Virus record (IMG/VR): IMGVR_UViG_3300042337_000191
Reading direction: 5' to 3' (one strand)
From: an uncultured virus (IMG/VR IMGVR_UViG_3300042337_000191)
Taxonomy: Duplodnaviria; Heunggongvirae; Uroviricota; Caudoviricetes
DNA: 64,000 bases
The translations under genes were made by a program, and so were the position numbers. Within the stretch, counting starts at the first letter, position 1. Every line of letters starts with the position of its first letter. This document shows, in pieces, positions 1 through 64,000 of this stretch. The notes below the pieces were generated by a model. It saw nothing but the letters and a program-made list of their open reading frames with translations, was not told where the DNA came from and searched no databases.

Positions 1-132
1 CTAAAGCACTTCCCATCATTGGAAGAATATTGGTATCCGACTCCTCCAACACCAGAAGAGTTAGAAGCGACATACGGTGTTGAAAAAATTGAACAACTCT
101 GTAAAGAACCTTGGTGGAGGTTTTGGTCATGA
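1..132 (+). CDS. 3' end of an unidentified CDS (partial)
   Basis: Frame 1 is open from the window start (LKHFPSLEEYW...KEPWWRFWS*); its TGA overlaps the next ATG (ATGA). Confidence 0.5.
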   Translation, partial: LKHFPSLEEYWYPTPPTPEELEATYGVEKIEQLCKEPWWRFWS

Positions 133-461
133 GTAAAATAGTTCTCGTTGAAACCGTTTCTATGTTCCGGCATATATACGCTGTAGAACTTGAAGATAAC
201 CAACCAGCAGATTATGCTGTAGAAGATGTTATGTATTTTACTACTGGCGGAGAAACAGAATTTGACGAAGTAGCACAAGAACATGTTGGCGAAAACATCT
301 TATCACACCGTGTAGTAACTGAAGAAGAATACTTAGAACTTTTTGATCAACATAATCCATATGCCGCTCCTATGTGGACAGTTGATCAGAAGAAGAGATA
401 TATATACAAGGCTAAGCAATGCGAAAGCGAGATTCCAAAAGAAGATGGAAAGCAAGACTGA
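129..461 (+). CDS. hypothetical phage protein
   Basis: ORF; ATG at 129 with GGAGG upstream. Confidence 0.7.
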   Translation: MSKIVLVETVSMFRHIYAVELEDNQPADYAVEDVMYFTTGGETEFDEVAQEHVGENILSHRVVTEEEYLELFDQHNPYAAPMWTVDQKKRYIYKAKQCESEIPKEDGKQD

Positions 462-585
462 GACTGGGAAAGCAAATACCAATTTGGGTTATGATGAAGT
501 ATCGAGTATATCCTCCGCCCAATGAAAAACTCAAAGAAATTTATAATATATATAGAGAAACCGTTATGTTCAAAGAGGCAAATAA

Positions 586-2472
586 ATGACAGACTTTACA
601 GTTTACCAGCAGTATATTCACAAGAGCCGTTACGCAAGATTCCTTCCTGAAAAGAACCGTCGAGAACATTGGAATGAAACTGTTCAACGTTACGTTGATT
701 ACATGTTCGAGAAGGTTAATATCAACGACGATAAACTAAAGAAGGAAGTTTACGACGCTATCTATAATCTTGAAGTAATGCCTTCAATGAGAGCTCTTAT
801 GACTGCTGGTAAGGCTCTTGATCGTGATAATGTTGCTGGTTATAACTGTTCATACCTACCAATTGACGATCCTAAAGCATTCGATGAAGCAATGTGTATT
901 CTTATGAATGGCACTGGTGTTGGCTTCTCTGTCGAACGTCAGTATGTAAATAAACTACCGGAAATTCCAGATCAGCTTTATGATTGCGACACTGTCATTA
1001 CAGTTCGTGATTCTAAGGAAGGTTGGGCCAAGGGATTGCGTATGCTTATCTCCTTGCTTTATGCTGGCGAAGTTCCAAAGTGGGATCTATCTAATCTACG
1101 TCCTGCTGGTGCACCACTAAAGGTGTTTGGTGGTCGTTCTTCTGGACCAGAACCATTGAATGATCTATTCAAGTTTGTTATTCGTATTTTTAAAAATGCA
1201 CATGGTCGACGCCTCACATCTCTTGAGTGCCATGACATCATGTGTAAGATAGGCGAGGTTGTTGTTGTTGGTGGAGTGCGACGTTCAGCAATGATCTCCC
1301 TATCTAACTTATCAGACGACCGTATGCGTCATGCTAAAGCAGGACAGTGGTGGGAAGCAAATGTTCAAAGAGCTCTATCAAACAATTCAGCAGTATATAC
1401 CGAAAAGCCAGACGTCGGTCAGTTTATGGCAGAATGGCTCGCAATCTACGAATCGAAGTCGGGCGAAAGAGGTATCTTTAGTCGAGACGCATCTCAGAGA
1501 GTGGCACGTAAGAACGGTAGAAGAGACCCATCGTTTGAATTCGGCACTAATCCCTGCTCTGAGATTATCCTGCGACCTTATCAATTCTGTAACCTTACAG
1601 AAGTCGTTATACGAGAGTCTGATACTGAGAAAACACTTGCTAGAAAGATTAAAGTTGCAAGTATACTTGGTACTTTCCAGTCAACAATGACATACTTCCC
1701 ATATCTACGTAAGATTTGGCAGAAGAATACAGAAGAAGAAAGACTACTTGGTGTTTCATTTACTGGCATTTATGATTGCCCGTTGATGAATGATTATAAT
1801 GATCCAGAGTTACCTGCTCGTCTAGAACGTCTTCGTCAGGTTGCTATTGATACAAATAAAGAATGGAGCGAGAAACTTGGAATTAATCAGTCAGTTGCAA
1901 TTACTTGCGTTAAACCTTCAGGGACAGTTTCGCAGTTGGTTCTTTCCCCTAGTGGTATTCATCCCGGTCATGACCGCTATTATATCCGTCGTGTGCGTAG
2001 CGATAACAAAGACCCGCTTACAAAGCATCTTATTGATGCTGGTGTGCCTCATGAACCTGACGTTACTAAGCCTCACGCTACTACTGTCTTTTCGTTTCCA
2101 ATGAGACTACCAGATACTTCAATTACCAGAGAGAATGTATCAGCTATTGATCATCTAGAACTTTGGTTGAAGTATCAGCGTCATTGGTGCGAGCATAAGC
2201 CATCCGTTACTATTAACGTAAAGGAAGAAGAATGGCCACGTGTTGGTGCATGGGTTTATGATCACTTTGATGAAATGTCTGGCGTATCATTCCTACCGCA
2301 TGATGGCGGAACTTATCGTCAGGCTCCATACGAGACAATTACTCAAGCTGATTACGAAGATCTAAATAAAAATATTCCAACTACAGTCGATTGGGATGCT
2401 CTTATTGAGATGGATGACAATGTCGAGGGCGTTCAGACACTAGCATGTACTTCGGGTAATTGCGAAATATGA
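586..2472 (+). CDS. nrdJ: class II (adenosylcobalamin-dependent) ribonucleotide reductase
   Basis: GTGVGFS, GGVRRSA, TNPCSEI, CNLTEV, KPSGTVS motifs and C-terminal ACTSGNCEI redox pair; no adjacent nrdB. Confidence 0.93.
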   Translation: MTDFTVYQQYIHKSRYARFLPEKNRREHWNETVQRYVDYMFEKVNINDDKLKKEVYDAIYNLEVMPSMRALMTAGKALDRDNVAGYNCSYLPIDDPKAFDEAMCILMNGTGVGFSVERQYVNKLPEIPDQLYDCDTVITVRDSKEGWAKGLRMLISLLYAGEVPKWDLSNLRPAGAPLKVFGGRSSGPEPLNDLFKFVIRIFKNAHGRRLTSLECHDIMCKIGEVVVVGGVRRSAMISLSNLSDDRMRHAKAGQWWEANVQRALSNNSAVYTEKPDVGQFMAEWLAIYESKSGERGIFSRDASQRVARKNGRRDPSFEFGTNPCSEIILRPYQFCNLTEVVIRESDTEKTLARKIKVASILGTFQSTMTYFPYLRKIWQKNTEEERLLGVSFTGIYDCPLMNDYNDPELPARLERLRQVAIDTNKEWSEKLGINQSVAITCVKPSGTVSQLVLSPSGIHPGHDRYYIRRVRSDNKDPLTKHLIDAGVPHEPDVTKPHATTVFSFPMRLPDTSITRENVSAIDHLELWLKYQRHWCEHKPSVTINVKEEEWPRVGAWVYDHFDEMSGVSFLPHDGGTYRQAPYETITQADYEDLNKNIPTTVDWDALIEMDDNVEGVQTLACTSGNCEI

Positions 2473-2681
2473 TAGATGAAAAGTGGGAAGCTAAGAATGT
2501 TGGGTTAATTGAAAAACAATTCTTAGCTTCCCAAGAAGATAGAAATAAAAGAATAGAGATTTGCGAAGCGTGCGAACATCTACATCGATGGAAATATTGT
2601 AAATTATGTTGGTGTTATATGCCTCTCAAAACTCACATTAATAATTCAAGTTGTCCAATGGGTAAATGGGGTCCAGTATGA
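2469..2681 (+). CDS. small Cys-rich hypothetical protein
   Basis: CEAC...CKLCWC...CPMGKW; translationally coupled to nrdJ. Confidence 0.65.
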   Translation: MIDEKWEAKNVGLIEKQFLASQEDRNKRIEICEACEHLHRWKYCKLCWCYMPLKTHINNSSCPMGKWGPV

Positions 2682-3103
2682 ATACTAATGATTGGCAAAA
2701 CGGTTATACTGCCGGATATCAAAATGGCTGGGAAGCTGGTTACAATAGAGGTAAGACCGAAGGTCTCCCTCCTTCAAACCCTTACAAACCAAATCTGCAA
2801 GATGATTACTTAAATAAGAAGCCGAGTTTTGGACATACTTGTTTTGTTTGTGGTAGATTTTTCGAGGCTGGTAAAGCGTATGGATATGTTTGTGGATATC
2901 ATAATTGTCCGTCTAAAACATATTGCTCGACTACTTCTAGCGTAACGGCTGTTGCTTCTAGTAATGCATGTATAAATTCTTCTAATACTGCAGTATTTGA
3001 CCCATGGTATTCAGTTAATGCATCTTCGGCTGTGCCGGACGGTTTATCTTATGAAGAGATTTATGGCTCTGTGGTTTATCAACAAAACAAAAAGAAGGAA
3101 TAA
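2678..3103 (+). CDS. hypothetical protein with GY repeats and Cys motifs
   Basis: ORF overlapping the previous stop (ATGA). Confidence 0.6.
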   Translation: MNTNDWQNGYTAGYQNGWEAGYNRGKTEGLPPSNPYKPNLQDDYLNKKPSFGHTCFVCGRFFEAGKAYGYVCGYHNCPSKTYCSTTSSVTAVASSNACINSSNTAVFDPWYSVNASSAVPDGLSYEEIYGSVVYQQNKKKE

Positions 3104-3106
3104 TAA

Positions 3107-3295
3107 ATGAAGGTTGATGCAGAATTATTCGATCTTTGTAGAGAATTTATTAAAGAAAACAAAATTGATTGTTCGGAGACTATCTATCAAACAGATAGAA
3201 TAGTTGAAAATTCTTTAGAATTTATTGAAGCTATCTGTGAATTGATTGGTTATCACGAAGAAGATGAAGACGAAGAAGAATACGAAGAGGACTAA
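3107..3295 (+). CDS. small acidic hypothetical protein
   Basis: ORF with AAGGA SD. Confidence 0.6.
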   Translation: MKVDAELFDLCREFIKENKIDCSETIYQTDRIVENSLEFIEAICELIGYHEEDEDEEEYEED

Positions 3296-3316
3296 ATATC
3301 CCGAAGGAGATTCGGG

Positions 3317-3724
3317 ATGTCATGGATTTATAAAGGTGAGATTGTAGAAGATATTGGTAATTATATTGGGTTTGTCTATATGATTACCAATCTTCGCACC
3401 GAAAGAAAATATATCGGTAAGAAGAATTTTTATTTCTCAAAGACAAAACAGCTCAAGGGTAAGAAAAAGAAATACAAAGTAGAGTCTGATTGGAAAGACT
3501 ACTTTGGATCTAATGAAGAGCTAAATCATCACGTAAACATATTCGGCCAAGATCAATTCAGAAGAGAGATCCTTAGATTTTGCACATCTAAAGGAGAAAT
3601 GTCTTATTACGAAGCCAAATATCAATTTCATTATGATGTTTTAGAATCAGATCAGTGGTATAATTCTTGGATCTCTTGTAAGATTCATAAGAAACATTTG
3701 ACTTTCTTAAAAAAAGGAGTATAA
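3317..3724 (+). CDS. GIY-YIG (Seg-like) nuclease-family protein
   Basis: GFVYMITN...KYIGKK...DYFGS motif. Confidence 0.75.
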   Translation: MSWIYKGEIVEDIGNYIGFVYMITNLRTERKYIGKKNFYFSKTKQLKGKKKKYKVESDWKDYFGSNEELNHHVNIFGQDQFRREILRFCTSKGEMSYYEAKYQFHYDVLESDQWYNSWISCKIHKKHLTFLKKGV

Positions 3725-3725
3725 T
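3698..3725 (+). promoter_or_regulatory. sigma70-type early promoter
   Basis: TTGACT-N16-TATAAT. Confidence 0.65.
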
Positions 3726-3848
3726 ATGAAAGGTGGAAAAAAGTTTCGTAAGCAACTAATCAAGCTACAGAATCAGCTTGGTAAGATCGAAGGTAAGAAT
3801 CTTTGGTTGCAGATGAAAAAGGAGAGTATGAATGGCGTGGCCACATAA
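3726..3848 (+). CDS. 40-aa basic small ORF
   Basis: AAGGAG SD; MKGGKKFRKQLIKLQNQLGK... Confidence 0.4.
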   Translation: MKGGKKFRKQLIKLQNQLGKIEGKNLWLQMKKESMNGVAT

Positions 3849-3930
3849 GAATCGTCCCCGCAAGGGTCGCCGTAAAGTCGGCAGTCAGAAGCGTAAGGCT
3901 CGTCGCTTAAAGGGTCGTAAGCGTAAGTAA
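3832..3930 (+). CDS. 32-aa extremely basic peptide
   Basis: AAGGAG 7 nt upstream; MAWPHKNRPRKGRRKVGSQKRKARRLKGRKRK. Confidence 0.65.
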   Translation: MAWPHKNRPRKGRRKVGSQKRKARRLKGRKRK

Positions 3931-3954
3931 TTTAATCAAGAAAGGTGAATAAGT

Positions 3955-4245
3955 ATGAATAAGTTTTTTCTAGCAGCAGCATTTGTTCTCGGTCTATCAG
4001 GTTCGGCATTTGCTCTAACAACTCATGACGAGACACACAACGGTAAGACTGTTGCTGTTCCTGGAGCTCAGAAGAGTAATGGAGTATTTGCTCCTGCTGT
4101 TCAGGTAACACCACATGGTATGGTTGTAACTGCTCCTCCAGGTGCTGACGTCGTTGTTGATAATGATGAAGGCGATATGCAGATTGATATTGTTCCAACA
4201 GGCAAGAAGCGTGGTCTTCTAGGTCTAGGGTTTTTAGGAATGTAA
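3955..4245 (+). CDS. secreted hypothetical protein
   Basis: Sec-type signal peptide MNKFFLAAAFVLGLSGSAFA. Confidence 0.7.
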   Translation: MNKFFLAAAFVLGLSGSAFALTTHDETHNGKTVAVPGAQKSNGVFAPAVQVTPHGMVVTAPPGADVVVDNDEGDMQIDIVPTGKKRGLLGLGFLGM

Positions 4246-4247
4246 CA

Positions 4248-4706
4248 ATGAAAAAGTTGAATCTGGACGAAGTAAGAGAGTTCATTGTCAATACATCATT
4301 GTCAACCAAAATCTATATCGGTTCAGATTCAGCACGTTATCGTAAGGGTGATGTCTGGCACGCTGAATACTGTACCGTAGTAGTGGTTCACTATAATGGT
4401 AATCGTGGTTGTAAGGTGTTTGGACAGTTAGAATCAGAACGTGACTATGACCAAAAAAAGGACAAGCCACGTATGCGTCTAATGAATGAAGTAATGCGTA
4501 CCGCACAGATGTATTTGGATCTTGAAGGGGCCATTGGTCAAAGAGACGTTCAAATCCATCTGGACATCAACCCTGACGAGAAGCATGGTTCTTCATGCGT
4601 AATCTCAGAAGCTGTTGGTTATATCAAAGGAATGTGTAATGTTGTTCCTTTCGTTAAACCAAATGCGTTCGCAGCTTCTATTGCTGCTGATAGGCTGCTT
4701 GCGTAG
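4248..4706 (+). CDS. RNase H-like (YkuK-type) protein
   Basis: IYIGSDS, RLMNEV, IHLDINP, AASIAAD motifs. Confidence 0.75.
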   Translation: MKKLNLDEVREFIVNTSLSTKIYIGSDSARYRKGDVWHAEYCTVVVVHYNGNRGCKVFGQLESERDYDQKKDKPRMRLMNEVMRTAQMYLDLEGAIGQRDVQIHLDINPDEKHGSSCVISEAVGYIKGMCNVVPFVKPNAFAASIAADRLLA

Positions 4707-4714
4707 CCTATCTT

Positions 4715-4790
4715 GGGGATGTAGCTCAATGGTCAGAGCCGGTCGCTCATAACGGCTTGGTTGCAGGTTCGAGTCCTGCCATCCCCACCA
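4715..4790 (+). tRNA. tRNA with CAT anticodon, most likely tRNA-Ile2 (lysidine type)
   Basis: Cloverleaf, CTCATAA loop, encoded CCA; body resembles proteobacterial Ile2 rather than Met. Confidence 0.85.
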
Positions 4791-4808
4791 TTTTATAAAG
4801 GATATATT

Positions 4809-5225
4809 ATGAGATATATTATTGCAATAGCATTTGCTTTGATTGCTACTAATGCAAATGCTGGTTTCTTGGATGATATTTTTAACTTCCAACGAGAAGC
4901 TAATCATCCACGTCAAACAAAAAATACTAAGCATTCTAAGCATATAAATAATTATTCCACTGGTGGCGGACATAACGCCTCGTGGTATAATGACCGGAGC
5001 GGACGGACAGCATCCGGTATGCGTCATCACTTTGGTGTAGCGCATAGAACCTTACCATTTGGAACAACGGTTTGTATCCACAACCCGTCAAATGGTAGGC
5101 AAGTAGAAGCCGTTGTAACCGATAGAGGGCCATTCGTCAGAGGAAGAACAATTGACGTTAATCAAAACGTGGCTCGTGCTCTAGGTTTCTCAGGAACCGC
5201 ACATTTAAATTACCATCCGTGTTAA
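4809..5225 (+). CDS. RlpA-like (DPBB) lytic transglycosylase with signal peptide
   Basis: ASWY...TASG...AHRTLPFGT...DRGPFVRGRTIDV. Confidence 0.85.
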   Translation: MRYIIAIAFALIATNANAGFLDDIFNFQREANHPRQTKNTKHSKHINNYSTGGGHNASWYNDRSGRTASGMRHHFGVAHRTLPFGTTVCIHNPSNGRQVEAVVTDRGPFVRGRTIDVNQNVARALGFSGTAHLNYHPC

Positions 5226-5260
5226 GAGTCGGTTGCACACAACAGAAAGGTAAATCCAAA

Positions 5261-5788
5261 ATGAATAAGATTATTTTTGCTACTGCGACAGCAGTGGCTA
5301 TGTTTGCGTTCAGCAGCACAGCCGAAGCAAGTCGCACTAGCCAGAATACTCAGTATTCACAACACGAAGAAGTATCTTTTGATCCAATTGGTGATTTACT
5401 TGGCGGACCTGAAAAGGGTTGGTCAGTTATGACTCCAATTAATCGTCGTGTTAAGCATTCTGCTTATCACAGTAAGAGATATTCTACATACTCACATCAT
5501 TACTCTGGACCAATTTCTGCATCAATTGTTTCTTATGGACATATGTTGCAGCATATGGGTCTAAGAGTATCCGAACACCCAGCATTCGGCGGCGTTCATC
5601 ATGTTCATCATGGTTGGGCGCATTATTCTGGGCGTGCGATCGACGTTAATGTTGGCCGTGGCGTATATGAAGCACATTCCGGCTATAGTCGTAAGTTCGA
5701 TGCAATTGCTGCACGAGCACGAGCAGCTGGCTATACAGTTCTGTGGCGTGTTGCTGGTCATTTTGACCATATGCATATCCAGAAGTAA
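5261..5788 (+). CDS. secreted protein with M15/hedgehog-like Zn peptidase domain
   Basis: Signal peptide; H-x6-D (HYSGRAID) and HxH (HFDHMH). Confidence 0.65.
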   Translation: MNKIIFATATAVAMFAFSSTAEASRTSQNTQYSQHEEVSFDPIGDLLGGPEKGWSVMTPINRRVKHSAYHSKRYSTYSHHYSGPISASIVSYGHMLQHMGLRVSEHPAFGGVHHVHHGWAHYSGRAIDVNVGRGVYEAHSGYSRKFDAIAARARAAGYTVLWRVAGHFDHMHIQK

Positions 5789-5797
5789 TATAAGTAT

Positions 5798-5827
5798 AAG
5801 GGAGGCAATGTCCGTGCCTCCCTTTTT
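5798..5827 (+). terminator. intrinsic terminator
   Basis: AAGGGAGGCA/TGCCTCCCTT stem followed by T-run. Confidence 0.7.
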
Positions 5828-5830
5828 ATC

Positions 5831-6409
5831 ATGGAGGCAACTTTGAACATAGAAAAAGAGGATAAGAACATAGATATCCCTAGTATAGAAGATCATCACT
5901 ATTATCTTTTCAATTCAACTTTCGACGCTAATTCTACCGGCGATGCATTAAGGTTTATTCTCGCCCGTAATCTAATGAAAAAAGATCGCCCGAAGTTTAT
6001 GAAGTTTATCATCAACTCTCCTGGTGGCGAAGTTCCTTCTGCGTTTGCTCTTATTGATACAATCAAAGGCTCTAAGATCCCGGTGTATATGTATGGACTT
6101 GGTGAAATTGCTTCTTGTGGTCTACTTACGTTTATGGCTGGAGCGAAAGGACATCGTTACGTTACACGAAATACAGCAATTCTTTCTCATCAGTTTTCAT
6201 GGGGAACAATTGGCAAAGAGCATGAATTACATGCATCAGTAAAAGAATTTAATAATACAAGCCAGCGCATTATAGATCATTATAAAAAGTGCACTGGACA
6301 AACAGAGGCAACAATTAAAAAGTATTTGTTACCGCCAGAAGATGTTTGGTTAACGCCCAAGGAGGCAGTGAAATATGGCATCGCAGACGAAATTGTGGAT
6401 TTCTACTGA
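5831..6409 (+). CDS. clpP: ClpP-like protease subunit
   Basis: INSPGG, IASCG (catalytic Ser), LSHQ, WLTPKEAVKYGIADEI; the true start may be a few codons downstream. Confidence 0.85.
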   Translation: MEATLNIEKEDKNIDIPSIEDHHYYLFNSTFDANSTGDALRFILARNLMKKDRPKFMKFIINSPGGEVPSAFALIDTIKGSKIPVYMYGLGEIASCGLLTFMAGAKGHRYVTRNTAILSHQFSWGTIGKEHELHASVKEFNNTSQRIIDHYKKCTGQTEATIKKYLLPPEDVWLTPKEAVKYGIADEIVDFY

Positions 6410-6647
6410 TTATTTCAGCACTAGATTTTGGATTATAGTAGAAGTTTTAGCAACAGCAACTTTAATTGTTGGAGTTGCTTTTAATTCTTGGAACATATAT
6501 CCTTTGAATCTATATATAAATGTATTGGGAAATTTTTTCTGGTTTATGCTGGCATTACATTGGAGAAAGCTTTCTTTGTTAGTTATTCAAGTTGTTGTTC
6601 TTGGTTTATATGTAGCCGGAACTGTTAAGGTAATGATGGGAGTATAA
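6375..6647 (+). CDS. small membrane protein
   Basis: Three hydrophobic segments. Confidence 0.6.
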   Translation: MASQTKLWISTDYFSTRFWIIVEVLATATLIVGVAFNSWNIYPLNLYINVLGNFFWFMLALHWRKLSLLVIQVVVLGLYVAGTVKVMMGV

Positions 6648-6648
6648 A

Positions 6649-7353
6649 ATGGCAATTATTAGATTTAGTGACGAAGAAGTATTTGGTGTTGATTCTACAG
6701 AGTATGAAATTCTAGTTAACGCAGTAGCAAATGTAGGAGAAACTCCTGGTGCTATTGTTGAGATCGGTTCTCGACGTGGCGGCTCGGCCAAGATGATTAT
6801 TGATACTCTTGTTGCAACTGGTAATAATAACCGTTCAATGTTTTGTATTGATCCTTATGGTAATATTGATTATCCTTATACAAATAAGGGATTGGCATTA
6901 CATTATGGGCCTGATGCTGTTAAGGATGGTGATGTTGATGACGCAGAGAAGACAACACCAATTAAGTTAGATTATGATAATGAAATGCGTAATCGCACAA
7001 TCCCTTCTCTGTATTATTATGGTTATAACGCTGGCCTAAACTTCACTTTCTTTTGTCTAGAAGATACAGAGTTCTTCAAGCGTTATGCTGATGGTGTTCC
7101 AGTATACGATCAGCGCAAGACTCTAGAAACAGAATACGCCTTTGTGTTCTTTGATGGTCCTCATGACAATGCTTCTCTTAATGTAGAGTGCGAATTCTTT
7201 GTTCAGAGAGCTCCAGTCGGCGCAGTATTTGTCTTTGATGATATTGGTATGTATGATCATGATAAGGTCGTAGAAGAAAGTCATCTCTTCAATAATGGGT
7301 TTGAAGTCCTAGAAAAGGGAAACACAAAAGCTTCTTACGTCAAGCGTAAGTAA
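6649..7353 (+). CDS. class I SAM-dependent methyltransferase (Methyltransf_24/TylF-like)
   Basis: IVEIGSRRGGS, CIDPY, FFDGPH, VFDD motifs. Confidence 0.8.
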   Translation: MAIIRFSDEEVFGVDSTEYEILVNAVANVGETPGAIVEIGSRRGGSAKMIIDTLVATGNNNRSMFCIDPYGNIDYPYTNKGLALHYGPDAVKDGDVDDAEKTTPIKLDYDNEMRNRTIPSLYYYGYNAGLNFTFFCLEDTEFFKRYADGVPVYDQRKTLETEYAFVFFDGPHDNASLNVECEFFVQRAPVGAVFVFDDIGMYDHDKVVEESHLFNNGFEVLEKGNTKASYVKRK

Positions 7354-7364
7354 GATATGCAAAT

Positions 7365-7398
7365 CTCCAGATTATAAATAATATACAACATTCTGGAG
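7365..7398 (+). promoter_or_regulatory. T4-type late promoter inside an RBS-sequestering hairpin
   Basis: TATAAATA at 7373-7380 lies between CTCCAGA (7365-7371) and TCTGGAG (7392-7398, overlapping the SD). Confidence 0.75.
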
Positions 7399-7403
7399 GA
7401 AAC

Positions 7404-8129
7404 ATGCTAAATTTTGGCGAATATCTGTCTGAATTAAAATTAACTCTTCAATATCATGACGAGTTAAATCCAAAGATTTGGAGAACCGAAGATAAACTAA
7501 AACCAGAAGTCCGTAAGGCTCTTCTGAAGTTTGCTTATACTTGGGCAGATTTTGCCAAAATTCCAAAGTCAATGATCGATCATGTTATTATGACAGGTGG
7601 TAATGCTAATTATAACTACACTAGCAAATCAGACATTGACGTTCATGTTATGGTTGACCGTTCTAAACTATTTTCCGATCCTAAGTTTGTAGAAGAATAT
7701 CTACAAGACAAGAAATCTTTATGGACTCTTACTCATAACGTAGATGTTTATGGTTATCCCCTTGAACCATACGCACAGGATAAGACTTTAAAGTATCCAA
7801 AGAATCAAGGCATTTACTGCCTGACAAAAGATGAATGGCTACAGAAGCCTCGTAAGATTGATTATGATTTTAAGAACGATCATCTTCTAAAACAAAAAGT
7901 CTCACATTATATGCACGCTATTGATCACATGATCAATTCTAAAATGGGTGTTGATGCTTTTGAAAATATGAAAGCTCGTTTTAAGAATATGCGCACAGCT
8001 TCTCTTCAACAGTATGGCGAGTTCGGTAGAGAGAATCTTGTATTCAAGGAACTACGTAATCGTGGTTACATTGACAAAATGAATAAATACGAAACATCGC
8101 TTAAAGACAAAGAGTTGTCTTTAAAATAG
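7404..8129 (+). CDS. Pol-beta superfamily nucleotidyltransferase
   Basis: TGGNANYNYTSKSDIDVHV motif and a downstream acidic residue (LEPYAQ). Confidence 0.75.
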   Translation: MLNFGEYLSELKLTLQYHDELNPKIWRTEDKLKPEVRKALLKFAYTWADFAKIPKSMIDHVIMTGGNANYNYTSKSDIDVHVMVDRSKLFSDPKFVEEYLQDKKSLWTLTHNVDVYGYPLEPYAQDKTLKYPKNQGIYCLTKDEWLQKPRKIDYDFKNDHLLKQKVSHYMHAIDHMINSKMGVDAFENMKARFKNMRTASLQQYGEFGRENLVFKELRNRGYIDKMNKYETSLKDKELSLK

Positions 8130-8294
8130 AACTTTTCTTTTCCTAAAATACAGTTTATAATATAATGTCTAGTGTGGAGGATGTAATGGAAATGAGTAGC
8201 GATCTAGAATTTATGGTTGAGACAGATATGATCTTACAGGGTTACAATCCATATAACCCTGATGAAGTAAATATATATTGGGAGATTTATTTTA

Positions 8295-8570
8295 ATGGCT
8301 ATTGAGATTTATTCAAAAAATAATTGTTCTTTCTGTGATCAAGCAAAACAAATGCTTCGTATGCACGGAAAGGATTTCATTGAGTATAAGTTAGACGAAG
8401 ACTTCACACGAGAAGTTCTGCTAACAAAGTTTCCTGAAGCTAAGACGTTTCCTGTAATTGTCCTCGATGGATTTAACATCGGTGGCTTTGAGCAGTTGAA
8501 GCGACATCTTACTGAGGAAACATCAGACTCTCGTAAGATTCTGTTGGAAGATAATTATCACGGAGCATAA
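8295..8570 (+). CDS. glutaredoxin
   Basis: CSFC, TFPVI, IGGF motifs. Confidence 0.9.
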   Translation: MAIEIYSKNNCSFCDQAKQMLRMHGKDFIEYKLDEDFTREVLLTKFPEAKTFPVIVLDGFNIGGFEQLKRHLTEETSDSRKILLEDNYHGA

Positions 8571-8573
8571 ATT

Positions 8574-8855
8574 ATGGCTATGTATGAACGCAACGTGTTG
8601 CTTCAAGATCTGCGCAAGAATGTAATGGCAGTTCATTTCACAAAGGTAAATGGTGAAAAGCGTGAGATGCGTTGCACTCTTATGCCACAACTTCTACCAC
8701 CCAATTATGTAAACGAAGAGACACAAGAAAAAGATTTCCATGACAAGAACCAAGATGTTCTTGCTGTATGGGATGTGATGAAGGGTGGATGGCGTTCTTT
8801 TCGCATCGACTCTATTGAGTATGTTGAAATTTTAGATCCTTATCAATACTCATAG
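8574..8855 (+). CDS. WYL_2/SH3-like conserved phage protein
   Basis: FTKVNGEKREMRCTL...VWDV...GWRSFR. Confidence 0.7.
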   Translation: MAMYERNVLLQDLRKNVMAVHFTKVNGEKREMRCTLMPQLLPPNYVNEETQEKDFHDKNQDVLAVWDVMKGGWRSFRIDSIEYVEILDPYQYS

Positions 8856-8864
8856 GAGAGATAC

Positions 8865-9227
8865 ATGAGCGAAAAGACCTATTGGGGACATCATCTTATT
8901 ATTAATGCAGGTGAGTGTAACCACAACACTATTACAGATTATAATACAATCCATGAATTTACTAAGCAGTTAGTCAAGGATATTGACATGGTTGCTTATG
9001 GTGAACCACAGATTGTAAAGTTTGGTACAGGTAATAAGGCTGGTTATACTCTAGTTCAATTAATTGAGACAAGTAATATTTGTGCTCACTTTGTTGACGA
9101 GACAAATGATGTCTACTTAGATGTCTTTTCTTGCAAGCCATTTAATGAAAAAGCTGTAGTCAATCTCGTTAAGGTCTTCTTTGAAGCAAAGAAGATTGAA
9201 ACTGTATTCCTTGACAGACAAGCGTAA
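8865..9227 (+). CDS. speD: S-adenosylmethionine decarboxylase proenzyme
   Basis: GHHLII, LIETSNICAHF (self-cleavage Ser), DVFSCKPF. Confidence 0.8.
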   Translation: MSEKTYWGHHLIINAGECNHNTITDYNTIHEFTKQLVKDIDMVAYGEPQIVKFGTGNKAGYTLVQLIETSNICAHFVDETNDVYLDVFSCKPFNEKAVVNLVKVFFEAKKIETVFLDRQA

Positions 9228-9276
9228 TATATAACAGGTGGCGATTAATCGCCACCATTTATTATTGGGGTGAGAA

Positions 9277-9819
9277 ATGGTAAAAGCAGTATTCCTTGAC
9301 CGTGATGGAACTATTAATGAGCTCGTGCATGGAAGAGAAAACCCAAAGCATGTTTGTCCTTGGTATTTTGCAGAATTCAATTATATTGATGGTGTTGAAG
9401 AGGCAATTAAAGGATTAAGAGCTCTTGGTTTTTCTTTGCATGTTGTAACAAATCAACCAGATGTTGATGATGGATATACAACAGAAGATACTATGAATGT
9501 TATTCATCAATGTCTCAAAAATGATTTGAATGTAGATACAATTCAGGCCGCAAGAACACGTGGAACTGAAGAGTATAAACCTAATCCTGGTATGTTAAAT
9601 AAGATCATTAAAGAATGGATGGTTACTAAAGAACGTAGCTGGATGATTGGTGATACATGGCGTGACGTTGTTGCTGGCAACCGTGCCGGAGTCAAGACTA
9701 TATACCTTGGTGACATTTATAGTGCTCCTTCAGAATGGTTACATATTAAACCAGACTTTTATGCTAAGAACCTTCTTGAAGCAGTAACAATTATTCAACA
9801 GAATGTGGGTGGAAATTAA
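9277..9819 (+). CDS. HAD-IIIA phosphatase, GmhB-like
   Basis: AVFLDRDGTIN, VVTNQ, KPNPGM, MIGD motifs. Confidence 0.85.
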   Translation: MVKAVFLDRDGTINELVHGRENPKHVCPWYFAEFNYIDGVEEAIKGLRALGFSLHVVTNQPDVDDGYTTEDTMNVIHQCLKNDLNVDTIQAARTRGTEEYKPNPGMLNKIIKEWMVTKERSWMIGDTWRDVVAGNRAGVKTIYLGDIYSAPSEWLHIKPDFYAKNLLEAVTIIQQNVGGN

Positions 9820-10823
9820 TGAGTGGTTTTGAAGAGAATGAAATTTCTATAAAGGCAAATGGTGGAACTGAATTAGTTAAACGTAAGCTTGCTTCTATGC
9901 TTCCAGAAAGCTTGCTTGAAGACTTTCAAATTATTTGTTCTAGAACACGTGATTTGGACGAAAACAAAATTCGTATTCTTTGGTGTCATGATCTACCCGA
10001 AGACCCTGAATCTAAAAATTTCAGAGACACTGAATGGCGAAATAAGTTTCATAAATTTGTTTTCGTTTCTAATTGGCAGTATAGCCGTTATAATTTGATT
10101 CATGGTTTACCAATGGATGATAAGTCTATTGTTCTAGATCATGGTATTACTCCTGCTCCTGCTTCTTGTTTAGAAAAGCCAGATGATGGTAAGATTCATT
10201 TGGTATATACCTCAACGCCACAACGTGGATTGGCTATTCTTGTTCCAGTGTTCGAACATTTGGCTGAAACAAATCCAGATATTCATCTACACGTTTACTC
10301 TTCTTTTAAAATCTATGGATGGGAAGAAGCAGATAAACAGTTTGAAGAATTATACGAAACAATTCGTAATCATCCTCAGATGACTTATCATGGTTTCACT
10401 CCAAACGAACAACTAAGAGAAGAACTCAATAAGTATCATATTTTTGCTTATCCTTCTATTTGGACAGAGACTTCTTGTATTGCTATGCTAGAGGCTATGT
10501 CTGCAGGATTGGTTTGTGTTCATTCGAATCTCGGAGCTCTACCAGAAACTTCGGGTGGTTTAAATGTAATGTATAATGTTAATATGGAAGATGTTCAGAA
10601 ACACGCTGGTGTATTCGCTGGTAATCTACAAGCAGCTATTCGTCTCGTTCGTGACAAAAAGCAAGACAACATGATCGCCTTTAATAAAGTTTATGTAGAT
10701 AACAAGAACAATGTAGAATTTATCAAGAACAAATGGGAAGTAATGTTAAACGATCTCAAAGCTGAATATCCCGACGAAGAGTCTCGTAAATTTCCCAAAG
10801 AAATGTTTGTCTACAAGGTATAA
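9819..10823 (+). CDS. GT-B (GT4-like) glycosyltransferase
   Basis: YTSTPQRGL, YPSIWTETSCIAMLEAMSAG, GALPET. Confidence 0.85.
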   Translation: MSGFEENEISIKANGGTELVKRKLASMLPESLLEDFQIICSRTRDLDENKIRILWCHDLPEDPESKNFRDTEWRNKFHKFVFVSNWQYSRYNLIHGLPMDDKSIVLDHGITPAPASCLEKPDDGKIHLVYTSTPQRGLAILVPVFEHLAETNPDIHLHVYSSFKIYGWEEADKQFEELYETIRNHPQMTYHGFTPNEQLREELNKYHIFAYPSIWTETSCIAMLEAMSAGLVCVHSNLGALPETSGGLNVMYNVNMEDVQKHAGVFAGNLQAAIRLVRDKKQDNMIAFNKVYVDNKNNVEFIKNKWEVMLNDLKAEYPDEESRKFPKEMFVYKV

Positions 10824-10829
10824 ATACTA

Positions 10830-10858
10830 TTGACTTCTTATAAAATATAAGGTATTAT
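10830..10858 (+). promoter_or_regulatory. sigma70-type promoter, preceded by late TATAAATA at 10819-10826
   Basis: TTGACT-N17-TATTAT. Confidence 0.55.
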
Positions 10859-11254
10859 ATGTCTAATAATTCGAATAATGTCGTGAGTTTCCCCAAGGGT
10901 AAGAACGCTAACAAAGATATTACTCTCGAGGATATCCAACATAATATGGAAATGATGAGACATTATCATATCCAAGAAACTATCCAAAATCTGGTTCCAA
11001 TGATTTTCAATCAATTAGACATTGCTGGTTTCGGTCTCATCGAAGATGATGTAGATGTCGATGTTAAGGATGGCGCACTCATAGTGGAAGCTTTGCGTTC
11101 TTTGATGCTAAAGCACTATGATATGCACCATCCTTTTCAGCAGGTGTCCGAAGCTATCTTCGTTCCTCATCCCAAGGAAGAAGGTGCATTTAAGATTGCT
11201 GATAAGTTGGAACTAGATCTAAAACCTCTGGATGAACCTGAAGAAACTGAATAG
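10859..11254 (+). CDS. hypothetical protein
   Basis: ORF with NNVVSFP N-terminus. Confidence 0.7.
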   Translation: MSNNSNNVVSFPKGKNANKDITLEDIQHNMEMMRHYHIQETIQNLVPMIFNQLDIAGFGLIEDDVDVDVKDGALIVEALRSLMLKHYDMHHPFQQVSEAIFVPHPKEEGAFKIADKLELDLKPLDEPEETE

Positions 11255-11261
11255 GTGATTT

Positions 11262-12119
11262 GTGATTATTGTTGACTTGAATCAGGTTATGTTGTCTAAT
11301 CTGTTGATGCAGCTTGGCAATCATACTAATGCTCAACTAGAAGAAAATATGGTTCGCCATATGATTCTTAATTCTATTCGTTCTTATCGTCAGAAGTTCT
11401 CTGATGAATATGGCGAAATGATTATTGCTTGCGATAATACAAACTACTGGCGCAAGCAGATCTTTCCTTATTACAAGGCCAATCGTAAAAAGAATATCGA
11501 GAAGTCAGAACTTGACTGGAAGGCTCTGTTCGAATGTCTTAATAAGATTCGTGCAGAACTCAAGGAGTATTTTCCTTATCGAGTTATTGATGTTGAGTCT
11601 GCAGAGGCTGATGATATTATTTCCACACTTGTCTCTAAATTCGGCTCAGAACTAAATACTGGTGAGAAAATTCTTATTCTGTCTGGCGATAAAGATTTTA
11701 TTCAGTTGCACGTTTACCCTAACGTAAAACAATACGATCCTACTCGTAAGAAATGGGTAACGCACGATGATCCTGAACGATTTCTACATGAACATATTCT
11801 TAAGGGGGATGCAGGGGATGGGATTCCTAACGTGTTGTCTCCTGATAATTGCTTTGTTGTCGGCGATCGGCAAAGACCGCTAACAGCGAAGAAGATGGAA
11901 AAGATTATGGGCACTGATCTAGAAGAAATGGATACAATCACTGCCCGTAACTATTCTCGTAACGCACGATTGATTGATCTTAGCTTTACTCCTGACTCTA
12001 TTCGTGAGAAAGTTATGGAGCAATATGAAGCTCAGGCAAATCGTGATCGTAGCAAACTACTAAATTACTTTATAGCAAACAAACTCAAAAACCTTACTGA
12101 ACATTTGAGTGAATTTTAG
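11262..12119 (+). CDS. rnh: T4-type RNase H / 5'-3' flap exonuclease
   Basis: IIVDLNQ, YKANR, EADDII, SGDKDFIQL, GDAGDGIPN. Confidence 0.92.
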   Translation: MIIVDLNQVMLSNLLMQLGNHTNAQLEENMVRHMILNSIRSYRQKFSDEYGEMIIACDNTNYWRKQIFPYYKANRKKNIEKSELDWKALFECLNKIRAELKEYFPYRVIDVESAEADDIISTLVSKFGSELNTGEKILILSGDKDFIQLHVYPNVKQYDPTRKKWVTHDDPERFLHEHILKGDAGDGIPNVLSPDNCFVVGDRQRPLTAKKMEKIMGTDLEEMDTITARNYSRNARLIDLSFTPDSIREKVMEQYEAQANRDRSKLLNYFIANKLKNLTEHLSEF

Positions 12120-12128
12120 GAGATAATA

Positions 12129-12548
12129 ATGGCTGTCCTTGGAATGTATGAATTTTTACACAAGGTTTCTAAATTAAAAAAGACGCAAGAAAAGGTTGAT
12201 AATATAAAAGCTAATGACACTATGGCTCTACGTATTGTGCTACAAGCAGTCTTTGACCCTAATGTCAAGTTCCTTCTCCCAGAAGGAGTACCGCCATATA
12301 AGCCAAATGATATTGTAGATCAGCAGCATGTATTCCACAGAGAAGCTGATAAGATTAGATATTTCGTCGAAGGTTTCCATCCAACTCTCAATCAATCAAA
12401 GCGTGAAATGATGTTTGTTGAGTTTCTTGAGAGACTAGATCCCGACGATGCAAAGCTTGTCCTAGCTATGAAGGATAAGAAGATGCCATTTCCTGGCATT
12501 ACCATTCAACACGTAAAAGAAGCACTACCAGGGTTAATCGCAGAATGA
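12129..12548 (+). CDS. conserved T4-like hypothetical protein
   Basis: FDPNVKFLLPEGVPPY...KREMMFVEFLE; follows rnh. Confidence 0.75.
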   Translation: MAVLGMYEFLHKVSKLKKTQEKVDNIKANDTMALRIVLQAVFDPNVKFLLPEGVPPYKPNDIVDQQHVFHREADKIRYFVEGFHPTLNQSKREMMFVEFLERLDPDDAKLVLAMKDKKMPFPGITIQHVKEALPGLIAE

Positions 12549-12766
12549 GCAAGTCAGCGTTAAAGAAGTTCAAGAAGAACGATTATTCAGATCACGAAGA
12601 GTATCATGACGATCCACGTGATCGTGTAAACAAGCGCAAAGAGAAGCGTGTAGAACGTGCTCTTCGCACTAAGGATATCTCTGCTTTGGTTGAAGACGAT
12701 GAAGACTTTGATATTGGAGATATCTGTTCAGGCACAACTCGTGGTCATGCATGGGAAGATGATTGA
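12545..12766 (+). CDS. hypothetical protein
   Basis: Translationally coupled ORF. Confidence 0.65.
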   Translation: MSKSALKKFKKNDYSDHEEYHDDPRDRVNKRKEKRVERALRTKDISALVEDDEDFDIGDICSGTTRGHAWEDD

Positions 12767-12990
12767 TGCCTATTTACAAGCTACGCAATAATCAGACTGG
12801 TGAAGAGTGGGAAGAGCTTATGTCTATCTCTGAGATGGAAGAGAAGATTGCTGCGCATCCTCATGTCGAACTTCTTATTAACGGTGCGCCCATGGTCACA
12901 GGAACCATGGGCAAGAATACTCCAATGAAGACTAAGTATAAGGATGCTACTTCAGTCAAGCGCCCATTCTTAGATTCTACAGGAAAATAA
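12766..12990 (+). CDS. FmdB-like small protein, paralog 1
   Basis: MPIY...TGEEWEELMSISE...INGAPM. Confidence 0.7.
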   Translation: MPIYKLRNNQTGEEWEELMSISEMEEKIAAHPHVELLINGAPMVTGTMGKNTPMKTKYKDATSVKRPFLDSTGK

Positions 12991-12991
12991 A

Positions 12992-13231
12992 ATGGACCCT
13001 TTGCAATTTTGTTATTGGCTACAAGGATTTAACGAACTTAACACATCAGGAAAACCTCCTGGCGAGTTACAGTGGAAGATCATCCAAGACCACTTATCAA
13101 CAGTCTTTAATAAAGTTACTCCAACCTATCCAGGTGGCGTATATCCTGAAGTTTTTCCTATGCCTTCTAGTCCACCATGGACAATTACATGCGAAACTAA
13201 TGCTAACACACAAACAATGGCTATTTGCTAA
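12992..13231 (+). CDS. hypothetical protein
   Basis: QFCYWLQGF...QWKIIQDHLSTVFNKVTP. Confidence 0.7.
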   Translation: MDPLQFCYWLQGFNELNTSGKPPGELQWKIIQDHLSTVFNKVTPTYPGGVYPEVFPMPSSPPWTITCETNANTQTMAIC

Positions 13232-13473
13232 TGCCCACATATAAGTTTTTAAATAATGATACTGGCGAAGAGTATGAAAACTTCATGTCGATATCGGAAC
13301 TTGATGCATACTTGCAAGAAAATCCGCATATCACTCAACTCGTAAATGGCGCTCCTATGATCGCTTCTGGCAGAGGAATGGGGAAACCTGAAGATGGTTT
13401 CCGTGATCTGCTCAAAGATATTAAGAAGAGAAATCAAAAAGGTATAACCAGGAGTACCATCAACACATTCTAA
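13231..13473 (+). CDS. FmdB-like small protein, paralog 2
   Basis: MPTY...TGEEYENFMSISE...VNGAPM. Confidence 0.7.
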   Translation: MPTYKFLNNDTGEEYENFMSISELDAYLQENPHITQLVNGAPMIASGRGMGKPEDGFRDLLKDIKKRNQKGITRSTINTF

Positions 13474-13481
13474 GGGGTAAA

Positions 13482-14243
13482 ATGGAAGAAGAAACAACAA
13501 CACGTCGATTAACTCGTAAAGAAAAAAGACTTCTTCGCCAACAAGGAAAACAACCGAAAGAAAATTATCAAGAAAAATTAAATTTTAATTTAAAACATTT
13601 TCATCCTCTTACACAGAATCAGAAGTTAGCATTTGATTCATTTGATGATGATAAAAATTTAATGCTCCATGGTATTGCCGGAACAGGCAAATCTTTTATG
13701 GCATTATATCTTTCTTTAAAACAGATCCTCAGCGATCCTGAATGTATTTACAAGAAAGTTGTTATTGTAAGATCGGTTGTTCCTACCAGAGATATGGGAT
13801 TCCTTCCTGGTAGTGACAGAGAAAAAACTAAAGTATATGAAGCGCCTTACTACGCCATTTGCACAGAATTATTTGGTCGTGGTGATGCGTATGAATACCT
13901 AAAAAGAAGAAATGTTATTGAGTTTATCTCTACCTCTTTTATTAGAGGTATTACGCTTAACGATTGTATCGTTGTTGTTGATGAAATGCAGAATGCTACT
14001 CTTCACGAGCTAGATTCTGTTATTACTCGTATTGGTCATAATTGTAAAGTTGTATTCTGTGGAGACTTTAGACAGTCTGACTTCACAAGAGAGCACGAGA
14101 AGAACGGGTTGACTGATTTCATGCGTGTCGTAAAGAACATGAGATCTTTTGATTTGATTGAATTTAATGCAGAGGATATCGTAAGATCTGCTCTTGTTAA
14201 AGAATATATAATACTGAAGGATAAAATGAGAATTGTCACGTAA
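13482..14243 (+). CDS. phoH: PhoH-like ATPase
   Basis: GIAGTGKS, GFLPG, RGITL, DEMQN, GDFRQSD, DIVRS. Confidence 0.93.
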   Translation: MEEETTTRRLTRKEKRLLRQQGKQPKENYQEKLNFNLKHFHPLTQNQKLAFDSFDDDKNLMLHGIAGTGKSFMALYLSLKQILSDPECIYKKVVIVRSVVPTRDMGFLPGSDREKTKVYEAPYYAICTELFGRGDAYEYLKRRNVIEFISTSFIRGITLNDCIVVVDEMQNATLHELDSVITRIGHNCKVVFCGDFRQSDFTREHEKNGLTDFMRVVKNMRSFDLIEFNAEDIVRSALVKEYIILKDKMRIVT

Positions 14244-14889
14244 ATTATTTAAACACAATCTAGTTCCAGAAGTGGAAATAGATACGAAGAACATTGATGG
14301 CAAAAGATATTATGTGTTACCGAGTGGAGAGAAATTTCGCTCGGTAACAACCGTATTAGATGGAGCACTAGACAAAACAGCATTAATGGAGTGGAAGAAA
14401 CGTGTCGGAGAAGAAGAGGCTCAGAAGATTTCTACACAGGCTGCTCGTCGTGGAACCGCCGTACACTCAATCGCCGAGCGTTATGTCCTCAATGAAGAGG
14501 ACCATCTTCGGGGTGCTATGCCTTCTGGAATTGATGCTTTTAAAGGTATTCAAACGCTCTTAGACAAATACGTAGATAATATCCTAGGTATCGAACTCCC
14601 TCTCTATTCTACTGTTTTAAAAACAGCAGGTAGATGCGACTTGATCGCAGAGTTTGATGGCGTCCCTTCTATAGTTGATTTTAAAACAAGCCGTAAACTT
14701 AAAAAAGAAGAGTGGATCACCAGTTATTTTTTACAGACAGCTTGTTACGCTATGATGTTTTCTTGGATGTATAAAATAACAATTCCTCAAATAGTTGTGA
14801 TGATAGCAGTAGACCATGAAAGCCCACAGCTTTTTGTTAAAGATACAAAGGATTATGTAGAAGAAGTTCTAAGAATTTTCAGAACTTAA
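14233..14889 (+). CDS. PD-(D/E)XK exonuclease
   Basis: SVTTVL, RGTAVH, AGRCD, IVDFKTS, QTACY. Confidence 0.85.
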   Translation: MSRKLFKHNLVPEVEIDTKNIDGKRYYVLPSGEKFRSVTTVLDGALDKTALMEWKKRVGEEEAQKISTQAARRGTAVHSIAERYVLNEEDHLRGAMPSGIDAFKGIQTLLDKYVDNILGIELPLYSTVLKTAGRCDLIAEFDGVPSIVDFKTSRKLKKEEWITSYFLQTACYAMMFSWMYKITIPQIVVMIAVDHESPQLFVKDTKDYVEEVLRIFRT

Positions 14890-15327
14890 TTTTTGTTCTC
14901 TTTTTAATCTACAAGTTTCTTTTATCTTAGCTTTACGTTCTTCCGTACAAGGTCTTCCTTTTAAAGCTATAGAAACTTTTTCTCCAACTTCTTTAGGTCT
15001 CTTTCTTCCTGAAAGAGTTTTAGATATCTTTTCTTTAACTGCTTCTTTTCTAGGAACGCCTTTTCTTTTTTTATTTGCGGCAATTATGTTTTCGAAACTT
15101 TTTTGTTTGCCATTTTTTATTCCATCAGAAATATTTTTTCTGTGTTGTTTTGTTTTTATTTTGCCTTTATTTGATTCAGAAATTAGTTTCTTGGTTTCTT
15201 CTGTGTGAGGAATACCGCTATTCCATCCAGAAGATATTTGAATAGTTTGCCAAGGTTCTAATGGAGGTATTTCATATTCTAATGGCGGAAGACCTAGTGC
15301 CTTCCCTATAGGGTCATAAATATCCAT
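14869..15327 (-). CDS. NUMOD3-repeat DNA-binding protein with TerS-identical N-terminal peptide and no nuclease domain
   Basis: About five HTEETKKLISES-type repeats; own late promoter and GGAG SD. Confidence 0.8.
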   Translation of the reverse strand: MDIYDPIGKALGLPPLEYEIPPLEPWQTIQISSGWNSGIPHTEETKKLISESNKGKIKTKQHRKNISDGIKNGKQKSFENIIAANKKRKGVPRKEAVKEKISKTLSGRKRPKEVGEKVSIALKGRPCTEERKAKIKETCRLKREQKLSSENS

Positions 15328-15393
15328 GCTGGACCTCCGTGTAAGGTTTAGAGTAGGTAGGGATTGCCTTCCCGTGACCTACACTTATTTATA
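15328..15393 (-). promoter_or_regulatory. late promoter plus structured 5' leader (copy A)
   Basis: TATAAATA (15386-15393) followed by two hairpins; homologous to 25134-25201. Confidence 0.8.
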
Positions 15394-15405
15394 CAACAAA
15401 AGTCT

Positions 15406-15723
15406 TCATAAAACAACCAGAATAATAATTCCTAGTATAACTAAAGTCCAGAATAAATCGGAGAGGCTACCTTTAGCCTTTCTTCCTCTTTTTCTACTAA
15501 ACCCACCTGTAGTTTTACTCGTTACATACCATGAATTCGGCCCAACCTTCATAGATTGGGTCGTTCTGGATCTTCCAGTTTTTTGATTGGTCGAATAGGT
15601 AGTTCTCATATTACCTTTAAGACCAAAAGATGTAGAAGTAGTTACGCCTCTTTTACCACCCCATGAGGTAGTAGTTCTAACAGGCCCAACCTTCCTTGTG
15701 ATTCTAGTTCTTACATTTCCCAT
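15406..15723 (-). CDS. basic protein with C-terminal transmembrane helix (DUF4236-like)
   Basis: RTRITRKVGPVR...GVTTSTSFG; hydrophobic tail. Confidence 0.6.
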   Translation of the reverse strand: MGNVRTRITRKVGPVRTTTSWGGKRGVTTSTSFGLKGNMRTTYSTNQKTGRSRTTQSMKVGPNSWYVTSKTTGGFSRKRGRKAKGSLSDLFWTLVILGIIILVVL

Positions 15724-15738
15724 ACACCTATTTAGGCG

Positions 15739-16152
15739 TTAGCACCACAAGGTTCCGTAAGAGTCCTCTTCATCTAGAGAGAATACAGTTTTCTTGATGC
15801 CGAAATGTTCGATGGCTTTCTGACATCCCGGACAAGGTTCCGCCCTACCACTTACCCAGTTCATGTCTCCTTTGTGCTTGCGCTTTACACGATAGACATA
15901 TAGAGTGGCATTCTTAAGATCTTCTTCGTCGACAATCTTCAATGCTTTGATAATGCAATCTACCTCTGCATGTTTAAAGATCGCATCGTTATTCTTTGCG
16001 AATCTTTTCTGCAGAGGGTGAGATTTGTCGGAGTTTAGTCCAACTGAAATAATCTCGTTACGGATAACGAGACAAGCAGCGAGTTTCATTTTCATGTTGT
16101 TGGAAGTGGCGAGTCTACGGACAAAGTCCATATATTTCTTGTCGCGAGTCAT
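15739..16152 (-). CDS. Zn-dependent cytidine/adenosine deaminase-fold protein
   Basis: HAE and PCPGC motifs; start MTRDKK with GAGGA SD. Confidence 0.85.
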   Translation of the reverse strand: MTRDKKYMDFVRRLATSNNMKMKLAACLVIRNEIISVGLNSDKSHPLQKRFAKNNDAIFKHAEVDCIIKALKIVDEEDLKNATLYVYRVKRKHKGDMNWVSGRAEPCPGCQKAIEHFGIKKTVFSLDEEDSYGTLWC

Positions 16153-16164
16153 AATATAATCCTC

Positions 16165-16320
16165 GGGAGTTACTACCTTCTCCCAGTCACTATTTCGTTG
16201 AGACAGGTTTAGTGGATAAGACGGCATATCAGAGGACGTTCCAGGTTGCCTCTACCTATGTCTGTATAAAGCGATATGCCTACCTTATACAGTGAACGGA
16301 AAGTATCCATCTCTTTCCGT
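16165..16320 (-). ncRNA. candidate structured RNA (pseudoknot or switch) downstream of tRNA-Gly
   Basis: Interleaved 8-bp complementary pairs plus three hairpins. Confidence 0.4.
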
Positions 16321-16327
16321 CGGATTT

Positions 16328-16402
16328 TGGAGCGGGCGACCAGATTCGAACTGGCGACCAACAGTTTGGAAGACTGTGACTCTACCCCTGAGTTACACCC
16401 GC
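16328..16402 (-). tRNA. tRNA-Gly(TCC)
   Basis: Cloverleaf, CCA. Confidence 0.93.
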
Positions 16403-16524
16403 ATTAACCAAATGTATATAGGTCTTGTAATACAAAACCAGCGACAATCATCAATAAAAAGAAACAAACGATCTTGATAATTGCCGAAATTTTATGTTGT
16501 TCTTCAGTCATAATACATCCTTTT

Positions 16525-16599
16525 TGGCTCGGGATCATGGACTCGAACCACGAATGTCGGAGTCAGAATCCGAAGTTTTACCAATTAAACTAATCCCGA
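16525..16599 (-). tRNA. tRNA-Gln(CTG)
   Basis: Cloverleaf, CCA. Confidence 0.92.
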
Positions 16600-16600
16600 A

Positions 16601-16676
16601 TGGTGCTGGCAGCAGGAGTCGAACCCACGACCTTCTCATTACAAGTGAGTTGCTCTACCGTCTGAGCTATGCCAGC
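16601..16676 (-). tRNA. tRNA-Thr(TGT)
   Basis: Cloverleaf, CCA. Confidence 0.93.
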
Positions 16677-16677
16677 A

Positions 16678-17091
16678 TTAGTAAGCAGGAACCATACAAC
16701 TCTGAACCAGATCTGCTCCACCGAATAGCTGGCCAAACAAATCATAAGGATCAACATACATTGCACAGTTTCCAGAAGTTGCCACAGGAACATTAGTTGG
16801 ATATCCCGGAGGCGAATAGATGTTAGAAGCTTCTGGTGTTGGTACTGAATTATAAACAGGAACCAACGGTGCAGGTTGAACAGGAACTACTACTGGAACC
16901 ATAACTGTAGAGCTAATAGGACCAGGACCAGCAGGAACATACTCAACTGCAACAGGAACCTGAACAGTCTTTACAACTTTCTTTACTGGCTGCTGGTATG
17001 TAATCTTACAGTTATTACATACACTAATATTATCCTGCGCATAAGCAGGAACAGCCAATACAATCCCTAGAGCAACTAGAAACTTTCTCAT
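16678..17091 (-). CDS. secreted Pro/Val-rich protein
   Basis: Signal peptide MRKFLVALGIVLAVPAYA. Confidence 0.7.
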   Translation of the reverse strand: MRKFLVALGIVLAVPAYAQDNISVCNNCKITYQQPVKKVVKTVQVPVAVEYVPAGPGPISSTVMVPVVVPVQPAPLVPVYNSVPTPEASNIYSPPGYPTNVPVATSGNCAMYVDPYDLFGQLFGGADLVQSCMVPAY

Positions 17092-17093
17092 TG

Positions 17094-17378
17094 TTACCAC
17101 CCGTAGTAATAACCATTCCCAGGATAATAGTAATATGGCGAATTAGCGTATGGATAACGAGGACCATAGTAATATGGATAAGGATTATATCCATAACCCT
17201 GCGAAGCAATTGCGCCGCCGATTACTCCTCCGAGAATAGCAGCACCAGCCATGGCACCATAAGCTGCGCCATAACCACCGTAACCATATCCACCGTAGTA
17301 TCCACCACGATACCAAGCATTAGCCGGAGTCGTAATAACGCTACCGAGGATAACTAAAGCAGCAACAATCTTCTTCAT
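17094..17378 (-). CDS. secreted Gly/Tyr-rich protein
   Basis: Signal peptide, GGYYGGYGYGG, AILGGVIGGAIAS; resembles rhizobial Gly-rich exported proteins. Confidence 0.7.
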   Translation of the reverse strand: MKKIVAALVILGSVITTPANAWYRGGYYGGYGYGGYGAAYGAMAGAAILGGVIGGAIASQGYGYNPYPYYYGPRYPYANSPYYYYPGNGYYYGW

Positions 17379-17443
17379 AGCTTTTCTCCATAAAGCGAAC
17401 TGACCGTGGGTCCGCACGAGTCTATTTAGCGACCAACCTATAA

Positions 17444-17519
17444 TGGCTCCCGAGGAAGGGCTCGAACCTCCGACAAAGTCGTTAACAGCGACCTACTCTA
17501 CCAACTGAGTTACACGGGA
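17444..17519 (-). tRNA. tRNA-Asn(GTT)
   Basis: Cloverleaf, CCA. Confidence 0.92.
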
Positions 17520-17536
17520 ATAATTCTTATATTCTT

Positions 17537-17564
17537 AGTATACCTTATTTAGTCAGAAAGTCAA
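17537..17564 (-). promoter_or_regulatory. sigma70-type promoter with embedded late-like ACTAAATA
   Basis: TTGACT-N16-TATACT. Confidence 0.6.
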
Positions 17565-17587
17565 ATTCTTTTTTGACTGAGAGAGAA

Positions 17588-18325
17588 TTAACTGAAGGGA
17601 CATTTCGATTCTCTTTTTTGATTTCTCTTATCAAGCTGGACGAATTTTCTCCACCCATAAAAACTTGTTTGAGAATGGAAAGACATTTTCTTCCACTCGT
17701 ATTCCGAAACCAAATGTTGTCTAATCTTTACCTTCTTTTCTGACAAAGGCACCATAATAGCCAAAGGAAGACCAATCGGAATGATAAATTCTGATGTGTA
17801 ATTCGGAATCATCATATTTATGTGAGTCGAAGAGTTTAACTTATAATCAACGACTCCAGGAAGAACTCTAAAATAGAAATCTTCTAAATTCCATTCAGCG
17901 CCAAGAAAAACAAACTTAACACCTGTCTTTTCTTTAAAAAACCATGGGCTAGTTAATTTCAAATGAAAATAATTTTTAAACCCTTCACCATATAATTGCT
18001 TATCATGAATATCACAACCAGTGTCAAACGAAGCCCAAGTATCCATTCTGTTGTTAGCAATTTTAATAATTCTATCAGACCAGTTTTCTAGAACAATTCC
18101 TCGTTTATAAAGTTCAAGGAAACCAGAACATGTCTTCATATTTGCATTATTAAATGCTCTGTTGTTTACAATCCTATAGGGATTTCCCTCTGGCTTCCTA
18201 AGATTGTCCCACCATTCTGGTGTCGCTTTATAAGCATGAACAATAGGAGTTACCTCAAAAATCATACGATGCGCTGTGAAACAATCTATTGTTATCTCTG
18301 GACTTCTTTTGAAGAATGAAAACAT
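17588..18325 (-). CDS. hypothetical phage protein
   Basis: 245-aa ORF inside the tRNA cluster. Confidence 0.75.
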   Translation of the reverse strand: MFSFFKRSPEITIDCFTAHRMIFEVTPIVHAYKATPEWWDNLRKPEGNPYRIVNNRAFNNANMKTCSGFLELYKRGIVLENWSDRIIKIANNRMDTWASFDTGCDIHDKQLYGEGFKNYFHLKLTSPWFFKEKTGVKFVFLGAEWNLEDFYFRVLPGVVDYKLNSSTHINMMIPNYTSEFIIPIGLPLAIMVPLSEKKVKIRQHLVSEYEWKKMSFHSQTSFYGWRKFVQLDKRNQKRESKCPFS

Positions 18326-18341
18326 AATATATTCTTTCTTT

Positions 18342-18415
18342 TGGTACTGGCACCAGGTATCGATCCTAGTCTACAAGATCCACAATCTCGTGTGCTACCT
18401 TTACACTATGCCAGC
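18342..18415 (-). tRNA. tRNA-His(GTG), lacking G-1
   Basis: Cloverleaf; G1:U72, A73. Confidence 0.88.
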
Positions 18416-18418
18416 ATA

Positions 18419-18492
18419 TGGATCGGGGTCAGGGACTCGAACCCCGACATGCAGATTCAAAGTCTGCGGTTCTACCATTAAACTAACCCCGA
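18419..18492 (-). tRNA. tRNA-Gln(TTG)
   Basis: Cloverleaf, CCA. Confidence 0.9.
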
Positions 18493-18499
18493 ACAATTT

Positions 18500-18591
18500 T
18501 GGTGCGTAGGGATGGATTCGAACCACCAATGTTACCGCAAAGGGAACGGATTTACAGTCCGTCGCAACACCACCGTCGTTGCCGCCTACGC
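18500..18591 (-). tRNA. tRNA-Tyr(GTA)
   Basis: Cloverleaf with long variable arm. Confidence 0.88.
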
Positions 18592-18596
18592 ATGTT

Positions 18597-18673
18597 TGGA
18601 GTCCCAGGAAGGATTCAAACCCTCAACCTTCGGTTCCGTAGACCGATGCTCTATTCAGTTGAGCTACTGAGAC
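18597..18673 (-). tRNA. tRNA-Arg(ACG)
   Basis: Cloverleaf, CCA. Confidence 0.9.
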
Positions 18674-18674
18674 A

Positions 18675-18751
18675 TGGTGCCCTTGGTCAGATTCGAACTG
18701 ACACTTTGTTGATTTTGAGTCAACTGCCTCTGCCGATTGGGCTACAAGGGC
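18675..18751 (-). tRNA. tRNA-Leu(CAA), short variable arm
   Basis: Cloverleaf, CCA. Confidence 0.88.
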
Positions 18752-18908
18752 TTTTCTTGAACAATAATCAAAACTGGATAGCATGTTCTTTTAACAAGAT
18801 AAATGCCAGGTTTCCAGTTAATAGGATTGTTGTTTTTTATTCTTACTGGTATTTCGCAATAAAAATCAACTCGTTTTGTGGATCCTATAATACCACCTAC
18901 ATGTTTCA

Positions 18909-18984
18909 TGGTGCTTCCCCCTAGAATTAAACTAGATCCTCTCGTTCTTCAGACGAGCGTGCGCATCAGCTACACCAGAGAAGC
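18909..18984 (-). tRNA. tRNA-Phe(GAA)
   Basis: Cloverleaf, atypical T-loop TTTAATT. Confidence 0.82.
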
Positions 18985-18990
18985 ATTATA

Positions 18991-19086
18991 TGGTAGGCCA
19001 GGTAGGATTCGAACCTACTCGTTGTCTTTCATCCGGATTCATGGACAACAGCGTCTCGCCACGTCTTCCTATTCCGTCACTGACCT
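18991..19086 (-). ncRNA. tRNA-like RNA without a canonical anticodon arm
   Basis: 7-bp acceptor stem + ACCA and perfect T-arm GTAGG-TTCGAAT-CCTAC, but no 7-nt anticodon loop. Confidence 0.75.
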
Positions 19087-19090
19087 ATAT

Positions 19091-19167
19091 TGGTGCCCCT
19101 GGTAAGATTCGAACTTACAACCTCCTGATTCTAAGTCAGGCATCTCTTCCAGTTGGACTACAGAGGC
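19091..19167 (-). tRNA. tRNA-Leu(TAG), short variable arm
   Basis: Cloverleaf, CCA. Confidence 0.88.
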
Positions 19168-19171
19168 ATAT

Positions 19172-19246
19172 TGGTACGGGATGACAGGGTTGAACTGCCG
19201 ACCTTCGCCGTGTAAAAGCGTTGCTCTACCACTGAGCTAATCCCGC
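19172..19246 (-). tRNA. tRNA-Val(TAC)
   Basis: Cloverleaf, CCA. Confidence 0.9.
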
Positions 19247-19337
19247 ATATTATCTATCACCTAAATTCAAAAGGAATGCTAAGATTCCTATTGATATCCA
19301 TAACACAACGAGTAACTTTAACATACTCTGTCCTAAT

Positions 19338-19415
19338 TGGTCGGGGTAGCAGGATTCGAACCTGCGACCTACTGGTTCCAAACCAGCCACGCTAACCAGA
19401 CTGCGCTACACCCCG
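19338..19415 (-). tRNA. tRNA-Pro(TGG)
   Basis: Cloverleaf, CCA. Confidence 0.93.
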
Positions 19416-19422
19416 AATATAT

Positions 19423-19498
19423 TGGATGCGAAGCGTTGGAATTGCACCAACTTCTACTGGTTTATGAGACCAGCGAGATACTATACCTCCCGCCCGCA
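19423..19498 (-). tRNA. tRNA-Met(CAT), atypical
   Basis: CTGGT-CTCATAA-ACCAG arm; T-loop TGCAATT; bulged acceptor stem. Confidence 0.75.
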
Positions 19499-19505
19499 AA
19501 ACTCT

Positions 19506-19580
19506 TGGTGCTGATAGTTGGAATCAAACCAACCTGAAACGCCTTATGAGAGCGCCTCGACATCTTGCCGACCTATCAGC
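19506..19580 (-). tRNA. tRNA-Met(CAT), atypical D-arm
   Basis: CTCATAA loop, 7-bp acceptor stem, CCA. Confidence 0.78.
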
Positions 19581-19584
19581 GAAA

Positions 19585-19658
19585 TGGCACCAGTGGAAGG
19601 AGTCGAACCCTCGCCTGCTGTTTTGGAGACAGCCGTGCTACCGTAACACTTCACTGAT
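19585..19658 (-). tRNA. tRNA-Trp(CCA)
   Basis: Cloverleaf, CCA. Confidence 0.9.
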
Positions 19659-19660
19659 AA

Positions 19661-19750
19661 TGGCGGAGTGGTGGCGGAATCGAACCCCTGGCCTTTCGGC
19701 TCTACTGGTTTTCAAGACCAGACTAGTATCCCCGACTAGATACGCACTCC
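19661..19750 (-). tRNA. tRNA-Ser(TGA), irregular acceptor/T stems
   Basis: CTGGT-CTTGAAA-ACCAG arm, long variable arm, G73. Confidence 0.8.
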
Positions 19751-19765
19751 ATTTTTATTTAAACT

Positions 19766-19841
19766 TGGTGGACCAGAGAGGAATCGAACCCCCGACCCTC
19801 TGAATGCAAATCAGATGCTCTCCCAACTGAGCTACTGGCCC
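19766..19841 (-). tRNA. tRNA-Ala(TGC)
   Basis: Cloverleaf, G3:U70. Confidence 0.93.
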
Positions 19842-19861
19842 GAAACGTATTCTATTTAGTA

Positions 19862-19890
19862 ATATTACCGCATTTTAACAGACAAGTCAA
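19862..19890 (-). promoter_or_regulatory. sigma70-type promoter for the tRNA block, followed by late-like ACTAAATA
   Basis: TTGACT-N17-TAATAT. Confidence 0.6.
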
Positions 19891-19899
19891 CAACTTTTT

Positions 19900-19990
19900 T
19901 GGCGGAGAGTGAGAGATTCGAACTCTCGGTAGACTTTCGCCCACGCTTCGTTAGCAGTGAAGTGCCTTAGACCAACTCGGCCAACTCTCC
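19900..19990 (-). tRNA. tRNA-Ser(GCT)
   Basis: Cloverleaf, long variable arm. Confidence 0.92.
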
Positions 19991-19994
19991 AATT

Positions 19995-20086
19995 TGGTAG
20001 GCATGGTGGGACTCGAACCCACTGAAGAACACCCATCTGATGCTAAAGGCTTTATAAGAGCCTCCCCGCTACCCAGCGTCACGCCC
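19995..20086 (-). tRNA. non-canonical tRNA with TAT anticodon and long variable arm
   Basis: AGGCT-CTTATAA-AGCCT arm, 4-nt D-loop, good T-arm, ACCA. Confidence 0.75.
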
Positions 20087-20100
20087 AAACTTTGTAAACT

Positions 20101-20108
20101 TATAAATA
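20101..20108 (+). promoter_or_regulatory. T4-type late promoter
   Basis: TATAAATA upstream of the Seg-like gene. Confidence 0.7.
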
Positions 20109-20134
20109 CTAAGCAGCAGATGATTGAGGATACA

Positions 20135-20767
20135 ATGAAAGCATATACTTACACTATTACCCACATTTCTACTGGTAATATTTATTACGGAGTAAGAAAA
20201 TCGTCCATCGAAGATATTGGAGTGGACTACTTTTCTTCCTCTAAACTTATCAATCGCCTCATACAAGAGGATGGTATTGAAAACTTTTCATTTAAAGTTA
20301 GAAGAAAGTTCGATACATACGAAGATGCTCGTAAACACGAAACCAAGTTTCTTCAGAGAGTGAAAGCAGTATCTAATCCTAGGTTCTATAACCAAGCCAT
20401 TTCTTCTCCGAGAGTGTGCAAGAAAGACTCACATTCAGAAGAAAAAAGAAAACAATCTATTTCAGAAACTATGAAACTGCTGTGGCAGTCAGAAGACTAC
20501 AGAAATAGACAAAAATTCAACAAACTCTCTAAAGAAGAAAGATCTAAGAGAGGAAGAAAAGGCGGTCTTGCAACTGCTAAGACCAGAACCAAGAAACCCA
20601 AAAACAAACCTACTTACAGTGAAATCTTGATCGTCAAAGACGGTAAGACCAAAACAGTAAAAAGAAACCAAGTCCCAGCATACAGAAAGTATGGTTGGGA
20701 AAGGGCGAATGGCGACCCGTACGGGGATCGAACCCGTTATCTCTGGCGTGACAGGCCAGCGTCTTAA
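20135..20767 (+). CDS. Seg-like GIY-YIG homing endonuclease inserted antisense in the tRNA cluster
   Basis: YTYTITHISTGNIYYGVR...DYFSSS; NUMOD3-like HSEEKRKQSISET. Confidence 0.8.
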   Translation: MKAYTYTITHISTGNIYYGVRKSSIEDIGVDYFSSSKLINRLIQEDGIENFSFKVRRKFDTYEDARKHETKFLQRVKAVSNPRFYNQAISSPRVCKKDSHSEEKRKQSISETMKLLWQSEDYRNRQKFNKLSKEERSKRGRKGGLATAKTRTKKPKNKPTYSEILIVKDGKTKTVKRNQVPAYRKYGWERANGDPYGDRTRYLWRDRPAS

Positions 20768-20786
20768 CCAATTCGACTTACGAGCC
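20710..20786 (-). tRNA. tRNA-Asp(GTC)
   Basis: Cloverleaf, CCA. Confidence 0.9.
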
Positions 20787-20794
20787 ATTATAGC

Positions 20795-20932
20795 TTTCGG
20801 GCAGACGAGGACACACATTCGTCTCTTCTCTCACATTTGTTACAGCGCCGTGAATTAGCCGTATATACTTGCACCATATATCCGGTCCTATCATTTAGAA
20901 CGATAGGTATATGGCTACGTATGCACCCGAAA
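20795..20932 (-). ncRNA. candidate structured ncRNA between tRNA-Lys and tRNA-Asp
   Basis: Closing TTTCGGG/CCCGAAA stem plus at least three nested stems. Confidence 0.5.
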
Positions 20933-20934
20933 CT

Positions 20935-21010
20935 TGGAGGATCCTCAGGGACTCGAACCCTGAACCTTGAGATTAAAAGTCTCTTGCTCTACCTATTGAG
21001 CTAAGGATCC
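20935..21010 (-). tRNA. tRNA-Lys(TTT)
   Basis: Cloverleaf, CCA. Confidence 0.93.
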
Positions 21011-21017
21011 ATTATAT

Positions 21018-21095
21018 TGGTAGGGCGGATGGGACTCGAACCCACATTGCACAGATTGAAAGTCTGTTTTCCTAGGCCAATTAGAAGACCGCCCC
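21018..21095 (-). tRNA. tRNA-Glu(TTC)
   Basis: Cloverleaf, CCA. Confidence 0.9.
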
Positions 21096-21110
21096 GTAAC
21101 TTACACACTT

Positions 21111-21139
21111 AATATACCCTGAAAGAAAGTCAAAGTCAA
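21111..21139 (-). promoter_or_regulatory. sigma70-type promoter
   Basis: TTGACT-N17-TATATT. Confidence 0.6.
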
Positions 21140-21151
21140 CTTCTTTCTGAA

Positions 21152-21227
21152 TGGTAGACCGAGAGGGGATCGAACCCACGACAAAGGGATTAAGAGTCCC
21201 CTGCTCTACCAACTGAGCTATCGGTCC
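21152..21227 (-). tRNA. tRNA-Lys(CTT)
   Basis: Cloverleaf, CCA. Confidence 0.92.
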
Positions 21228-21233
21228 ATAAAC

Positions 21234-21309
21234 TGGTGCTGTAGGAGAGATTCGAACTCCCGACCTACTGATTACTAATCAGTTGCTCTACCAACTGAGC
21301 TACTACAGC
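21234..21309 (-). tRNA. tRNA-Thr(AGT)
   Basis: Canonical cloverleaf, ACTGA-TTAGTAA-TCAGT. Confidence 0.9.
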
Positions 21310-21310
21310 A

Positions 21311-21386
21311 TGGTTGTCCCTGCTGGCTCCGACCCAGCGACCCCAGTCTTATCAGGACTGTGCTCTACCAACTGAGCTAAGGGACA
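21311..21386 (-). tRNA. tRNA-Ile(GAT)
   Basis: Cloverleaf, atypical T-loop. Confidence 0.85.
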
Positions 21387-21388
21387 TC

Positions 21389-21523
21389 AATTCTTAGAAA
21401 GATACAGGTTTACTATGTCACTCATTCTGATGGTTGCAATCCAGAGCAGAACCTATTTGCGACACAAGGTTTGGGCTTTTTTACGGATCCTCGCCCGCAC
21501 GAGCCTGTACCTATCTAAGAATT
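21389..21523 (-). ncRNA. candidate structured ncRNA between tRNA-Cys and tRNA-Ile
   Basis: AATTCTTAGA/TCTAAGAATT plus a 9-bp closing helix and internal hairpins. Confidence 0.55.
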
Positions 21524-21602
21524 GGAGGGAGTGATGGGACTCGAACCCACATATTTTAGGTTTTGCAGACCTTGCCGTAACCAATTCCGGACACACACTC
21601 CC
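21523..21602 (-). tRNA. tRNA-Cys(GCA)
   Basis: Cloverleaf, U73, CCA. Confidence 0.88.
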
Positions 21603-21604
21603 AT

Positions 21605-21630
21605 AAAAAAGGCGGCTAAAGTAGCCGCCC
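21605..21630 (-). terminator. intrinsic terminator
   Basis: GGCGGCTA-CTT-TAGCCGCC-TTTTTT. Confidence 0.75.
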
Positions 21631-21639
21631 TCTATTTAG

Positions 21640-21903
21640 TCAGAGACCAGCGGCCAGTGCTCGATAACCAGCAGCAATTAGCTTGCGACTAGGAGTACCT
21701 GCACGATACTTAGCGACAGTTTCGCCCTTTGAATTCTTGCGCTCGTTTAGATAGATCGCATAACCCATCTGACGGATCTGATAAACAGCGTCATGTGGAT
21801 TAGAGATACCGTAGCGAGTCTTAATCTGCGCAGCAGTAAGCTGCTCACCACGACCAACTAGAGCCTCAAGAACCTTCTCAACCTTACTAATGCTAGCAAC
21901 CAT
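21640..21903 (-). CDS. winged-HTH-like DNA-binding protein
   Basis: LTAAQIKTRYGISNPHDAVYQIRQMGYAIY. Confidence 0.65.
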   Translation of the reverse strand: MVASISKVEKVLEALVGRGEQLTAAQIKTRYGISNPHDAVYQIRQMGYAIYLNERKNSKGETVAKYRAGTPSRKLIAAGYRALAAGL

Positions 21904-21920
21904 TATATACTTCTCCATTA

Positions 21921-22094
21921 TTAAAAGATGTCGACAACTCGACCGTTAGAATCAACTGCACGGATCCGAGCTTCCGGAAACTGCCACTGCAGCTGACGCA
22001 TCCCATCTCGATACAAGAGAGGAATATTCTGAGTATACGAATACGTACGCCAGTTACCCGACTGATCCTGAAGCTGAATTTCGATCATGTCCAT
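21921..22094 (-). CDS. 57-aa hypothetical protein
   Basis: AAAGGAG SD; MDMIEIQLQDQSGNWRTY...RIRAVDSNGRVVDIF. Confidence 0.65.
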   Translation of the reverse strand: MDMIEIQLQDQSGNWRTYSYTQNIPLLYRDGMRQLQWQFPEARIRAVDSNGRVVDIF

Positions 22095-22111
22095 ATCCGT
22101 AACTCCTTTTC

Positions 22112-22309
22112 TTAGGTTAACTTAATCTTACTATATTCTTCGAGGAAAGTAAAGACATTTTTTAGATCAGCGAAGATAAACTTTTTGTTCTGCCAGCTAT
22201 CTTCTTGATCGTTACCACTAACCTCTACCATCCAACCGTTCTCGTAACGGTTGACAGTAACACTATCCGAAACATTCATAAATGAGTCACTTAGCTTAAC
22301 CGTAGCCAT
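22112..22309 (-). CDS. hypothetical protein
   Basis: ORF with GAGG SD. Confidence 0.65.
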   Translation of the reverse strand: MATVKLSDSFMNVSDSVTVNRYENGWMVEVSGNDQEDSWQNKKFIFADLKNVFTFLEEYSKIKLT

Positions 22310-22310
22310 A

Positions 22311-22739
22311 TCATCCTCTTCTAGATTTGGTTCCTACTGTCGTCAAATCGACATCGGGACCAGCATATTGCAATCCGCCTTTGTTATATAGCGGCATAAC
22401 CAGACTCGCTTTCTTCAGGATTTCCTTCTGAACGTGCTCTGGCTCTTTGTGAAGGTTAGTCATAATATCTCGCTTCGAACAATCACCGGCGACTAGCGCC
22501 TTGTCGTCGTAATGGCGAGTAGAACGATCAACCACCATAGACTCATTATACTCTTTTCTGAACGATAAGTCAAGCGATTTTTTGTCTTTTTTAGATTTTA
22601 TTTGATCCGGGTGAAGACCCTTTGATATCAACCATCTATCGTGGTCCGAGACTAGCTTGGACTTAGCCTTATTCTTACGGCTCTGTTTACGCTTGCTAAC
22701 AGTCGTCGTATAATAGGCTGGAAGAATGTGCATAGACAT
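22311..22739 (-). CDS. basic hypothetical protein
   Basis: ORF with AGGAG SD; C-terminal PLYNKGGLQY. Confidence 0.7.
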   Translation of the reverse strand: MSMHILPAYYTTTVSKRKQSRKNKAKSKLVSDHDRWLISKGLHPDQIKSKKDKKSLDLSFRKEYNESMVVDRSTRHYDDKALVAGDCSKRDIMTNLHKEPEHVQKEILKKASLVMPLYNKGGLQYAGPDVDLTTVGTKSRRG

Positions 22740-22760
22740 AGTTATCTCCTAACTTTGTCT

Positions 22761-22789
22761 ATCATACCCCTGACTCAGAAAAAAGTCAA
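22761..22789 (-). promoter_or_regulatory. sigma70-type promoter
   Basis: TTGACT-N17-TATGAT. Confidence 0.6.
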
Positions 22790-22977
22790 GCGATAATTTC
22801 TAAGATTTGTTTCAATTTCTCTACTGAAGGTTTATACTCTTGTTCAAGTATTTCTCGAGCATATCTATGATTCTCATAGTCTAATTGTCTTAGATACTTG
22901 TATCTAGAGTCAATAACAGCCTCTAAAACTATAGGCAATATTTCTGAATACTTGATATACAGTTTATCGTCATTCAT
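22786..22977 (-). CDS. hypothetical protein
   Basis: Translationally coupled ORF. Confidence 0.6.
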   Translation of the reverse strand: MNDDKLYIKYSEILPIVLEAVIDSRYKYLRQLDYENHRYAREILEQEYKPSVEKLKQILEIIA

Positions 22978-23308
22978 CGACCTCTTCCTTCAAGTTCTCA
23001 ACAACTATATATTCAGCTTCTTTACTTATCTGCATATGTTCTTCAAGAATATCTCGAACTTTGATAAGCCGATCTTCAATATCGATAATAGTATTATGAA
23101 CAGCTTTATCATTATGACCTTCTTGAAGATCAATCAATGCTGCGTTCAAATTCATATCTGCAGAATAGTCAACTTGCCACTTATGAAACTGTCCGCCTTC
23201 GTCCATGTCTTCCATCAATTTAGGTTGAGGAAATAGAATGTTTTTAATAAGTTCTAACTTTTCTTCAGCGGGTGTATTAGTTCTTTTCTCAACTTTAAAT
23301 GGCCACAT
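22970..23308 (-). CDS. hypothetical protein
   Basis: ORF with AAGGA SD. Confidence 0.65.
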   Translation of the reverse strand: MWPFKVEKRTNTPAEEKLELIKNILFPQPKLMEDMDEGGQFHKWQVDYSADMNLNAALIDLQEGHNDKAVHNTIIDIEDRLIKVRDILEEHMQISKEAEYIVVENLKEEVDE

Positions 23309-23324
23309 AATATAATTCCTTCAA

Positions 23325-23726
23325 TTACTTTTTCTTCCGACCCATATTATATTTAGTTTCTAAAGTCCATTCATGCTTTTCTTTATGGTTGATAATCTTA
23401 ATCTGACTCATTGAAGCTAATGGCTCGTTAATACGCTCTGGGTCTACAACTTTCAACAAACCCCATTCTTGAAGTAGCTGAATAATCTTATTACGACGAC
23501 CTTTATCTTCGTCAGAAAAATTAGAAGGCTTACCGTCTATAGTAAACATTTCTTTAAAATGGACAATATAATACTTACCCTGCTTATGAAAAATATGGCA
23601 GGACTGATAAAGTTTTTTCTCTTTACGTGAAGCAACACCTATACGAGTTAGGGTTTCTTTGATCTTGAGAAAATCTTCTTCTTCAGCAATCTTCACCTCA
23701 ATTAAAGAATCTAAAAGTTCATTCAT
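23325..23726 (-). CDS. regA: translational repressor RegA
   Basis: DFLKIKETLTRIGVAS...LYQSCHIFHKQGKYYIVHFKE. Confidence 0.95.
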   Translation of the reverse strand: MNELLDSLIEVKIAEEEDFLKIKETLTRIGVASRKEKKLYQSCHIFHKQGKYYIVHFKEMFTIDGKPSNFSDEDKGRRNKIIQLLQEWGLLKVVDPERINEPLASMSQIKIINHKEKHEWTLETKYNMGRKKK

Positions 23727-24178
23727 TTGACTCCACCTTTATTATTTTTATTTTTTATAAGTTCAATTTGTTGTGGCGTAAGAATCTTTAATGCTTCTTT
23801 AGTGCGCACAATATTGTATTTATAATAATTAGAAACCAAGGTTTGGAGTTCTTCTTTCTTCTTACGGTCAGCCTTTTCTTTATCAGTTTCTTTAACGCCT
23901 CTCATCTTTCTTTTTCTTATAGAATTATAAAGATAATCATAATGCATTTGATCTGTCACACCATAGTGACAATTCATTTCATTAGCATAAAGAATTGTTT
24001 CTCTATAGTTTGATAAAACGCTATTAGTTCTCCATTGGCTATACTCTGAATCAACGTCAACCTCTTTACCAGAAGTTATTGAGTTTTCAAATCTCCAGTC
24101 ATACCTTGGTTTCTGTATTTTAATTTCTTGTTCAGGCTCTTTTCTTTCCTGTAACGTAACGTCTAAAAACTTAGCCAT
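23723..24178 (-). CDS. 62: clamp loader small subunit (gp62)
   Basis: ILYANEMN...YDYLYNSIRKRK; synteny 45-44-62-regA. Confidence 0.85.
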   Translation of the reverse strand: MAKFLDVTLQERKEPEQEIKIQKPRYDWRFENSITSGKEVDVDSEYSQWRTNSVLSNYRETILYANEMNCHYGVTDQMHYDYLYNSIRKRKMRGVKETDKEKADRKKKEELQTLVSNYYKYNIVRTKEALKILTPQQIELIKNKNNKGGVK

Positions 24179-25116
24179 CACACAAACTCACATTCAATCA
24201 TAACTTGAACTAGAAATGCCATAAAATTAATTTCAGGATTTGCAGCAAAAGCATTCTGGTATTGATATTTTGCTAGCTGTAGAACCAACACTGGTGCTGT
24301 TTGCTTAGTGCAAATATCAGACGAAATTTCATAGAACTGATTATAAAGATAATTAACATCCGTATCTAGATTATTTTTTACCCACTTACGGATTTCAGTA
24401 TAATTCTGTTCCTTCATCAACTTAACAAGATCCTTGATAGAAGTCTCTGTCATATTTGCTAGAATGCCAGAGTCAATCTTACCAGTCGCTGAATAACGCT
24501 GAAGCTCGTTAAGGACTCGCCGCCAATCTGGGAAGTGCTTATTGATTACTTCAGCAACAACAGCCTTATCAAACTCAATGCTTTCTGATTCAAGAATAAA
24601 TGTAACTCTCTTGAAGAACTGCGTAGCAAGCTTGGCCATAGCCTTCTTGCTAATTTTAAAATCAATTACCGAGCATCTTGAATGCAAAGGTTCAATGATA
24701 CGGTTCTTGAAGTTGCACGTAAGAATGAACCCGCAGTTTCTTGAGAACTCTTCCATAAAATTGCGAAGTGCGGGTTGAGTAGAATTGGCATTAAGATAAT
24801 CCGCTTCGTCAAGGATGACATATTTCCTGCCACCGGAAAGTGATACGGATGACGCAAAGTTGAGTATTTCGTTACGAAGTGTGTCGATATTTCCATTCAT
24901 AGATCCATTAATGACGATATAATCACAACCAAGCTGTTCTAGCATAGCACGTGCTACGGTCGTCTTACCGACACCTGCTGTTCCTGCTAGGATTAAATTA
25001 GGGATATTCTTTTGATCAACAAACTGTTGGAATGTTGCCTTCAAATCACAAGGAAGAATAGTTTCTTCAATAGTCTTAGGTCTGTATTTTTCAGTCCAGA
25101 TAAAATGTTCATCCAT
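24178..25116 (-). CDS. 44: clamp loader ATPase subunit (gp44)
   Basis: WTEKYRP, GTAGVGKTT, ILDEAD, SRC motifs. Confidence 0.95.
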   Translation of the reverse strand: MDEHFIWTEKYRPKTIEETILPCDLKATFQQFVDQKNIPNLILAGTAGVGKTTVARAMLEQLGCDYIVINGSMNGNIDTLRNEILNFASSVSLSGGRKYVILDEADYLNANSTQPALRNFMEEFSRNCGFILTCNFKNRIIEPLHSRCSVIDFKISKKAMAKLATQFFKRVTFILESESIEFDKAVVAEVINKHFPDWRRVLNELQRYSATGKIDSGILANMTETSIKDLVKLMKEQNYTEIRKWVKNNLDTDVNYLYNQFYEISSDICTKQTAPVLVLQLAKYQYQNAFAANPEINFMAFLVQVMIECEFV

Positions 25117-25133
25117 GTCAAAATTCTCCATTA

Positions 25134-25201
25134 TATAAATAAGCGTAGGTCACGGAGTCCCCACTCCTACCTACTCTAACGCTAATTAGGAGCGCCAGCA
25201 T
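25134..25201 (+). promoter_or_regulatory. late promoter plus structured 5' leader (copy B)
   Basis: TATAAATA followed by two hairpins; homologous to 15328-15393. Confidence 0.8.
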
Positions 25202-25753
25202 ATGATTATATATAAAATCACCAACCTTATCAATGGCAAAATTTACGTAGGTAAAACTACAAAAACCGCCAAAGAAAGATTTAAACGCCATTTCTACAAC
25301 CATAAAACTGGTAACACCTACCTCTATAAATCTATGCGAAAACATGGGTTCGATAATTTCAACATAGAAATAATAGAAAAAACTGAAAACTTGAACGAAA
25401 GAGAATCGTTTTGGATATCAGAATTATCGCCCGAATATAATATGACCTCCGGAGGAGATGGAGGAGATACTTCTCAATCCCCAAATTATATTACTGCAAT
25501 AAAACAAAGAGATATATCAGGTCAAAAAAATCCAATGTTTGGAAAGAAAAGAACAGATACTGCAATCTATCTCGTTGCTGCCAGAGAAAAAATGATTCAA
25601 GCAAATAAATGTCCAGTCATTTGCGAAGGTATCGAATATGATTCAGTAGGCAAAGCCCAAGAAGCATATCCTGGAATATCTATACGCAAAAGACTGGACA
25701 ACCCAAAATATCCTAATTTCTATCGCCTAAGAGAAAAAACTATCAAAAGGTAG
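25202..25753 (+). CDS. GIY-YIG homing endonuclease inserted antisense between genes 45 and 44
   Basis: IIYKITNLINGKIYVGKT, YNMTSGGDG, GQKNPMFGK. Confidence 0.88.
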   Translation: MIIYKITNLINGKIYVGKTTKTAKERFKRHFYNHKTGNTYLYKSMRKHGFDNFNIEIIEKTENLNERESFWISELSPEYNMTSGGDGGDTSQSPNYITAIKQRDISGQKNPMFGKKRTDTAIYLVAAREKMIQANKCPVICEGIEYDSVGKAQEAYPGISIRKRLDNPKYPNFYRLREKTIKR

Positions 25754-26396
25754 AACTTGATTCCACGGCAATATAATATTCTACATCATCATGAACAAAA
25801 TGGGAGATACCCTTTGATGAAATATTAACATCATAATCGCCCGGAATGATCTTAATATTCTCAGCCTTAAAGATTGCCTTGAATGCCTTATCAGTATCAC
25901 CAATCTGAACAGAATAGATGTCGCCAGAAGGATTCTTAGAATCAGCAGCCTGTAGATAAAGGTTCTTACCATCACCCATAACAACAATCTCAGGAAGAGC
26001 AAGAATGCCTGCTGCCTTCTCAACATCCTTGAGATTATCATTAGTCAAACGAAAAGTAACATCAACCGAAGGAAGATTGATTTCTCTTTCCGGAGCCTTT
26101 GTTACCGTGCTTTCGTCAGCATACACATAATGAGTCTTACGATTATTGTCAGAAATGTCAACAGACTTATCTCCAAACTTAAAATCTGGATCAGTGAAAG
26201 TGCTAACGATCGAAATGAAACGATCGAGATTATAGATTGCAAATCGTCTATCAAAGTCGGTCTTAACCTTTGCCTTTGCCATGATTGTCTTGGTTGGCGA
26301 AATGGTCTTAAGAACATTGCCTTCCTGAACAACAATGGATGGATTGATCTTCGCAAAGTTCTTCAAAACATTAACTGTATCTGTATCAATCTTCAT
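25743..26396 (-). CDS. 45: sliding clamp (gp45)
   Basis: VLKNFAKINPSI, FAIYNLDRF, KIIPGDY, YYIAVE. Confidence 0.93.
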   Translation of the reverse strand: MKIDTDTVNVLKNFAKINPSIVVQEGNVLKTISPTKTIMAKAKVKTDFDRRFAIYNLDRFISIVSTFTDPDFKFGDKSVDISDNNRKTHYVYADESTVTKAPEREINLPSVDVTFRLTNDNLKDVEKAAGILALPEIVVMGDGKNLYLQAADSKNPSGDIYSVQIGDTDKAFKAIFKAENIKIIPGDYDVNISSKGISHFVHDDVEYYIAVESSSTF

Positions 26397-26411
26397 AATA
26401 TATTTCTCCTA

Positions 26412-27284
26412 TCACTTATTTTTTGACTTCATCATTTTCTTTGATTTGATTGCTCCTGGGTCTGCTGTTGCAGAAACACCAATTGAAGCAAGATCAGCAA
26501 GCGAACCACCAAAGATATAAGTTCCGACGTGCTGCAACTTCATCCATGGACAGAACCATGTGCGTAGACCAATGTCCTGCGCCTTCTGACAGAACCAATA
26601 ATCTTCTGAAAGATAACGCTTAGAAACTGGATCGATTTCTGCCTGGAAATACATAAGGATCTCGCGAGTGCCATCGAAATGTTCTGTGCGCACGTGATCA
26701 GGCTTATAACTATACTTGTCTTTATAGTGATCGTAAAACTTTTGCATGGCATTCTTCGAGACCATCATAAAGCCTGTTCCAATCTCAAGAACCTCTACTG
26801 GCTCATTGACAGGAATAGATTGCTGTCCACCCTTTGGATTAAACACATAATCGCCAACATATCTTTCAAGAACATTTGGATCATCGTCAGCAACGCCCTT
26901 ATCCACAGCGTGCTTAATCTTTTCCCAAGAGATACACTTCTTAGGATATGGACCTCCAATAATGTCATACTTCTCTTCTTCATTGGCCTGAAGAGCCATA
27001 AGAGCAATAACGTCTTGAGGATTGAATCCAATGTCAGAATCAATAAACATTAGATGCTGCATGTTAGAACGCATGAACTCATCACAGCAATAATTACGTG
27101 CACGAGTAATTAGAGATTCATTAAACAAATAATAAAACTGTAATGGAATATTATACTGCGTACAAATAGATGCTAGATCTGAAGCAGACTTAGCAAACAT
27201 ACCAGCGCATTGTCCACCATACATAGGCGCAGCAACAAACAAACCACGCTCTCTCAACTTTTCAATAGGAATCTTAATTTCCAT
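26412..27284 (-). CDS. GT-A fold glycosyltransferase-like protein
   Basis: ESLITRARN, FIDSD (DxD), GTGFMM, YLSEDYWFC. Confidence 0.75.
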   Translation of the reverse strand: MEIKIPIEKLRERGLFVAAPMYGGQCAGMFAKSASDLASICTQYNIPLQFYYLFNESLITRARNYCCDEFMRSNMQHLMFIDSDIGFNPQDVIALMALQANEEEKYDIIGGPYPKKCISWEKIKHAVDKGVADDDPNVLERYVGDYVFNPKGGQQSIPVNEPVEVLEIGTGFMMVSKNAMQKFYDHYKDKYSYKPDHVRTEHFDGTREILMYFQAEIDPVSKRYLSEDYWFCQKAQDIGLRTWFCPWMKLQHVGTYIFGGSLADLASIGVSATADPGAIKSKKMMKSKNK

Positions 27285-27295
27285 AATATACCTTT

Positions 27296-27484
27296 CTATG
27301 CTGTAATAGTATTTTTATAATTACATGATTGACAATGAACTTCTTTTCGAGGAGGATGAGAAGTCAAGATCATATTAGGCTGTGATTCTACCAACTCATC
27401 GCCGCACGCAGGACACTGAATACCAGTACCATGATTCATTCTTACATTTCTCTTTTCTTCTTCATACTCTTCAAGAGTTCTCAT
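27296..27484 (-). CDS. small Zn-ribbon protein
   Basis: CPAC...CQSC. Confidence 0.65.
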   Translation of the reverse strand: MRTLEEYEEEKRNVRMNHGTGIQCPACGDELVESQPNMILTSHPPRKEVHCQSCNYKNTITA

Positions 27485-27852
27485 TTCTTATCCTTGTAGT
27501 GATCTGCATACAACATCATTATAACATAATGAAGAACTTTTAGCAAGTCATCTTTATTGCTGCCATGTTTTTTTCCATAGCGCCAAAGATACTTGATAGC
27601 TGTGTTTCGGAAGGTGGGCATTGAGTCACCGAGGGCGAGCCACACATCAAAACATTCTATATTCTGCTCTTCAGTCATATAATGCTGCCCATATGTCTTA
27701 TCAATATAGGCATGGAAGTCACGAATAATTTCGTCTTCCTTGTATTTATATTTAGGTTCAGTGGAATTTTTCATTCTTGTATCATTAATAATCTTAGTGA
27801 GTGGAACCCATGTTTCTCGAATATCACATCCTTCACCATCTAATCTTGTCAT
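27481..27852 (-). CDS. DUF3310-like protein
   Basis: QHY...IECFD...AIKYLWRYGKK...DLLKVLHY. Confidence 0.7.
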   Translation of the reverse strand: MTRLDGEGCDIRETWVPLTKIINDTRMKNSTEPKYKYKEDEIIRDFHAYIDKTYGQHYMTEEQNIECFDVWLALGDSMPTFRNTAIKYLWRYGKKHGSNKDDLLKVLHYVIMMLYADHYKDKK

Positions 27853-28385
27853 TAAGTCATAACCTCCATAATATAGTCAATAATCTTTTGCTGATCTTCT
27901 TTATTATTGTTTTTCATCTTAGTAGTGTTAAACATCAACGTCATGTTTGACAGAATATTTGCAATCTTAGTTTCTCTGCCCTGAAGCCACGTTTCGTTTT
28001 GGTTACTGCCACGTTCTTTATATCTTTCTTCACGGACAGTTTTATCCGTTTCCAAATAAAGGATCTCTGTGTCATAATTTTCTACGCAATGTTCAAGAAA
28101 GGAGGATGTGAAAAGGCGGTCGCCCTCGAAAAGAACAACCGCATCTTTATCTAAACTTGCTAGGAATTTAACTGCTTCTGGCTGAACGGCCATAGACATA
28201 CGGTCTGTACCGGAAAAGGTTTCACCCTCTTCATACTTACCTAGAATATAAAGACCACCAGCCTGATGATAGGGAACTAATTTGACTTGAGTAAACTGTT
28301 CTAGAAACAGATACTTCTTCATAATCTCTTTCATTAATGTAGACTTACCAGCACCTGGTTCGCCACCAATCGCAATCACTTTCAT
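27852..28385 (-). CDS. P-loop kinase (putative 5-hmU DNA kinase)
   Basis: GGEPGAGKST, LGKY...FSGTDRMS, EGDRL; adjacent to aGPT-Pplase2. Confidence 0.75.
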   Translation of the reverse strand: MKVIAIGGEPGAGKSTLMKEIMKKYLFLEQFTQVKLVPYHQAGGLYILGKYEEGETFSGTDRMSMAVQPEAVKFLASLDKDAVVLFEGDRLFTSSFLEHCVENYDTEILYLETDKTVREERYKERGSNQNETWLQGRETKIANILSNMTLMFNTTKMKNNNKEDQQKIIDYIMEVMT

Positions 28386-29377
28386 TATGTAAACCTTTCA
28401 ATACCAACAGCTTCAGGTTCAACAAACAAACCTGTGCAATCTAGAATACCATTCTCACTATATAAAGCCATTTTACTATTGTTTATTTGATTAGTCAATA
28501 GTTTATTATTTAGGGTCTCAACACGAGCATCCCACATGGGTTGCCAATCAATTCCATCCCAACCATCCTTTTCGCATTGAGCAATTTCTTCTGCCTGACG
28601 ATCAAGATAATAACTTAGGTAACGACCATGTTTAACTCTGAATAACTTTTTAAAAGAACAGAGACATGTTTCCATATCAAAGTAATCAGTATCAGGAAAT
28701 TCCTCCTGAACTTCTTTTAGAATATAATACGCTTGGCCGTCAAGATAATTTATTTGTTTTGCGTTTAGTTTTTGATCATACCATTCATCTAACCCAAGAG
28801 CAAGACATAAACCGTTACGATGTGAACGTGAACCTGAATAATCGTCAAGCATTAGGTTACTTGGTTCAATGGGTAATCCACAACATTGTTTAAGAGTTTG
28901 TAAATAAAACCAAGTTGAGTAACGACCAAACTTATGAAACTTGGTCTTAACTTCGTCCCATAGCGCATCAAAGTTTTCTCTTGGTGTTCCAGTAAGGAAC
29001 GGGCGAAACGCTTCAATTTGAGAACGATCACCAACCCAGTTTTTGTAAGATTCAAACTGTGCAGGCAAATGACCCTTGTTCCACTTAGTGTCTGTTTGAT
29101 AACGTAGTCTTTTATAATTATGATTGTTCCAATCTTTCAGGCGATCAAGACCAACAAGTTCCATGTCTGGAAACTCATTCCATATCACCCAAGTTGTTGG
29201 AAAATAATACGTTGTGCCGTAGATCCAAGCAATCCAGAGTTTTTGTTCTCTGTTATGCTCGAACCTACGGAACAAGTAATTGGTCATAAAGATAGCGGGG
29301 TCGCAATCCTTAATGGAAAGCGACCACCGATACCAGTTTATAAAGTCTTGCTTACTTTTCGAATACGGGTAAGACAT
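28385..29377 (-). CDS. aGPT-Pplase2 / amino acid:DNA transferase family
   Basis: YQTDTKWNKG, FGRYSTWFYLQ, GSRSHRNGL, METCLCSFKK, GRYLSYYLDR. Confidence 0.75.
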   Translation of the reverse strand: MSYPYSKSKQDFINWYRWSLSIKDCDPAIFMTNYLFRRFEHNREQKLWIAWIYGTTYYFPTTWVIWNEFPDMELVGLDRLKDWNNHNYKRLRYQTDTKWNKGHLPAQFESYKNWVGDRSQIEAFRPFLTGTPRENFDALWDEVKTKFHKFGRYSTWFYLQTLKQCCGLPIEPSNLMLDDYSGSRSHRNGLCLALGLDEWYDQKLNAKQINYLDGQAYYILKEVQEEFPDTDYFDMETCLCSFKKLFRVKHGRYLSYYLDRQAEEIAQCEKDGWDGIDWQPMWDARVETLNNKLLTNQINNSKMALYSENGILDCTGLFVEPEAVGIERFT

Positions 29378-30656
29378 CTAGCTCCAATGGAAGATTGCAG
29401 TATTTGATTACTTCTTTGAGATTTTCCACCCAGCCCTTTTCAACAGATTCTGAGTATTCTTCTTTGCTCTTATAGTATACTACAATTGCACCCTTCTTCA
29501 ACTTCTCTGATCGCATATGTCGCAGAGCGTATCCAATAGCTTCACCAAATTTCAGTTTGGTGCCGTGAGTATAAATTGCAGCAATTCCCTTCACTTCATA
29601 CTTATTTGCAGTGTAACGTGTCAAATAAGCATCATCATATGTGATCAAGTTCTTCTGATATTTTAGTTCTGCCTGATCTTTATTGAAGTCTGTCAAAATA
29701 GACTGAAGAGCACCAGATAGCTGCTTTTTTGTTGCAGCAACAGAAGTAAAACGCTCGTAAATAAGTTTGCGAGCCTTCTCTATGTCTTCATTCTTATTAA
29801 AATCAAGCTTGAAGCTAAGAAGATAGTTGATAACATTACGCTTCAAATCTTCTTTGCTGTTTGTCTTCTTGATCTCGAAAGATTCTCTGTTTTCATAAAG
29901 ACCAAACAAATCATAGTTGTTCTGCTTTTCCAATTCATTAGAACCAAATTCTGATTCATGGATGAAAATAACAGGAACGCTATCCCACCCCTTTGCCTTT
30001 TTGGCAGCAGCAAACCTTGTGTTACCATCGACAATCATTTTCGTGCCGCAATCCTTAACGACACAAACAATCGGCTTAAACACCTGTCTTGCTAAGGAAG
30101 GATTCTCTTCCATTCGAGTAACAATCTCACGAACAGAATGAGGGTCAACAATAACAGTTCTTACCTGATTACGTTCAAACTGTTCGACCTCAAAGATAGA
30201 AAGAGTCTCATAGTCTTTAAGGTCAGTAAGATACTTTACATTCTGTGAAAGACGTTCAACCAACTCAACATCAGTTGATGTTGTCTTCTTTCCTTCAATA
30301 CCGTTTCCTCTACCTTCAATATAATCTATGACAATCTTTTTCATGTTTGGTGTTAGCAACGAAAGATCTACGCAATGAGCGTTATTACGCTCAATGTAAA
30401 ACATATCCTTGTTAACTTTAGTACCATAATCAAGAGCAAACCATTCTAGAGTTTGCGCCACATTATCTTGATCAGCAGCGCCTTCGAACAAAAGAGTCTT
30501 TTCCACTAGACCCTTAGAATAGTCTTTCCAAAATTCTTCGTTCTTAAGCGAAGTAATATAATTATAATAATCTTTACCGTTTGGGGATTTATACCCAATG
30601 TTAATCTTACCACTCTTCTTGCAACGCTGACCATAAACCTGAACTGAATTTTGCAT
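29352..30656 (-). CDS. protein with degenerate GIY-YIG-like N-terminus and ParB/Srx-like central domain
   Basis: VYG...INIGYK...YITS; NQVR...KPIVCV...IVDGNTRFAAA; GAGGAG SD before ATG 30656. Confidence 0.55.
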   Translation of the reverse strand: MQNSVQVYGQRCKKSGKINIGYKSPNGKDYYNYITSLKNEEFWKDYSKGLVEKTLLFEGAADQDNVAQTLEWFALDYGTKVNKDMFYIERNNAHCVDLSLLTPNMKKIVIDYIEGRGNGIEGKKTTSTDVELVERLSQNVKYLTDLKDYETLSIFEVEQFERNQVRTVIVDPHSVREIVTRMEENPSLARQVFKPIVCVVKDCGTKMIVDGNTRFAAAKKAKGWDSVPVIFIHESEFGSNELEKQNNYDLFGLYENRESFEIKKTNSKEDLKRNVINYLLSFKLDFNKNEDIEKARKLIYERFTSVAATKKQLSGALQSILTDFNKDQAELKYQKNLITYDDAYLTRYTANKYEVKGIAAIYTHGTKLKFGEAIGYALRHMRSEKLKKGAIVVYYKSKEEYSESVEKGWVENLKEVIKYCNLPLELDVLPVFEK

Positions 30657-30722
30657 GATAATACTCCTCTTAGTGCGGGATAGTACTTCATTACTAGATT
30701 GAGAACTATTCTCAATAAACAT

Positions 30723-30751
30723 ATATTACCACTACTCTGAGAAAATGTCAA
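30723..30751 (-). promoter_or_regulatory. sigma70-type promoter
   Basis: TTGACA-N17-TAATAT. Confidence 0.65.
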
Positions 30752-31304
30752 GCCCTTTATATTCGAGGAAGAGTTCTACGCAACCTCCTTTTCCTTTTTT
30801 GGTTGCAGCCTTATATATCACATCATCCAGAGAGTAATCAATTTTCTCAAACTCCGAAGAGTTTACTCGAAACATAGCCAATAGACATCCACTTTTTTGT
30901 TTACCTACGAATTGTATGCCTAGCTTTTTGTAGAATGGTATAGCAGGAATTTCCGAAGAAACTCGAAAATAATCCGCACTCGAATAGAAAGCATAATACA
31001 AAGATTCATTGCACAATTTTCTAGCAACACCTTTGTTTCTGTGCGCATAAAAAGTGTGAAGCAATTGAAGGTTAGCCGTATAAGGTTTACGTTTTGAAAT
31101 AGTTGTGAGAATGGCTCCGGCAAGGTCATCGCCTTCCCAGAGCCCAACAACTTCGTCCCACTTATTCAACATGTCGCATTTAGCAACAAATGTCTTGGCA
31201 AACTTATCTTCTTTACGATCGCTAATGCTTGCTACAAATTGTTCTCTTGTAACCTTTTTAAACTGCGATAAACTCTCGAGCTTTCTTTCCTCGCTCTTTT
31301 CCAT
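30732..31304 (-). CDS. GNAT acetyltransferase
   Basis: LQLLHT...HRNKGVARKL, AIPFYKKLG; probable start 31304 with GGGAG SD. Confidence 0.8.
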   Translation of the reverse strand: MEKSEERKLESLSQFKKVTREQFVASISDRKEDKFAKTFVAKCDMLNKWDEVVGLWEGDDLAGAILTTISKRKPYTANLQLLHTFYAHRNKGVARKLCNESLYYAFYSSADYFRVSSEIPAIPFYKKLGIQFVGKQKSGCLLAMFRVNSSEFEKIDYSLDDVIYKAATKKGKGGCVELFLEYKGLDIFSE

Positions 31305-32130
31305 ATTTTGTTTTCTCCCATGACGTATAAATCTCGTGATCATATTTTAGTTCAGGAAATTTATAATCGCCCTCAAGAAGAATTTGCAGAACATCTGGGC
31401 CATTATTAAGCGCAGCATCTATAAACGCTTCAACAAATCTAAAAGAATCTTCTAACTCTCTACGATCAAAAGAATTACGGAAACAACGGAACTCAATAGT
31501 TCCTGTGTGCTTCATACAATATGTATTAATAGCATAACGGAATGGGCGACCCATTGATACGCCATCTTTACCAGCAGCATGTAGCTTGATAAAGTGTTCA
31601 AAATCTGTTGCTAAATTAATAATGTTAGCAGACATATAATCTGGCATTAATCGACCACAATCTAACTTTAGATAAGTCTTTGCTGTTTTTGTGGAGGCCA
31701 TATCCGGATGCAATCTAAACGCATGAATACGATCAACTACAACATGTTGATTATCACGGATATATGCTACAAGTCTTTTTAACCCTGCAATATCTTCTCG
31801 AAGACCGGGAACGAAAACATGAATGTGATTATGAGAGATACAGTTGCTAGTAGGAGAACAATTATTTCGCTTATAAAAATCAAGGATTTCAAAAATACGA
31901 TCAACCTGTTCTGGCCAAGTTTTCGTTGGTCTAACATTTATTTCTCCTCCGAATGGTGGTTCAATACCAAGTGGGTCACAAGCAATACCACGATAAGGTG
32001 GATTTAAATTAACAACATCTGTTTCTGAAAACTCCCATTTACCTAAATGTTCTGGAAGTGGAAGGCGGCGATCCACATCTCCCACTTCCATCTCAAACCC
32101 CCAAGTAAAACTCTTTGGGTCATATGTCAT
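31258..32130 (-). CDS. putative amidoligase (COOH-NH2 ligase)
   Basis: WGFEMEV, GGEIN, HNHIHV, RYAIN, TIEFRCF. Confidence 0.75.
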   Translation of the reverse strand: MTYDPKSFTWGFEMEVGDVDRRLPLPEHLGKWEFSETDVVNLNPPYRGIACDPLGIEPPFGGEINVRPTKTWPEQVDRIFEILDFYKRNNCSPTSNCISHNHIHVFVPGLREDIAGLKRLVAYIRDNQHVVVDRIHAFRLHPDMASTKTAKTYLKLDCGRLMPDYMSANIINLATDFEHFIKLHAAGKDGVSMGRPFRYAINTYCMKHTGTIEFRCFRNSFDRRELEDSFRFVEAFIDAALNNGPDVLQILLEGDYKFPELKYDHEIYTSWEKTKYGKERGKKAREFIAV

Positions 32131-32810
32131 TGCAAATCCTCGATCGTTGGAAATTCATACTTATTATAGCTTATTACTTTGAAATTTTCAACTATAAAAA
32201 CTTCGAACATAGGAGCAGTAACTTGGAAACTCAAACCACTCCTCTTTAGAATATCAGCAGTTGATGCAAAGATAATACCATTTGAAGCATATGAATAATG
32301 CAATGGTCTGGCTTCGTTACGAAAAGCAGTAATCACTTTATCTTTATCTAGAGTGCAAACTGACATACTGGAAGGATGAAACTTATGCAAAGGAACTTCG
32401 CCAGCTTCTAAACAACGTAAAATTAATTCGCTATCGTTCTTTGTGATTACATCATATCCAAAAGTTCCTTTCCACTGTTCTGGGTTCTCTTGAGAGATAA
32501 CACCGTTATGAACAATAGAAAGTTCTTCGGTTGCCATTGGCTGATTGTATGCAAGATCGCTAGTTGAGTATCGAACATGACCAATGCAATATAAATTGCC
32601 ATCTTCGTTTGCCCAACTAGAAATATCTTTACTATTAATAAATGTGTAAGCATCAACTGGTTCTTTGATTGTATGAACCTTACCATCTTTAACATATGAT
32701 ACACCTGTGGCATGTTTGCCACGAATCATTGATTCAACAAAAAGTCGACGAACCAGTTCAAATTCTTTTTCGCCGGGATTTTTGATAGCTATGCCTAACA
32801 CTCCACACAT
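32127..32810 (-). CDS. class II (Ntn) glutamine amidotransferase
   Basis: N-terminal MCG, RGKHATG, GHVRYST, HNGVI, NDSE. Confidence 0.88.
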   Translation of the reverse strand: MCGVLGIAIKNPGEKEFELVRRLFVESMIRGKHATGVSYVKDGKVHTIKEPVDAYTFINSKDISSWANEDGNLYCIGHVRYSTSDLAYNQPMATEELSIVHNGVISQENPEQWKGTFGYDVITKNDSELILRCLEAGEVPLHKFHPSSMSVCTLDKDKVITAFRNEARPLHYSYASNGIIFASTADILKRSGLSFQVTAPMFEVFIVENFKVISYNKYEFPTIEDLQ

Positions 32811-34180
32811 TAGAAAAATGCCTCTAGACTCGCTTCTTCTGCCTTACCATAAGGATCTTTCAACCCATGAACATGAAGATAATCATACCATTCCTTATCT
32901 TCCCACATACCTGGGGAAACACCATTCCACAATGGACGCTGCAAAGGATGCGCCTTATTCATACGACGTTCTTCTACATATTGCTTACGTAGCATTTCAT
33001 AATCATATGATTGTAATTCAAGCATCTTCTCACGGAAGTAACAAACTACAGAAATACGCTCAGAAGTAGCGCTATCAGGATTGTTAAGAACAATAGGGGT
33101 ATTTCCATGGATAACTTCATGGTTATTGACAAGCAAAAGGTCACCAGGACGCACATTAACAGCAATTCTATACTCCGGAAAAACAAGGTATCCTCCTGTG
33201 TACTCTCCTGTGCCAAGCACAAGTAGATTACTTAGGCCAGCGTCCAAGTCTCCTGCGTCTCGATGACATGCAGTACGGAATGTTTTATTAACAGTGATTG
33301 TAGTAAACACTGTTTCAGGAACAAGAAAACGTGGATCAAGTTTGTCTGCTGCCGCTTTCTGATTATTCCAACGCCATGGTAGTAATTCCTTAAAACCTCT
33401 ATTCAGAGATTGGAGGAATGGGTATGCCAACTTAAATAGTTCTGGGTACTTTTCAGTATATGAAGTTGCACGCCCATAAGGAATCCGAGGGTAACGATCG
33501 TACCAGCCAGCCACACCTGACCATACTGTTGCTGCATAGTTAGTGGTCGATGCCCACTTTTCTGCGACCATTCTTGCTTCTTCACGAACCATCTCCTTGG
33601 GTTTGTTATTAAGACCATCTACCCACTTATCAAACCAACCATGATATTCTGGATAAACCTTAGTTACTTCTGAACGCAACCAAACAGTCCCACGAACTTC
33701 GTCAACTGGCTTATATCTTGGATCATTATATTTCGCACGAATACTTTCAATTGAAGTATCGTCAAAAAGAGTAGCGCCATCGTCCATTAAGAAGTCAAGT
33801 ACTTCCTGTTGATATGGTGTAACCCAATCACGACCACCACGACCTTCCGTGGCAAGCATTTCACCACGAGGGCCAGCTGCAAGACCACGATTCTGTGATT
33901 CAGTTGCAGCTTCTCTCAAACCAAGATAAGCACTATCTTGTTCTTCTTGACTAAAGTAATTCTTACGGAATTTGAATGCAATACGTAATTCATCATTACC
34001 TTTATCGCAATTTTCGCAATCTTTTGCGCCGCAATCCGCCTTAGTAAGAGGATCGCAAAGCGGCGGCATATAACAATCTGTGTCTTCTTCGATCAAAATG
34101 TCATAATTTGATTCATCAACAAATTGACCAAGAAGGTGTTCACAATCATGTTTTTCTCTTGCTACAATACGTCTAACCAT
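32810..34180 (-). CDS. Tet/JBP-like 2OG-Fe(II) dioxygenase
   Basis: FTTITVNKTFRTACHRDAGD (HxD), HGNTP, ERISVVCYFR; GGAGG SD before 34180. Confidence 0.82.
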   Translation of the reverse strand: MVRRIVAREKHDCEHLLGQFVDESNYDILIEEDTDCYMPPLCDPLTKADCGAKDCENCDKGNDELRIAFKFRKNYFSQEEQDSAYLGLREAATESQNRGLAAGPRGEMLATEGRGGRDWVTPYQQEVLDFLMDDGATLFDDTSIESIRAKYNDPRYKPVDEVRGTVWLRSEVTKVYPEYHGWFDKWVDGLNNKPKEMVREEARMVAEKWASTTNYAATVWSGVAGWYDRYPRIPYGRATSYTEKYPELFKLAYPFLQSLNRGFKELLPWRWNNQKAAADKLDPRFLVPETVFTTITVNKTFRTACHRDAGDLDAGLSNLLVLGTGEYTGGYLVFPEYRIAVNVRPGDLLLVNNHEVIHGNTPIVLNNPDSATSERISVVCYFREKMLELQSYDYEMLRKQYVEERRMNKAHPLQRPLWNGVSPGMWEDKEWYDYLHVHGLKDPYGKAEEASLEAFF

Positions 34181-34227
34181 AATTTGCCTCCACAATTTCT
34201 TTCATCATGTAGTATATATGCAAACTT

Positions 34228-34605
34228 TTAAGGCCACAAAATCTTTTTGATGTCTGGTGGAGTCCACCCATCTGGCTTTAAAATCTTTCCATCTTCTCTG
34301 CGCTTTGGCTTACCATCTGGTCCTAGTTTTGCCATGTTAGATTTGTGGACTTCGTCGAAGACAACGTCCAAGGGAATCCCGTAAGATGCAGCAGTCCCAC
34401 AGACAATGTAAATAATATCAGCAAGCTCTTTGGCGACATTCTCTAGATCGTCCTTCTGTTCGCCTTCCATATATTCATTAAATTCTTCGCTCAATAACTT
34501 CATACGAAGATTTCGCTCGGCCATATCAGGAAACACTGCAGCCTGACCAATATTCTGACCAACAGCTGTTTGAAAATTCTTTACATCTTGAAACATATTA
34601 CTCAT
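34228..34605 (-). CDS. MazG-superfamily NTP pyrophosphohydrolase
   Basis: EEFNE, KELAD, VHKSNMAK, REDGKILKP. Confidence 0.85.
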   Translation of the reverse strand: MSNMFQDVKNFQTAVGQNIGQAAVFPDMAERNLRMKLLSEEFNEYMEGEQKDDLENVAKELADIIYIVCGTAASYGIPLDVVFDEVHKSNMAKLGPDGKPKRREDGKILKPDGWTPPDIKKILWP

Positions 34606-35161
34606 ATATCCACTCCGGAGGATTGCGGTTTTTCCAACTATGAAGATGAGTCTTACCCATCTTATAATAATTACGATAATTTTCTACTGGATTAGATCCA
34701 ATAATGTATTCTGGCGCCATGCAAGAAGGCATAGTAGTCATGTCATACTCTTGCAAATTCTTAGGCGGAGAAGCTAATGTAGCTGAGATCTCACCATAAC
34801 ACTTATGCGTCTTATCATAACGATAAGTATATTCCTGCATAAGAGCAAAGAAATGATCTACCAGCCAATTATAATTCTCGACGCTCGTGCGAGCCCATAC
34901 AGCAGATGGGTGATTGATATGTGTAGCTGAGTATATAACATCTTCACGTGCATCATTTAGCAACCACCATTTCTTTTTGCGGGTTTTAGTTGTTCCATCT
35001 TCCTGCTCGACTTGAACTTCGAGTTGAATCTCTCGACCATCGAGCAAACGATGCGCTGTCGAAAGCAGCTGAGCAGACTCGAGGATCATCTTAACAACAT
35101 GACGATCTACCATCCACTCGGCTGCAGTAACAGGGTTCTCAGAAATATAAAAAATATTCAT
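34598..35161 (-). CDS. pyrimidine dimer DNA glycosylase / endonuclease V-like protein
   Basis: MNIFY...DRHVVKMILESAQLLSTAH, THINHPS, YRNYY. Confidence 0.8.
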   Translation of the reverse strand: MNIFYISENPVTAAEWMVDRHVVKMILESAQLLSTAHRLLDGREIQLEVQVEQEDGTTKTRKKKWWLLNDAREDVIYSATHINHPSAVWARTSVENYNWLVDHFFALMQEYTYRYDKTHKCYGEISATLASPPKNLQEYDMTTMPSCMAPEYIIGSNPVENYRNYYKMGKTHLHSWKNRNPPEWIYE

Positions 35162-35311
35162 TACTTATCCCAGTATAGAAACAACTTAACCCAAATATAA
35201 ACTAAAAAACAAATAATAGCAAATAAAATAATATCTTCGATTTTACGCATTTTTTCTGCAAGGATATAAAAATGAAAGTATCTTTCTCCTATTCCTGACA
35301 GTTTAACCAAA

Positions 35312-35785
35312 TTATCCATTATTTTTCCACTTCCTTAAGGCTTGATCTCGATGAAACTTATTTGCTTTATCATAAAAGCGAATACCATCTAAATGATCGA
35401 TTTCATGTTGAAACACTCTCGCTGACATACCTATGAATTGTTTTGTTAGAGTGTCTCCGTTTGGAGTCTGAAATCTTACTCGAATAAATTCAGGACGCTT
35501 TATTTTAACTATTAATCCGGGATAAGTCAAGCATCCTTCTTCGAGCGTAACAGTCTGTTCGCTTTGCTGCACAATCTTTGGATTGAAACAAACAAAGTTT
35601 TCTGGCGCTGCTCTCATAGCGAAGATTCGATATGGCGTTCCTACCTGATTAGCTGCTAGACCCAACCCATTGTTTTCATACATACACTTAACCAAGTTCT
35701 GTGCATATTCAACTGGGTCGAATGGAGGATCTTTAAAATCAAATTCTTCACATTCGGTTGTAATATATCTATCGTCTAATTCCAT
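35312..35785 (-). CDS. def: peptide deformylase
   Basis: GLGLAANQ, EGCLT, QHEIDHLDG. Confidence 0.93.
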   Translation of the reverse strand: MELDDRYITTECEEFDFKDPPFDPVEYAQNLVKCMYENNGLGLAANQVGTPYRIFAMRAAPENFVCFNPKIVQQSEQTVTLEEGCLTYPGLIVKIKRPEFIRVRFQTPNGDTLTKQFIGMSARVFQHEIDHLDGIRFYDKANKFHRDQALRKWKNNG

Positions 35786-35789
35786 AATT

Positions 35790-36233
35790 TTATTCCTGTA
35801 AATATTTTTCAAATTTACTTTTCATTTTCTCATATATCCCTAAACCATTATTGCAAGCAACGCATAATAATCCTCTATATTTTCCTGTATTATGGTCATG
35901 ATCTACATGAGGTAGTTGCATTTCTTTATCACAAATTTTACATCTTCTTTGTTGGATTTCAAGTTCATGTAAATACTTGTTGTAAGTCATATCTACTATG
36001 CCTTTGGATAGCCAATGTTTTTCCATAAGTATGGCTTTATTTTCTTCTCTGTATTTTCGGGCTTTTTCTTTATCGTATCTTTTTGACCAATATTCAGGAT
36101 CTTCTTCTTTTTTCTTTTCTCTATATTTTTTATAATACTTTTTATATTCTCCGCTTTCTTTAAGTTTTTCTCTATAAAGCCTATCATAATTAGGATCTGA
36201 TCTTTTTGGTAAATCATGGTGTTTATATGACAT
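35790..36233 (-). CDS. endonuclease VII-family (His-Me) homing endonuclease-like protein
   Basis: CKIC...HVDHDHNTGKYRGLLCVACNNGLG. Confidence 0.82.
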   Translation of the reverse strand: MSYKHHDLPKRSDPNYDRLYREKLKESGEYKKYYKKYREKKKEEDPEYWSKRYDKEKARKYREENKAILMEKHWLSKGIVDMTYNKYLHELEIQQRRCKICDKEMQLPHVDHDHNTGKYRGLLCVACNNGLGIYEKMKSKFEKYLQE

Positions 36234-36284
36234 ATTTTCTCCTAAAATTCTTATATTTTTTATTTAGTAGAAAAATAATAATTT

Positions 36285-37985
36285 TCACTCTATAGTAGAA
36301 AAATTTTTTACTTTCTTAAACCGAATTGTGTTATTAAATTTCTCATTCATATGTTCTTTGTGAGATATAATAACAATGTTATTGTCTTTGGCTATATCTC
36401 TAATGATATTCATAAGATAATCTGTAGCGTTCTGATCAAGAGAAGAATCGAATACTTCGTCCATGATCAACAGATTGGTGCTTACAGAATTACGAAGCTT
36501 GGCTATGGCTCTCCAAGTAAACAGTAATGCTAGATCGATCTTCTGTTTCTCACCTTCAGAGAAGGAAGCGTAAGTAAAATTATCTCTATAACGAGACTTG
36601 ATTGTTTCGTTAAAATTTTCATCAAGCTCAAAAGAAACAAAGAAGTCCATTGAAGAAAGATACTTATTGATTAGTTTATTGATAACAGGAATATATTGTC
36701 TAATAATTTTAGACTTGATACCTGTATCCTTCAATAAGATAGTTGCAGCAGCCAATACATCTTTTTCTTCACTTAATTGATTATACTTAGTTTCTAGAAC
36801 TTCTAATTCTTTTTCATAATCTATGATCTTAACATCAACAACATCATTCTTGTTTTTTAGGTTTTCTATTTCATTTTTTAATTGTTCAATGTATTTTAAT
36901 AGAGATGTGGTTGTAGTTCTATATTCAACCCTTTCCATCTCATATTTTTGAATATCACTATTCATATTCATAATTTGTTTTAGACGATTATTAGCAGTGT
37001 CATATTCAACTGATAATAACTTCAAACCTTCTTCAGTTTCTTTAATCTGAGAAGTTTTTTCTTCAATCGTTTTGTCTCTAAAACTTTGTTCAATGTGTTG
37101 CTTACATGTAGGACAATTTTCGTGATTATTAAAAAAGTCTACATCTTGATTTAAGATAGCCATCTTGGCTTCTATTTGATGTCTTAGTTTAGATAGCTTT
37201 TCTAGCTTCTTAGATACGCTTTCGTTATCACCTATTTGACTACGACAATTTTCTATCTGCTCATCTATCTTTTTCATTTTACCAGATAGTTCTTTTATCT
37301 TTTTATCAGTTTCTTTTATAATCTTTTCTTTTTCTACAGCCAATTTATTATTATTGTTTTGCAATTCTTGCAAATGATTTTTAGTAAGTTCAATCTTGGA
37401 GTTTACTAATTTTTTATTGCTGGTAACTTCGTAAATGTTCTCGCTATTTGTAAGAACTTTATCTTTTAAAATAGAATTCATTACAGTAAAAATTTGCAGA
37501 TCTAAAAGATCTTCAATAATCTCTCGGCGCTGACCAGATGATAGCTGCATAAACGGTTGGAACGTAGCCGAACCTAATACAACTACTTGACTAAACGACT
37601 TTTGATTTACTTTGATGATTTGCTTTTCGAGCAGTTCTTGATAATCTTTCATTTCAGCGTTCTGATTTAAAAGATTACCATTCAGATATACTTCGAAAAC
37701 CGATGGCTTTATGCCACGAACAATCTTGTATTCCTTAGATCCTATAGAAAACTCTATCTCTACCACACAGTTTTTTTGCGTGATAGAGTTTACAAGCTGA
37801 GGCTTGTTTATTTTTCGGAAAGGTTTACCAAAAAGACCAAAGGTTAACGCATCAAGAATGGTTGACTTACCAGCCCCATTCTGCCCAACAATAAGAGTAG
37901 TATCTTTACTGGCTAGATCTATCTCTGTGAATACGTTACCGGTCGAAAGAAAATTCTTCCATCGTAGTTTCTTAAAATAAATCAT
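36285..37985 (-). CDS. 46: recombination endonuclease subunit gp46 (Rad50-like)
   Basis: GQNGAGKST, CPTC hook, FSEGE, MDEVFD. Confidence 0.95.
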   Translation of the reverse strand: MIYFKKLRWKNFLSTGNVFTEIDLASKDTTLIVGQNGAGKSTILDALTFGLFGKPFRKINKPQLVNSITQKNCVVEIEFSIGSKEYKIVRGIKPSVFEVYLNGNLLNQNAEMKDYQELLEKQIIKVNQKSFSQVVVLGSATFQPFMQLSSGQRREIIEDLLDLQIFTVMNSILKDKVLTNSENIYEVTSNKKLVNSKIELTKNHLQELQNNNNKLAVEKEKIIKETDKKIKELSGKMKKIDEQIENCRSQIGDNESVSKKLEKLSKLRHQIEAKMAILNQDVDFFNNHENCPTCKQHIEQSFRDKTIEEKTSQIKETEEGLKLLSVEYDTANNRLKQIMNMNSDIQKYEMERVEYRTTTTSLLKYIEQLKNEIENLKNKNDVVDVKIIDYEKELEVLETKYNQLSEEKDVLAAATILLKDTGIKSKIIRQYIPVINKLINKYLSSMDFFVSFELDENFNETIKSRYRDNFTYASFSEGEKQKIDLALLFTWRAIAKLRNSVSTNLLIMDEVFDSSLDQNATDYLMNIIRDIAKDNNIVIISHKEHMNEKFNNTIRFKKVKNFSTIE

Positions 37986-39040
37986 TCAACTGTCAATGCC
38001 TCATTATATAATTCAACAATTTTATTTTCTAATTTAGTCTTATCAACGCCTTTAACTTCAGCGCCAGTAATATACTTTTTGAAAATATCAATTGTAGATT
38101 CAGCCTCATCAATAATCTCATCATCATCTTCGAGATTCAGATTAAGATGGTCCTCTACTATTTGGATATCGATAGGATTTTGTTTTTCTATGTTCTCAAT
38201 AAATTTTTCGAACCAATAAGGGTTATTCTTTTCAGTAATAATAATTTTAATTATCTTATTAGCAAACTGTGTGTAATCAATATTACTATCAACAAACTTT
38301 GGATCACCATCATTATACCAAAACTTATGAAACATCTTATAAGGATTTTCGATAAATTTTATTTCTCTCGTTTCTGTGTCAAAGATATGAAACCCTCGAG
38401 GATCATTATAATCAGACCAAGTATACTCTGCAGGAGAACCGAGATAATAAATATTACCACGGTTTGAACGATGATGAAAATGCCCAGAGCAGACAACATC
38501 AAAACGTCCAAACAAACTTGGATCGTCTCCGTGTGAAACAATTGATCCTTTAAACATTTCAAACCCTTGAAGTTCAAGATGTCCGAAAGCAATTTGCGCA
38601 TCTGTATTCCTTATTAAGGTGAAGGAATGTTCTCGATTATCATCGCAAATCCAAGGAATTAACAGAATCTTAGTATCACCGAACATTACTTCGGTTGTTT
38701 TATCATATATATTTATTTCATACTTTCTAAAAAGTTCGTTGAAAGAAGAGACTTCATTGGTATTCTTATGATACGTGTCATGATTACCTAGACACTGATG
38801 CCATTCTATACCACGAGAAATAGCAGGCTCAATTAGATCTTTCCGTAAACGATAAGCAGTATTAATGTTAATATACTTACGACGATCAACAATATCCCCA
38901 CAATGAACGATAGTACGAATATTGTTGTCGTCGAGGTATTTAAAAAACACATCATCGTAAAATCTCTTCATATAATCATGAAATGCAAGGGAGTCATTTC
39001 TAACTCCTGCATGACTATCGGTTAAAAGTGCGATTTTCAT
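37982..39040 (-). CDS. 47: recombination endonuclease subunit gp47 (Mre11-like)
   Basis: DSH, GD, GNHD, GHFH phosphoesterase motifs. Confidence 0.95.
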   Translation of the reverse strand: MKIALLTDSHAGVRNDSLAFHDYMKRFYDDVFFKYLDDNNIRTIVHCGDIVDRRKYININTAYRLRKDLIEPAISRGIEWHQCLGNHDTYHKNTNEVSSFNELFRKYEINIYDKTTEVMFGDTKILLIPWICDDNREHSFTLIRNTDAQIAFGHLELQGFEMFKGSIVSHGDDPSLFGRFDVVCSGHFHHRSNRGNIYYLGSPAEYTWSDYNDPRGFHIFDTETREIKFIENPYKMFHKFWYNDGDPKFVDSNIDYTQFANKIIKIIITEKNNPYWFEKFIENIEKQNPIDIQIVEDHLNLNLEDDDEIIDEAESTIDIFKKYITGAEVKGVDKTKLENKIVELYNEALTVE

Positions 39041-39197
39041 TCTTTGAATTTGCCTTTACAACAGCAGCTGTAACATAATCTCGAATAGCATCTAGACGCA
39101 TCAAAAGATTCATTCTTTCGTTTTCTTTAATATTCTTATCGTTTAATCTATTAACAATATCTTGGATGTTAACAGGTACAAGATGATCATTCTTCAT
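39015..39197 (-). CDS. small hypothetical protein
   Basis: Translationally coupled ORF between 55 and 47. Confidence 0.6.
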   Translation of the reverse strand: MKNDHLVPVNIQDIVNRLNDKNIKENERMNLLMRLDAIRDYVTAAVVKANSKNENRTFNR

Positions 39198-39753
39198 TCT
39201 CTTCTACCTCCTCTTCTAATTCAGAAAAAATCTCTACTCCGGTAAGTTTACTCTGTTTTTTAGTTTTAGTCAACTTATCTTCAAACGAGCGAACAATGTC
39301 GGAAGAGTAATCATTAGATTTTAAATGTGTAGCGTGATTAGAGTCTTCTATTATTTCGCTGAACAAATGAGAGTTCTCGAAATTTTTATGTTTGATATAA
39401 GTCTGTTTCTTTTCTTTTTGTATTCTTCTTAAAAAAGCATTCCATGCAATCTGCGTAAAATAAGCGAAGGGATTATTCGTTTTATCCGGGTTAAAGTTAT
39501 CGACTGCTGCAATGCAGTCCATAATACCGTCGCTAATCATATCTTGTTTATATGTATATCCTGAGAAGTTTGGTTTCTTAGCAAGGTTATTACAAATTAA
39601 AAGAATAGACTCACCAATATATTTTGGAACGATAGGTTTTTCTTGACCTTTACTCAATGCATCTTTTAAATCGTTTTTGTAATGGATCATTGCTCCATAA
39701 AGAGTTTTGTTGTTGATATAATTTACTTTTCTTTTTGGTTTCTTTTCTTCCAT
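39187..39753 (-). CDS. 55: late-transcription sigma factor gp55
   Basis: NYINNK, KPNFSGYTY, NPFAYFTQIAWNAFLRRIQKEKKQ. Confidence 0.93.
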   Translation of the reverse strand: MEEKKPKRKVNYINNKTLYGAMIHYKNDLKDALSKGQEKPIVPKYIGESILLICNNLAKKPNFSGYTYKQDMISDGIMDCIAAVDNFNPDKTNNPFAYFTQIAWNAFLRRIQKEKKQTYIKHKNFENSHLFSEIIEDSNHATHLKSNDYSSDIVRSFEDKLTKTKKQSKLTGVEIFSELEEEVEENEE

Positions 39754-39763
39754 AATATATCCC

Positions 39764-39791
39764 TTGACTTTTTTCGCAGCACGAGTATAAT
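39764..39791 (+). promoter_or_regulatory. sigma70-type promoter oriented antisense to uvsW
   Basis: TTGACT-N16-TATAAT on the + strand with no credible + strand gene downstream. Confidence 0.55.
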
Positions 39792-39811
39792 CACTAGTGC
39801 CCCAGTTGAAA

Positions 39812-41257
39812 TTAATATTCTAAATTCACTTTATAGATTTTATATTCAAACTTCTCTTCGTTATATATCTTAACTCTTTCCATGAAGTGTAACAATGTAT
39901 AATTCTTCTTTGATTTCCAACTCAAGTCGTCGGCGATGTCATAAAGTGTCGAAGAAGTTTTAGTGTTCGATTTACGTAGCCCTCGACCAATTGACTGAAG
40001 GTTTCTAATTCTTGACTTGGAAGGAGAAGCAAATATAATATTATGAAGGTTCTTAATATTGACTCCGGTACTAAAAGTGCCAAAAGAAGCCACAATAATC
40101 GAATTATTTTCATTCTCAACAACCTTTCTTATTTCTTCTCTTTGTTCTCCAGAAACTTCTCCGGAAACCCAGTATACTGATCGATCGTTATTCTGTAGCA
40201 TATTTGCTAGATGAATACCATGCTTCTCAACGAATTGGTATAATATCAAAGTATTACCTTCAAGAGAAAGAGCAAGGTTCTTAATGAATTTGTTTCTTGC
40301 TTCTAACTTGACCAGATAATCCATTTCTGCTTGATAATCATTGGCTCGAGCAATCATCTTTTTAGCTTCATCCGGATGATTTAATACTATCGCTTTGATT
40401 CTAAAATCAGCAAGGTGCTTTTGATCAATCAACTCCTTTGTTGATATTACTTTTCTGACGGCTCCAAAGAGTCCTTCAAGAACGAGCTTGTGGGTTTGAG
40501 TACCATCCAATGTTCCGGTAAATCCAAAACGGTAACGTGCAGCGGGTATCTTAGTAAGTATAGAAGTAAGAGATTTTGCTTTGAAGAGATGAGCTTCGTC
40601 TCCGATGACAACATCAAAGTTGTCAAAGAATTTGCTAGGTAGTTTGTATATGCTTTGCCAAGTTGTGATTGTGATTGGTTTTGTTGATCCCTTATCCTGT
40701 CCAGCGAACACACGATGAACAAAAGTATCGGAGTCAAAACCATAGTCAGCAAAATCACTGGCAAGCTGGCTAACAAGAGAAGTAGTTGGTACAATAATAA
40801 GAGTGCGTTTTGCATAATACCTCACAAGTAGATAGATAATAAATGATTTACCAGATGCAGTTGGTGATAACAAAAGAGCTCTACGTTCTCTAACTGCATG
40901 AACGAATGCATCAATTTGATAGTCTCTAGGTTCCATTGTTGGTTTTAATTTAGCAATGAAATCTTTTGCTTCCTTTACAGAAAAATTTTCTGCAGAGAAA
41001 TCTGTTAGATACTCTAATTCGTATTCTCTTGATTTACAGAATTCTTCTACGTATTTCGTAAGGCCAGCATATAAAAGCCCAGTCATTACATTAAGGAGTC
41101 TTATTTTACCATCCCAGAACTTAGATCGATAAGCAGGCATGAAGCTGGCGCCAGGAACAGTGAATGTAAAAAATTCACTCATTTCCATCATGATGCTGGG
41201 TTCGGCTTTGATCTTTACATATATTTCGTCGAACTTTTCAATCTGAACTTTATCCAT
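39812..41257 (-). CDS. uvsW: UvsW SF2 helicase
   Basis: WDGKIRL, PTASGKS, DEAH, QSIGRGLR. Confidence 0.95.
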   Translation of the reverse strand: MDKVQIEKFDEIYVKIKAEPSIMMEMSEFFTFTVPGASFMPAYRSKFWDGKIRLLNVMTGLLYAGLTKYVEEFCKSREYELEYLTDFSAENFSVKEAKDFIAKLKPTMEPRDYQIDAFVHAVRERRALLLSPTASGKSFIIYLLVRYYAKRTLIIVPTTSLVSQLASDFADYGFDSDTFVHRVFAGQDKGSTKPITITTWQSIYKLPSKFFDNFDVVIGDEAHLFKAKSLTSILTKIPAARYRFGFTGTLDGTQTHKLVLEGLFGAVRKVISTKELIDQKHLADFRIKAIVLNHPDEAKKMIARANDYQAEMDYLVKLEARNKFIKNLALSLEGNTLILYQFVEKHGIHLANMLQNNDRSVYWVSGEVSGEQREEIRKVVENENNSIIVASFGTFSTGVNIKNLHNIIFASPSKSRIRNLQSIGRGLRKSNTKTSSTLYDIADDLSWKSKKNYTLLHFMERVKIYNEEKFEYKIYKVNLEY

Positions 41258-41691
41258 TATGCTCCCATGGTGAACTTCTGCCAATCAATAGCATTACGAA
41301 TAATAAAATTTCTATTCATAACAGTTTTAATGATTGAATCTAACAGTTCTATCTTTTCTTGTTGATAACCAATTTTAAGAGATTGATTTATTATTTCCTG
41401 ATCAGAATCCAAATACATAGGAATATCGCTTTTGAGGATCATACCTTTAGGCGGAAGCTTCCAACCTCTATCTTTAGTTTCTTCGTTTGGACCCTGAGTT
41501 AAAAATTCATACTTATCAAGCTTGAGTTGTTTCATCTCTGACTCTTGCTTACGCAGAATCATTTTTTCCTTGACATAAATTTGATAATATTTATGATGGA
41601 GTTTAGGGATTTTAAGGGCTTCTTCGCCTAGCTCTGTTTTGTCAATCTGAGAATCGACGTTCCAATTTTCTAAAATTTCATCAATAGTCAT
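41257..41691 (-). CDS. uvsY: recombination mediator UvsY
   Basis: IPKLHHKY, ILKSDIPMYL, IRNAIDWQKF; synteny. Confidence 0.88.
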   Translation of the reverse strand: MTIDEILENWNVDSQIDKTELGEEALKIPKLHHKYYQIYVKEKMILRKQESEMKQLKLDKYEFLTQGPNEETKDRGWKLPPKGMILKSDIPMYLDSDQEIINQSLKIGYQQEKIELLDSIIKTVMNRNFIIRNAIDWQKFTMGA

Positions 41692-41747
41692 AGATCACCT
41701 TTTTCAATTAATATTATATTATATAATACTTTTCGAAAAAAGTAAAG

Positions 41748-42269
41748 TTAAATCTTCTCTATATTATACAAAGTATATTTGAAAGTTGCTGAAGCTTCAA
41801 CATAATTGACATCTTCATCGGTTGTTCCAAAGGTTAAACCAGACAGAGATATAGGATGAGCATCTGTATATACTACTTCGTAGTTTGCTGCTTTTGTAGA
41901 TGAAAGAATCATTACAGAAATATCAGAATATATACCATCGCCAGTCCATGATTTCTTTTGTTCTATTTCTCTATACTGATCAAAGTTATCTGGCTTACCA
42001 AGAGCCTTAATCCAGTTATGAATTTCTAGATAGTTTTTAAGGTCTTCATCAACTTTGAACGTAATTTGTAATTCAGAATAATCTATGTGATCGCCAGGGA
42101 CTGGATACTTTACAAATGGTGTAGGGACGTTTGGTGCTGCTAAAGATATTTGAGGAACATTAATTTTCTGTATAAAAAAGTTGACATGTGGCGCCTTCTT
42201 AATTGTGAACTTGAAATTAAGAGGACTAAGAAAGTTTTTGTTTATAGGTGTGTTATCTATAGCAGTCAT
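41748..42269 (-). CDS. 3: tail tube terminator / head-proximal tail tip (gp3)
   Basis: NFLSPLNFKF, FKVDEDLKNYLEIHNWI; synteny. Confidence 0.8.
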   Translation of the reverse strand: MTAIDNTPINKNFLSPLNFKFTIKKAPHVNFFIQKINVPQISLAAPNVPTPFVKYPVPGDHIDYSELQITFKVDEDLKNYLEIHNWIKALGKPDNFDQYREIEQKKSWTGDGIYSDISVMILSSTKAANYEVVYTDAHPISLSGLTFGTTDEDVNYVEASATFKYTLYNIEKI

Positions 42270-42287
42270 ATCAACTCCTTTTCATAC

Positions 42288-42295
42288 TATTTATA
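42288..42295 (-). promoter_or_regulatory. late promoter
   Basis: TATAAATA upstream of gene 3. Confidence 0.7.
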
Positions 42296-42297
42296 TG

Positions 42298-42323
42298 AAA
42301 AAAGGGGCGACCGAAGCCGCCCC
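42298..42323 (-). terminator. intrinsic terminator after gene 23
   Basis: GGGGCGGC-TTCG-GTCGCCCC-TTTTTT. Confidence 0.85.
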
Positions 42324-42358
42324 AGTTTCTAGATATCGGATCTTCGTCCGAAACCAAA

Positions 42359-43732
42359 TTACATAAGGTTATTAACAATAACTCTACGATAGTACTTGTT
42401 AGTGTTGATAGTAAGAGCACCAAGACCCTGAGTAAGACCCTGAGCGAATGGGTTTGCTACCATGCCGTAACGAGTCTTAAAGCCGATCTTTGGCTGGAAG
42501 CTTGACTGATCAACTGCACGAACCATCTGTAGTGGAACGTATGGGCAATAGAATAGACCAGCGTCGAAAGCTGATGAACCCTTATAGCCAACAGTTAGAT
42601 AGTTACCGCCTAGAGCGTATGGATCGATATAAACACGTAGACGACCATTTAGGATACCAGCGAAGGTATTGCCTGTATCGTCAACCTGTAGGTTGTTTGA
42701 GTTAAGAGCAGGAGCGTAGTCAAGAACACCAGCCATCTGTAGTGCAGAAGCAACGTCTGAAGAACAGATAACGATGTTACCCTTACCACGACGAGTCTGC
42801 TTGGCGATCTGGTTAGCTTCACGCTCTAGCTGGAACATTAGACCCTTGAACTTTTCAACTGACCAACGACCGTTTGAGTCAGTATCAAGATCGAAGACAC
42901 CAGCTGTAGTTGTGTTTTCCTGAGCGCCAGCTTCAGCAGTGATGTTGATAGTACGAACAACTTCACGGTTGATTTCGGCTAGGATTTCAGCTGATAGAAT
43001 GTTAGCTAGTTCTGTTTCAGCGTCTAGACCATGGATAGCCTTAAGATCCTGGGCTAGTTCCATAGTATACTCTGCCTTTAGAGCACGAGTGTTAGCTGTA
43101 ACAGTAACCTTCTCAATTGAGAATGCCATCTGTGGGAAAGCAGTGTTTGAGTCGGTTCCAAGAGCTTCAGCCTGGAATGTACCCATAGCAGCACCAGTGT
43201 TATAGGTGTTAACTGCTGTTAGTGGTGAAGTGTTAGTTGCACCTGGAATAGTTCCAACATGCTTCTGACCGAAGGTGTTAGCACCTGAAGTAACAGAAGA
43301 GAACTGAGTGTTAACTTCGTTATAGAATGTTTCTGCGCCAGCGTTGTTATAGCTAGTTGTGTTAGCATAACGTGAACGCATTGCGAAGATGAGGCCAGTT
43401 GGGCCAGTCATTGGCTGAACGCCGCAGATGTCGTATGCCATTAGATTTGGCATTGCACGACGAACTAGAGAAATAAGAACTGGATCGAAAGTATCGATAC
43501 CACCAGTACCCTGAGTTGAGCTTGAAGCGCCCATTAGGTTAGCTGGAACTAGTGAATCAGTCTCAGTTAGAGTCTGATAAGAACCATGAGCAGCAGACTC
43601 AGCTAGAGCCTTCTCAGTGTTCTCAAGCATAACTGCTGTTACTGAACGGCGGTGCTGGTCCTTAATGGCGCCAAGAGCGTCATGGTCTAGGACTGGTGCC
43701 CACTTATTTTGAATTTCCTCAGCTAGATACAT
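42359..43732 (-). CDS. 23: major capsid protein gp23
   Basis: DICGVQPMTGPTGLIFAMR, ELAQDLKAIHGLDA, FQPKIGFKTRYG. Confidence 0.97.
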   Translation of the reverse strand: MYLAEEIQNKWAPVLDHDALGAIKDQHRRSVTAVMLENTEKALAESAAHGSYQTLTETDSLVPANLMGASSSTQGTGGIDTFDPVLISLVRRAMPNLMAYDICGVQPMTGPTGLIFAMRSRYANTTSYNNAGAETFYNEVNTQFSSVTSGANTFGQKHVGTIPGATNTSPLTAVNTYNTGAAMGTFQAEALGTDSNTAFPQMAFSIEKVTVTANTRALKAEYTMELAQDLKAIHGLDAETELANILSAEILAEINREVVRTINITAEAGAQENTTTAGVFDLDTDSNGRWSVEKFKGLMFQLEREANQIAKQTRRGKGNIVICSSDVASALQMAGVLDYAPALNSNNLQVDDTGNTFAGILNGRLRVYIDPYALGGNYLTVGYKGSSAFDAGLFYCPYVPLQMVRAVDQSSFQPKIGFKTRYGMVANPFAQGLTQGLGALTINTNKYYRRVIVNNLM

Positions 43733-43767
43733 TTAGGTTTTCCTTTCTTAGAAAATACACTTTATTT

Positions 43768-43775
43768 TATTTATA
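43768..43775 (-). promoter_or_regulatory. late promoter
   Basis: TATAAATA upstream of gene 23. Confidence 0.75.
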
Positions 43776-43780
43776 ATATA

Positions 43781-44941
43781 TTACTTTTTAACTGTTCTGG
43801 AGATAGCGGCTAGATAACGACCAACACTTGGGTCGATGTTTCTAGTTTCACTGATTTCTCCTTCAAATGTTTCTTCTTCAATTGAAGAACTCGAAGTTGC
43901 TTCATTTCTGAAATAGTTTTCTTTAACGATCATTAGCTTCTTAGCATAAACGTCAAGATCACCGTCGAATTCAATTCCTTCAACTAGAGCAGAGAACTTA
44001 TCCTGCTGTGTCAATGCAAGATCAGAAGCAAGTTCAGAAACGATTTCAAGTCTCTGACCTTCAACAAAATAGTTCTTTAGCTCAACGTTTTCTGAAATTG
44101 TTTCGTCAAGTCTTGATTCTAGAGCTTCAACCTTTTCAGCCATTGCTTCTAGAACATCAACCTTCTCCTCTGGAACACTGATGTAGTGCTCAGCGAATAG
44201 GTTCTTCAATCCTTCAATAAACTCTTCAGCGAGTTCATTGCGTAGGGTTGATTCGATAGCTACTTCGTTTTCTTTCATCCAATTCTCAACAACATAATCA
44301 AGATATGTGTCAAGCTTTGATGTCATTTCTTCGGCAATTGAAGAAACTTCTTCCTGTAGCTTTGTTTCATATTCTTCTTCTAGACGTGTCTGCTCAGCAA
44401 TAACTCTTGCTGAAACTGCTGCTTCAAATAGTGTAGCAACGTTGTCTTTAAATTCTTCTGAGAGATCCTGACCATTGAACATTTCTTCAATGTCTTCCTT
44501 TACATTAAGCTTTGGCATTGGATATGCAGTCTTTGGACCAACATTACCACCAGTAGCATGTGAAGGCTTCATATCAATAGTTGACTGATTATGTGCTGAC
44601 TTGTCACCAACACCCCAATCCTTACCTGGGCCGAACTGAGCCTGGACCTGATTGAAGAAGTCGATAAGTTCTGACTTGCCCATACCAGCCATAACGTTCA
44701 TTACTGAAGTCATTGCCTTTAGTTTTGGCATTGGGTCTGAAGGACGTGCAGCTGGATGAAGTGATGAAGCAGCAAGAGTTTCCTCATCAACTGATTCCTC
44801 TTCCATCTTCTTGCAAGAAGATTCATATTCTTTATCTTCTTCCTCTTCCTCTTCTTCCTTGTGATGCTTCTTCTTGCCCTTTACCTTGGCTTCCTCAAGA
44901 GCATTTAGAGCTTCAAGATCGAATTCTTCGTTATTAGCCAT
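43781..44941 (-). CDS. 22: prohead core scaffold gp22
   Basis: LSEEFK...LFEAAV, YLDYVVENWMKEN; synteny. Confidence 0.9.
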   Translation of the reverse strand: MANNEEFDLEALNALEEAKVKGKKKHHKEEEEEEEDKEYESSCKKMEEESVDEETLAASSLHPAARPSDPMPKLKAMTSVMNVMAGMGKSELIDFFNQVQAQFGPGKDWGVGDKSAHNQSTIDMKPSHATGGNVGPKTAYPMPKLNVKEDIEEMFNGQDLSEEFKDNVATLFEAAVSARVIAEQTRLEEEYETKLQEEVSSIAEEMTSKLDTYLDYVVENWMKENEVAIESTLRNELAEEFIEGLKNLFAEHYISVPEEKVDVLEAMAEKVEALESRLDETISENVELKNYFVEGQRLEIVSELASDLALTQQDKFSALVEGIEFDGDLDVYAKKLMIVKENYFRNEATSSSSIEEETFEGEISETRNIDPSVGRYLAAISRTVKK

Positions 44942-44973
44942 TTAAATAGTCTCCTATTAAAGAAATTTAGAAT

Positions 44974-44981
44974 TATTTATA
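44974..44981 (-). promoter_or_regulatory. late promoter
   Basis: TATAAATA upstream of gene 22. Confidence 0.7.
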
Positions 44982-45648
44982 ATTTTTTGTTTTTTACTAT
45001 TAGAGAAGTTAGATAGTTCTCAAATATGTTTAATCTCTGTTCTTCAAGTTTTGACTTACTTAAAGAATGGACATTTTTCTTTATTTCATGAAGTCTTTCT
45101 TCATGCCATGAACCCTTGACTGGATCGTAAATCCACTCAACGTTTTCCATAATACCGTTTACGAAACATCCAGGTCCGCTTGGGTCGGAAACAATATCAA
45201 CTGTTGAAAGTTTGAAATCTGGTTGAACAACCATAACACCATTTGATTCTTTCAAAGAACCCATACCACGTGTAGAAACACCAAGCTGACCGCCTGATTC
45301 TAGGAGACCTCTAGCAATTTCGCCCATAGGTGTTGAAGTAATCTTTGCTTTACCGTTAACAAAATTACCATCCCACTTTAATTCAGTGATGATATGTGAT
45401 ACACGGTCAAGATTAATAGTTGGTCCTGATGGATGATTTAGTTCGCCGAATGCTCTTTTAGCATTAACTACTTCACGAATGTATCTTGCTACTTCATTTT
45501 CTAGAATGTCTTTTTTATACATTCTACCGTTTTTGTTCTTTTCTTCAGCAGTCATAAAACGGCCAATGATATAATGTTGCCTTTTACCGTCTTCAGTTCT
45601 TTCGGTAATATATTGAGTTTCTTCGTTTAATTCGGCGATGAGTTTCAT
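44977..45648 (-). CDS. 21: prohead protease gp21
   Basis: GELNHP, GVSTRGMGSL, DIVSDPS. Confidence 0.95.
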   Translation of the reverse strand: MKLIAELNEETQYITERTEDGKRQHYIIGRFMTAEEKNKNGRMYKKDILENEVARYIREVVNAKRAFGELNHPSGPTINLDRVSHIITELKWDGNFVNGKAKITSTPMGEIARGLLESGGQLGVSTRGMGSLKESNGVMVVQPDFKLSTVDIVSDPSGPGCFVNGIMENVEWIYDPVKGSWHEERLHEIKKNVHSLSKSKLEEQRLNIFENYLTSLIVKNKKL

Positions 45649-45651
45649 CTG

Positions 45652-45894
45652 TTATCCTCTGTATTCTACTGGAGCGGCTTTCATATTTGCTCCTGTTACT
45701 GTATCTGTTGGTCCTTTTGGAATAACAATTGACTCAGTATTTGATACTGTAGTGTTCGCATAAACCACACCATTAGCATAAGCTAAATTAAGAACAGCGG
45801 CAGCGCCAGTATTAACAATACGAATAGTTGTAGCTCCTGCAACATTATTGGCCGATGCAATTGATACTTCTGCGCCTTTTAATTTAATAAACAT
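45652..45894 (-). CDS. hypothetical protein in the head module
   Basis: ORF between the core genes and 21. Confidence 0.65.
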   Translation of the reverse strand: MFIKLKGAEVSIASANNVAGATTIRIVNTGAAAVLNLAYANGVVYANTTVSNTESIVIPKGPTDTVTGANMKAAPVEYRG

Positions 45895-46754
45895 TATAGA
45901 GTCCCCACATCAAGTCTACCAGTTGAACCTAAAGTGCCACCAGTATATTCAGTATTAGTAGCGGCGCCTGACTCAGACTGTCCGTGCATTTTCCATGCCT
46001 TAGCATAAAGAACCTGCATGCCTTTTTCTTTACCATATTCTTTTACGAAACGTTCTTTGTTTGACTTAATCCACTTTTCAATCTTTGGATTTGGTGGAGC
46101 TACTTCATTAACTACTTCAGTTTCTTCTGCCATTTTCTTGCCAGTAACTTTTGCTCTGCCAACTGATGAACCATGTTCGCCGCCTTCAATCTCACGCTTT
46201 GATAAACCAGCAGCAAATTTACGTGCACCACCAAACATAGCACCAGTGCTCTTTAACTGATTATACTGTTTCTTACCTGGCTTTAATTTAGTCACTGGAA
46301 CGTTTGACGACTTAGCAATATCAGAAAGCTTTTTTGCTGCTTTTCTCTGAGCATCGTCTTCAATACGTCCTTCTGAAACATGTTTTTTGTCAGTTAACAT
46401 TTTCTTGCCCTTATATCTTGGCTCTTGATCTGAACCAGTTGGACAAGCAGACTCACCATGAACTTCGCACATCACACCTTCATTAGTGCGATTACATGCA
46501 GCTTCATAAACATCGTCTTTCTGAAACTTATACTTTGTAGTCTTGCTACCGCCACCCTTTTTACCCTTGAAGGCAGCTTCTGCATCATATGGATAATCAT
46601 GAGTTTCAACGTCATGCTTCTTTACAAAAGCAACACCGTCTTTGGCGTTCCACTGATATAGGTTTTTATCATCAATGTCTGGCGGAGCAACTGAAGTTTT
46701 GCTTACTCCGGCGAACTGACCTTTGCCAGTAATATCTCTAAGTTTCTTCGCCAT
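45894..46754 (-). CDS. putative prohead core/internal protein (gp68 position)
   Basis: Charged low-complexity protein; FVKEYGKEKGMQVLYAKAWK. Confidence 0.55.
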   Translation of the reverse strand: MAKKLRDITGKGQFAGVSKTSVAPPDIDDKNLYQWNAKDGVAFVKKHDVETHDYPYDAEAAFKGKKGGGSKTTKYKFQKDDVYEAACNRTNEGVMCEVHGESACPTGSDQEPRYKGKKMLTDKKHVSEGRIEDDAQRKAAKKLSDIAKSSNVPVTKLKPGKKQYNQLKSTGAMFGGARKFAAGLSKREIEGGEHGSSVGRAKVTGKKMAEETEVVNEVAPPNPKIEKWIKSNKERFVKEYGKEKGMQVLYAKAWKMHGQSESGAATNTEYTGGTLGSTGRLDVGTL

Positions 46755-46983
46755 AATCCTCTTCCTCTGAGTTATCTATGTCTTGATCTTCAGCATCTTC
46801 TTCATAATCTGCTTCTGGTTCGTATCCATACATCTGTTGAGCAAATTCAATTTTCTTATTTTCTATTGCATTAGAAATACGATCAACAATCAAATCATTA
46901 AATGCTGCTTCGAAATCTGTTGGTCTCTGCTCTATTGCAGAAATAACTAAATCATCCAAACCATATTTATTAGCTTCAGTCAT
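46738..46983 (-). CDS. putative prohead core protein (gp67 position)
   Basis: Acidic 81-aa ORF directly after the portal gene. Confidence 0.55.
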   Translation of the reverse strand: MTEANKYGLDDLVISAIEQRPTDFEAAFNDLIVDRISNAIENKKIEFAQQMYGYEPEADYEEDAEDQDIDNSEEEDYGEET

Positions 46984-46999
46984 TTGTGTTCATCCTCTA

Positions 47000-48802
47000 C
47001 TATTGCTGTTGTGCGTTTCTAACAGAACCTCTTTGAACTAAATCTGGGTTCTTTGCTAGAATTTGAACAGCTGCTTTATATTTTGCTTCGTCTGCCATAG
47101 TTCTATTAGCCTTTGGCATCTTTTTCATTTGATCAACTATAACTTCAGCGTTTCTGACTTCTTGCATTTTTTGAGTTAATTCTGGGTCTTGACCCATAGA
47201 ACCTTCAACTCCCGGCTGCAACATTTGATCTTGTTGCTGTTGATCTGCCATTTGTTGTTGCTGAAGCATTTGTTCGTTTTGTAATATAGCTGGATTAACC
47301 CATCTATATTCGCCTTGATCTGCTAATTTGGTTTCATTGACAATTTGCTTATCATTCTTTTCGATATCATCATCTGATTGATGAAGGACATTTTTACGAA
47401 CCCATTCATGGCTGTAATACTTACCAAGCATATCCTGAATATTTCTTGCTTGAGTAATTCTACCTTCAAGAATTTCAGCATCTTTTAGTTCTGTAAAGTA
47501 ATTATCCTTAGCAAAGTCAAAACGAATGTCGTCAACTATTGCATTCCAATCATCAATAGTTGTAACACCCTTGAGGATTAGCTGCTTCTTTAACATTTCA
47601 AGGAATAGATTTGAGAACCTTCCTCTTAAACGAATACAGAAACGATTAAACTTTAGTTCGTCTCTTGTAATTTCTGTTGCTCTACCAACTGAGAATAGAG
47701 CATCTGAATTAAGTCTTGACACCGGAACATTAAGCGCCTGTAAAAACTTCTTTTGGAAGTATAGGACGTCGTCCATCTGTCCCAGTGTCTGGCCACCTGG
47801 TAGGGTAGTAACCTCCGTACCTCTACCACCTTCACGGCGTGGTAGCCAATAGTCTTCAAGCATCGTCATGAACTTACGATCGTCACGAATATCACCAGTC
47901 TGTGCGTCGTAAATTAGACGGTTCTTATGCTTAACCATAATGTCACGAACATACTGCTCTGCCTTCATCTTAGGAAGATTACCAACGTCAATATACCAAA
48001 TACGACGTTCTGGTGCACGAGCAAGACGGTAAATAACTAGAGCGTCTTCCAATGTTCTTAACTGATTAAGCGGCTTGATTGCTTTATGTAGATAAGATAA
48101 AACCATTGTGCCTTGATTGTCAGTAAGACCAGACACAACGTGTAAAATAGAATCCTTAGCAATTTTTAGTCCTGTTGTTGATGGACCAACTGCTTTATTT
48201 CCGAAGTTGAAACCTTTGTCATTGAAAATGAAATATTCATTAACTGTCTTAGTTACAACTGCATCGCCTGGATTATTGGCTTGAATCTTTTTCTTTTGGA
48301 CCTCACGGACTTTACGAATCTTACGTGGATCAACGTATCTTACTTCTTTGATACCTGCTGCTGGATTTTTATCATCAATAATAACATGATAATATAAACG
48401 ACCATCAATATACCAGCGTCTATAAATTTCATAAGCATATTTGTTAAACCCTAAAAGGTTTAGACAATATTGAAATTCGTCACGAATAATCTTTTTAATA
48501 TTTTCATTAACATTTAACTGCTCAAGATTAATTTGAACAATATGTTCTTCGTCAATTGAAATAGATTCATTAACAATTTCGTCAACAGCGGCATCACATT
48601 CTGGTTGTAATGACATCTCACGATATTTTGTTACTAACTCTGCTTCAGATCTAACAGTGCCATCGAGATCAACATAAGTGCCAAAAGCACCACCTGCTGA
48701 TACGACTACTGCACCATCATCTGAGTCCTTTGGAGGAGCAAATGATGGTAACTCTATGTCTGGACGTTTTTTTCTGAGTTCGAAGCCGAATAATTCTGCC
48801 AA
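47000..48802 (-). CDS. 20: portal protein gp20
   Basis: IYRLARAPERRIWYIDVGNLPKMKAEQY, EDYWLPRREGGRGTEVTTLPGG. Confidence 0.97.
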   Translation of the reverse strand: MAELFGFELRKKRPDIELPSFAPPKDSDDGAVVVSAGGAFGTYVDLDGTVRSEAELVTKYREMSLQPECDAAVDEIVNESISIDEEHIVQINLEQLNVNENIKKIIRDEFQYCLNLLGFNKYAYEIYRRWYIDGRLYYHVIIDDKNPAAGIKEVRYVDPRKIRKVREVQKKKIQANNPGDAVVTKTVNEYFIFNDKGFNFGNKAVGPSTTGLKIAKDSILHVVSGLTDNQGTMVLSYLHKAIKPLNQLRTLEDALVIYRLARAPERRIWYIDVGNLPKMKAEQYVRDIMVKHKNRLIYDAQTGDIRDDRKFMTMLEDYWLPRREGGRGTEVTTLPGGQTLGQMDDVLYFQKKFLQALNVPVSRLNSDALFSVGRATEITRDELKFNRFCIRLRGRFSNLFLEMLKKQLILKGVTTIDDWNAIVDDIRFDFAKDNYFTELKDAEILEGRITQARNIQDMLGKYYSHEWVRKNVLHQSDDDIEKNDKQIVNETKLADQGEYRWVNPAILQNEQMLQQQQMADQQQQDQMLQPGVEGSMGQDPELTQKMQEVRNAEVIVDQMKKMPKANRTMADEAKYKAAVQILAKNPDLVQRGSVRNAQQQ

Positions 48803-48862
48803 ATTTTTTCTCCAAGTATTGAGGGGAGATTAACTCCCCTCTTCAATAATATAAAGTATTTA

Positions 48863-49477
48863 TTATAGTACCGATTGAGGCCCAACTTCAGTTTCAGCAA
48901 GATAAGTAGTAACCTTACCTGATGTTTTAACTGAAGCGTCTTCAACTGTTGGAATCCAATAATCATAAGCAAAGTTTACAGTAAACTCTTCAATATTATT
49001 ACCAGAATCCCAACCTAGACCAATACCACTTAGCTGTGTTGGGAAAGCGCCCCAGAGCTGATATTCACGAAGGACATCGCCATCCTTACTATATTGTGTT
49101 ACGTCAATTAGTGTTTTATACTGTTCGGCAGAAGCAGTTGGAACACGAACGTTTGAAATTACAGTATTAATACCGTTTAGCCAAGCTTCGAACATTGAAC
49201 GAACAGAGAAATCTTCATCGTTCATGACTGTTACTGACCAATCAGCATAAGTTCTTTCTCCAGCAACTTTAATCTTACGACCGAAATAAGGAATTTCGAT
49301 GTTAGAAACAGTTGATTCAGGTAGTTCGGCTGCACGACATGTGAAAACGAACTTTCTGAAGGCTTCCGGATTTAACGGAATGCCAACTGGAGGAGCAACA
49401 TTAATTTGGAAGAGGGAGGGTCTAGCTCCACCATAAACTAGACCCTGTGCCTTAAATTGATTAATATTGAAAGCCAT
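48863..49477 (-). CDS. 19: tail tube protein gp19
   Basis: GGARPSLF, GRKIKVAGERT, IEEFTVNFAYDYW. Confidence 0.92.
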   Translation of the reverse strand: MAFNINQFKAQGLVYGGARPSLFQINVAPPVGIPLNPEAFRKFVFTCRAAELPESTVSNIEIPYFGRKIKVAGERTYADWSVTVMNDEDFSVRSMFEAWLNGINTVISNVRVPTASAEQYKTLIDVTQYSKDGDVLREYQLWGAFPTQLSGIGLGWDSGNNIEEFTVNFAYDYWIPTVEDASVKTSGKVTTYLAETEVGPQSVL

Positions 49478-49509
49478 CTATTTTACTCCTTTGAGATTTT
49501 ATCTATTTA

Positions 49510-52107
49510 TTAAAACTTTCCGATAACTTCAGTAAACTGCACTCCAGTTGGAACAGCAATAAAGTTAAGCTGGATGAAGTTAATGCTTCTCGCAGGTTTA
49601 ATATAGATATCACCGACAAACTGATTGCTGTCGATAATTTGTGGCGTATTATTTGTATCGTCACAAACAACGTAGAAGTCAGTAATACCACGTCTACCCT
49701 GAATATTGCGTAGGTATGGTGTTACTAGGTTCTTGAACTGCGCTCTAGTAAATGCGTCATTGAACTCGAATAGTGAATATTTAGCTGAAATAGCAATTGC
49801 CTTTTCAAGAACAATGAATAGTCTACGAACATTGATACGATCAAACGCAGATGGCTTAGACTGTAGAGTCTTATCGCCATACAAGATAGTTCCTTGGCCT
49901 GGGAAAGTTACAACTGGATTTATGTTCTTAACATAAAGAGTGTCTCTTTCTGCCTTGCGTGGATTAAATGCTAGTTTAACTAGGTTCTTAATCTGACCAC
50001 GGTTGAAACCTGCAGGTGAGAACCAAACTTCTCTTGAAGCGTCGGATCTTACACACAATCCAGCAATATCACCATTTAGAGGAATCCAACGATAAACGTC
50101 GTTATAACGGTCATACTGATACTTGTAACCGGAATCAAGAATTGCGTATGAAGAATCATGAATTACATTTCTCCAAGCAACAAGATCTGCAGCCTCATTA
50201 CCTGTGTTGTTTACTACAGTTCTCTTATCAGGCGAGATAAGAGCGACACAGTCTCTTCTGATATCGCAAATATTATCGATAATATAATTTGCTAATTCAT
50301 GATTATAAACAGTTACTTCGTTACCATCTTCGTCTTCAGAAATAGTCATTCCACCAGTTGGACGACCTTGAAGAACAAGAGAAATATCGATATCTTCAGG
50401 TGAAACGAATAGATCGTATGCTTCACCAAGAATATCAATAGTGGCGTTTTCTTCAGAAAGACCATCAGCGCCCAGTGAGAACTGAACACTTGCAGGTCTT
50501 GAAGAAGTTGAAGAAGTTAGATTTATAGCATTATTAGAACGAGCAGTTGCTCTATCGTTTGCCCACCAAATATACTGAGAACCTTCGTTGACAACTGTCT
50601 TGTAATAATTTACAGAGTTATCTTCGTTCTTAGCGTCTGTGGCTCTTGAAAGTTTCTGATGAACTTCTAGGATTTGACCAGGAACGCCAGTAAAGGCACC
50701 GTTATTATCAACTACAACGACATGAAGTTCATCGTTTGCTGATGTGTTACCGTTAAAAAGCTGCCATTCTGACTGTCCAGGAGCTCCATCAACTACGTCA
50801 AAGAATTCCCAAAATCTTTGAATTTTATTGAAAGTATAGTTTGAACGTAGTCTATAAGGATCCTCAAACCCAATATTCAATGTAGAAGTATTGGCAAGGA
50901 ACTTACTGTTTGCTCCATTAGTCTGAACAAGATTTACTCTGTTTCCAAATGGTGTTGTTGATAGTCTGAATGATGTGTTATTGGCTTCAATTACATAGTA
51001 AGTTGTACCATTAGTAAGACCAGCAATTACAGCATCGCCAGCGTTGTTAGAATAAACAACGGCATCACCATTAGAGAACGGATTTTTAGTAACTGTGATA
51101 AAATCAGTACTTGTATTAACGTTATTATTTCCGCTAATTGAAACGTTGGCTGTTACATTTGTTGTAACAGAAGTTCTCTTAACTTGAAGGTACTGATAAC
51201 CAATAGTGCTATTACCAGCCAAAATTCTATCGCCAGCAGCTATCTGACTCTGAACTGTAGTAATAGATGCATTAGTAGAAGTATTACCAACGAATTTAAC
51301 GAGACCTGTATTTGAACCTATTCTAAATTCAATACGATTAGTCAATGCAATATTTGCTTGATAGCTGTTTGCATTATCGCAGATAGCAACTCTCAAAGAG
51401 TTACCCATCAAACCTGGATACTTTGCTACGTAAATAACGTCGGCATCAAAATTGCCATCGATATCAGTATAAACATTACGATTTTTTACAATCTGATTTA
51501 CTAGATTAGCTACGAACGGAGTTCCTGTAGAATCATCAAAGCCGACAGCTGTATAAGCAGTATCTGGACGACCAAAATAGATATCTGCATTAGCTGTGCC
51601 AGTTATTGAACCAGTAGTTGTAGTGAATATATTCTGGTTAAGAACAATAGCTGTTGTGTTAATAGCAGCAATAGAAAATGCATTTGAGGCTGCAATTATG
51701 CTTGAATTAGTTGTCTGGTTGATATACATACCAACGGTTAGACCCAAATTAGCAACATTTGCTCCAGTTCCACTAGTCAAGATGTTATTTGAAACTGATG
51801 AATTTGCTGCAAGAACAAAGGTTAGAGGGCCAGGAGTAGCTCCATCTACTTTTGCTGCTCTAGAAACATAAAGACGATTTGAATATGCCAAAAAGTTTGC
51901 AGCTGTAAACCAAGTTTCAGCGTTGAAATTAGTTGGCTTGGCGAATCTTCTTACAAGATCGTCTTCTGTTGAGATGAGAACACGTTCACCTATTGGACCC
52001 CAACGGAATACGCCAGCAAAGGCACCGTCAGATGTGGCTACTGAAGGAACAACGGTTGTAAGATCGATTTCTGATACATTTACACCAGGTGATAGTTGGA
52101 AAGCCAT
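49510..52107 (-). CDS. 18: tail sheath protein gp18
   Basis: SPGVNVSEIDLT, WFSPAGFNRG, FDRINVRRLF, IKPARSINFI. Confidence 0.95.
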   Translation of the reverse strand: MAFQLSPGVNVSEIDLTTVVPSVATSDGAFAGVFRWGPIGERVLISTEDDLVRRFAKPTNFNAETWFTAANFLAYSNRLYVSRAAKVDGATPGPLTFVLAANSSVSNNILTSGTGANVANLGLTVGMYINQTTNSSIIAASNAFSIAAINTTAIVLNQNIFTTTTGSITGTANADIYFGRPDTAYTAVGFDDSTGTPFVANLVNQIVKNRNVYTDIDGNFDADVIYVAKYPGLMGNSLRVAICDNANSYQANIALTNRIEFRIGSNTGLVKFVGNTSTNASITTVQSQIAAGDRILAGNSTIGYQYLQVKRTSVTTNVTANVSISGNNNVNTSTDFITVTKNPFSNGDAVVYSNNAGDAVIAGLTNGTTYYVIEANNTSFRLSTTPFGNRVNLVQTNGANSKFLANTSTLNIGFEDPYRLRSNYTFNKIQRFWEFFDVVDGAPGQSEWQLFNGNTSANDELHVVVVDNNGAFTGVPGQILEVHQKLSRATDAKNEDNSVNYYKTVVNEGSQYIWWANDRATARSNNAINLTSSTSSRPASVQFSLGADGLSEENATIDILGEAYDLFVSPEDIDISLVLQGRPTGGMTISEDEDGNEVTVYNHELANYIIDNICDIRRDCVALISPDKRTVVNNTGNEAADLVAWRNVIHDSSYAILDSGYKYQYDRYNDVYRWIPLNGDIAGLCVRSDASREVWFSPAGFNRGQIKNLVKLAFNPRKAERDTLYVKNINPVVTFPGQGTILYGDKTLQSKPSAFDRINVRRLFIVLEKAIAISAKYSLFEFNDAFTRAQFKNLVTPYLRNIQGRRGITDFYVVCDDTNNTPQIIDSNQFVGDIYIKPARSINFIQLNFIAVPTGVQFTEVIGKF

Positions 52108-52152
52108 TTATTTTTCTCCCTTTTGCGAGAACTTGCAATTATGAATTTTTTA

Positions 52153-52160
52153 TATTTATA
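52153..52160 (-). promoter_or_regulatory. late promoter
   Basis: TATAAATA upstream of gene 18. Confidence 0.7.
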
Positions 52161-52172
52161 AAATGGGCTTTT

Positions 52173-53813
52173 TTAGAAGTCCTGAGGTTGGTTCCACATC
52201 CAAGAATCACCGACAAATCTTTCATAATCTTCTTCAATAAAATCGTCCCTTCCAGAGTCCACAAACCCAAAAGGAGCCAAATCTTGCTCCATATCTTCTT
52301 CGGTTTTGTCCCTTAGTGACATAAGAGTGTTGATATTAGTATAGTCTTTAAAATATTGCTGGTCCGAGAGCCAAGCAAACAGAACCAGACACATAACCAA
52401 GTCATCGTGTTTACCGGACTCTGCTTCGTACGAAGTTCCTTTTTTAGAAAAGGTGCCTAATTCACTGATGGTGTTTACGTCGTTTACTATCAACTGGTTT
52501 TGCTCAATCAGTAGTTTTAGGATAGAACACCCAATAGATTTTACAATTTTGGTAGTTCTAATGCCCTTGTCAACGCTGCCGCCTCCAAACCCAGTAGTTA
52601 TTCTTTTGCCGGACCTACCAGCGTTTTCGGTAAACAGAACATTCTCATACCCAAAATCATAGTTGAGAGAAGTTGAGACTTGTTCACCTATGTCATTAAC
52701 CTCAACAAGAACTGAAGCATTATTATACGCCTTAGCGGTTCGGTGGATAATGTCGGCATAATCTAGCGGGGTGATAGCATTATTCCTATAAACGCCCACT
52801 TGTTGATAAGGCATAGAAGTAACATCTATCAACTGAAAGGCTGAATAGTCCAATCCTTTACCACGAGAAACGTCACAAACCATCATATAAACATGATTAG
52901 GTTCTACTGCTCTGAACTGAGTTAGACCATCTTTTTGTAAGATTGGATTCTGAGAAACTAATTCCTTGAGCTTCCAACCAGCAATTAGAGTTCCGGATGA
53001 ACCTAGGAATTCGCAGTTATACTCCTGATCAAACTTTTCAAGATCAAAGTTCATACCCGCTAAAGTGTCAGCTTTCCACTTCTCATCTCTACCAGGAACT
53101 GCTTGCCAATTGACTAGAATTGGATGATATCCGTTAGTCCCCTTTTCAGCGTTCGCCCAAGTAGCATGGAAGTGGTTCAAACCGTTCGGAGTAGAAACTA
53201 GAATGATCTTGGATTCTGAACCTGATGAAATAGTAGGATAAACTGAGGTGAAGAATTCGTCCCAGTTATCAATGAACGCCGCTTCGTCGATGAATAGAAG
53301 GTTGATGGTATAACCACGGATGGCGCTGGCAGAAGTGGCAGCAGCCAAAACACGACTGTTATTTTCAAGAACGAATGAACCTTTATTCCATTCAACAACG
53401 CCCTGCTGGAGCCATTTAGGTAAGTGCTGGTAAGCCAACTGAACACGACCAAGAATTTCTCGAGCCGTATCGCCCTTGTTGGCTAGTAGGGCTACGGTCT
53501 TATCAGGGTGAAAAATAATATACCAAAGGATGAAGGCGCAGGTAGTTGTTGACTTACCTGCCTGTCGAGCAGTAGTAACAATAGTGTAACGGTTGTCTTT
53601 AAATGAAGTCACCATTTCTTTCTGGTAACCATACAACTTGAAACTTGTAAGACCCTCGTTAATCGAGATAATCTTCATATAATTTTCAGTAAAATAAACA
53701 GGATCGTTCTGACATTTTACATACTCCTGAACAAGGTCCGGAGTCCATTCAATGTTCTGATTAGTTTTCTTTAGAAGAACATTACCCTTATAACCACCCA
53801 CCAACTCATTCAT
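52173..53813 (-). CDS. 17: terminase large subunit gp17
   Basis: ARQAGKST, FIDEAAF, STPNGLNHF, DVSRG, HDDLVM. Confidence 0.96.
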   Translation of the reverse strand: MNELVGGYKGNVLLKKTNQNIEWTPDLVQEYVKCQNDPVYFTENYMKIISINEGLTSFKLYGYQKEMVTSFKDNRYTIVTTARQAGKSTTTCAFILWYIIFHPDKTVALLANKGDTAREILGRVQLAYQHLPKWLQQGVVEWNKGSFVLENNSRVLAAATSASAIRGYTINLLFIDEAAFIDNWDEFFTSVYPTISSGSESKIILVSTPNGLNHFHATWANAEKGTNGYHPILVNWQAVPGRDEKWKADTLAGMNFDLEKFDQEYNCEFLGSSGTLIAGWKLKELVSQNPILQKDGLTQFRAVEPNHVYMMVCDVSRGKGLDYSAFQLIDVTSMPYQQVGVYRNNAITPLDYADIIHRTAKAYNNASVLVEVNDIGEQVSTSLNYDFGYENVLFTENAGRSGKRITTGFGGGSVDKGIRTTKIVKSIGCSILKLLIEQNQLIVNDVNTISELGTFSKKGTSYEAESGKHDDLVMCLVLFAWLSDQQYFKDYTNINTLMSLRDKTEEDMEQDLAPFGFVDSGRDDFIEEDYERFVGDSWMWNQPQDF

Positions 53814-54222
53814 TGTTCTTCATATCCTTGAGAACTTTTTGTAACTCGGCAGTTGAACCCACAAATAAGTTGTTATTAATAGTCTGAGCTTTTTCGTTTA
53901 TAGGACTATCTTTGGCGTCAATATCTCTAATTTTAGTTTGAAGATCTAACAGTTCTTTATTAGTGTTGACCACTGTATCCATAAGTTTGGCCAAGACTTC
54001 GAATGCACGTGGATGCTGAGAAGCTGCTGCGATCTCAGTTAATTTACCAATGGCTTCTTGACCTGTTTGAATTACTTCATACAAATTAGCTCTTGCAGCT
54101 TCAAAATCATTCCTAGCAGAATCATCATGAGCTTTAGCAATTATATTGTCTATTTGTTTTTCATATTCTAATGGCGGCAGACCTAATGCCTTGCCAATAG
54201 GATCATCATCTTTTTCTGTCAT
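53806..54222 (-). CDS. 16: terminase small subunit gp16
   Basis: DFEAARANL, HPRAFEV, NNNLFVGSTAELQK; directly upstream of 17. Confidence 0.9.
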   Translation of the reverse strand: MTEKDDDPIGKALGLPPLEYEKQIDNIIAKAHDDSARNDFEAARANLYEVIQTGQEAIGKLTEIAAASQHPRAFEVLAKLMDTVVNTNKELLDLQTKIRDIDAKDSPINEKAQTINNNLFVGSTAELQKVLKDMKNNE

Positions 54223-55076
54223 TCAATCTCATCAGTGTTGTAAATTTGAGTAATAAACCCATAATCATCGTCAGCGTCAATTTCTGTATATGGCAAAGTG
54301 CCAGTATTTGCATTTGGTTTTCCGGTGTATGTAATTGGATCACCATTTGCGTTCAAACCTGGCTGAATAGTAACCTTTTCAATCATTGGGGTTACGCCTC
54401 TACCTTCAGCAGCAGTATTTGTAGAAGGTATATAAAACTGAGTTCTAATAAACTTAATAATACCAGAAGATTTAATCGGACCATAGATATAACCCTTGAG
54501 GGTGAAATCTAGTTCCCAAATAATAGCTCTTCTTTCAACATATGCGCCATCGTATTTATCAATCTGATTGATGTTGTTCAGAACAATAGGAATATCCATT
54601 GTTACATTTACTTCAGGAATAAGATTAACTGTAGTTGTCCAGTCTGGAGTAAAATACGGAAGAATTTGTTCTATAATTTTAGTTCCATCTTCAGCATTTT
54701 TTACATAGATATATGCTTTAAAATTTATATTGTACGGTACTGGATTATATTGATATTTAAACTTACTAATGTCATCAGCGTCTTTAACAGCTATTCTTCC
54801 GATAGTGTTTAACTTTCTAGATCCATCATATTCCATTTTACCCATCTCAAACGAAATCATAGGCATAGCAGGAACAGCATTAGTTTTATCTAATGTAGGA
54901 TCTTGAAGAACACGAGCAAGCATTTTATCTTTTGCTGCGTATGTAATTGGCACTTTTAACAGAGCAGTGACGTTACCTGATGCATCTGTTCTTGTAATGC
55001 GAATATCGTTCAACAATGTGCCCATAAGAATTACGTATTTTCTAATGAGGCTGAAATAAAATGGTTTGCCAAACAT
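54219..55076 (-). CDS. 15: tail sheath stabilizer gp15
   Basis: KVPITYA, PVPYNINF, IIEQILPYFTP. Confidence 0.9.
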   Translation of the reverse strand: MFGKPFYFSLIRKYVILMGTLLNDIRITRTDASGNVTALLKVPITYAAKDKMLARVLQDPTLDKTNAVPAMPMISFEMGKMEYDGSRKLNTIGRIAVKDADDISKFKYQYNPVPYNINFKAYIYVKNAEDGTKIIEQILPYFTPDWTTTVNLIPEVNVTMDIPIVLNNINQIDKYDGAYVERRAIIWELDFTLKGYIYGPIKSSGIIKFIRTQFYIPSTNTAAEGRGVTPMIEKVTIQPGLNANGDPITYTGKPNANTGTLPYTEIDADDDYGFITQIYNTDEIE

Positions 55077-55798
55077 TAGATATTTCCTTCACTGAATGGG
55101 TCTATAGAGGAGAAATCAATAAATTGATCGGACTCTGCCTGTATTTCCATACTATCATCCGCTGTGACATTGCCTGCAGCTGCATTTTCAAGAATAAGGT
55201 AATCACCATCTTCAGTCAATATTGGGCCATTGTCAGAATCATCATCAATTGTCCAATCAAGAATATTTTGACTGTTCTGTTTTTCTAAAGCATCGATTTC
55301 AGGTATACCTGTATTGAATCTTTCACCAGAATATTCGAACACTTCACAAGTCATTTCCCATGTTTGTAAAGCGCCCAGTTGATAAAACATTTCATACTTA
55401 TTCACGAAACGAATAACAAACGCTCTTTGATTTAATGGAAACCAAATAACATCGCCTTCGTTTGGTCTTACTTGAGTAGTAAACTCACCAATTTCTTCAT
55501 TAAATATTCTACGAGCAATAGAAAATACAACTTGATTGCGTATTTCGACACCAAATTTTGATAGGAATTCTCCGTCGCCAGAGAACCCATCAATTGATTT
55601 GATATACATTTCTACAGGATACGCAGCTTCGTAACTTGACGAATCGTCTGCGCCATAAACTTCATCATAATTATTCAGAGTTCTAGGAAGATAATACATG
55701 TCCTGGCCATAGATCTTAATAGATTCTATGATTAGATTTTCAAGTAACAGCTGTTCCTGAGAAGCCTGAAAATTATTGAAAAAGAAATTAGTGGCCAT
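55076..55798 (-). CDS. 14: neck protein gp14
   Basis: ESIKIYGQDMYYLPR, LSKFG, RPNEGD, FYQLG. Confidence 0.9.
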   Translation of the reverse strand: MATNFFFNNFQASQEQLLLENLIIESIKIYGQDMYYLPRTLNNYDEVYGADDSSSYEAAYPVEMYIKSIDGFSGDGEFLSKFGVEIRNQVVFSIARRIFNEEIGEFTTQVRPNEGDVIWFPLNQRAFVIRFVNKYEMFYQLGALQTWEMTCEVFEYSGERFNTGIPEIDALEKQNSQNILDWTIDDDSDNGPILTEDGDYLILENAAAGNVTADDSMEIQAESDQFIDFSSIDPFSEGNI

Positions 55799-55800
55799 AA

Positions 55801-56538
55801 TTACCCGATCATATCAGTTGCTGGTAAGCTGTATGAATAAATCATTTCTTTTTCTAGATCTGCTCTTTCAGCTGTCGCTTCATCATAAATCTTTTGACCG
55901 TTAAAGGTTAGACCTCCAGGCATTTTCATGCCTTCAAACTTTTTAAGGTTTGTTCCCCACTGTTGTTTAATCAAACAAGCTGCATATCTAAGCAACCAAC
56001 GATCGCTCCAAGCCTTAGTCCAAACATCTGGATCTACAACTTGATACGCTTCGACAATCAAATAGTTACCAACAGCAATCTGATCCCAAGACATGTCAAT
56101 ATAAAGTCTATTATTATGACGATTATATCGTAGCGGTTGCTGACCTACTAACATTTGTTCAAGAAACTGAACATGATTCATAGCCATATAATATGGAACC
56201 ATTGAAACAGATGTTAGAGTATAAAGGTCGTTAAGAGCAATCTGATAACGAATATTGAATAGATTATTAAGACCAAGAGCAGAACCAAGAGGAAAAATGT
56301 TTACAGCGCCAATAATATTATCAGGAAGGGCAATATATTTGTTAGATATATCTGTTGCATCTATTTGTCTTTTATAATATGTTTTTTCTGAACCATCAAA
56401 ATGATAATCCCAAAAATAACGCAGAGCTTCGTCGATGCGATCGGAAACTTGATCTTCATCAACATTAATTTCAATTACTGGTTTACCTAGTCTTCGAAGA
56501 CAATTTTCAGTAAATTCTGCTCTTGTTGTCGGAGTCAT
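55801..56538 (-). CDS. 13: neck protein gp13
   Basis: CLRRLGKPVIEINV, KQQWGTNLKKF, PGGLTFNG. Confidence 0.92.
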   Translation of the reverse strand: MTPTTRAEFTENCLRRLGKPVIEINVDEDQVSDRIDEALRYFWDYHFDGSEKTYYKRQIDATDISNKYIALPDNIIGAVNIFPLGSALGLNNLFNIRYQIALNDLYTLTSVSMVPYYMAMNHVQFLEQMLVGQQPLRYNRHNNRLYIDMSWDQIAVGNYLIVEAYQVVDPDVWTKAWSDRWLLRYAACLIKQQWGTNLKKFEGMKMPGGLTFNGQKIYDEATAERADLEKEMIYSYSLPATDMIG

Positions 56539-56557
56539 TTGATTCCCTTAATCTATT

Positions 56558-57004
56558 TTATGGTATATTTATAGGAAGAGGCACTGGCACTTTATTACTT
56601 GCATTAATAGAAAACTCAACAATTGCATTAGCAAAATCTTTAAATTGTTGAACACTAGTAAATGTATGAATATTCATACCAAAATCTGGCCAATCTAATG
56701 TGTTAGAGTTTCCTGGGAATGCATTGTTCATTTGAATATATAAAAGAATAGAAGAAATTTTCTGTTGAACCTCGGTGCCATAAGGATAATCGCCATTTAA
56801 ATCTGGGTTAGAAGCTGATGCAATACTAACTGTCAATGGCGGCATATATGGTATAGGATCCGGGTCCTCTACTACATTACCTTCTGCAAGCCAAGCTTGA
56901 TAATCTGCCCATTCTTCTACATGTTCTGGGCCAATAATCATATTATCAGAAAGACGAACTACTGCGTCAGTGTCAAATCTTGCTTTATAACCTGTTGTTG
57001 ACAT
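56558..57004 (-). CDS. tail-fibre assembly/chaperone-like protein
   Basis: VVRLSD...DYQAWLAEGN motif; position after the fibre genes. Confidence 0.55.
   Translation of the reverse strand: MSTTGYKARFDTDAVVRLSDNMIIGPEHVEEWADYQAWLAEGNVVEDPDPIPYMPPLTVSIASASNPDLNGDYPYGTEVQQKISSILLYIQMNNAFPGNSNTLDWPDFGMNIHTFTSVQQFKDFANAIVEFSINASNKVPVPLPINIP
56566..56573 (-). promoter_or_regulatory. late promoter
   Basis: TATAAATA upstream of gene 13. Confidence 0.65.
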
Positions 57005-57015
57005 TTTATAATCCT

Positions 57016-57615
57016 TTAATTAAAACCGTAAAGTGTTACTGAACCTGAAGATAGATTACCGGACTGTGCATTTATTTGCATACCATCGATGGTGTTTGTT
57101 ATACCGCTTACACCACTAGGCGTTCCATCCCAGAATCCACCACCATGGTGATAACCGAGATAACCGCTGGTATATAGATATCCTGTAATCCAAAATTCAT
57201 AATTTTTTATATGAGTTGTTTGTCTTGTATTATATATAATGAATTTACCAGAAACACCACCATTAGAATAATTCACAAAATATCCATTATAACACAATGG
57301 TATATAAGAATAATCACCACCACCAAAAGAACCACTATTGTTATTGTAAATACCATACAAAACATGTCTGTAATAATTAAGACCTCTGTAGGCACCCGCA
57401 ACATAAAAATAACACCATAGTCCAGTGCTTTGTGTGACAGGCAATAGATTATTAAACACCAATTCATAGTGATTATATGAAGTATTGAACGCTGGATAAA
57501 GAGCAGCACTATTAGATGCAGTGTATTCTGCTATAAATTGTTTATTACCATATTGAGTTGTTTGTATGGTTGAATCAGAATATCTTACACCACTGCTGAT
57601 TGCTGAAGTTGCCAT
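57016..57615 (-). CDS. putative receptor-binding tip protein, paralog 3
   Basis: GVRYSDSTIQTT; Tyr/Gly-rich beta domain ending GSVTLYGFN. Confidence 0.65.
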   Translation of the reverse strand: MATSAISSGVRYSDSTIQTTQYGNKQFIAEYTASNSAALYPAFNTSYNHYELVFNNLLPVTQSTGLWCYFYVAGAYRGLNYYRHVLYGIYNNNSGSFGGGDYSYIPLCYNGYFVNYSNGGVSGKFIIYNTRQTTHIKNYEFWITGYLYTSGYLGYHHGGGFWDGTPSGVSGITNTIDGMQINAQSGNLSSGSVTLYGFN

Positions 57616-57628
57616 TTATTTTCCTATT

Positions 57629-58240
57629 TTAGTTCCAACCATAGACTCTTATAGTTCCGGCTTGTATATTTCCTGAACTATAATATATTTGAAAACCATC
57701 AAGTTTAGAAGTAGAAGAACTATGTGTTCCACCACCAAAAGTAAGTGCAGCATAATTTGTCGTATAATCCATTCCGGATAAAACAAAATTATAATTCTTT
57801 GAAGAAGAAGTATTACGACAATTTGTGAATCTAATCATTCCACTAACACCAGCACTACTACCGTTGAAAGCGTAATTGGAATAAGTTAATGGTATATATC
57901 CAACAGAACCGCCAATACCAGCATATCCACTAGCAGGAACAAATGGTGGGCTACCAGTGGTTGCGTATTGATTGATCCAAACGCCTGTAGAATAATATGT
58001 GCCAGAATTAAAACCACCGTCGAAATAATATCGCATATAAAAACCAACATTTAACGTTGCTGACATCATGTTGTAAACAAGCAATTCATAATTGTTATAT
58101 GAATCACTAAAACCCGTATAAGACAATGAAGCACTACTAGAAGCGGTTAAAGTTGTAAGAAGAGTTCTAGCGCCTCTTGCTGTAGTCTGAGTTGTTCCGT
58201 CAGGAAATGTTACATTAGAGCTTTTTAAACTTGTTGGCAT
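57629..58240 (-). CDS. putative receptor-binding tip protein, paralog 2
   Basis: VTFPDGTTQTTARG; ends GTIRVYGWN. Confidence 0.65.
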   Translation of the reverse strand: MPTSLKSSNVTFPDGTTQTTARGARTLLTTLTASSSASLSYTGFSDSYNNYELLVYNMMSATLNVGFYMRYYFDGGFNSGTYYSTGVWINQYATTGSPPFVPASGYAGIGGSVGYIPLTYSNYAFNGSSAGVSGMIRFTNCRNTSSSKNYNFVLSGMDYTTNYAALTFGGGTHSSSTSKLDGFQIYYSSGNIQAGTIRVYGWN

Positions 58241-58243
58241 TTA

Positions 58244-58816
58244 TTAATTCCATCCGTATATATCTACAGATCCGGAAATTATAGAACCTCCAGTTGGTAG
58301 AAATTGTATTCCATCGACTGCAGCATTAGACCCTGACCAAGTAGTTCCTCCTCCAAACTGCGCTGAATACCCAGCAGTATAATATTTTCCAGCTGCATGA
58401 AAAAGAGAAAATTTTACATTTGTTGTTTGGCGGCAATTATACAAAGTCAAACATCCAGAAACACCACCACCAGCAACATTATACGTATAACTATCAATAA
58501 CTGCATATGCAGTATAACCGCCTTGTGGGGCCCACCCATTAGAATTACTGTTAACCCAACCTGCTGTGTAATATCCTGAAGATTGATAAACTGCACTTAC
58601 ATAATATCTGTAACACAAATAATAACCACTAGTGCACATTACATTATTCAATACATAATCATAATGATTATATGTATTTGTATGGCCTGTATACTGTATC
58701 GAACCAGAATTAGAAGCTGTTATCGTTGTCAAATACTGTCTGGTACCACGTGCAGTTGGTTGTAAAGAACCATCTGGAAACGTAACACCAGAATTATTAA
58801 TTTTTGTTCCTGGCAT
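58244..58816 (-). CDS. putative receptor-binding tip protein, paralog 1
   Basis: GVTFPDGSLQPTARG; ends GSVDIYGWN. Confidence 0.65.
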   Translation of the reverse strand: MPGTKINNSGVTFPDGSLQPTARGTRQYLTTITASNSGSIQYTGHTNTYNHYDYVLNNVMCTSGYYLCYRYYVSAVYQSSGYYTAGWVNSNSNGWAPQGGYTAYAVIDSYTYNVAGGGVSGCLTLYNCRQTTNVKFSLFHAAGKYYTAGYSAQFGGGTTWSGSNAAVDGIQFLPTGGSIISGSVDIYGWN

Positions 58817-58818
58817 AA

Positions 58819-60354
58819 TTAGACCTTACTTTTTAGATCTTCAACTTCTTTTGCTAGTTGTTTGATAGCTTCGATCAATAATGGAACTATTCTTTCATAT
58901 TGAACAGTTTTATAGTTTTCACCAGAGATAGATCTTTGAACACCGTCAACAGTTTCCACGTCAAAAGGTGCCAATCTAACTACTTGTGGCAGAACTTTTT
59001 CTAGTTCTTGTGCCAGTACACCGACTTGATTTGTTTCATTATAACCAAAAGTTGATGCTAAATCATTACTTCTAAAATTAACTCCAGAAATACTCATAAC
59101 TTTTTCTAGAGCATTTTCAATTGGTTTAATGTCAGTTTTCAATCTTTCGTCGGAATAACCACCGACAATATCACCCATGGCATATATGGTAGAGCTACCT
59201 TGAGCGGCCATACCAACACCTATAGAATTAAATCTTGAATCTTGCGATATGCTTGTGAAAGTGCCAGCAGAAGTTGCATAGGTGGCATTAGTAGCTGAAC
59301 CAGCAGAAGTTGCATAGGTGGCATTGGTAGCAGCTGATGCGTTAGTGGCAGAAGCAGCTGAACCGTTGATGTTAATAGACCAAGTGCCAGAAGCATTAGT
59401 ACCAGTAGTTGACGGAGCTCCAATTGAGTTATAAGAAATTGTTCTGGCTGTTCCGCCGTTGAACGTAGTGCCAGAAGCAGCGCCTGCTCCGCCATTATTA
59501 AATGTCACTGCTTGAGAAGTCGATCCGGCCGATGTTGCATAAGTAGCATTAGTAGCGGCAGAAGCATTCGTAGCCGAAGCAGCTGAACCGTTGATGTTAA
59601 TAGACCAAGTTCCGGAAGCATTAGTTCCGTCTGTCTTTGGAGCTCCGATAGAGTTATATGAGATAACTCTAGCAGTTCCTCCATTAAACGTAGTGCCAGA
59701 AATAGCACCAGTTCCATCTGAGGCAAAAGTTAGAGATTGAGAAGTGGAACCAGCCGATGTTGCATAGGTGGCATTAGTAGCACTACCAGCACTAGTAGCA
59801 TAAGTAGCGTTGGTAGCCGAAGCAGCTGAACCGTTAATACTTATAGACCAAGTACCAGAGGCGTTAGTGCCAGTAGTTGATGGAGCTCCAATACTATTGT
59901 ATGAAATGGTAACTGCAGAGCTACCATTAAATGTTGTTCCGGAAGCCGAACCTGCTCCACCATTATTAATTGTTAATGCATTTGGAACATTGGTAACATT
60001 TAAAGTTCTATTAGCGTCGATCGTTCCACCGCCAGACAAACCTGTACCAGCAGTTATTGAAATTGTGCTATGAGCTATGTGGCGATCTGCTGAATAATTG
60101 GAAAGGGAGTTGTGATCTATCGTGCCTTGAGTTGCTGTCTGAACAGTTCCATAAAAACCAGAAGAAGCATTTACCCAGCCGGTAACACTAGTGTTACCAA
60201 GAGCAACTGTGCCAGCAATTGACAATTTATTTGCAGGAGTAGTATTAGCAATACCAACATTACCATTTGAAGATACAGTCAAAGCTGTTCCTATGGAAAC
60301 TGAGTTAGTTCCTGTAGATAAGCCATTTTTAACTACGAAATCTTTATTAGCCAT
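58819..60354 (-). CDS. tail fibre with C-terminal intramolecular chaperone (peptidase S74)
   Basis: ATNATYATSAGS repeats; YSDERLKTDI...GVLAQE...LLIEAIKQL. Confidence 0.88.
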   Translation of the reverse strand: MANKDFVVKNGLSTGTNSVSIGTALTVSSNGNVGIANTTPANKLSIAGTVALGNTSVTGWVNASSGFYGTVQTATQGTIDHNSLSNYSADRHIAHSTISITAGTGLSGGGTIDANRTLNVTNVPNALTINNGGAGSASGTTFNGSSAVTISYNSIGAPSTTGTNASGTWSISINGSAASATNATYATSAGSATNATYATSAGSTSQSLTFASDGTGAISGTTFNGGTARVISYNSIGAPKTDGTNASGTWSININGSAASATNASAATNATYATSAGSTSQAVTFNNGGAGAASGTTFNGGTARTISYNSIGAPSTTGTNASGTWSININGSAASATNASAATNATYATSAGSATNATYATSAGTFTSISQDSRFNSIGVGMAAQGSSTIYAMGDIVGGYSDERLKTDIKPIENALEKVMSISGVNFRSNDLASTFGYNETNQVGVLAQELEKVLPQVVRLAPFDVETVDGVQRSISGENYKTVQYERIVPLLIEAIKQLAKEVEDLKSKV

Positions 60355-61349
60355 GGTTCCCTTTCCCCTATGGTTTTATTTTAAATATATTTAGTATTAA
60401 AATTAATTATATCCAACAACTCTCATGTTACCTGTAATATTTCCAGAGGAAGAATATAACTGAATACCAGTAATAGCTCCTGTAGATCCCGTATACCATC
60501 CACCACCAAATGCTCGGTGTCCAAATCCAGTAGTATATGCTGCTCCGTATACATCCCATCTAAATGATTTATATACAGACGCAACGTTAGCGCCTAATAA
60601 TTCAATAGTTCCTGCCATACCGCTACCACCTGTCGCTGCGGTGATAAAGTAACCTGGATATGTTAAATAACAAAAAGTATAAGTGCCGCCATAATATGCA
60701 CCATTACCATTATTGTACGCAGCTAATGATTCATGATAATAATTACTTGTTCCAAAAGCGCCGGCAATATAAATTCTCATATATAAAGACTGAGACTGTG
60801 TAACTGGCAAAGTGTTCCAGAAATAAACCTTATAATGAGGATAAGAAGCCCAACCAGTTGATTGCAACGCAGCAGCATTAGTTACGCTCTGATAGTCTAA
60901 CCCAACGCCTGGATATCCAGAATTGGTTGCATAAGTGGCGTTGGTGGCGGCTGAAGCATTAGTTGCTGATGCTGCTGATCCATTGATGTTGATAGACCAA
61001 GTTCCAGAAGCGTTTGTTCCAGTAGTTGACGGAGCTCCAATTGAGTTATAAGAAATTGTTCTGGCTGTTCCGCCGTTGAATGTTGTTCCAGAAGCTGCAC
61101 CAGCACCACCATTATTGAATGTGACTGCTTGGGTAGTAGAACCAGCAGACCCATTAACGTTGATCGACCAAGTTCCAGAAGCATTAGTGCCAGTAGTTGA
61201 CGGAGCGCCAATGGAGTTATAAGAAATTGTTCTGGCAGTGCCACCATTGAATGTTGTTCCAGAAGCTGCACCAGCACCACCATTATTGAATGTGACTGCT
61301 TGGGTAGTAGAACCAGCAGACCCATTAACGTTGATCGACCAAGTTCCAG
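59402..61349. repeat. shared fibre repeat modules
   Basis: 62-nt identity 59402-59463 = 61019-61080; 103-nt identity 61076-61178 = 61247-61349 (171-nt period). Confidence 0.9.
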
Positions 61350-63978
61350 TATTCAATACATACTGAACAGCATCGCTTCTGAACCAATTTCCGGAAGCGT
61401 CTATGTAAGAGTGTCCAACAGTGCTACCTGCTCCATAAATTCTAGTAGCACCAGAATTAGTGCTACCGTACCCAATAAACATACCATCGTTATTTGTTGC
61501 CAGGTTAGAATTACGAATAACTCTTACATTAACGTAGTTATCTGCGTTGTTTACACCGGAAGTACCAGCACTAGTAGCATAAGTAGCATTAGTAGCTGCA
61601 GAAGCATTAGTTGCAGAAGCTGCTGAACCATTGATATTGATAGACCAAGTTCCAGAAGCGTTTGTTCCAGTAGTTGATGGAGCGCCAACAGTATTGTATG
61701 AAACCGTTAATGTCGCAGCGCCAGTATAAGTGCTACCAGAAGCTGCTCCAGCACCACCATTATTGAATGTTACGGCGTTAGGGTTAGGCGCTGATCCAGC
61801 GGTTGTAGCATAAGTAGCGTTAGTGGCAGCAGAAGCGTTTGTGGCCGAAGCTGCTGAACCATTGATATTGATAGACCAAGTTCCACTGTTAATAACAGCC
61901 TGTGTGCCATTAATATAAGTGCCAGTAGTATTAGATAATAAAATGGTTGAAGTATTTGCGTATAATTTTATACCGCCAGCAGTAGTAGCAGTTGATAACC
62001 ATAGATGATTGTTTTCAATACCAGCAGCATAATCCACCGAAGTCGCTGCGATAGCTGGATACAATAGTAATTTTGTTCCTGCCGATCTTGTGGTAACTGC
62101 AGGAGCAGCAACGCCAGAAGTATTCCAACCTATAAAATTACTTGTAGCGTTAGAAAATATAATAGAGTTTGCACCAGCCGAGAATGTTACAGCTCCATCA
62201 AATGTGTCAGCTGTATCTGTTCTAGCATAATTGGCAGCAGCAACGCCGCCTAGATTAGAAGCATTGGTCGCATTTGTGGCTGCTGAAGCGTTAGTAGCAG
62301 AAGCAGCCGAACCATTAATATTGATTGACCAAGTGCCAGAAGCATTAGTGCCAGTTGTTGACGGTGCGCCAACAGAATTATAAGAAATTGTTCTAGCAGT
62401 ACCACCATTAAAAGTACTAGTAGCAGCTGCACCAGTTCCATCAGATGCAAACGTTAAGGATTGAGTTGTATTTGCAGTTCCCGCACTAGTAGCATAAGTT
62501 GCATTAGTAGCTGATCCAGCCGAAGTAGCGTTAGTGGCTGATGCAGCAACAGGAACCTTATAACTAGAATATGCAGTAGTATCAAAAGATTCGCCAGAAT
62601 CTAGAACCACACCAGCAGTAAATTTACAAGAACTATTATCACCATTAACTACTGCAAGTAGAACCCAATCAGCAGGCACCATATAATTTGCTGTTCCTAC
62701 ATTGTAGTCTACAATATGGAATGCTGTTGCGCCAGCTGCCGAACCATCGCCAAGATCATAATAAAGGGCTTGCCATGAAGCAAGAGGAATACCATTAGTC
62801 GTTGCAGTTACTGCAGTAGTGCCAACAACATCAATTGATCCAGTTGATGGGCAGTTAATGTCATAGTAATTAGCGTTTCCGGGTGATGATGTTCCTTTAG
62901 AATCACCAATAATAATGAAACGTGCAGTCCATTTAACAAACCCAGCAACAGCGCCGTAACTAATAGTTCCTCCACCAGAAATATTATGAGCGCCTCTGGT
63001 TGAATAAATTGCTTCATTAAACCAGTTAGTTGTGACAATGTTTGTAGAATTATCAGTTAATGCTTGGGTTGTAGAAGTAGTAGCACTACCGGCACTGGTA
63101 GCATAAGTAGCGTTGGTAGCTGATCCAGCCGAAGTAGCATAGGTAGCATTAGTGGCAGCGGAAGCGTTAGTGGCCGATCCAGCTGACGTTGCGTAGGTGG
63201 CACTATTGACGTTTAAGTTACCTTCAGTCTTGCCGTTAACGTAAGTCGTATTATTTGCTGAAAGGGTTCCAATATACGTCGAATTAACATGAACACCAGT
63301 AGCATTTACTACAGTGCCAGTTCCTTGAGTGACATACAAACCGGTAGCATTAGCAGTTATGCCATTATTAGCAAGAACGCTTACTGTTCCTGTGGCAGTG
63401 ATAGTTCCACCGGTAAGACCATTGCCTGTTGCAACTGATGTTACTCCAGCATCGTCTGTTGCCCAGTAAGTTGCAGTTCCATTCGAATGTAGAACATGTC
63501 CAGCAGTACCAAAACCACCATTAGCAGAAAGACCAGAACTACCCATAATAACATTAGCGTTATGAGTGTGCACTCCGGATATTGTAAATGCAGCAGTAGT
63601 GTTTATAACATTAGCTGGTATTTGAGCGTAAGGCAATGTGCCAGTAGTAATATTGGTAGCGTTGGTATAAAAAGAAGCTAATTGACCGTTCAAATAGGTT
63701 GAATTGTTAGCTGTTCCTGCGTTAGTAGCATAAGTTGCATTAGTAGCGGCAGAAGCATTGGTAGCGCTACCAGCAGATGTGGCATAGGTAGCACTATTGA
63801 CGTTTAGATTGCCTTCAGTTTTTCCATATGGGCCAATAGAATTGGCGACCAAAGTGGCATTGGCATAAACGCCAGTAGCATTGGCGGTCAACATAGTAAA
63901 GGTTGAATTTGCACCGACCCTTAATTGAGTTGTTGTAAGACTACTATTTACCGTAGAGTTACCAATAAACTCACCCAT
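60403..63978 (-). CDS. long repetitive tail fibre with C-terminal tip domain
   Basis: Same repeats as the adjacent fibre; C-terminal domain homologous to the three small paralogs. Confidence 0.85.
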   Translation of the reverse strand: MGEFIGNSTVNSSLTTTQLRVGANSTFTMLTANATGVYANATLVANSIGPYGKTEGNLNVNSATYATSAGSATNASAATNATYATNAGTANNSTYLNGQLASFYTNATNITTGTLPYAQIPANVINTTAAFTISGVHTHNANVIMGSSGLSANGGFGTAGHVLHSNGTATYWATDDAGVTSVATGNGLTGGTITATGTVSVLANNGITANATGLYVTQGTGTVVNATGVHVNSTYIGTLSANNTTYVNGKTEGNLNVNSATYATSAGSATNASAATNATYATSAGSATNATYATSAGSATTSTTQALTDNSTNIVTTNWFNEAIYSTRGAHNISGGGTISYGAVAGFVKWTARFIIIGDSKGTSSPGNANYYDINCPSTGSIDVVGTTAVTATTNGIPLASWQALYYDLGDGSAAGATAFHIVDYNVGTANYMVPADWVLLAVVNGDNSSCKFTAGVVLDSGESFDTTAYSSYKVPVAASATNATSAGSATNATYATSAGTANTTQSLTFASDGTGAAATSTFNGGTARTISYNSVGAPSTTGTNASGTWSININGSAASATNASAATNATNASNLGGVAAANYARTDTADTFDGAVTFSAGANSIIFSNATSNFIGWNTSGVAAPAVTTRSAGTKLLLYPAIAATSVDYAAGIENNHLWLSTATTAGGIKLYANTSTILLSNTTGTYINGTQAVINSGTWSININGSAASATNASAATNATYATTAGSAPNPNAVTFNNGGAGAASGSTYTGAATLTVSYNTVGAPSTTGTNASGTWSININGSAASATNASAATNATYATSAGTSGVNNADNYVNVRVIRNSNLATNNDGMFIGYGSTNSGATRIYGAGSTVGHSYIDASGNWFRSDAVQYVLNTGTWSINVNGSAGSTTQAVTFNNGGAGAASGTTFNGGTARTISYNSIGAPSTTGTNASGTWSINVNGSAGSTTQAVTFNNGGAGAASGTTFNGGTARTISYNSIGAPSTTGTNASGTWSININGSAASATNASAATNATYATNSGYPGVGLDYQSVTNAAALQSTGWASYPHYKVYFWNTLPVTQSQSLYMRIYIAGAFGTSNYYHESLAAYNNGNGAYYGGTYTFCYLTYPGYFITAATGGSGMAGTIELLGANVASVYKSFRWDVYGAAYTTGFGHRAFGGGWYTGSTGAITGIQLYSSSGNITGNMRVVGYN

Positions 63979-64000
63979 TATTCAACCTCTTCTAATTTAA

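Follow-up and report, generated by a model that had tools for sequence, protein, structure and literature searches.

The open reading frame (ORF) at positions 14869 to 15327, on the minus strand of a 64,000-nucleotide stretch of DNA from an uncultured virus (hereafter the window, which means the whole of that stretch), is, as judged from its sequence, a free-standing homing-endonuclease cassette without a catalytic domain, in the place of which lies a copy of 15 to 20 residues from the N-terminal arm of the terminase small subunit (TerS). This anatomy suggests a site-specific DNA binder that would be hooked to the packaging machinery by way of its TerS-arm mimic. The 152-aa product of the ORF begins MDIYDPIGKALGLPPLEYE and is laid out, from the N to the C terminus, as the residues MDIY, the TerS-type motif, a proline-rich linker, and a basic, helical body of the NUMOD3 type. 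The motif, DPIGKALGLPPLEYE, occupies residues 5-19 (15271..15315, minus strand) and is the most conserved portion of the protein family to which the ORF belongs.

The cassette, its leader, and its place of insertion

The only Pfam match of the ORF is to NUMOD3 (E 2.9e-7; 30.8 bits, the cut-off being 20.4). Pfam detected in it neither a GIY-YIG nor an HNH nor any other nuclease domain, and there is no Pfam match to PF11053 either, so the central oligomerisation domain that goes with a TerS is not seen. The ORF also matches phrog_314, a homing-endonuclease family of the PHROGs collection with 574 positions, and aligns there at positions 280-319 only; the GIY-YIG homing-endonuclease gene (HEG) found elsewhere in the window aligns to positions 180-387. 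Since the ORF aligns only behind the nuclease part of phrog_314, the portion that holds the nuclease is absent from it. In this respect, the first-pass annotation, which had described the ORF as lacking a nuclease motif, was correct. It had also counted about five NUMOD3-like repeats, and this stands for one of them: the repeat at residues 41-56 is significant, and the four others, which are rich in K and R, score 17-23, below the value of 26 that marks the 95th percentile of shuffles.

When the ORF is compared with GIY-YIG endonucleases of the I-TevI type, the C-terminal modular DNA-binding region is present (NUMOD3 in this case, with a zinc finger or helix-turn-helix in other members of the family), and the N-terminal catalytic domain is absent. 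The closest relative that bears a nuclease is a database protein with GIY-YIG and NUMOD3 domains (P0003), which aligns to 65% of the query with 39% identity. A structural model of the ORF product (mean pLDDT 79, pTM 0.26) consists of a short helix at residues 6-10, a linker, and then extended helices. A sequence search of the PDB gave no match, and neither did blastn of the ORF locus against phage records.

The ORF has its own late promoter, as had been claimed from the sequence at the outset. The T4-type box TATAAATA (15386..15393, minus strand) lies 58 nt ahead of the ATG; we take it to be the late promoter consensus, which is established knowledge for T4 and is also met with in the work of Dassa and colleagues in 2009 that is taken up below. 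Two hairpins follow in the leader. The first (15353..15382, minus strand) has 10 pairs, with an outer stem of GTAGGT/ACCTAC and an inner one of GGGA/TCCC, and the second (15333..15347, minus strand) has four pairs, ACCT/AGGT, and overlaps the Shine-Dalgarno sequence GGAGG at 15334-15338. The 66 nt from the promoter to the ATG are repeated at 25134 on the plus strand, ahead of a 183-aa GIY-YIG HEG (25134..25753, plus strand; Pfam GIY-YIG, E 1.9e-9). This second cassette has the same promoter, hairpins, and start module, and it sits between clamp-loader-like and clamp-like genes, the clamp being at 25743..26396. In the nearest record, which is 112 kb long and has 92% of the window's words in common, the leader precedes four genes: the window's ORF, the window's GIY-YIG HEG, a second GIY-YIG HEG (MNIYYVYAY..., 157 aa), and a gene whose product starts MDIYDPIGKALGLEPIEFN.

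The leader pattern is found in at least 124 stretches of viral contigs. Among the matches listed, the 80 leader loci with DNA gave 67 distinct downstream ORFs (six loci had no callable ORF). HEGs of the GIY-YIG and HNH types are among these ORFs, along with others, and almost all of them begin M-x-I-Y. Because this start is common to GIY-YIG and HNH cassettes, the first four codons of the ORF, M-D-I-Y (15316..15327, minus strand), belong to the cassette as its 5' module and lie outside the TerS copy. For the alignment of the leader, 67 of 108 unique leaders were used, those omitted having long or odd spacers or cut ends. In the consensus fold, 93.4% of the cells are paired; with slid partners, the share drops to 33-47%. 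For covariation, the alignment scores 0.56, the controls no more than 0.13, and none of 500 shuffles comes up to 0.56. Compensatory changes are seen in six of the 10 pairs of the first hairpin (96-98% of cells paired) and in all four pairs of the second (83% of cells paired). No family in Rfam matches the leader. A late promoter with a hairpin leader in the 5' UTR is one of the marks of HEGs, and the ORF cassette has both. For 15 of 16 free-standing HEGs from marine fractured-gene loci, Dassa et al. 2009 (PMC2677866) describe a hairpin in the 5' UTR, in whose stem two conserved motifs pair; TATAAATA is present in 10 of those HEGs, and leaders of this sort occur across several HEG families. This means that the leader type was already known in general terms.

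The cassette lies between a gene for a PD-(D/E)XK nuclease on the left (14233..14889, plus strand), the 3' end of which overlaps the ORF by 21 nt, and orf105 on the right (15406..15723, minus strand). In the four closest relatives (84% identity), these two genes adjoin directly, the PD-(D/E)XK gene and the orf105 homologue overlapping tail to tail. As the flanks abut in these four, the stretch of about 500 bp that runs from TATAAATA through to the stop codon was inserted between 3' ends that converge. Relatives of the PD-(D/E)XK protein are encoded at 38 loci, and the ORF is present at all five loci of the same phage and matched at none of the 33 others. In a relative that is 86% complete (with DPIGKALGLPAMTFE in its TerS), there is no gene beginning M-x-I-Y-[DE]-P. 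At one of the five window-type loci, the ORF is interrupted by a premature stop codon after residue 78, and the representative of that cluster in the database (P0126, 78 aa) is the same truncated form. In contigs from four lake-water runs, dated 2016-2025, the cassette is joined to its two flanks and shows 0-2 differences; contigs bypassing it were not found in those runs. Sporadic insertion between conserved genes is a further mark of free-standing HEGs, and it is seen here. Along with the alignment behind the nuclease part of phrog_314, this distribution upholds the earlier view of the ORF as a sporadic derivative of a selfish element that is without its nuclease.

The peptide shared with TerS

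The terS gene of the window (gp16-like, 138 aa; 53806..54222, minus strand; Pfam PF11053, E 5.7e-10), the source of the motif, encodes a protein that begins MTEKDDDPIGKALGLPPLEYEKQ. Fifteen identical residues are common to this protein (codons 54160-54204) and the ORF product (codons 15271-15315), in agreement with the identity first reported for this pair, in its length as well as its position. When the window was scanned in six frames with BLOSUM62, the ORF and TerS scored 81 and the runner-up 31, so the likeness is not one of chance. Over the 45 nt, the ORF and terS have five differences, every one of them synonymous, and these fall exactly where they had been listed.

All five differences are within the first 27 nt of the motif. 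Here, four of nine codons are the same as in the phage's own terS, and independent synonymous draws would be expected to give 3.4. The last 18 nt, which encode PPLEYE, are the same as in that terS in six of six codons, compared to 2.95 expected (P ~0.009, a post-hoc value); in the same 18 nt, a sister terS allele has three differences from the resident one. From this pattern we infer that the ORF motif may consist of an old core and a tail that was possibly exchanged, locally and recently, with the resident terS.

The origin of the peptide can be approached through its distribution. The DNA pattern for DPIGKALGL is found in 60 stretches of viral contigs, which according to the ORF reading are 44 TerS loci, 12 HEG-like loci, and four others, and the TerS loci span many subtypes. 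Among the closest 120 of 1851 TerS matches, most have D-P-[IML]-G-K-A-L-[GN]-[LIV]-x-P, and the DPIGKALG segment is missing from about 14, which indicates that in some lineages basic TerS function does not require the arm. The TerS proteins of S-CAM8, S-CAM1, Melnitz, JS10, Vibrio D482, and HTVC008M have a looser amphipathic version of the motif only. DPIGKALGL is the clade-specific form of the TerS N-terminal arm, and its presence in the HEG-like family points to capture from terS, that is, to a transfer from TerS to the HEG. The proposal that the peptide was derived from TerS is supported by these counts and by the looser motif of the distant TerS proteins.

Three more protein types, with 36-41% identity to the ORF product, begin MDIYDPIG[KI]ALGL[SE]P[LIM]E[FL]. 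A family profile built from four N-termini (34 aa) and searched against 1.84 billion representative proteins gave 22 cluster representatives at E <= 1e-3, two of which, at 924 and 414 aa, are partial matches and were left aside. The 20 that were fetched (37-186 aa) have the motif M[DNP]IY[DE]PI[GA]xALGLxP at the start, preceded in two cases by a short upstream extension. The bodies behind the motif are NUMOD3, PWNKG repeats, a CxHC zinc finger, or helix-turn-helix-like, and no nuclease domain was found among these 20 representatives. Going by these sequences, the family comprises 20 or more clusters, taken at 50% identity, with the arm at residue 5 behind an M-x-I-Y start. A scan of metagenomes with the motif pattern gave 32 stretches, 15 family-like and 17 chance-like, and all 15 family-like stretches have TAAATA at most 75 nt upstream.

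Nowhere else are the family proteins as constrained as in the arm. In an alignment of 17 members, pairwise identity averages 0.68 at motif positions 5-18 and 0.23 elsewhere. Across the four protein types, nearly every third position of the nine core codons differs, and the sole amino-acid change is from K to I. This scrambling of synonymous codons implies that, in the HEG-like lineage and independently of TerS, the peptide is under purifying selection, and in that way the suggestion that selection acts on the peptide itself has gained support from codons and identities alike.

Co-variation of the peptide with the cognate TerS, which had also been proposed as a test, gives a mixed picture in one phage. 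The ORF matches its TerS through 15 residues. A second gene of the family in the same phage, present on a contig whose TerS is identical to that of the window (G004), keeps the nine-residue core and has the tail EPIEFN where its own TerS has PPLEYE. With such a tail, the peptide beyond the invariant core is not simply tracking the cognate TerS. No TerS was found on the contigs of other family members (0 of 4 in one check), and no family gene in five TerS-bearing records.

The idea that other nuclease-less cassettes have TerS-like arms too was considered for five of them (L137, L183, L164, L212, and L142) and is not supported, their alignment being no better than that of shuffles. When their peptides were compared with the TerS N-termini of six named phages, 0.10-0.87 of the shuffles reached the observed score. 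A tblastn search with two of these peptides against phage records gave nothing useful.

What the arm might bind and how the protein might act

In an AlphaFold2 model of the TerS (42-sequence alignment, mean pLDDT 68.8), residues 1-30 have block means of 49-58 and form a short helix at residues 8-12 followed by coil, a long coiled-coil helix begins at residue 20, and no helix-turn-helix fold is present. For TerS and the ORF product alike, the prediction for the arm is a flexible tail bearing a short helix. In character the motif is acidic and hydrophobic; its sole basic residue, K9, varies among K, E, I, and V within the family. On account of the low-confidence geometry, the acidic and hydrophobic character, and the variable lysine, a protein-binding linear motif seems to fit the arm better than a DNA-binding element. 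An arm that binds DNA was considered and rejected in view of the acidic motif and the unconserved lysine. Also rejected was a capsid-targeting or prohead-protease signal. The pattern of such signals is L/I-x-E, which is not found in the motif, and TerS is not packaged.

Three T4 reviews (PMC9958956, PMC4872099, PMC3012670) assign the specificity for the terminase large subunit (TerL) to the C-domain of TerS and treat the N-domain as a predicted DNA binder. Also, the N-domain and the C-domain of gp16 are both described there as required for stimulation of the gp17 ATPase and for control of the nuclease. The first-pass annotation had taken the N-terminal peptide as the part of TerS that engages TerL, and this is not established, given that the reviews place TerL specificity in the C-domain.

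A tentative reading of the cassette is that its protein acts in the manner of I-TevI with the effector swapped, so that the arm mimic would engage the packaging complex and drive homing. In GIY-YIG HEGs, the catalytic domain is tethered by a flexible linker to the DNA-binding body. In the ORF product, the body would bind a specific DNA site, and the linker would present the TerS-arm mimic. The mimic would then engage whichever component of the late packaging complex the TerS arm engages, with TerL or the holoterminase as the most plausible partner; the candidate TerL of the window is a gp17-like protein of 546 aa (52173..53813, minus strand; PF03237 and PF17289 in its cluster). Owing to its late promoter, the ORF would be expressed at the same time as the terminase. 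In this manner, the non-specific nuclease of the terminase, or the start of packaging, would be brought to the bound site, and a break at that site would drive the cassette, by gene conversion, into genomes that lack it, which amounts to homing with a borrowed nuclease. Taken by itself, recruitment of the terminase by the ORF protein is somewhat doubtful, and it is more doubtful again that a lineage of HEG cassettes gave up its nuclease and outsources cleavage to the terminase as a packaging-coupled gene drive in a T4-like phage. The packaged genome has a terminally redundant, diploid end, and the cassette might also come to be placed there. Against recruitment stand the TerS proteins that lack the DPIGKALG segment, the EPIEFN tail of the second family gene, and the truncated allele, besides what the reviews say on the TerS domains.

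The arm could bind a partner other than TerL, such as the TerS ring, the portal, the sliding clamp, or the late-transcription proteins to which packaging is coupled in T4, and tether that partner to a DNA site, and this would call for the same anatomy as the recruitment of the terminase. Such a role is distinctly unlikely. With regard to the clamp, it counts against the idea that the arm motif is, to our knowledge, unlike the clamp-binding tails of T4 gp43, gp55, and gp33. A flexible linear motif such as the arm is nonetheless compatible with a partner of this kind, as is the statement in a T4 review that stimulation of the gp17 nuclease by gp16 requires the presence of T4 transcription factors. 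One could also consider the arm as a decoy or inhibitor, which competes with TerS for its partner and so modulates or blocks packaging, for example, that of co-infecting phages. An invariant core would suit the partner, whichever TerS of the clade it belongs to, and there is a precedent in satellites, in that the PLE protein Gpi binds TerL and GpsA/B re-specify packaging, according to the source cited below. However, a decoy has no need for a sequence-specific DNA-binding body, which every member of the family has kept, and the phage's own packaging would be harmed, so that this role appears improbable.

Other explanations give the arm a lesser part or none. The ORF product could be a domesticated or defensive DNA binder, which occupies a homing site or operator and, for instance, shields the genome from related HEGs or represses a promoter, and the arm would then have a generic function such as stability or self-association, in TerS as well. 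I-TevI represses its own promoter, which counts for a regulatory binder, the nuclease-less DNA-binding bodies are conserved, and in a genome with several HEG cassettes such protection could pay. This explanation is unlikely all the same: it leaves unexplained why a TerS-specific arm is the most conserved part of proteins whose bodies are 23% identical, and why other nuclease-less cassettes have different peptides. Finally, the ORF could be a functionless, decaying remnant of an HEG, the likeness of which to TerS is upheld by gene conversion with terS. That the motif's final 18 nt are the same as in the resident terS, that one allele is truncated, and that the gene is accessory can all be accommodated in this way. 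The selection data, however, fit a remnant poorly and make it highly improbable, as the core codons are synonymously scrambled among four diverged types with a single amino-acid change, the motif is kept by 20 clusters on differing bodies, and the core shares with its own terS four of nine codons where independent draws would give 3.4. Nor would one expect a remnant to be unchanged in contigs of four lake runs from 2016-2025.

Likeness to known systems and significance

The free-standing GIY-YIG HEGs of T4-like phages, which have the I-TevI architecture or are Seg proteins, have the same late promoter and hairpin leader as the cassette, the same presence or absence between genes, and the same NUMOD3, zinc-finger, or helix-turn-helix body behind a flexible linker. 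In contrast, the ORF family has no nuclease domain, and the 15-residue TerS arm is in the effector position. With T4-like TerS (gp16, PF11053), the ORF product has in common the N-terminal arm DPIGKALGLxP[LIM]E[YF] and the predicted short helix, but residues 5-19 alone are shared, and both the oligomerisation coiled coil and the C-domain are missing. The cassette, its leader, and its body are known parts of free-standing HEGs.

The nearest functional analogues are satellite proteins that act on the terminase of a helper phage, and HNH proteins with a part in cos cleavage are a further one. The TerS of SaPI is a satellite's hijacker of packaging, and gp74 of HK97 is an HNH protein that works with the terminase at cos sites. 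Both gp74 and the ORF product are of HEG families; gp74 is a nuclease that assists the terminase, whereas the ORF product has no nuclease, and the terminase would supply the cutting. No description of nuclease-less HEG bodies with a TerS peptide was found in open-access papers and bioRxiv full text. The HEGs of Dassa et al. 2009 (PMC2677866), which are likened to the cassette by their description, carry nucleases, and the available text reports no TerS peptide or nuclease-less form. In Boyd & Seed (bioRxiv 10.1101/2024.04.22.590561), the PLE proteins Gpi and GpsA/GpsB are satellite proteins that act on the terminase or packaging of the helper phage. These, too, are small proteins of a mobile element, with the difference that action on the terminase is, for the ORF product, a proposal. 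Also, PLEs as described there are satellites with TerS-like or unrelated proteins, while the ORF is a cassette within the phage that has a TerS linear motif on an HEG body.

If the arm does recruit the terminase, the cassette would be a selfish element that works by means of a borrowed housekeeping nuclease, as well as a natural example of programmable targeting of the packaging enzyme. The ORF also gives a handle on a question of T4-type packaging, namely, the binding partner of the N-terminal region of TerS, for which nature has isolated a 15-residue piece of the protein on an unrelated scaffold and under strong selection. Even if recruitment of the terminase is wrong, the family is a natural case of effector swapping on the DNA-binding scaffolds of HEGs, beyond the engineered Tev fusions.

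The 5′ module of homing endonuclease cassettes

Homing endonuclease gene (HEG) cassettes carry a widespread 5′ module, which is found at no fewer than 124 viral-contig loci (L135–L258) and twice in the window (15333–15393 and 25134–25201). In this module, TATAAATA or CTAAATA is followed by a pair of covarying hairpins, after which come ACTCTA, a Shine-Dalgarno sequence, CAGC, and finally ATG NNN ATT TAT. Rfam holds no family for this module. The first four codons, M-x-I-Y, are common to GIY-YIG, HNH, and nuclease-less bodies, so that proteins without relationship to one another have a common start, which is part of the regulatory module. A GIY-YIG homing endonuclease of 183 aa (25134–25753, plus strand) lies between a clamp-loader-like gene (24178–25131) and a clamp-like gene (25743–26396), on the strand opposite to the window's nuclease-less gene, with which it shares its promoter, its hairpins, and its start module.

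Short N-terminal peptides and the TerS arm

A second gene with the TerS arm (142 aa, minus strand, MDIYDPIGKALGLEPIEFN) has a body of PWNKG repeats and is present in the nearest record, G001, at 7051–7121 (L031 1110–1538). It belongs to the same phage as the window's gene but lies beyond the window, and about 5.8 kb separate it from a second GIY-YIG cassette (L033 1042–1515). Further nuclease-less NUMOD-type cassettes bear differing short N-terminal peptides at five loci (L137 968–1396, L183 409–879, L164 391–879, L212 424–879, and L142 964–1419). These peptides include NISK[RK]LCEILN.., ..FESLKT.., and ..SFLAEMREWF.., and those of the five loci have no significant likeness to TerS N-termini. 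Among TerS proteins themselves, the DPIGKALG segment is absent from about 14 of the 120 closest (P0005–P0124), such as MNEEENLPLKYE..., which are 129–131 aa long; certain lineages of TerS have thus lost the arm by deletion.

One allele of the window's gene (L005, L072, L099, L263; protein P0126) is cut short by a premature stop codon that follows residue 78, and it is found in one of five window-type contigs. The representative of the 50%-identity cluster, P0126, is this shortened form.

Other variation and the tRNA array near the locus

The window's phoH and PD-(D/E)XK genes overlap, whereas in the closest relatives that lack the cassette they are separated by an ORF of 223 aa (L102 2340–3011). 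The ORF is a second presence/absence difference within the same small region as the cassette. The dCMP-deaminase gene flanks the cassette locus, and directly behind it 23 tRNA genes begin, densely arrayed (16331–21600, minus strand), with one further tRNA gene at 4715–4787 on the plus strand (all called by Rfam). Contigs from two 2016 freshwater runs carry a variant in which a stretch of about 174 nt, located between the first tRNA and the dCMP-deaminase gene, is replaced, 16152 being joined to 16327 with 15 other letters between them (window 16148–16327).

What the first reader, a model, noticed from the sequence alone, without database searches (positions are those of the whole stretch)
15328..15393. 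Covarying structured leader shared by two homing-endonuclease-type genes
Seen: copy A (minus strand, here) and copy B (25134-25201, plus strand) align without gaps: TATAAATAAG-y-GTAGGTCACGG-N10-CCTACCTACTCTAA-N9-GGAG-NN-CCAGCAT. The outer stem GTAGGT/ACCTAC is invariant. The inner stem is GGGA/TCCC versus GGAG/CTCC, and the SD-overlapping stem is ACCT/AGGT versus CGCT/AGCG, giving four compensatory pair changes. The downstream proteins have unrelated N-termini. Unlike the classic T4 hairpin, the structure lies downstream of the late promoter, so it is present in the late mRNA. Inference: a portable cis-regulatory RNA or protein-binding site that travels with mobile endonuclease cassettes.
Basis: partly seen in the sequence, partly recalled or inferred. 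Interest (0 to 1): 0.75.

Follow-up and report, generated by a model that had tools for sequence, protein, structure and literature searches.

The report
Antisense-folded control cassette heading homing endonucleases
Two selfish DNA-cutting-enzyme genes in this T4-like phage start with the same portable control cassette of about 90 bases, found on well over a hundred such genes in uncultured phages. Its conserved RNA fold fits the strand opposite the gene, so it probably makes a small antisense RNA that restrains the enzyme.

Summary
Both copies lie at the stated coordinates, align without gaps and differ by four compensatory pair changes. They belong to a large family that Rfam does not hold. 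I found 167 distinct versions in IMG/VR loci, up to 13 in one phage record, ahead of GIY-YIG, HNH and NUMOD3-only genes. Covariation is very strong: 14 of 15 pairs change on both sides.

The fold fits the strand opposite the endonuclease gene better than the gene's own strand.
- The same 19 pairs are 97.9% standard on the antisense strand and 88.3% on the sense strand.
- Sense A·C cells, which read as G·U on the antisense strand, outnumber sense G·U cells 168 to 25.
- One pair shows G-C, A-U and A·C but never G·U (0 of 167).

Codons 2-4 carry TATTTAT, the inverse of the late-promoter box, whatever the reading frame, and silent sites there are fixed.

My best reading, at about 0.45, is two facing promoters that make a roughly 70-base antisense RNA covering the ribosome site and start codon. 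No transcript has been seen. A sense-strand leader role and a role as leader for the neighbouring host gene remain open.

This scan reached the same antisense reading on other genomes (e1-5898278, e1-5687293). I saw those notes only after my own strand test.

The parts
15386..15393 (-). Copy A: sense late-promoter box TATAAATA, 3 bases upstream of hairpin H1
   Evidence: An octamer of this type lies upstream of 162 of 167 family members.
15353..15382 (-). Copy A: hairpin H1. Outer stem of 6 pairs, C, one R:Y pair, C, inner stem of 4 pairs with a 6-base loop.
   Evidence: All 11 pairs show changes on both sides across the family.
15329..15351 (-). Copy A: extended hairpin H2 (CUAAACCU / AGGUCCAG, 8 pairs, 7-base loop). 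The Shine-Dalgarno GGAG at 15335-15338 spans the end of the loop and the 3' arm.
   Evidence: The third pair is A·C on this strand and G·U on the opposite strand.
14869..15327 (-). Copy A: ORF of 152 aa beginning MDIY. It has a NUMOD3 motif only and no catalytic domain was detected.
15315..15322 (+). Copy A: CATAAATA on the plus strand, the complement of TATTTATG in codons 2-5. Candidate antisense late-promoter box; by the T4 spacing rule the start falls at 15328.
   Evidence: The position rule comes from passages of PMC2988020.
15328..15394 (+). Copy A: predicted antisense RNA of about 67 bases. It comprises H2', one A, H1', then the U-rich complement of the sense promoter. Inferred, not observed.
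25134..25141 (+). Copy B: sense late-promoter box TATAAATA. It abuts the start codon of gp44 on the other strand (25129-25131).
25145..25174 (+). Copy B: hairpin H1
25176..25198 (+). Copy B: extended hairpin H2 (CUAACGCU / AGCGCCAG) with GGAG at 25189-25192
25202..25753 (+). Copy B: GIY-YIG plus NUMOD3 homing endonuclease of 183 aa. It is inserted in the opposite orientation between gp45 and gp44 and overlaps the 3' end of gp45 by 11 bases.
25205..25233 (-). Copy B: sigma-70-like promoter on the antisense strand (TTGATA, 17 bases, TATAAT; 11 of 12 matches) inside codons 2-11. Its -10 box takes the place of the late box (the sense strand reads TATATAT here). The predicted start is near 25198, about 67 bases ahead of the gp44 start.
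   Evidence: This is a consensus match only.
25132..25199 (-). Copy B: predicted antisense transcript segment (H2', H1') that would also be the 5' leader of gp44. Inferred.

Best explanation
Each copy is one instance of a portable cassette that heads free-standing homing endonuclease genes in uncultured T4-like phages.

Read on the gene's strand, the cassette runs in this order:
- a T4-type late-promoter box;
- 3 or 5 bases;
- hairpin H1;
- one U;
- hairpin H2, which carries the Shine-Dalgarno sequence;
- a C and the start-codon region;
- the inverted late-promoter box TATTTAT in codons 2-4.

Shown:
- The two helices covary.
- Their non-Watson-Crick pairs are of the kind that pairs only on the opposite strand.

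Inferred:
- The inverted box (in copy B a sigma-70-like promoter at the same place) starts an antisense RNA at the base of H2'.
- That RNA folds into H2' and H1' and ends in the U-rich complement of the sense promoter, giving about 70 bases.
- By full complementarity it pairs with the endonuclease mRNA across the ribosome site and start codon and holds down endonuclease synthesis, much as IS10 RNA-OUT does for its transposase.
- Where the neighbouring gene is divergent, as gp44 is at copy B, the same transcript can run on as that gene's leader.
For: Reality of the fold:
- On 55 gapless leaders, 94.1% of cells are paired against 72.4% in shuffles and 31-42% when the partners are slid. 14 of 15 pairs change on both sides.

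Strand:
- The same 19 pairs are 88.3% standard on the sense strand and 97.9% on the antisense strand, over 1045 cells each.
- RNAalifold run de novo gives 19 pairs at -21.85 kcal/mol on the antisense strand and 14 pairs at -14.62 on the sense strand.
- On distinct helices, sense A·C cells number 168 and sense G·U cells 25. In the H1 outer stem the counts are 13 and 0, although my parser accepted G·U and penalised A·C.
- The pair between the middle base of CRC and the opposing Y is G-C in 66 leaders, A·C in 61, A-U in 40 and G·U in 0 of 167 (Fisher p 5e-11). The missing combination is the only one that is invalid on the antisense strand.
- The third pair of H2 is A·C on the sense strand in all 62 distinct H2 versions.
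- The antisense minimum free energy is lower in 158 of 166 leaders. Z-scores against dinucleotide shuffles are -2.26 antisense and -1.34 sense.

Inverted box:
- Among the 67 leaders from scans that left this region free, 43 start M-x-I-Y. In those, the third base of codon 2 is T in 43 of 43 (background 0.37) and the Tyr codon is TAT in 43 of 43 (background 0.75).
- The motif also occurs in other reading frames and at +13/+14, still 6 bases after CAG. The spacing is 6 in 36 of 67, and 7 or 8 in 18.
- With the T4 box at -13 to -6 (PMC2988020 passages), the start falls on the G opposite the conserved C of CAGC.

3' end:
- 162 of 167 leaders have at least 5 U in an 8-base window just after H1'.

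Copy B:
- A sigma-70-like promoter matching 11 of 12 positions sits at the same place.
Against: - Transcription of the antisense strand is inferred from motifs alone.
- 27 of 166 leaders, copy B among them, carry TATATAT, which is not a consensus late box.
- The base before the antisense box is A in 59 of 129 leaders, but in only 5 of 167 sense promoters. The two boxes are therefore not under identical selection, although T4 tolerates A at -13 at 9 of 50 sites.
- The inverted box could instead exist to pair with the promoter RNA (rival 2).
- H1 also forms almost perfectly on the sense strand (96.7%), and A·C could be a protonated wobble pair.
- The simple terminator scan did not call H1' plus its tail in either copy.
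- In copy A both promoters would be late, so the timing logic is unclear.
Confidence: 0.45

Rival explanations
1. Sense-strand 5' leader. H1 and H2 act in the endonuclease mRNA itself. H1 would be a 5'-terminal stabiliser or a protein-binding site, for example for the phage RegA homologue or the endonuclease. H2 would present or partly hide the ribosome site.
For: - The element lies exactly between the promoter and the start codon, and the Shine-Dalgarno sequence sits in H2.
- H1 is 96.7% paired on the sense strand.
- With a 5-base spacer (78 of 167 leaders) the predicted late start is the first base of H1.
- A RegA-type translation repressor is encoded at 23325-23726.
Against: - There is an invariant A·C in H2, G·U is absent at the R:Y pair, and A·C cells outnumber G·U cells 168 to 25.
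- Sense H2 is weak, with a mean of -2.0 kcal/mol.
- With a 3-base spacer (74 of 167 leaders, both window copies) the late mRNA would lack the two closing pairs of H1, which are conserved as pairs in all 55 sequences of the alignment.
Confidence: 0.25
2. The classic T4 design, enlarged. On read-through transcripts the promoter RNA (AUAAAUA) pairs with UAUUUAU in codons 2-4. This closes a three-way junction with H1 and H2 that buries the start region. Late transcripts start after the box and escape.
For: - The two boxes are exact inverted repeats.
- The downstream box is fixed at silent sites and is independent of reading frame.
- The pairing appears in some minimum-free-energy folds and has at least 4 expected pairs in 55% of 166 leaders.
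- T-even precedents are described in passages of PMC2988022.
Against: - There is no leader-specific covariation: real pairs give -5.46 kcal/mol and permuted pairs -5.32 (p 0.86, n 166).
- The TATATAT class pairs worse and shows no compensation.
- The predicted paired probability of the AUG hardly changes, 0.561 on read-through transcripts and 0.552 on late ones.
- The helix is 7 A-U pairs closing a multiloop.
- In 65 of 111 classifiable cases the upstream neighbour is divergent, so sense read-through is not expected from it.
Confidence: 0.15
3. An outward promoter and leader for the neighbouring host gene. The cassette carries a promoter in its first codons that reads outwards through H2' and H1' into the adjacent phage gene. 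This would offset the polar effect of the insertion. It may coexist with the best explanation.
For: - At copy B the antisense sigma-70-like promoter (11 of 12 matches) points at gp44, whose start codon abuts the cassette.
- The upstream neighbour is divergent in 65 of 111 classifiable cases, and its start lies 8-106 bases from H1, within 45 bases in 51 of the 65.
- T4 seg and mob genes are reported to embed promoters for downstream host genes (PMC2988022 passages).
Against: - 46 of 111 classifiable neighbours are co-directional, copy A's among them, and there an outward transcript serves no gene.
- The type of box shows no association with the neighbour's orientation.
- This role gives no obvious need for a conserved two-hairpin fold.
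Confidence: 0.2
4. A DNA-level element. The fold would form as a hairpin in single-stranded DNA of the template strand, or as a recombination or protein-binding site used when cassettes are exchanged.
For: - G·T is the best-tolerated DNA mismatch, so the strand asymmetry would also fit single-stranded DNA.
- H1 and H2 modules occur in different combinations. One H2 version is seen with 5 different H1 versions.
Against: - The asymmetric bulges and the placement of the fold exactly between two promoter boxes and their predicted starts fit transcripts better.
- No associated single-strand DNA enzyme is encoded with the cassette; the adjacent genes are GIY-YIG, HNH or NUMOD3-only.
Confidence: 0.05

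Closest known systems
Ribosome-site-sequestering hairpins with an embedded late or middle promoter at T-even homing endonuclease genes (I-TevI, I-TevII, I-TevIII, segB, Aeh1 mobE; review PMC2988022, passages read)
   Same: A late-promoter box lies directly upstream of a homing endonuclease gene. RNA structure sits around the ribosome site, and the purpose would be to limit endonuclease synthesis.
   Different: - Both arms of the SD-containing hairpin lie downstream of the predicted late start.
- The fold is a conserved two-hairpin family shared by many genes and protein families, not a gene-specific hairpin.
- It fits the antisense strand better.
- My model finds nothing in T4, Aeh1 or S-PM2 (0 of 3 records).
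IS10 RNA-OUT / RNA-IN antisense control of transposase
   Same: A mobile-element nuclease gene would have an outward promoter just inside its 5' end and a stably folded antisense RNA of about 70 bases covering the ribosome site and start codon.
   Different: - The setting is a phage homing endonuclease with T4 late-type promoter boxes.
- There are two hairpins rather than one.
- The antisense transcript is only inferred here.
CfrI, a roughly 225-base antisense RNA of cyanophage S-PM2 running opposite a homing endonuclease gene and psbA (PMC2984593, passages read)
   Same: An antisense RNA opposite a homing endonuclease gene in a T4-like phage.
   Different: - CfrI is longer and bridges to psbA.
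- It is not reported as a portable family.
- S-PM2 has no match to my model.
Promoters for downstream host genes embedded in T4 seg and mob genes (PMC2988022, passages read)
   Same: A promoter lies inside the endonuclease coding region and could serve the neighbouring phage gene, as at copy B and gp44.
   Different: Here the promoter points opposite to the endonuclease gene, lies in codons 2-4 (in copy B, codons 2-11), and is part of a conserved structured cassette.
PeSL mobile early-promoter and stem-loop cassettes of T4-type phages
   Same: Short portable units of promoter plus stem-loop that shuffle among T4-type genomes.
   Different: Those carry early promoters in hyperplastic regions and are not tied to endonuclease start codons. 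No comparison was run.

Membership tests
Any Rfam 15 family | Covariance-model match on either strand | tested here: not met
   At gathering scores the window gives tRNAs only. At E up to 1 on 15 variant loci the only two hits are weak, lie elsewhere and are not on the leader.
T-even promoter-in-hairpin translational mask (I-TevI type) | A late or middle promoter immediately upstream of the endonuclease ORF | tested here: met
   TATAAATA stands 3 bases before H1 in both copies. An xxTAAATA octamer is present in 162 of 167 leaders. This is a motif match only.
T-even promoter-in-hairpin translational mask (I-TevI type) | A very stable hairpin whose stem sequesters the Shine-Dalgarno sequence | tested here: not met
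   Only the 3' half of the SD lies in the H2 stem. Sense H2 averages -2.0 kcal/mol over 140 distinct versions.
T-even promoter-in-hairpin translational mask (I-TevI type) | The late start lies inside the inhibitory structure, so late transcripts lack its 5' arm | tested here: inconclusive
   This is not true of H2. It is possible for the pairing between the promoter box and TATTTAT, but that pairing has no covariation and little predicted effect on AUG accessibility.
Cis-antisense RNA control of a mobile-element nuclease (IS10 RNA-OUT type) | An outward-facing promoter inside the 5' end of the nuclease gene | tested here: inconclusive
   An exact inverted late box is present in 129 of 166 leaders, with silent sites fixed. 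Copy B has a sigma-70-like match of 11 of 12. Promoter activity was not tested.
Cis-antisense RNA control of a mobile-element nuclease (IS10 RNA-OUT type) | A stably folded antisense RNA whose fold is under selection | tested here: met
   The antisense strand is 97.9% paired, 15 of 19 pairs change on both sides, and the wobble pattern is specific to that strand.
Cis-antisense RNA control of a mobile-element nuclease (IS10 RNA-OUT type) | An antisense transcript is detected and represses translation of the nuclease | not testable with these tools
   This needs strand-specific RNA mapping and reporter assays.
HK022 put-type RNA (two hairpins separated by one base just after a promoter; recalled) | Acts in cis on RNA polymerase to suppress termination | not tested
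   The only resemblance is in layout, with one base between H2' and H1'. No sequence or model of put RNA was at hand.

The most novel reading that the evidence does not exclude
The cassette is a two-faced module, with facing promoters flanking about 70 bp. It would produce the first conserved, family-wide class of structured antisense RNA that restrains homing endonucleases of unrelated protein families. The same outward transcript would supply a promoter and leader to the neighbouring phage gene, so that the selfish insertion costs its host phage little.
Probability: 0.3. Interest if true: 0.85.

Novelty: new variant of a known kind. Interest (0 to 1): 0.7.

Why it matters
Control of homing endonucleases in phages is known from a few gene-specific hairpins in T-even phages. 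This is instead a portable, multi-copy control cassette shared by GIY-YIG, HNH and degenerate endonuclease genes, with up to 13 copies in one phage record. Its covariation is strong enough to define a new RNA family, and its strand signature points to antisense control.

If the antisense RNA exists, three things follow:
- It would be a general way in which selfish nucleases are kept harmless in T4-like phages.
- It would give annotators a marker for free-standing endonuclease cassettes in viral metagenomes.
- It would be a compact natural example of convergent-promoter, antisense gene control.

Tried and rejected
- **RNA evidence.** For window 15250-25249, no RNA holder was listed, so transcript ends could not be examined.
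- **Named phages.**
  - Megablast of both loci found nothing.
  - blastn with the leader plus ORF start hit coding sequence only.
  - My model found 0 of 5 named relatives by gp44 (DLP_6, Melnitz-3, Mosig, S-H38, C48C1) and 0 of 3 model phages (S-PM2, T4, Aeh1). The same model found 5 of 5 IMG/VR records.
- **Bacterial and archaeal genome contigs.** The pattern gave 40 matches where I estimate about 30 by chance. Only 8 are strong model hits, all on contigs of 1.6-9.4 kb in metagenome bins, so they say nothing about hosts.
- **Known small ribozymes and riboswitches** (hammerhead, pistol, preQ1-I, guanidine-II). I considered these from memory of their cores and rejected them, because the conserved bases do not fit and Rfam gives no hit on either strand.
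- **Extension of H1 by pairing the spacer with UCUA.** It appears in some folds but is not consistent across spacer types.
- **Box type against neighbour orientation.** No association was found.
- **Literature.** Three searches listed no description of this family. I saw the listings and abstract starts only, apart from the passages cited from PMC2988022, PMC2984593 and PMC2988020. Subscription journals are not covered.

Full report
**Observation**

The 35-base core (11 fixed bases, N10, 14 fixed bases) occurs exactly twice in the window, and none of 100 shuffles gave any match. The two copies differ by two compensatory pairs in the inner stem of the first hairpin and two in the second hairpin.

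**Setting**

The window is from a T4-like phage.
- gp44 clamp loader lies at 24178-25131 and gp45 at 25743-26396, both on the minus strand.
- gp62 and a RegA-type repressor follow.
- There are 24 tRNA genes.
- TATAAATA occurs 13 times, against 6.1 expected.

By gp44, the nearest named phages are:
- Stenotrophomonas phage DLP_6 (62%);
- Methylophilales phage Melnitz (58%);
- cyanophages (about 56%).

Copy B heads a GIY-YIG plus NUMOD3 gene inserted in the opposite orientation between gp45 and gp44. Copy A heads a 152-aa ORF with only a NUMOD3 motif.

**A large family**

- An exact-pattern scan of IMG/VR gave 39 loci.
- The scan that fixed only the 3' part (TCTAA ... CAGCATGNNTATWTAT) left the first hairpin free. 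It returned 128 matches and 118 distinct sequences. Of these, 100 passed my hairpin parser.
- Over all loci the parser found 167 distinct leaders.
- The parser required 5 of 6 outer pairs (G·U counted as a pair, A·C not), 3-4 inner pairs, C[AG]C, [CT] and T[CT]T[AG]. The high pairing percentage of H1 is therefore partly by construction. The wobble statistics below are not, because the parser was biased against them.
- A covariance model built from the 55 of 167 leaders that share equal segment lengths gave these results:

| Searched | Result |
|---|---|
| The window | the two copies only |
| G001, the near-identical record | 4 matches |
| Four other IMG/VR records | 8, 1, 13 and 7 matches |
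| Five named relatives | 0 of 5 records |
| S-PM2, T4, Aeh1 | 0 of 3 records |

- Rfam has no match on either strand.

**What follows the leader**

I scanned 66 downstream proteins; of the 67 available, one 17-aa fragment was left out. At E up to 0.01:
- 27 hit GIY-YIG or SegE_GIY-YIG;
- 12 hit HNH families;
- 7 hit NUMOD3 only;
- 20 hit nothing.

Many of these proteins are cut by the ends of their loci.

**Anatomy**

- An xxTAAATA octamer is present in 162 of 167 leaders.
- A spacer follows, of 3 bases in 74 leaders and 5 bases in 78.
- H1 has an outer stem of 6 pairs, a C, a single R:Y pair, a C, and an inner stem of 4-5 pairs.
- One U follows.
- H2 reads CUA-N-NNNN, a loop holding the SD, then NNNN-N-CAG. 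The outer three pairs explain the conserved TCTAA and CAGC.
- A C follows. Usually ATG NN comes next, then TAT(T/A)TAT.
- In one subclass the ATG lies inside the 3' arm of H2 (ATGTCCAGC). The box still follows CAG by 6 bases.

**Covariation**

- On alignment A2, 94.1% of cells pair, against 72.4% in shuffles and 31-42% when the partners are slid. 14 of 15 pairs change on both sides.
- The outer stem of H1, invariant between the two window copies, has 36 distinct arm pairs across the family.

**Which strand**

- With the full 19-pair structure, the sense alignment is 88.3% paired (H2 76.8%). The reverse-complement alignment is 97.9% paired (H2' 95.2%, H1' 99.8%).
- RNAalifold run de novo recovers exactly these 19 pairs on the antisense strand at -21.85 kcal/mol. 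On the sense strand it finds only 14 pairs at -14.62.
- On distinct helices, sense A·C cells number 168 and sense G·U cells 25. In the H1 outer stem the counts are 13 and 0. The third H2 pair is A·C in all 62 distinct H2 versions.
- The R:Y pair is G-C in 66 leaders, A·C in 61, A-U in 40 and G·U in 0 of 167, although the parser allowed all four (Fisher p 5e-11; on distinct H1 versions p 3e-9).
- The pair next to CUA/CAG is A-U in 98 leaders, A·C in 44, U-A in 17 and G-C in 7.
- Antisense folds are more stable in 158 of 166 leaders. After correcting for composition, z-scores are -2.26 antisense and -1.34 sense, and the antisense z is lower in 131 of 166.

I conclude, at about 0.8, that selection keeps the fold on the strand opposite the endonuclease gene.

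**The inverted box**

- TATTTAT is the reverse complement of the late-box core.
- In the 67 leaders from scans that left this region free, 43 start M-x-I-Y. In those, the third base of codon 2 is T in 43 of 43 (background 0.37), Tyr is TAT in 43 of 43 (background 0.75), and Ile is ATT in 29, ATA in 13 and ATC in 1.
- The motif also appears in other reading frames (TAT TTA C; G TAT TTA C; CAA TAT TTA TAC) and ahead of HNH domains (MxIYHxHHIIPKH).
- According to passages of PMC2988020, the T4 late box lies about one helical turn upstream of the start, its first base is numbered -13, and A at -13 is the commonest variant (9 of 50 sites). I infer from this that the 8-base box spans -13 to -6.
- An antisense start would therefore fall on the G opposite the conserved C of CAGC, one base before H2'.
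- The sense start would fall on the first base of H1 with a 5-base spacer, and on the third base with a 3-base spacer.
- After H1' the antisense strand runs into the U-rich complement of the sense promoter. 162 of 167 leaders have at least 5 U in 8 bases there, against 51 of 166 after H2 on the sense strand.
- Copy A has CATAAATA at 15315-15322 on the plus strand.
- Copy B has TATATAT instead, but carries a sigma-70-like TTGATA-17-TATAAT (11 of 12 matches) at 25233-25205 on the minus strand, with its predicted start near the same point.

**Mechanism**

The best-supported reading is a cassette with facing promoters that yields an antisense RNA of about 70 bases, complementary to the ribosome site and start codon of the endonuclease mRNA. 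The fold and its strand are shown. The antisense transcript and its effect are inferred.

Points against:
- There is no transcript evidence.
- 27 of 166 leaders have TATATAT.
- The -13 preference of the antisense box differs from that of the sense promoters.
- The simple terminator scan does not call H1'.

Rivals:
- **A sense-strand role** is not excluded, since H1 forms well on both strands.
- **The classic T4 design**, through pairing of the promoter box with TATTTAT, has no covariation (real -5.46 against permuted -5.32 kcal/mol, p 0.86). It also barely changes predicted AUG accessibility (0.561 against 0.552).
- **A leader role for the neighbouring gene** fits copy B, where gp44 starts right at the cassette edge. 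It also fits the 65 divergent neighbours, but not the 46 co-directional ones. Another 51 were ambiguous and 5 had flanks too short, of 167 in all.

**Comparison with what is known**

- The review PMC2988022 (passages) describes gene-specific hairpins with embedded late promoters at I-TevI/II/III, segB and Aeh1 mobE. It also describes promoters for host genes embedded in seg and mob genes.
- PMC2984593 (passages) describes CfrI, an antisense RNA opposite a homing endonuclease gene in S-PM2.
- IS10 RNA-OUT and the PeSL cassettes are recalled from memory only.
- The present cassette works like a blend of these, but it is a distinct, conserved, portable family.
- Three literature searches listed no description of it (listings only).
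- Earlier notes of this scan on other genomes (e1-5898278, e1-5687293) reached the same antisense reading. I saw them after my strand tests and count them as agreement, not as evidence.

**Verdict**

The feature is real and its covariation is strong. It is a new RNA family and a new variant of known kinds of endonuclease control. The strand signature is the main surprise. The function remains to be shown.

Noticed in passing
window 16331-21600, minus strand (plus 4715-4787, plus strand): There is a cluster of 23 tRNA genes on the minus strand and one more on the plus strand, 24 in all at Rfam gathering score.
   Followed up: no
window 25743-25753: The GIY-YIG gene of copy B ends 11 bases inside the 3' end of gp45 on the opposite strand. 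The cassette fills the whole gp45-gp44 gap, which is about 22 bases in the annotated Melnitz-3, Mosig and S-H38 records.
   Followed up: partly
window 14869-15327, minus strand: The ORF of copy A keeps the cassette's first four codons (MDIY) and a NUMOD3 motif but has no detectable catalytic domain. Similar 'MxIY plus NUMOD3 only' ORFs follow other leaders (L214, L220, L242, L248), and an orthologue with different hairpin stems is at L284.
   Followed up: partly
window 23325-23726, minus strand: A RegA-type translation repressor is encoded here (phrog_242, E 1.6e-59), next to gp62 and gp44 as in T4. Whether it binds the AU-rich start region of the cassette was not tested.
   Followed up: no
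window 15326-15586, plus strand: The CATG palindrome at the start codon puts an ATG on the antisense strand. This opens a mechanical 86-aa ORF through the leader of copy A. It is probably not a gene, because the predicted antisense start lies at the last base of that ATG.
   Followed up: no
loci L004, L188, L303, L304, L336 and others: The H1 and H2 halves of the leader occur in different combinations. One H2 version is joined to 5 different H1 versions, and several H1 versions to 3-4 H2 versions. This suggests recombination at the conserved junction.
   Followed up: partly
G004 (IMG/VR record of 360,683 bases with direct terminal repeats): One very large phage record carries 13 copies of the cassette. 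G002 has 8 and G005 has 7. G001, the record closest to the window, has 2 further copies outside the window region.
   Followed up: partly
loci L441, L455, L465, L467, L469, L473, L478, L479: Strong matches to the model lie on short contigs (1.6-9.4 kb) binned into bacterial metagenome-assembled genomes of unrelated phyla. These are most likely phage contigs that were mis-binned.
   Followed up: no
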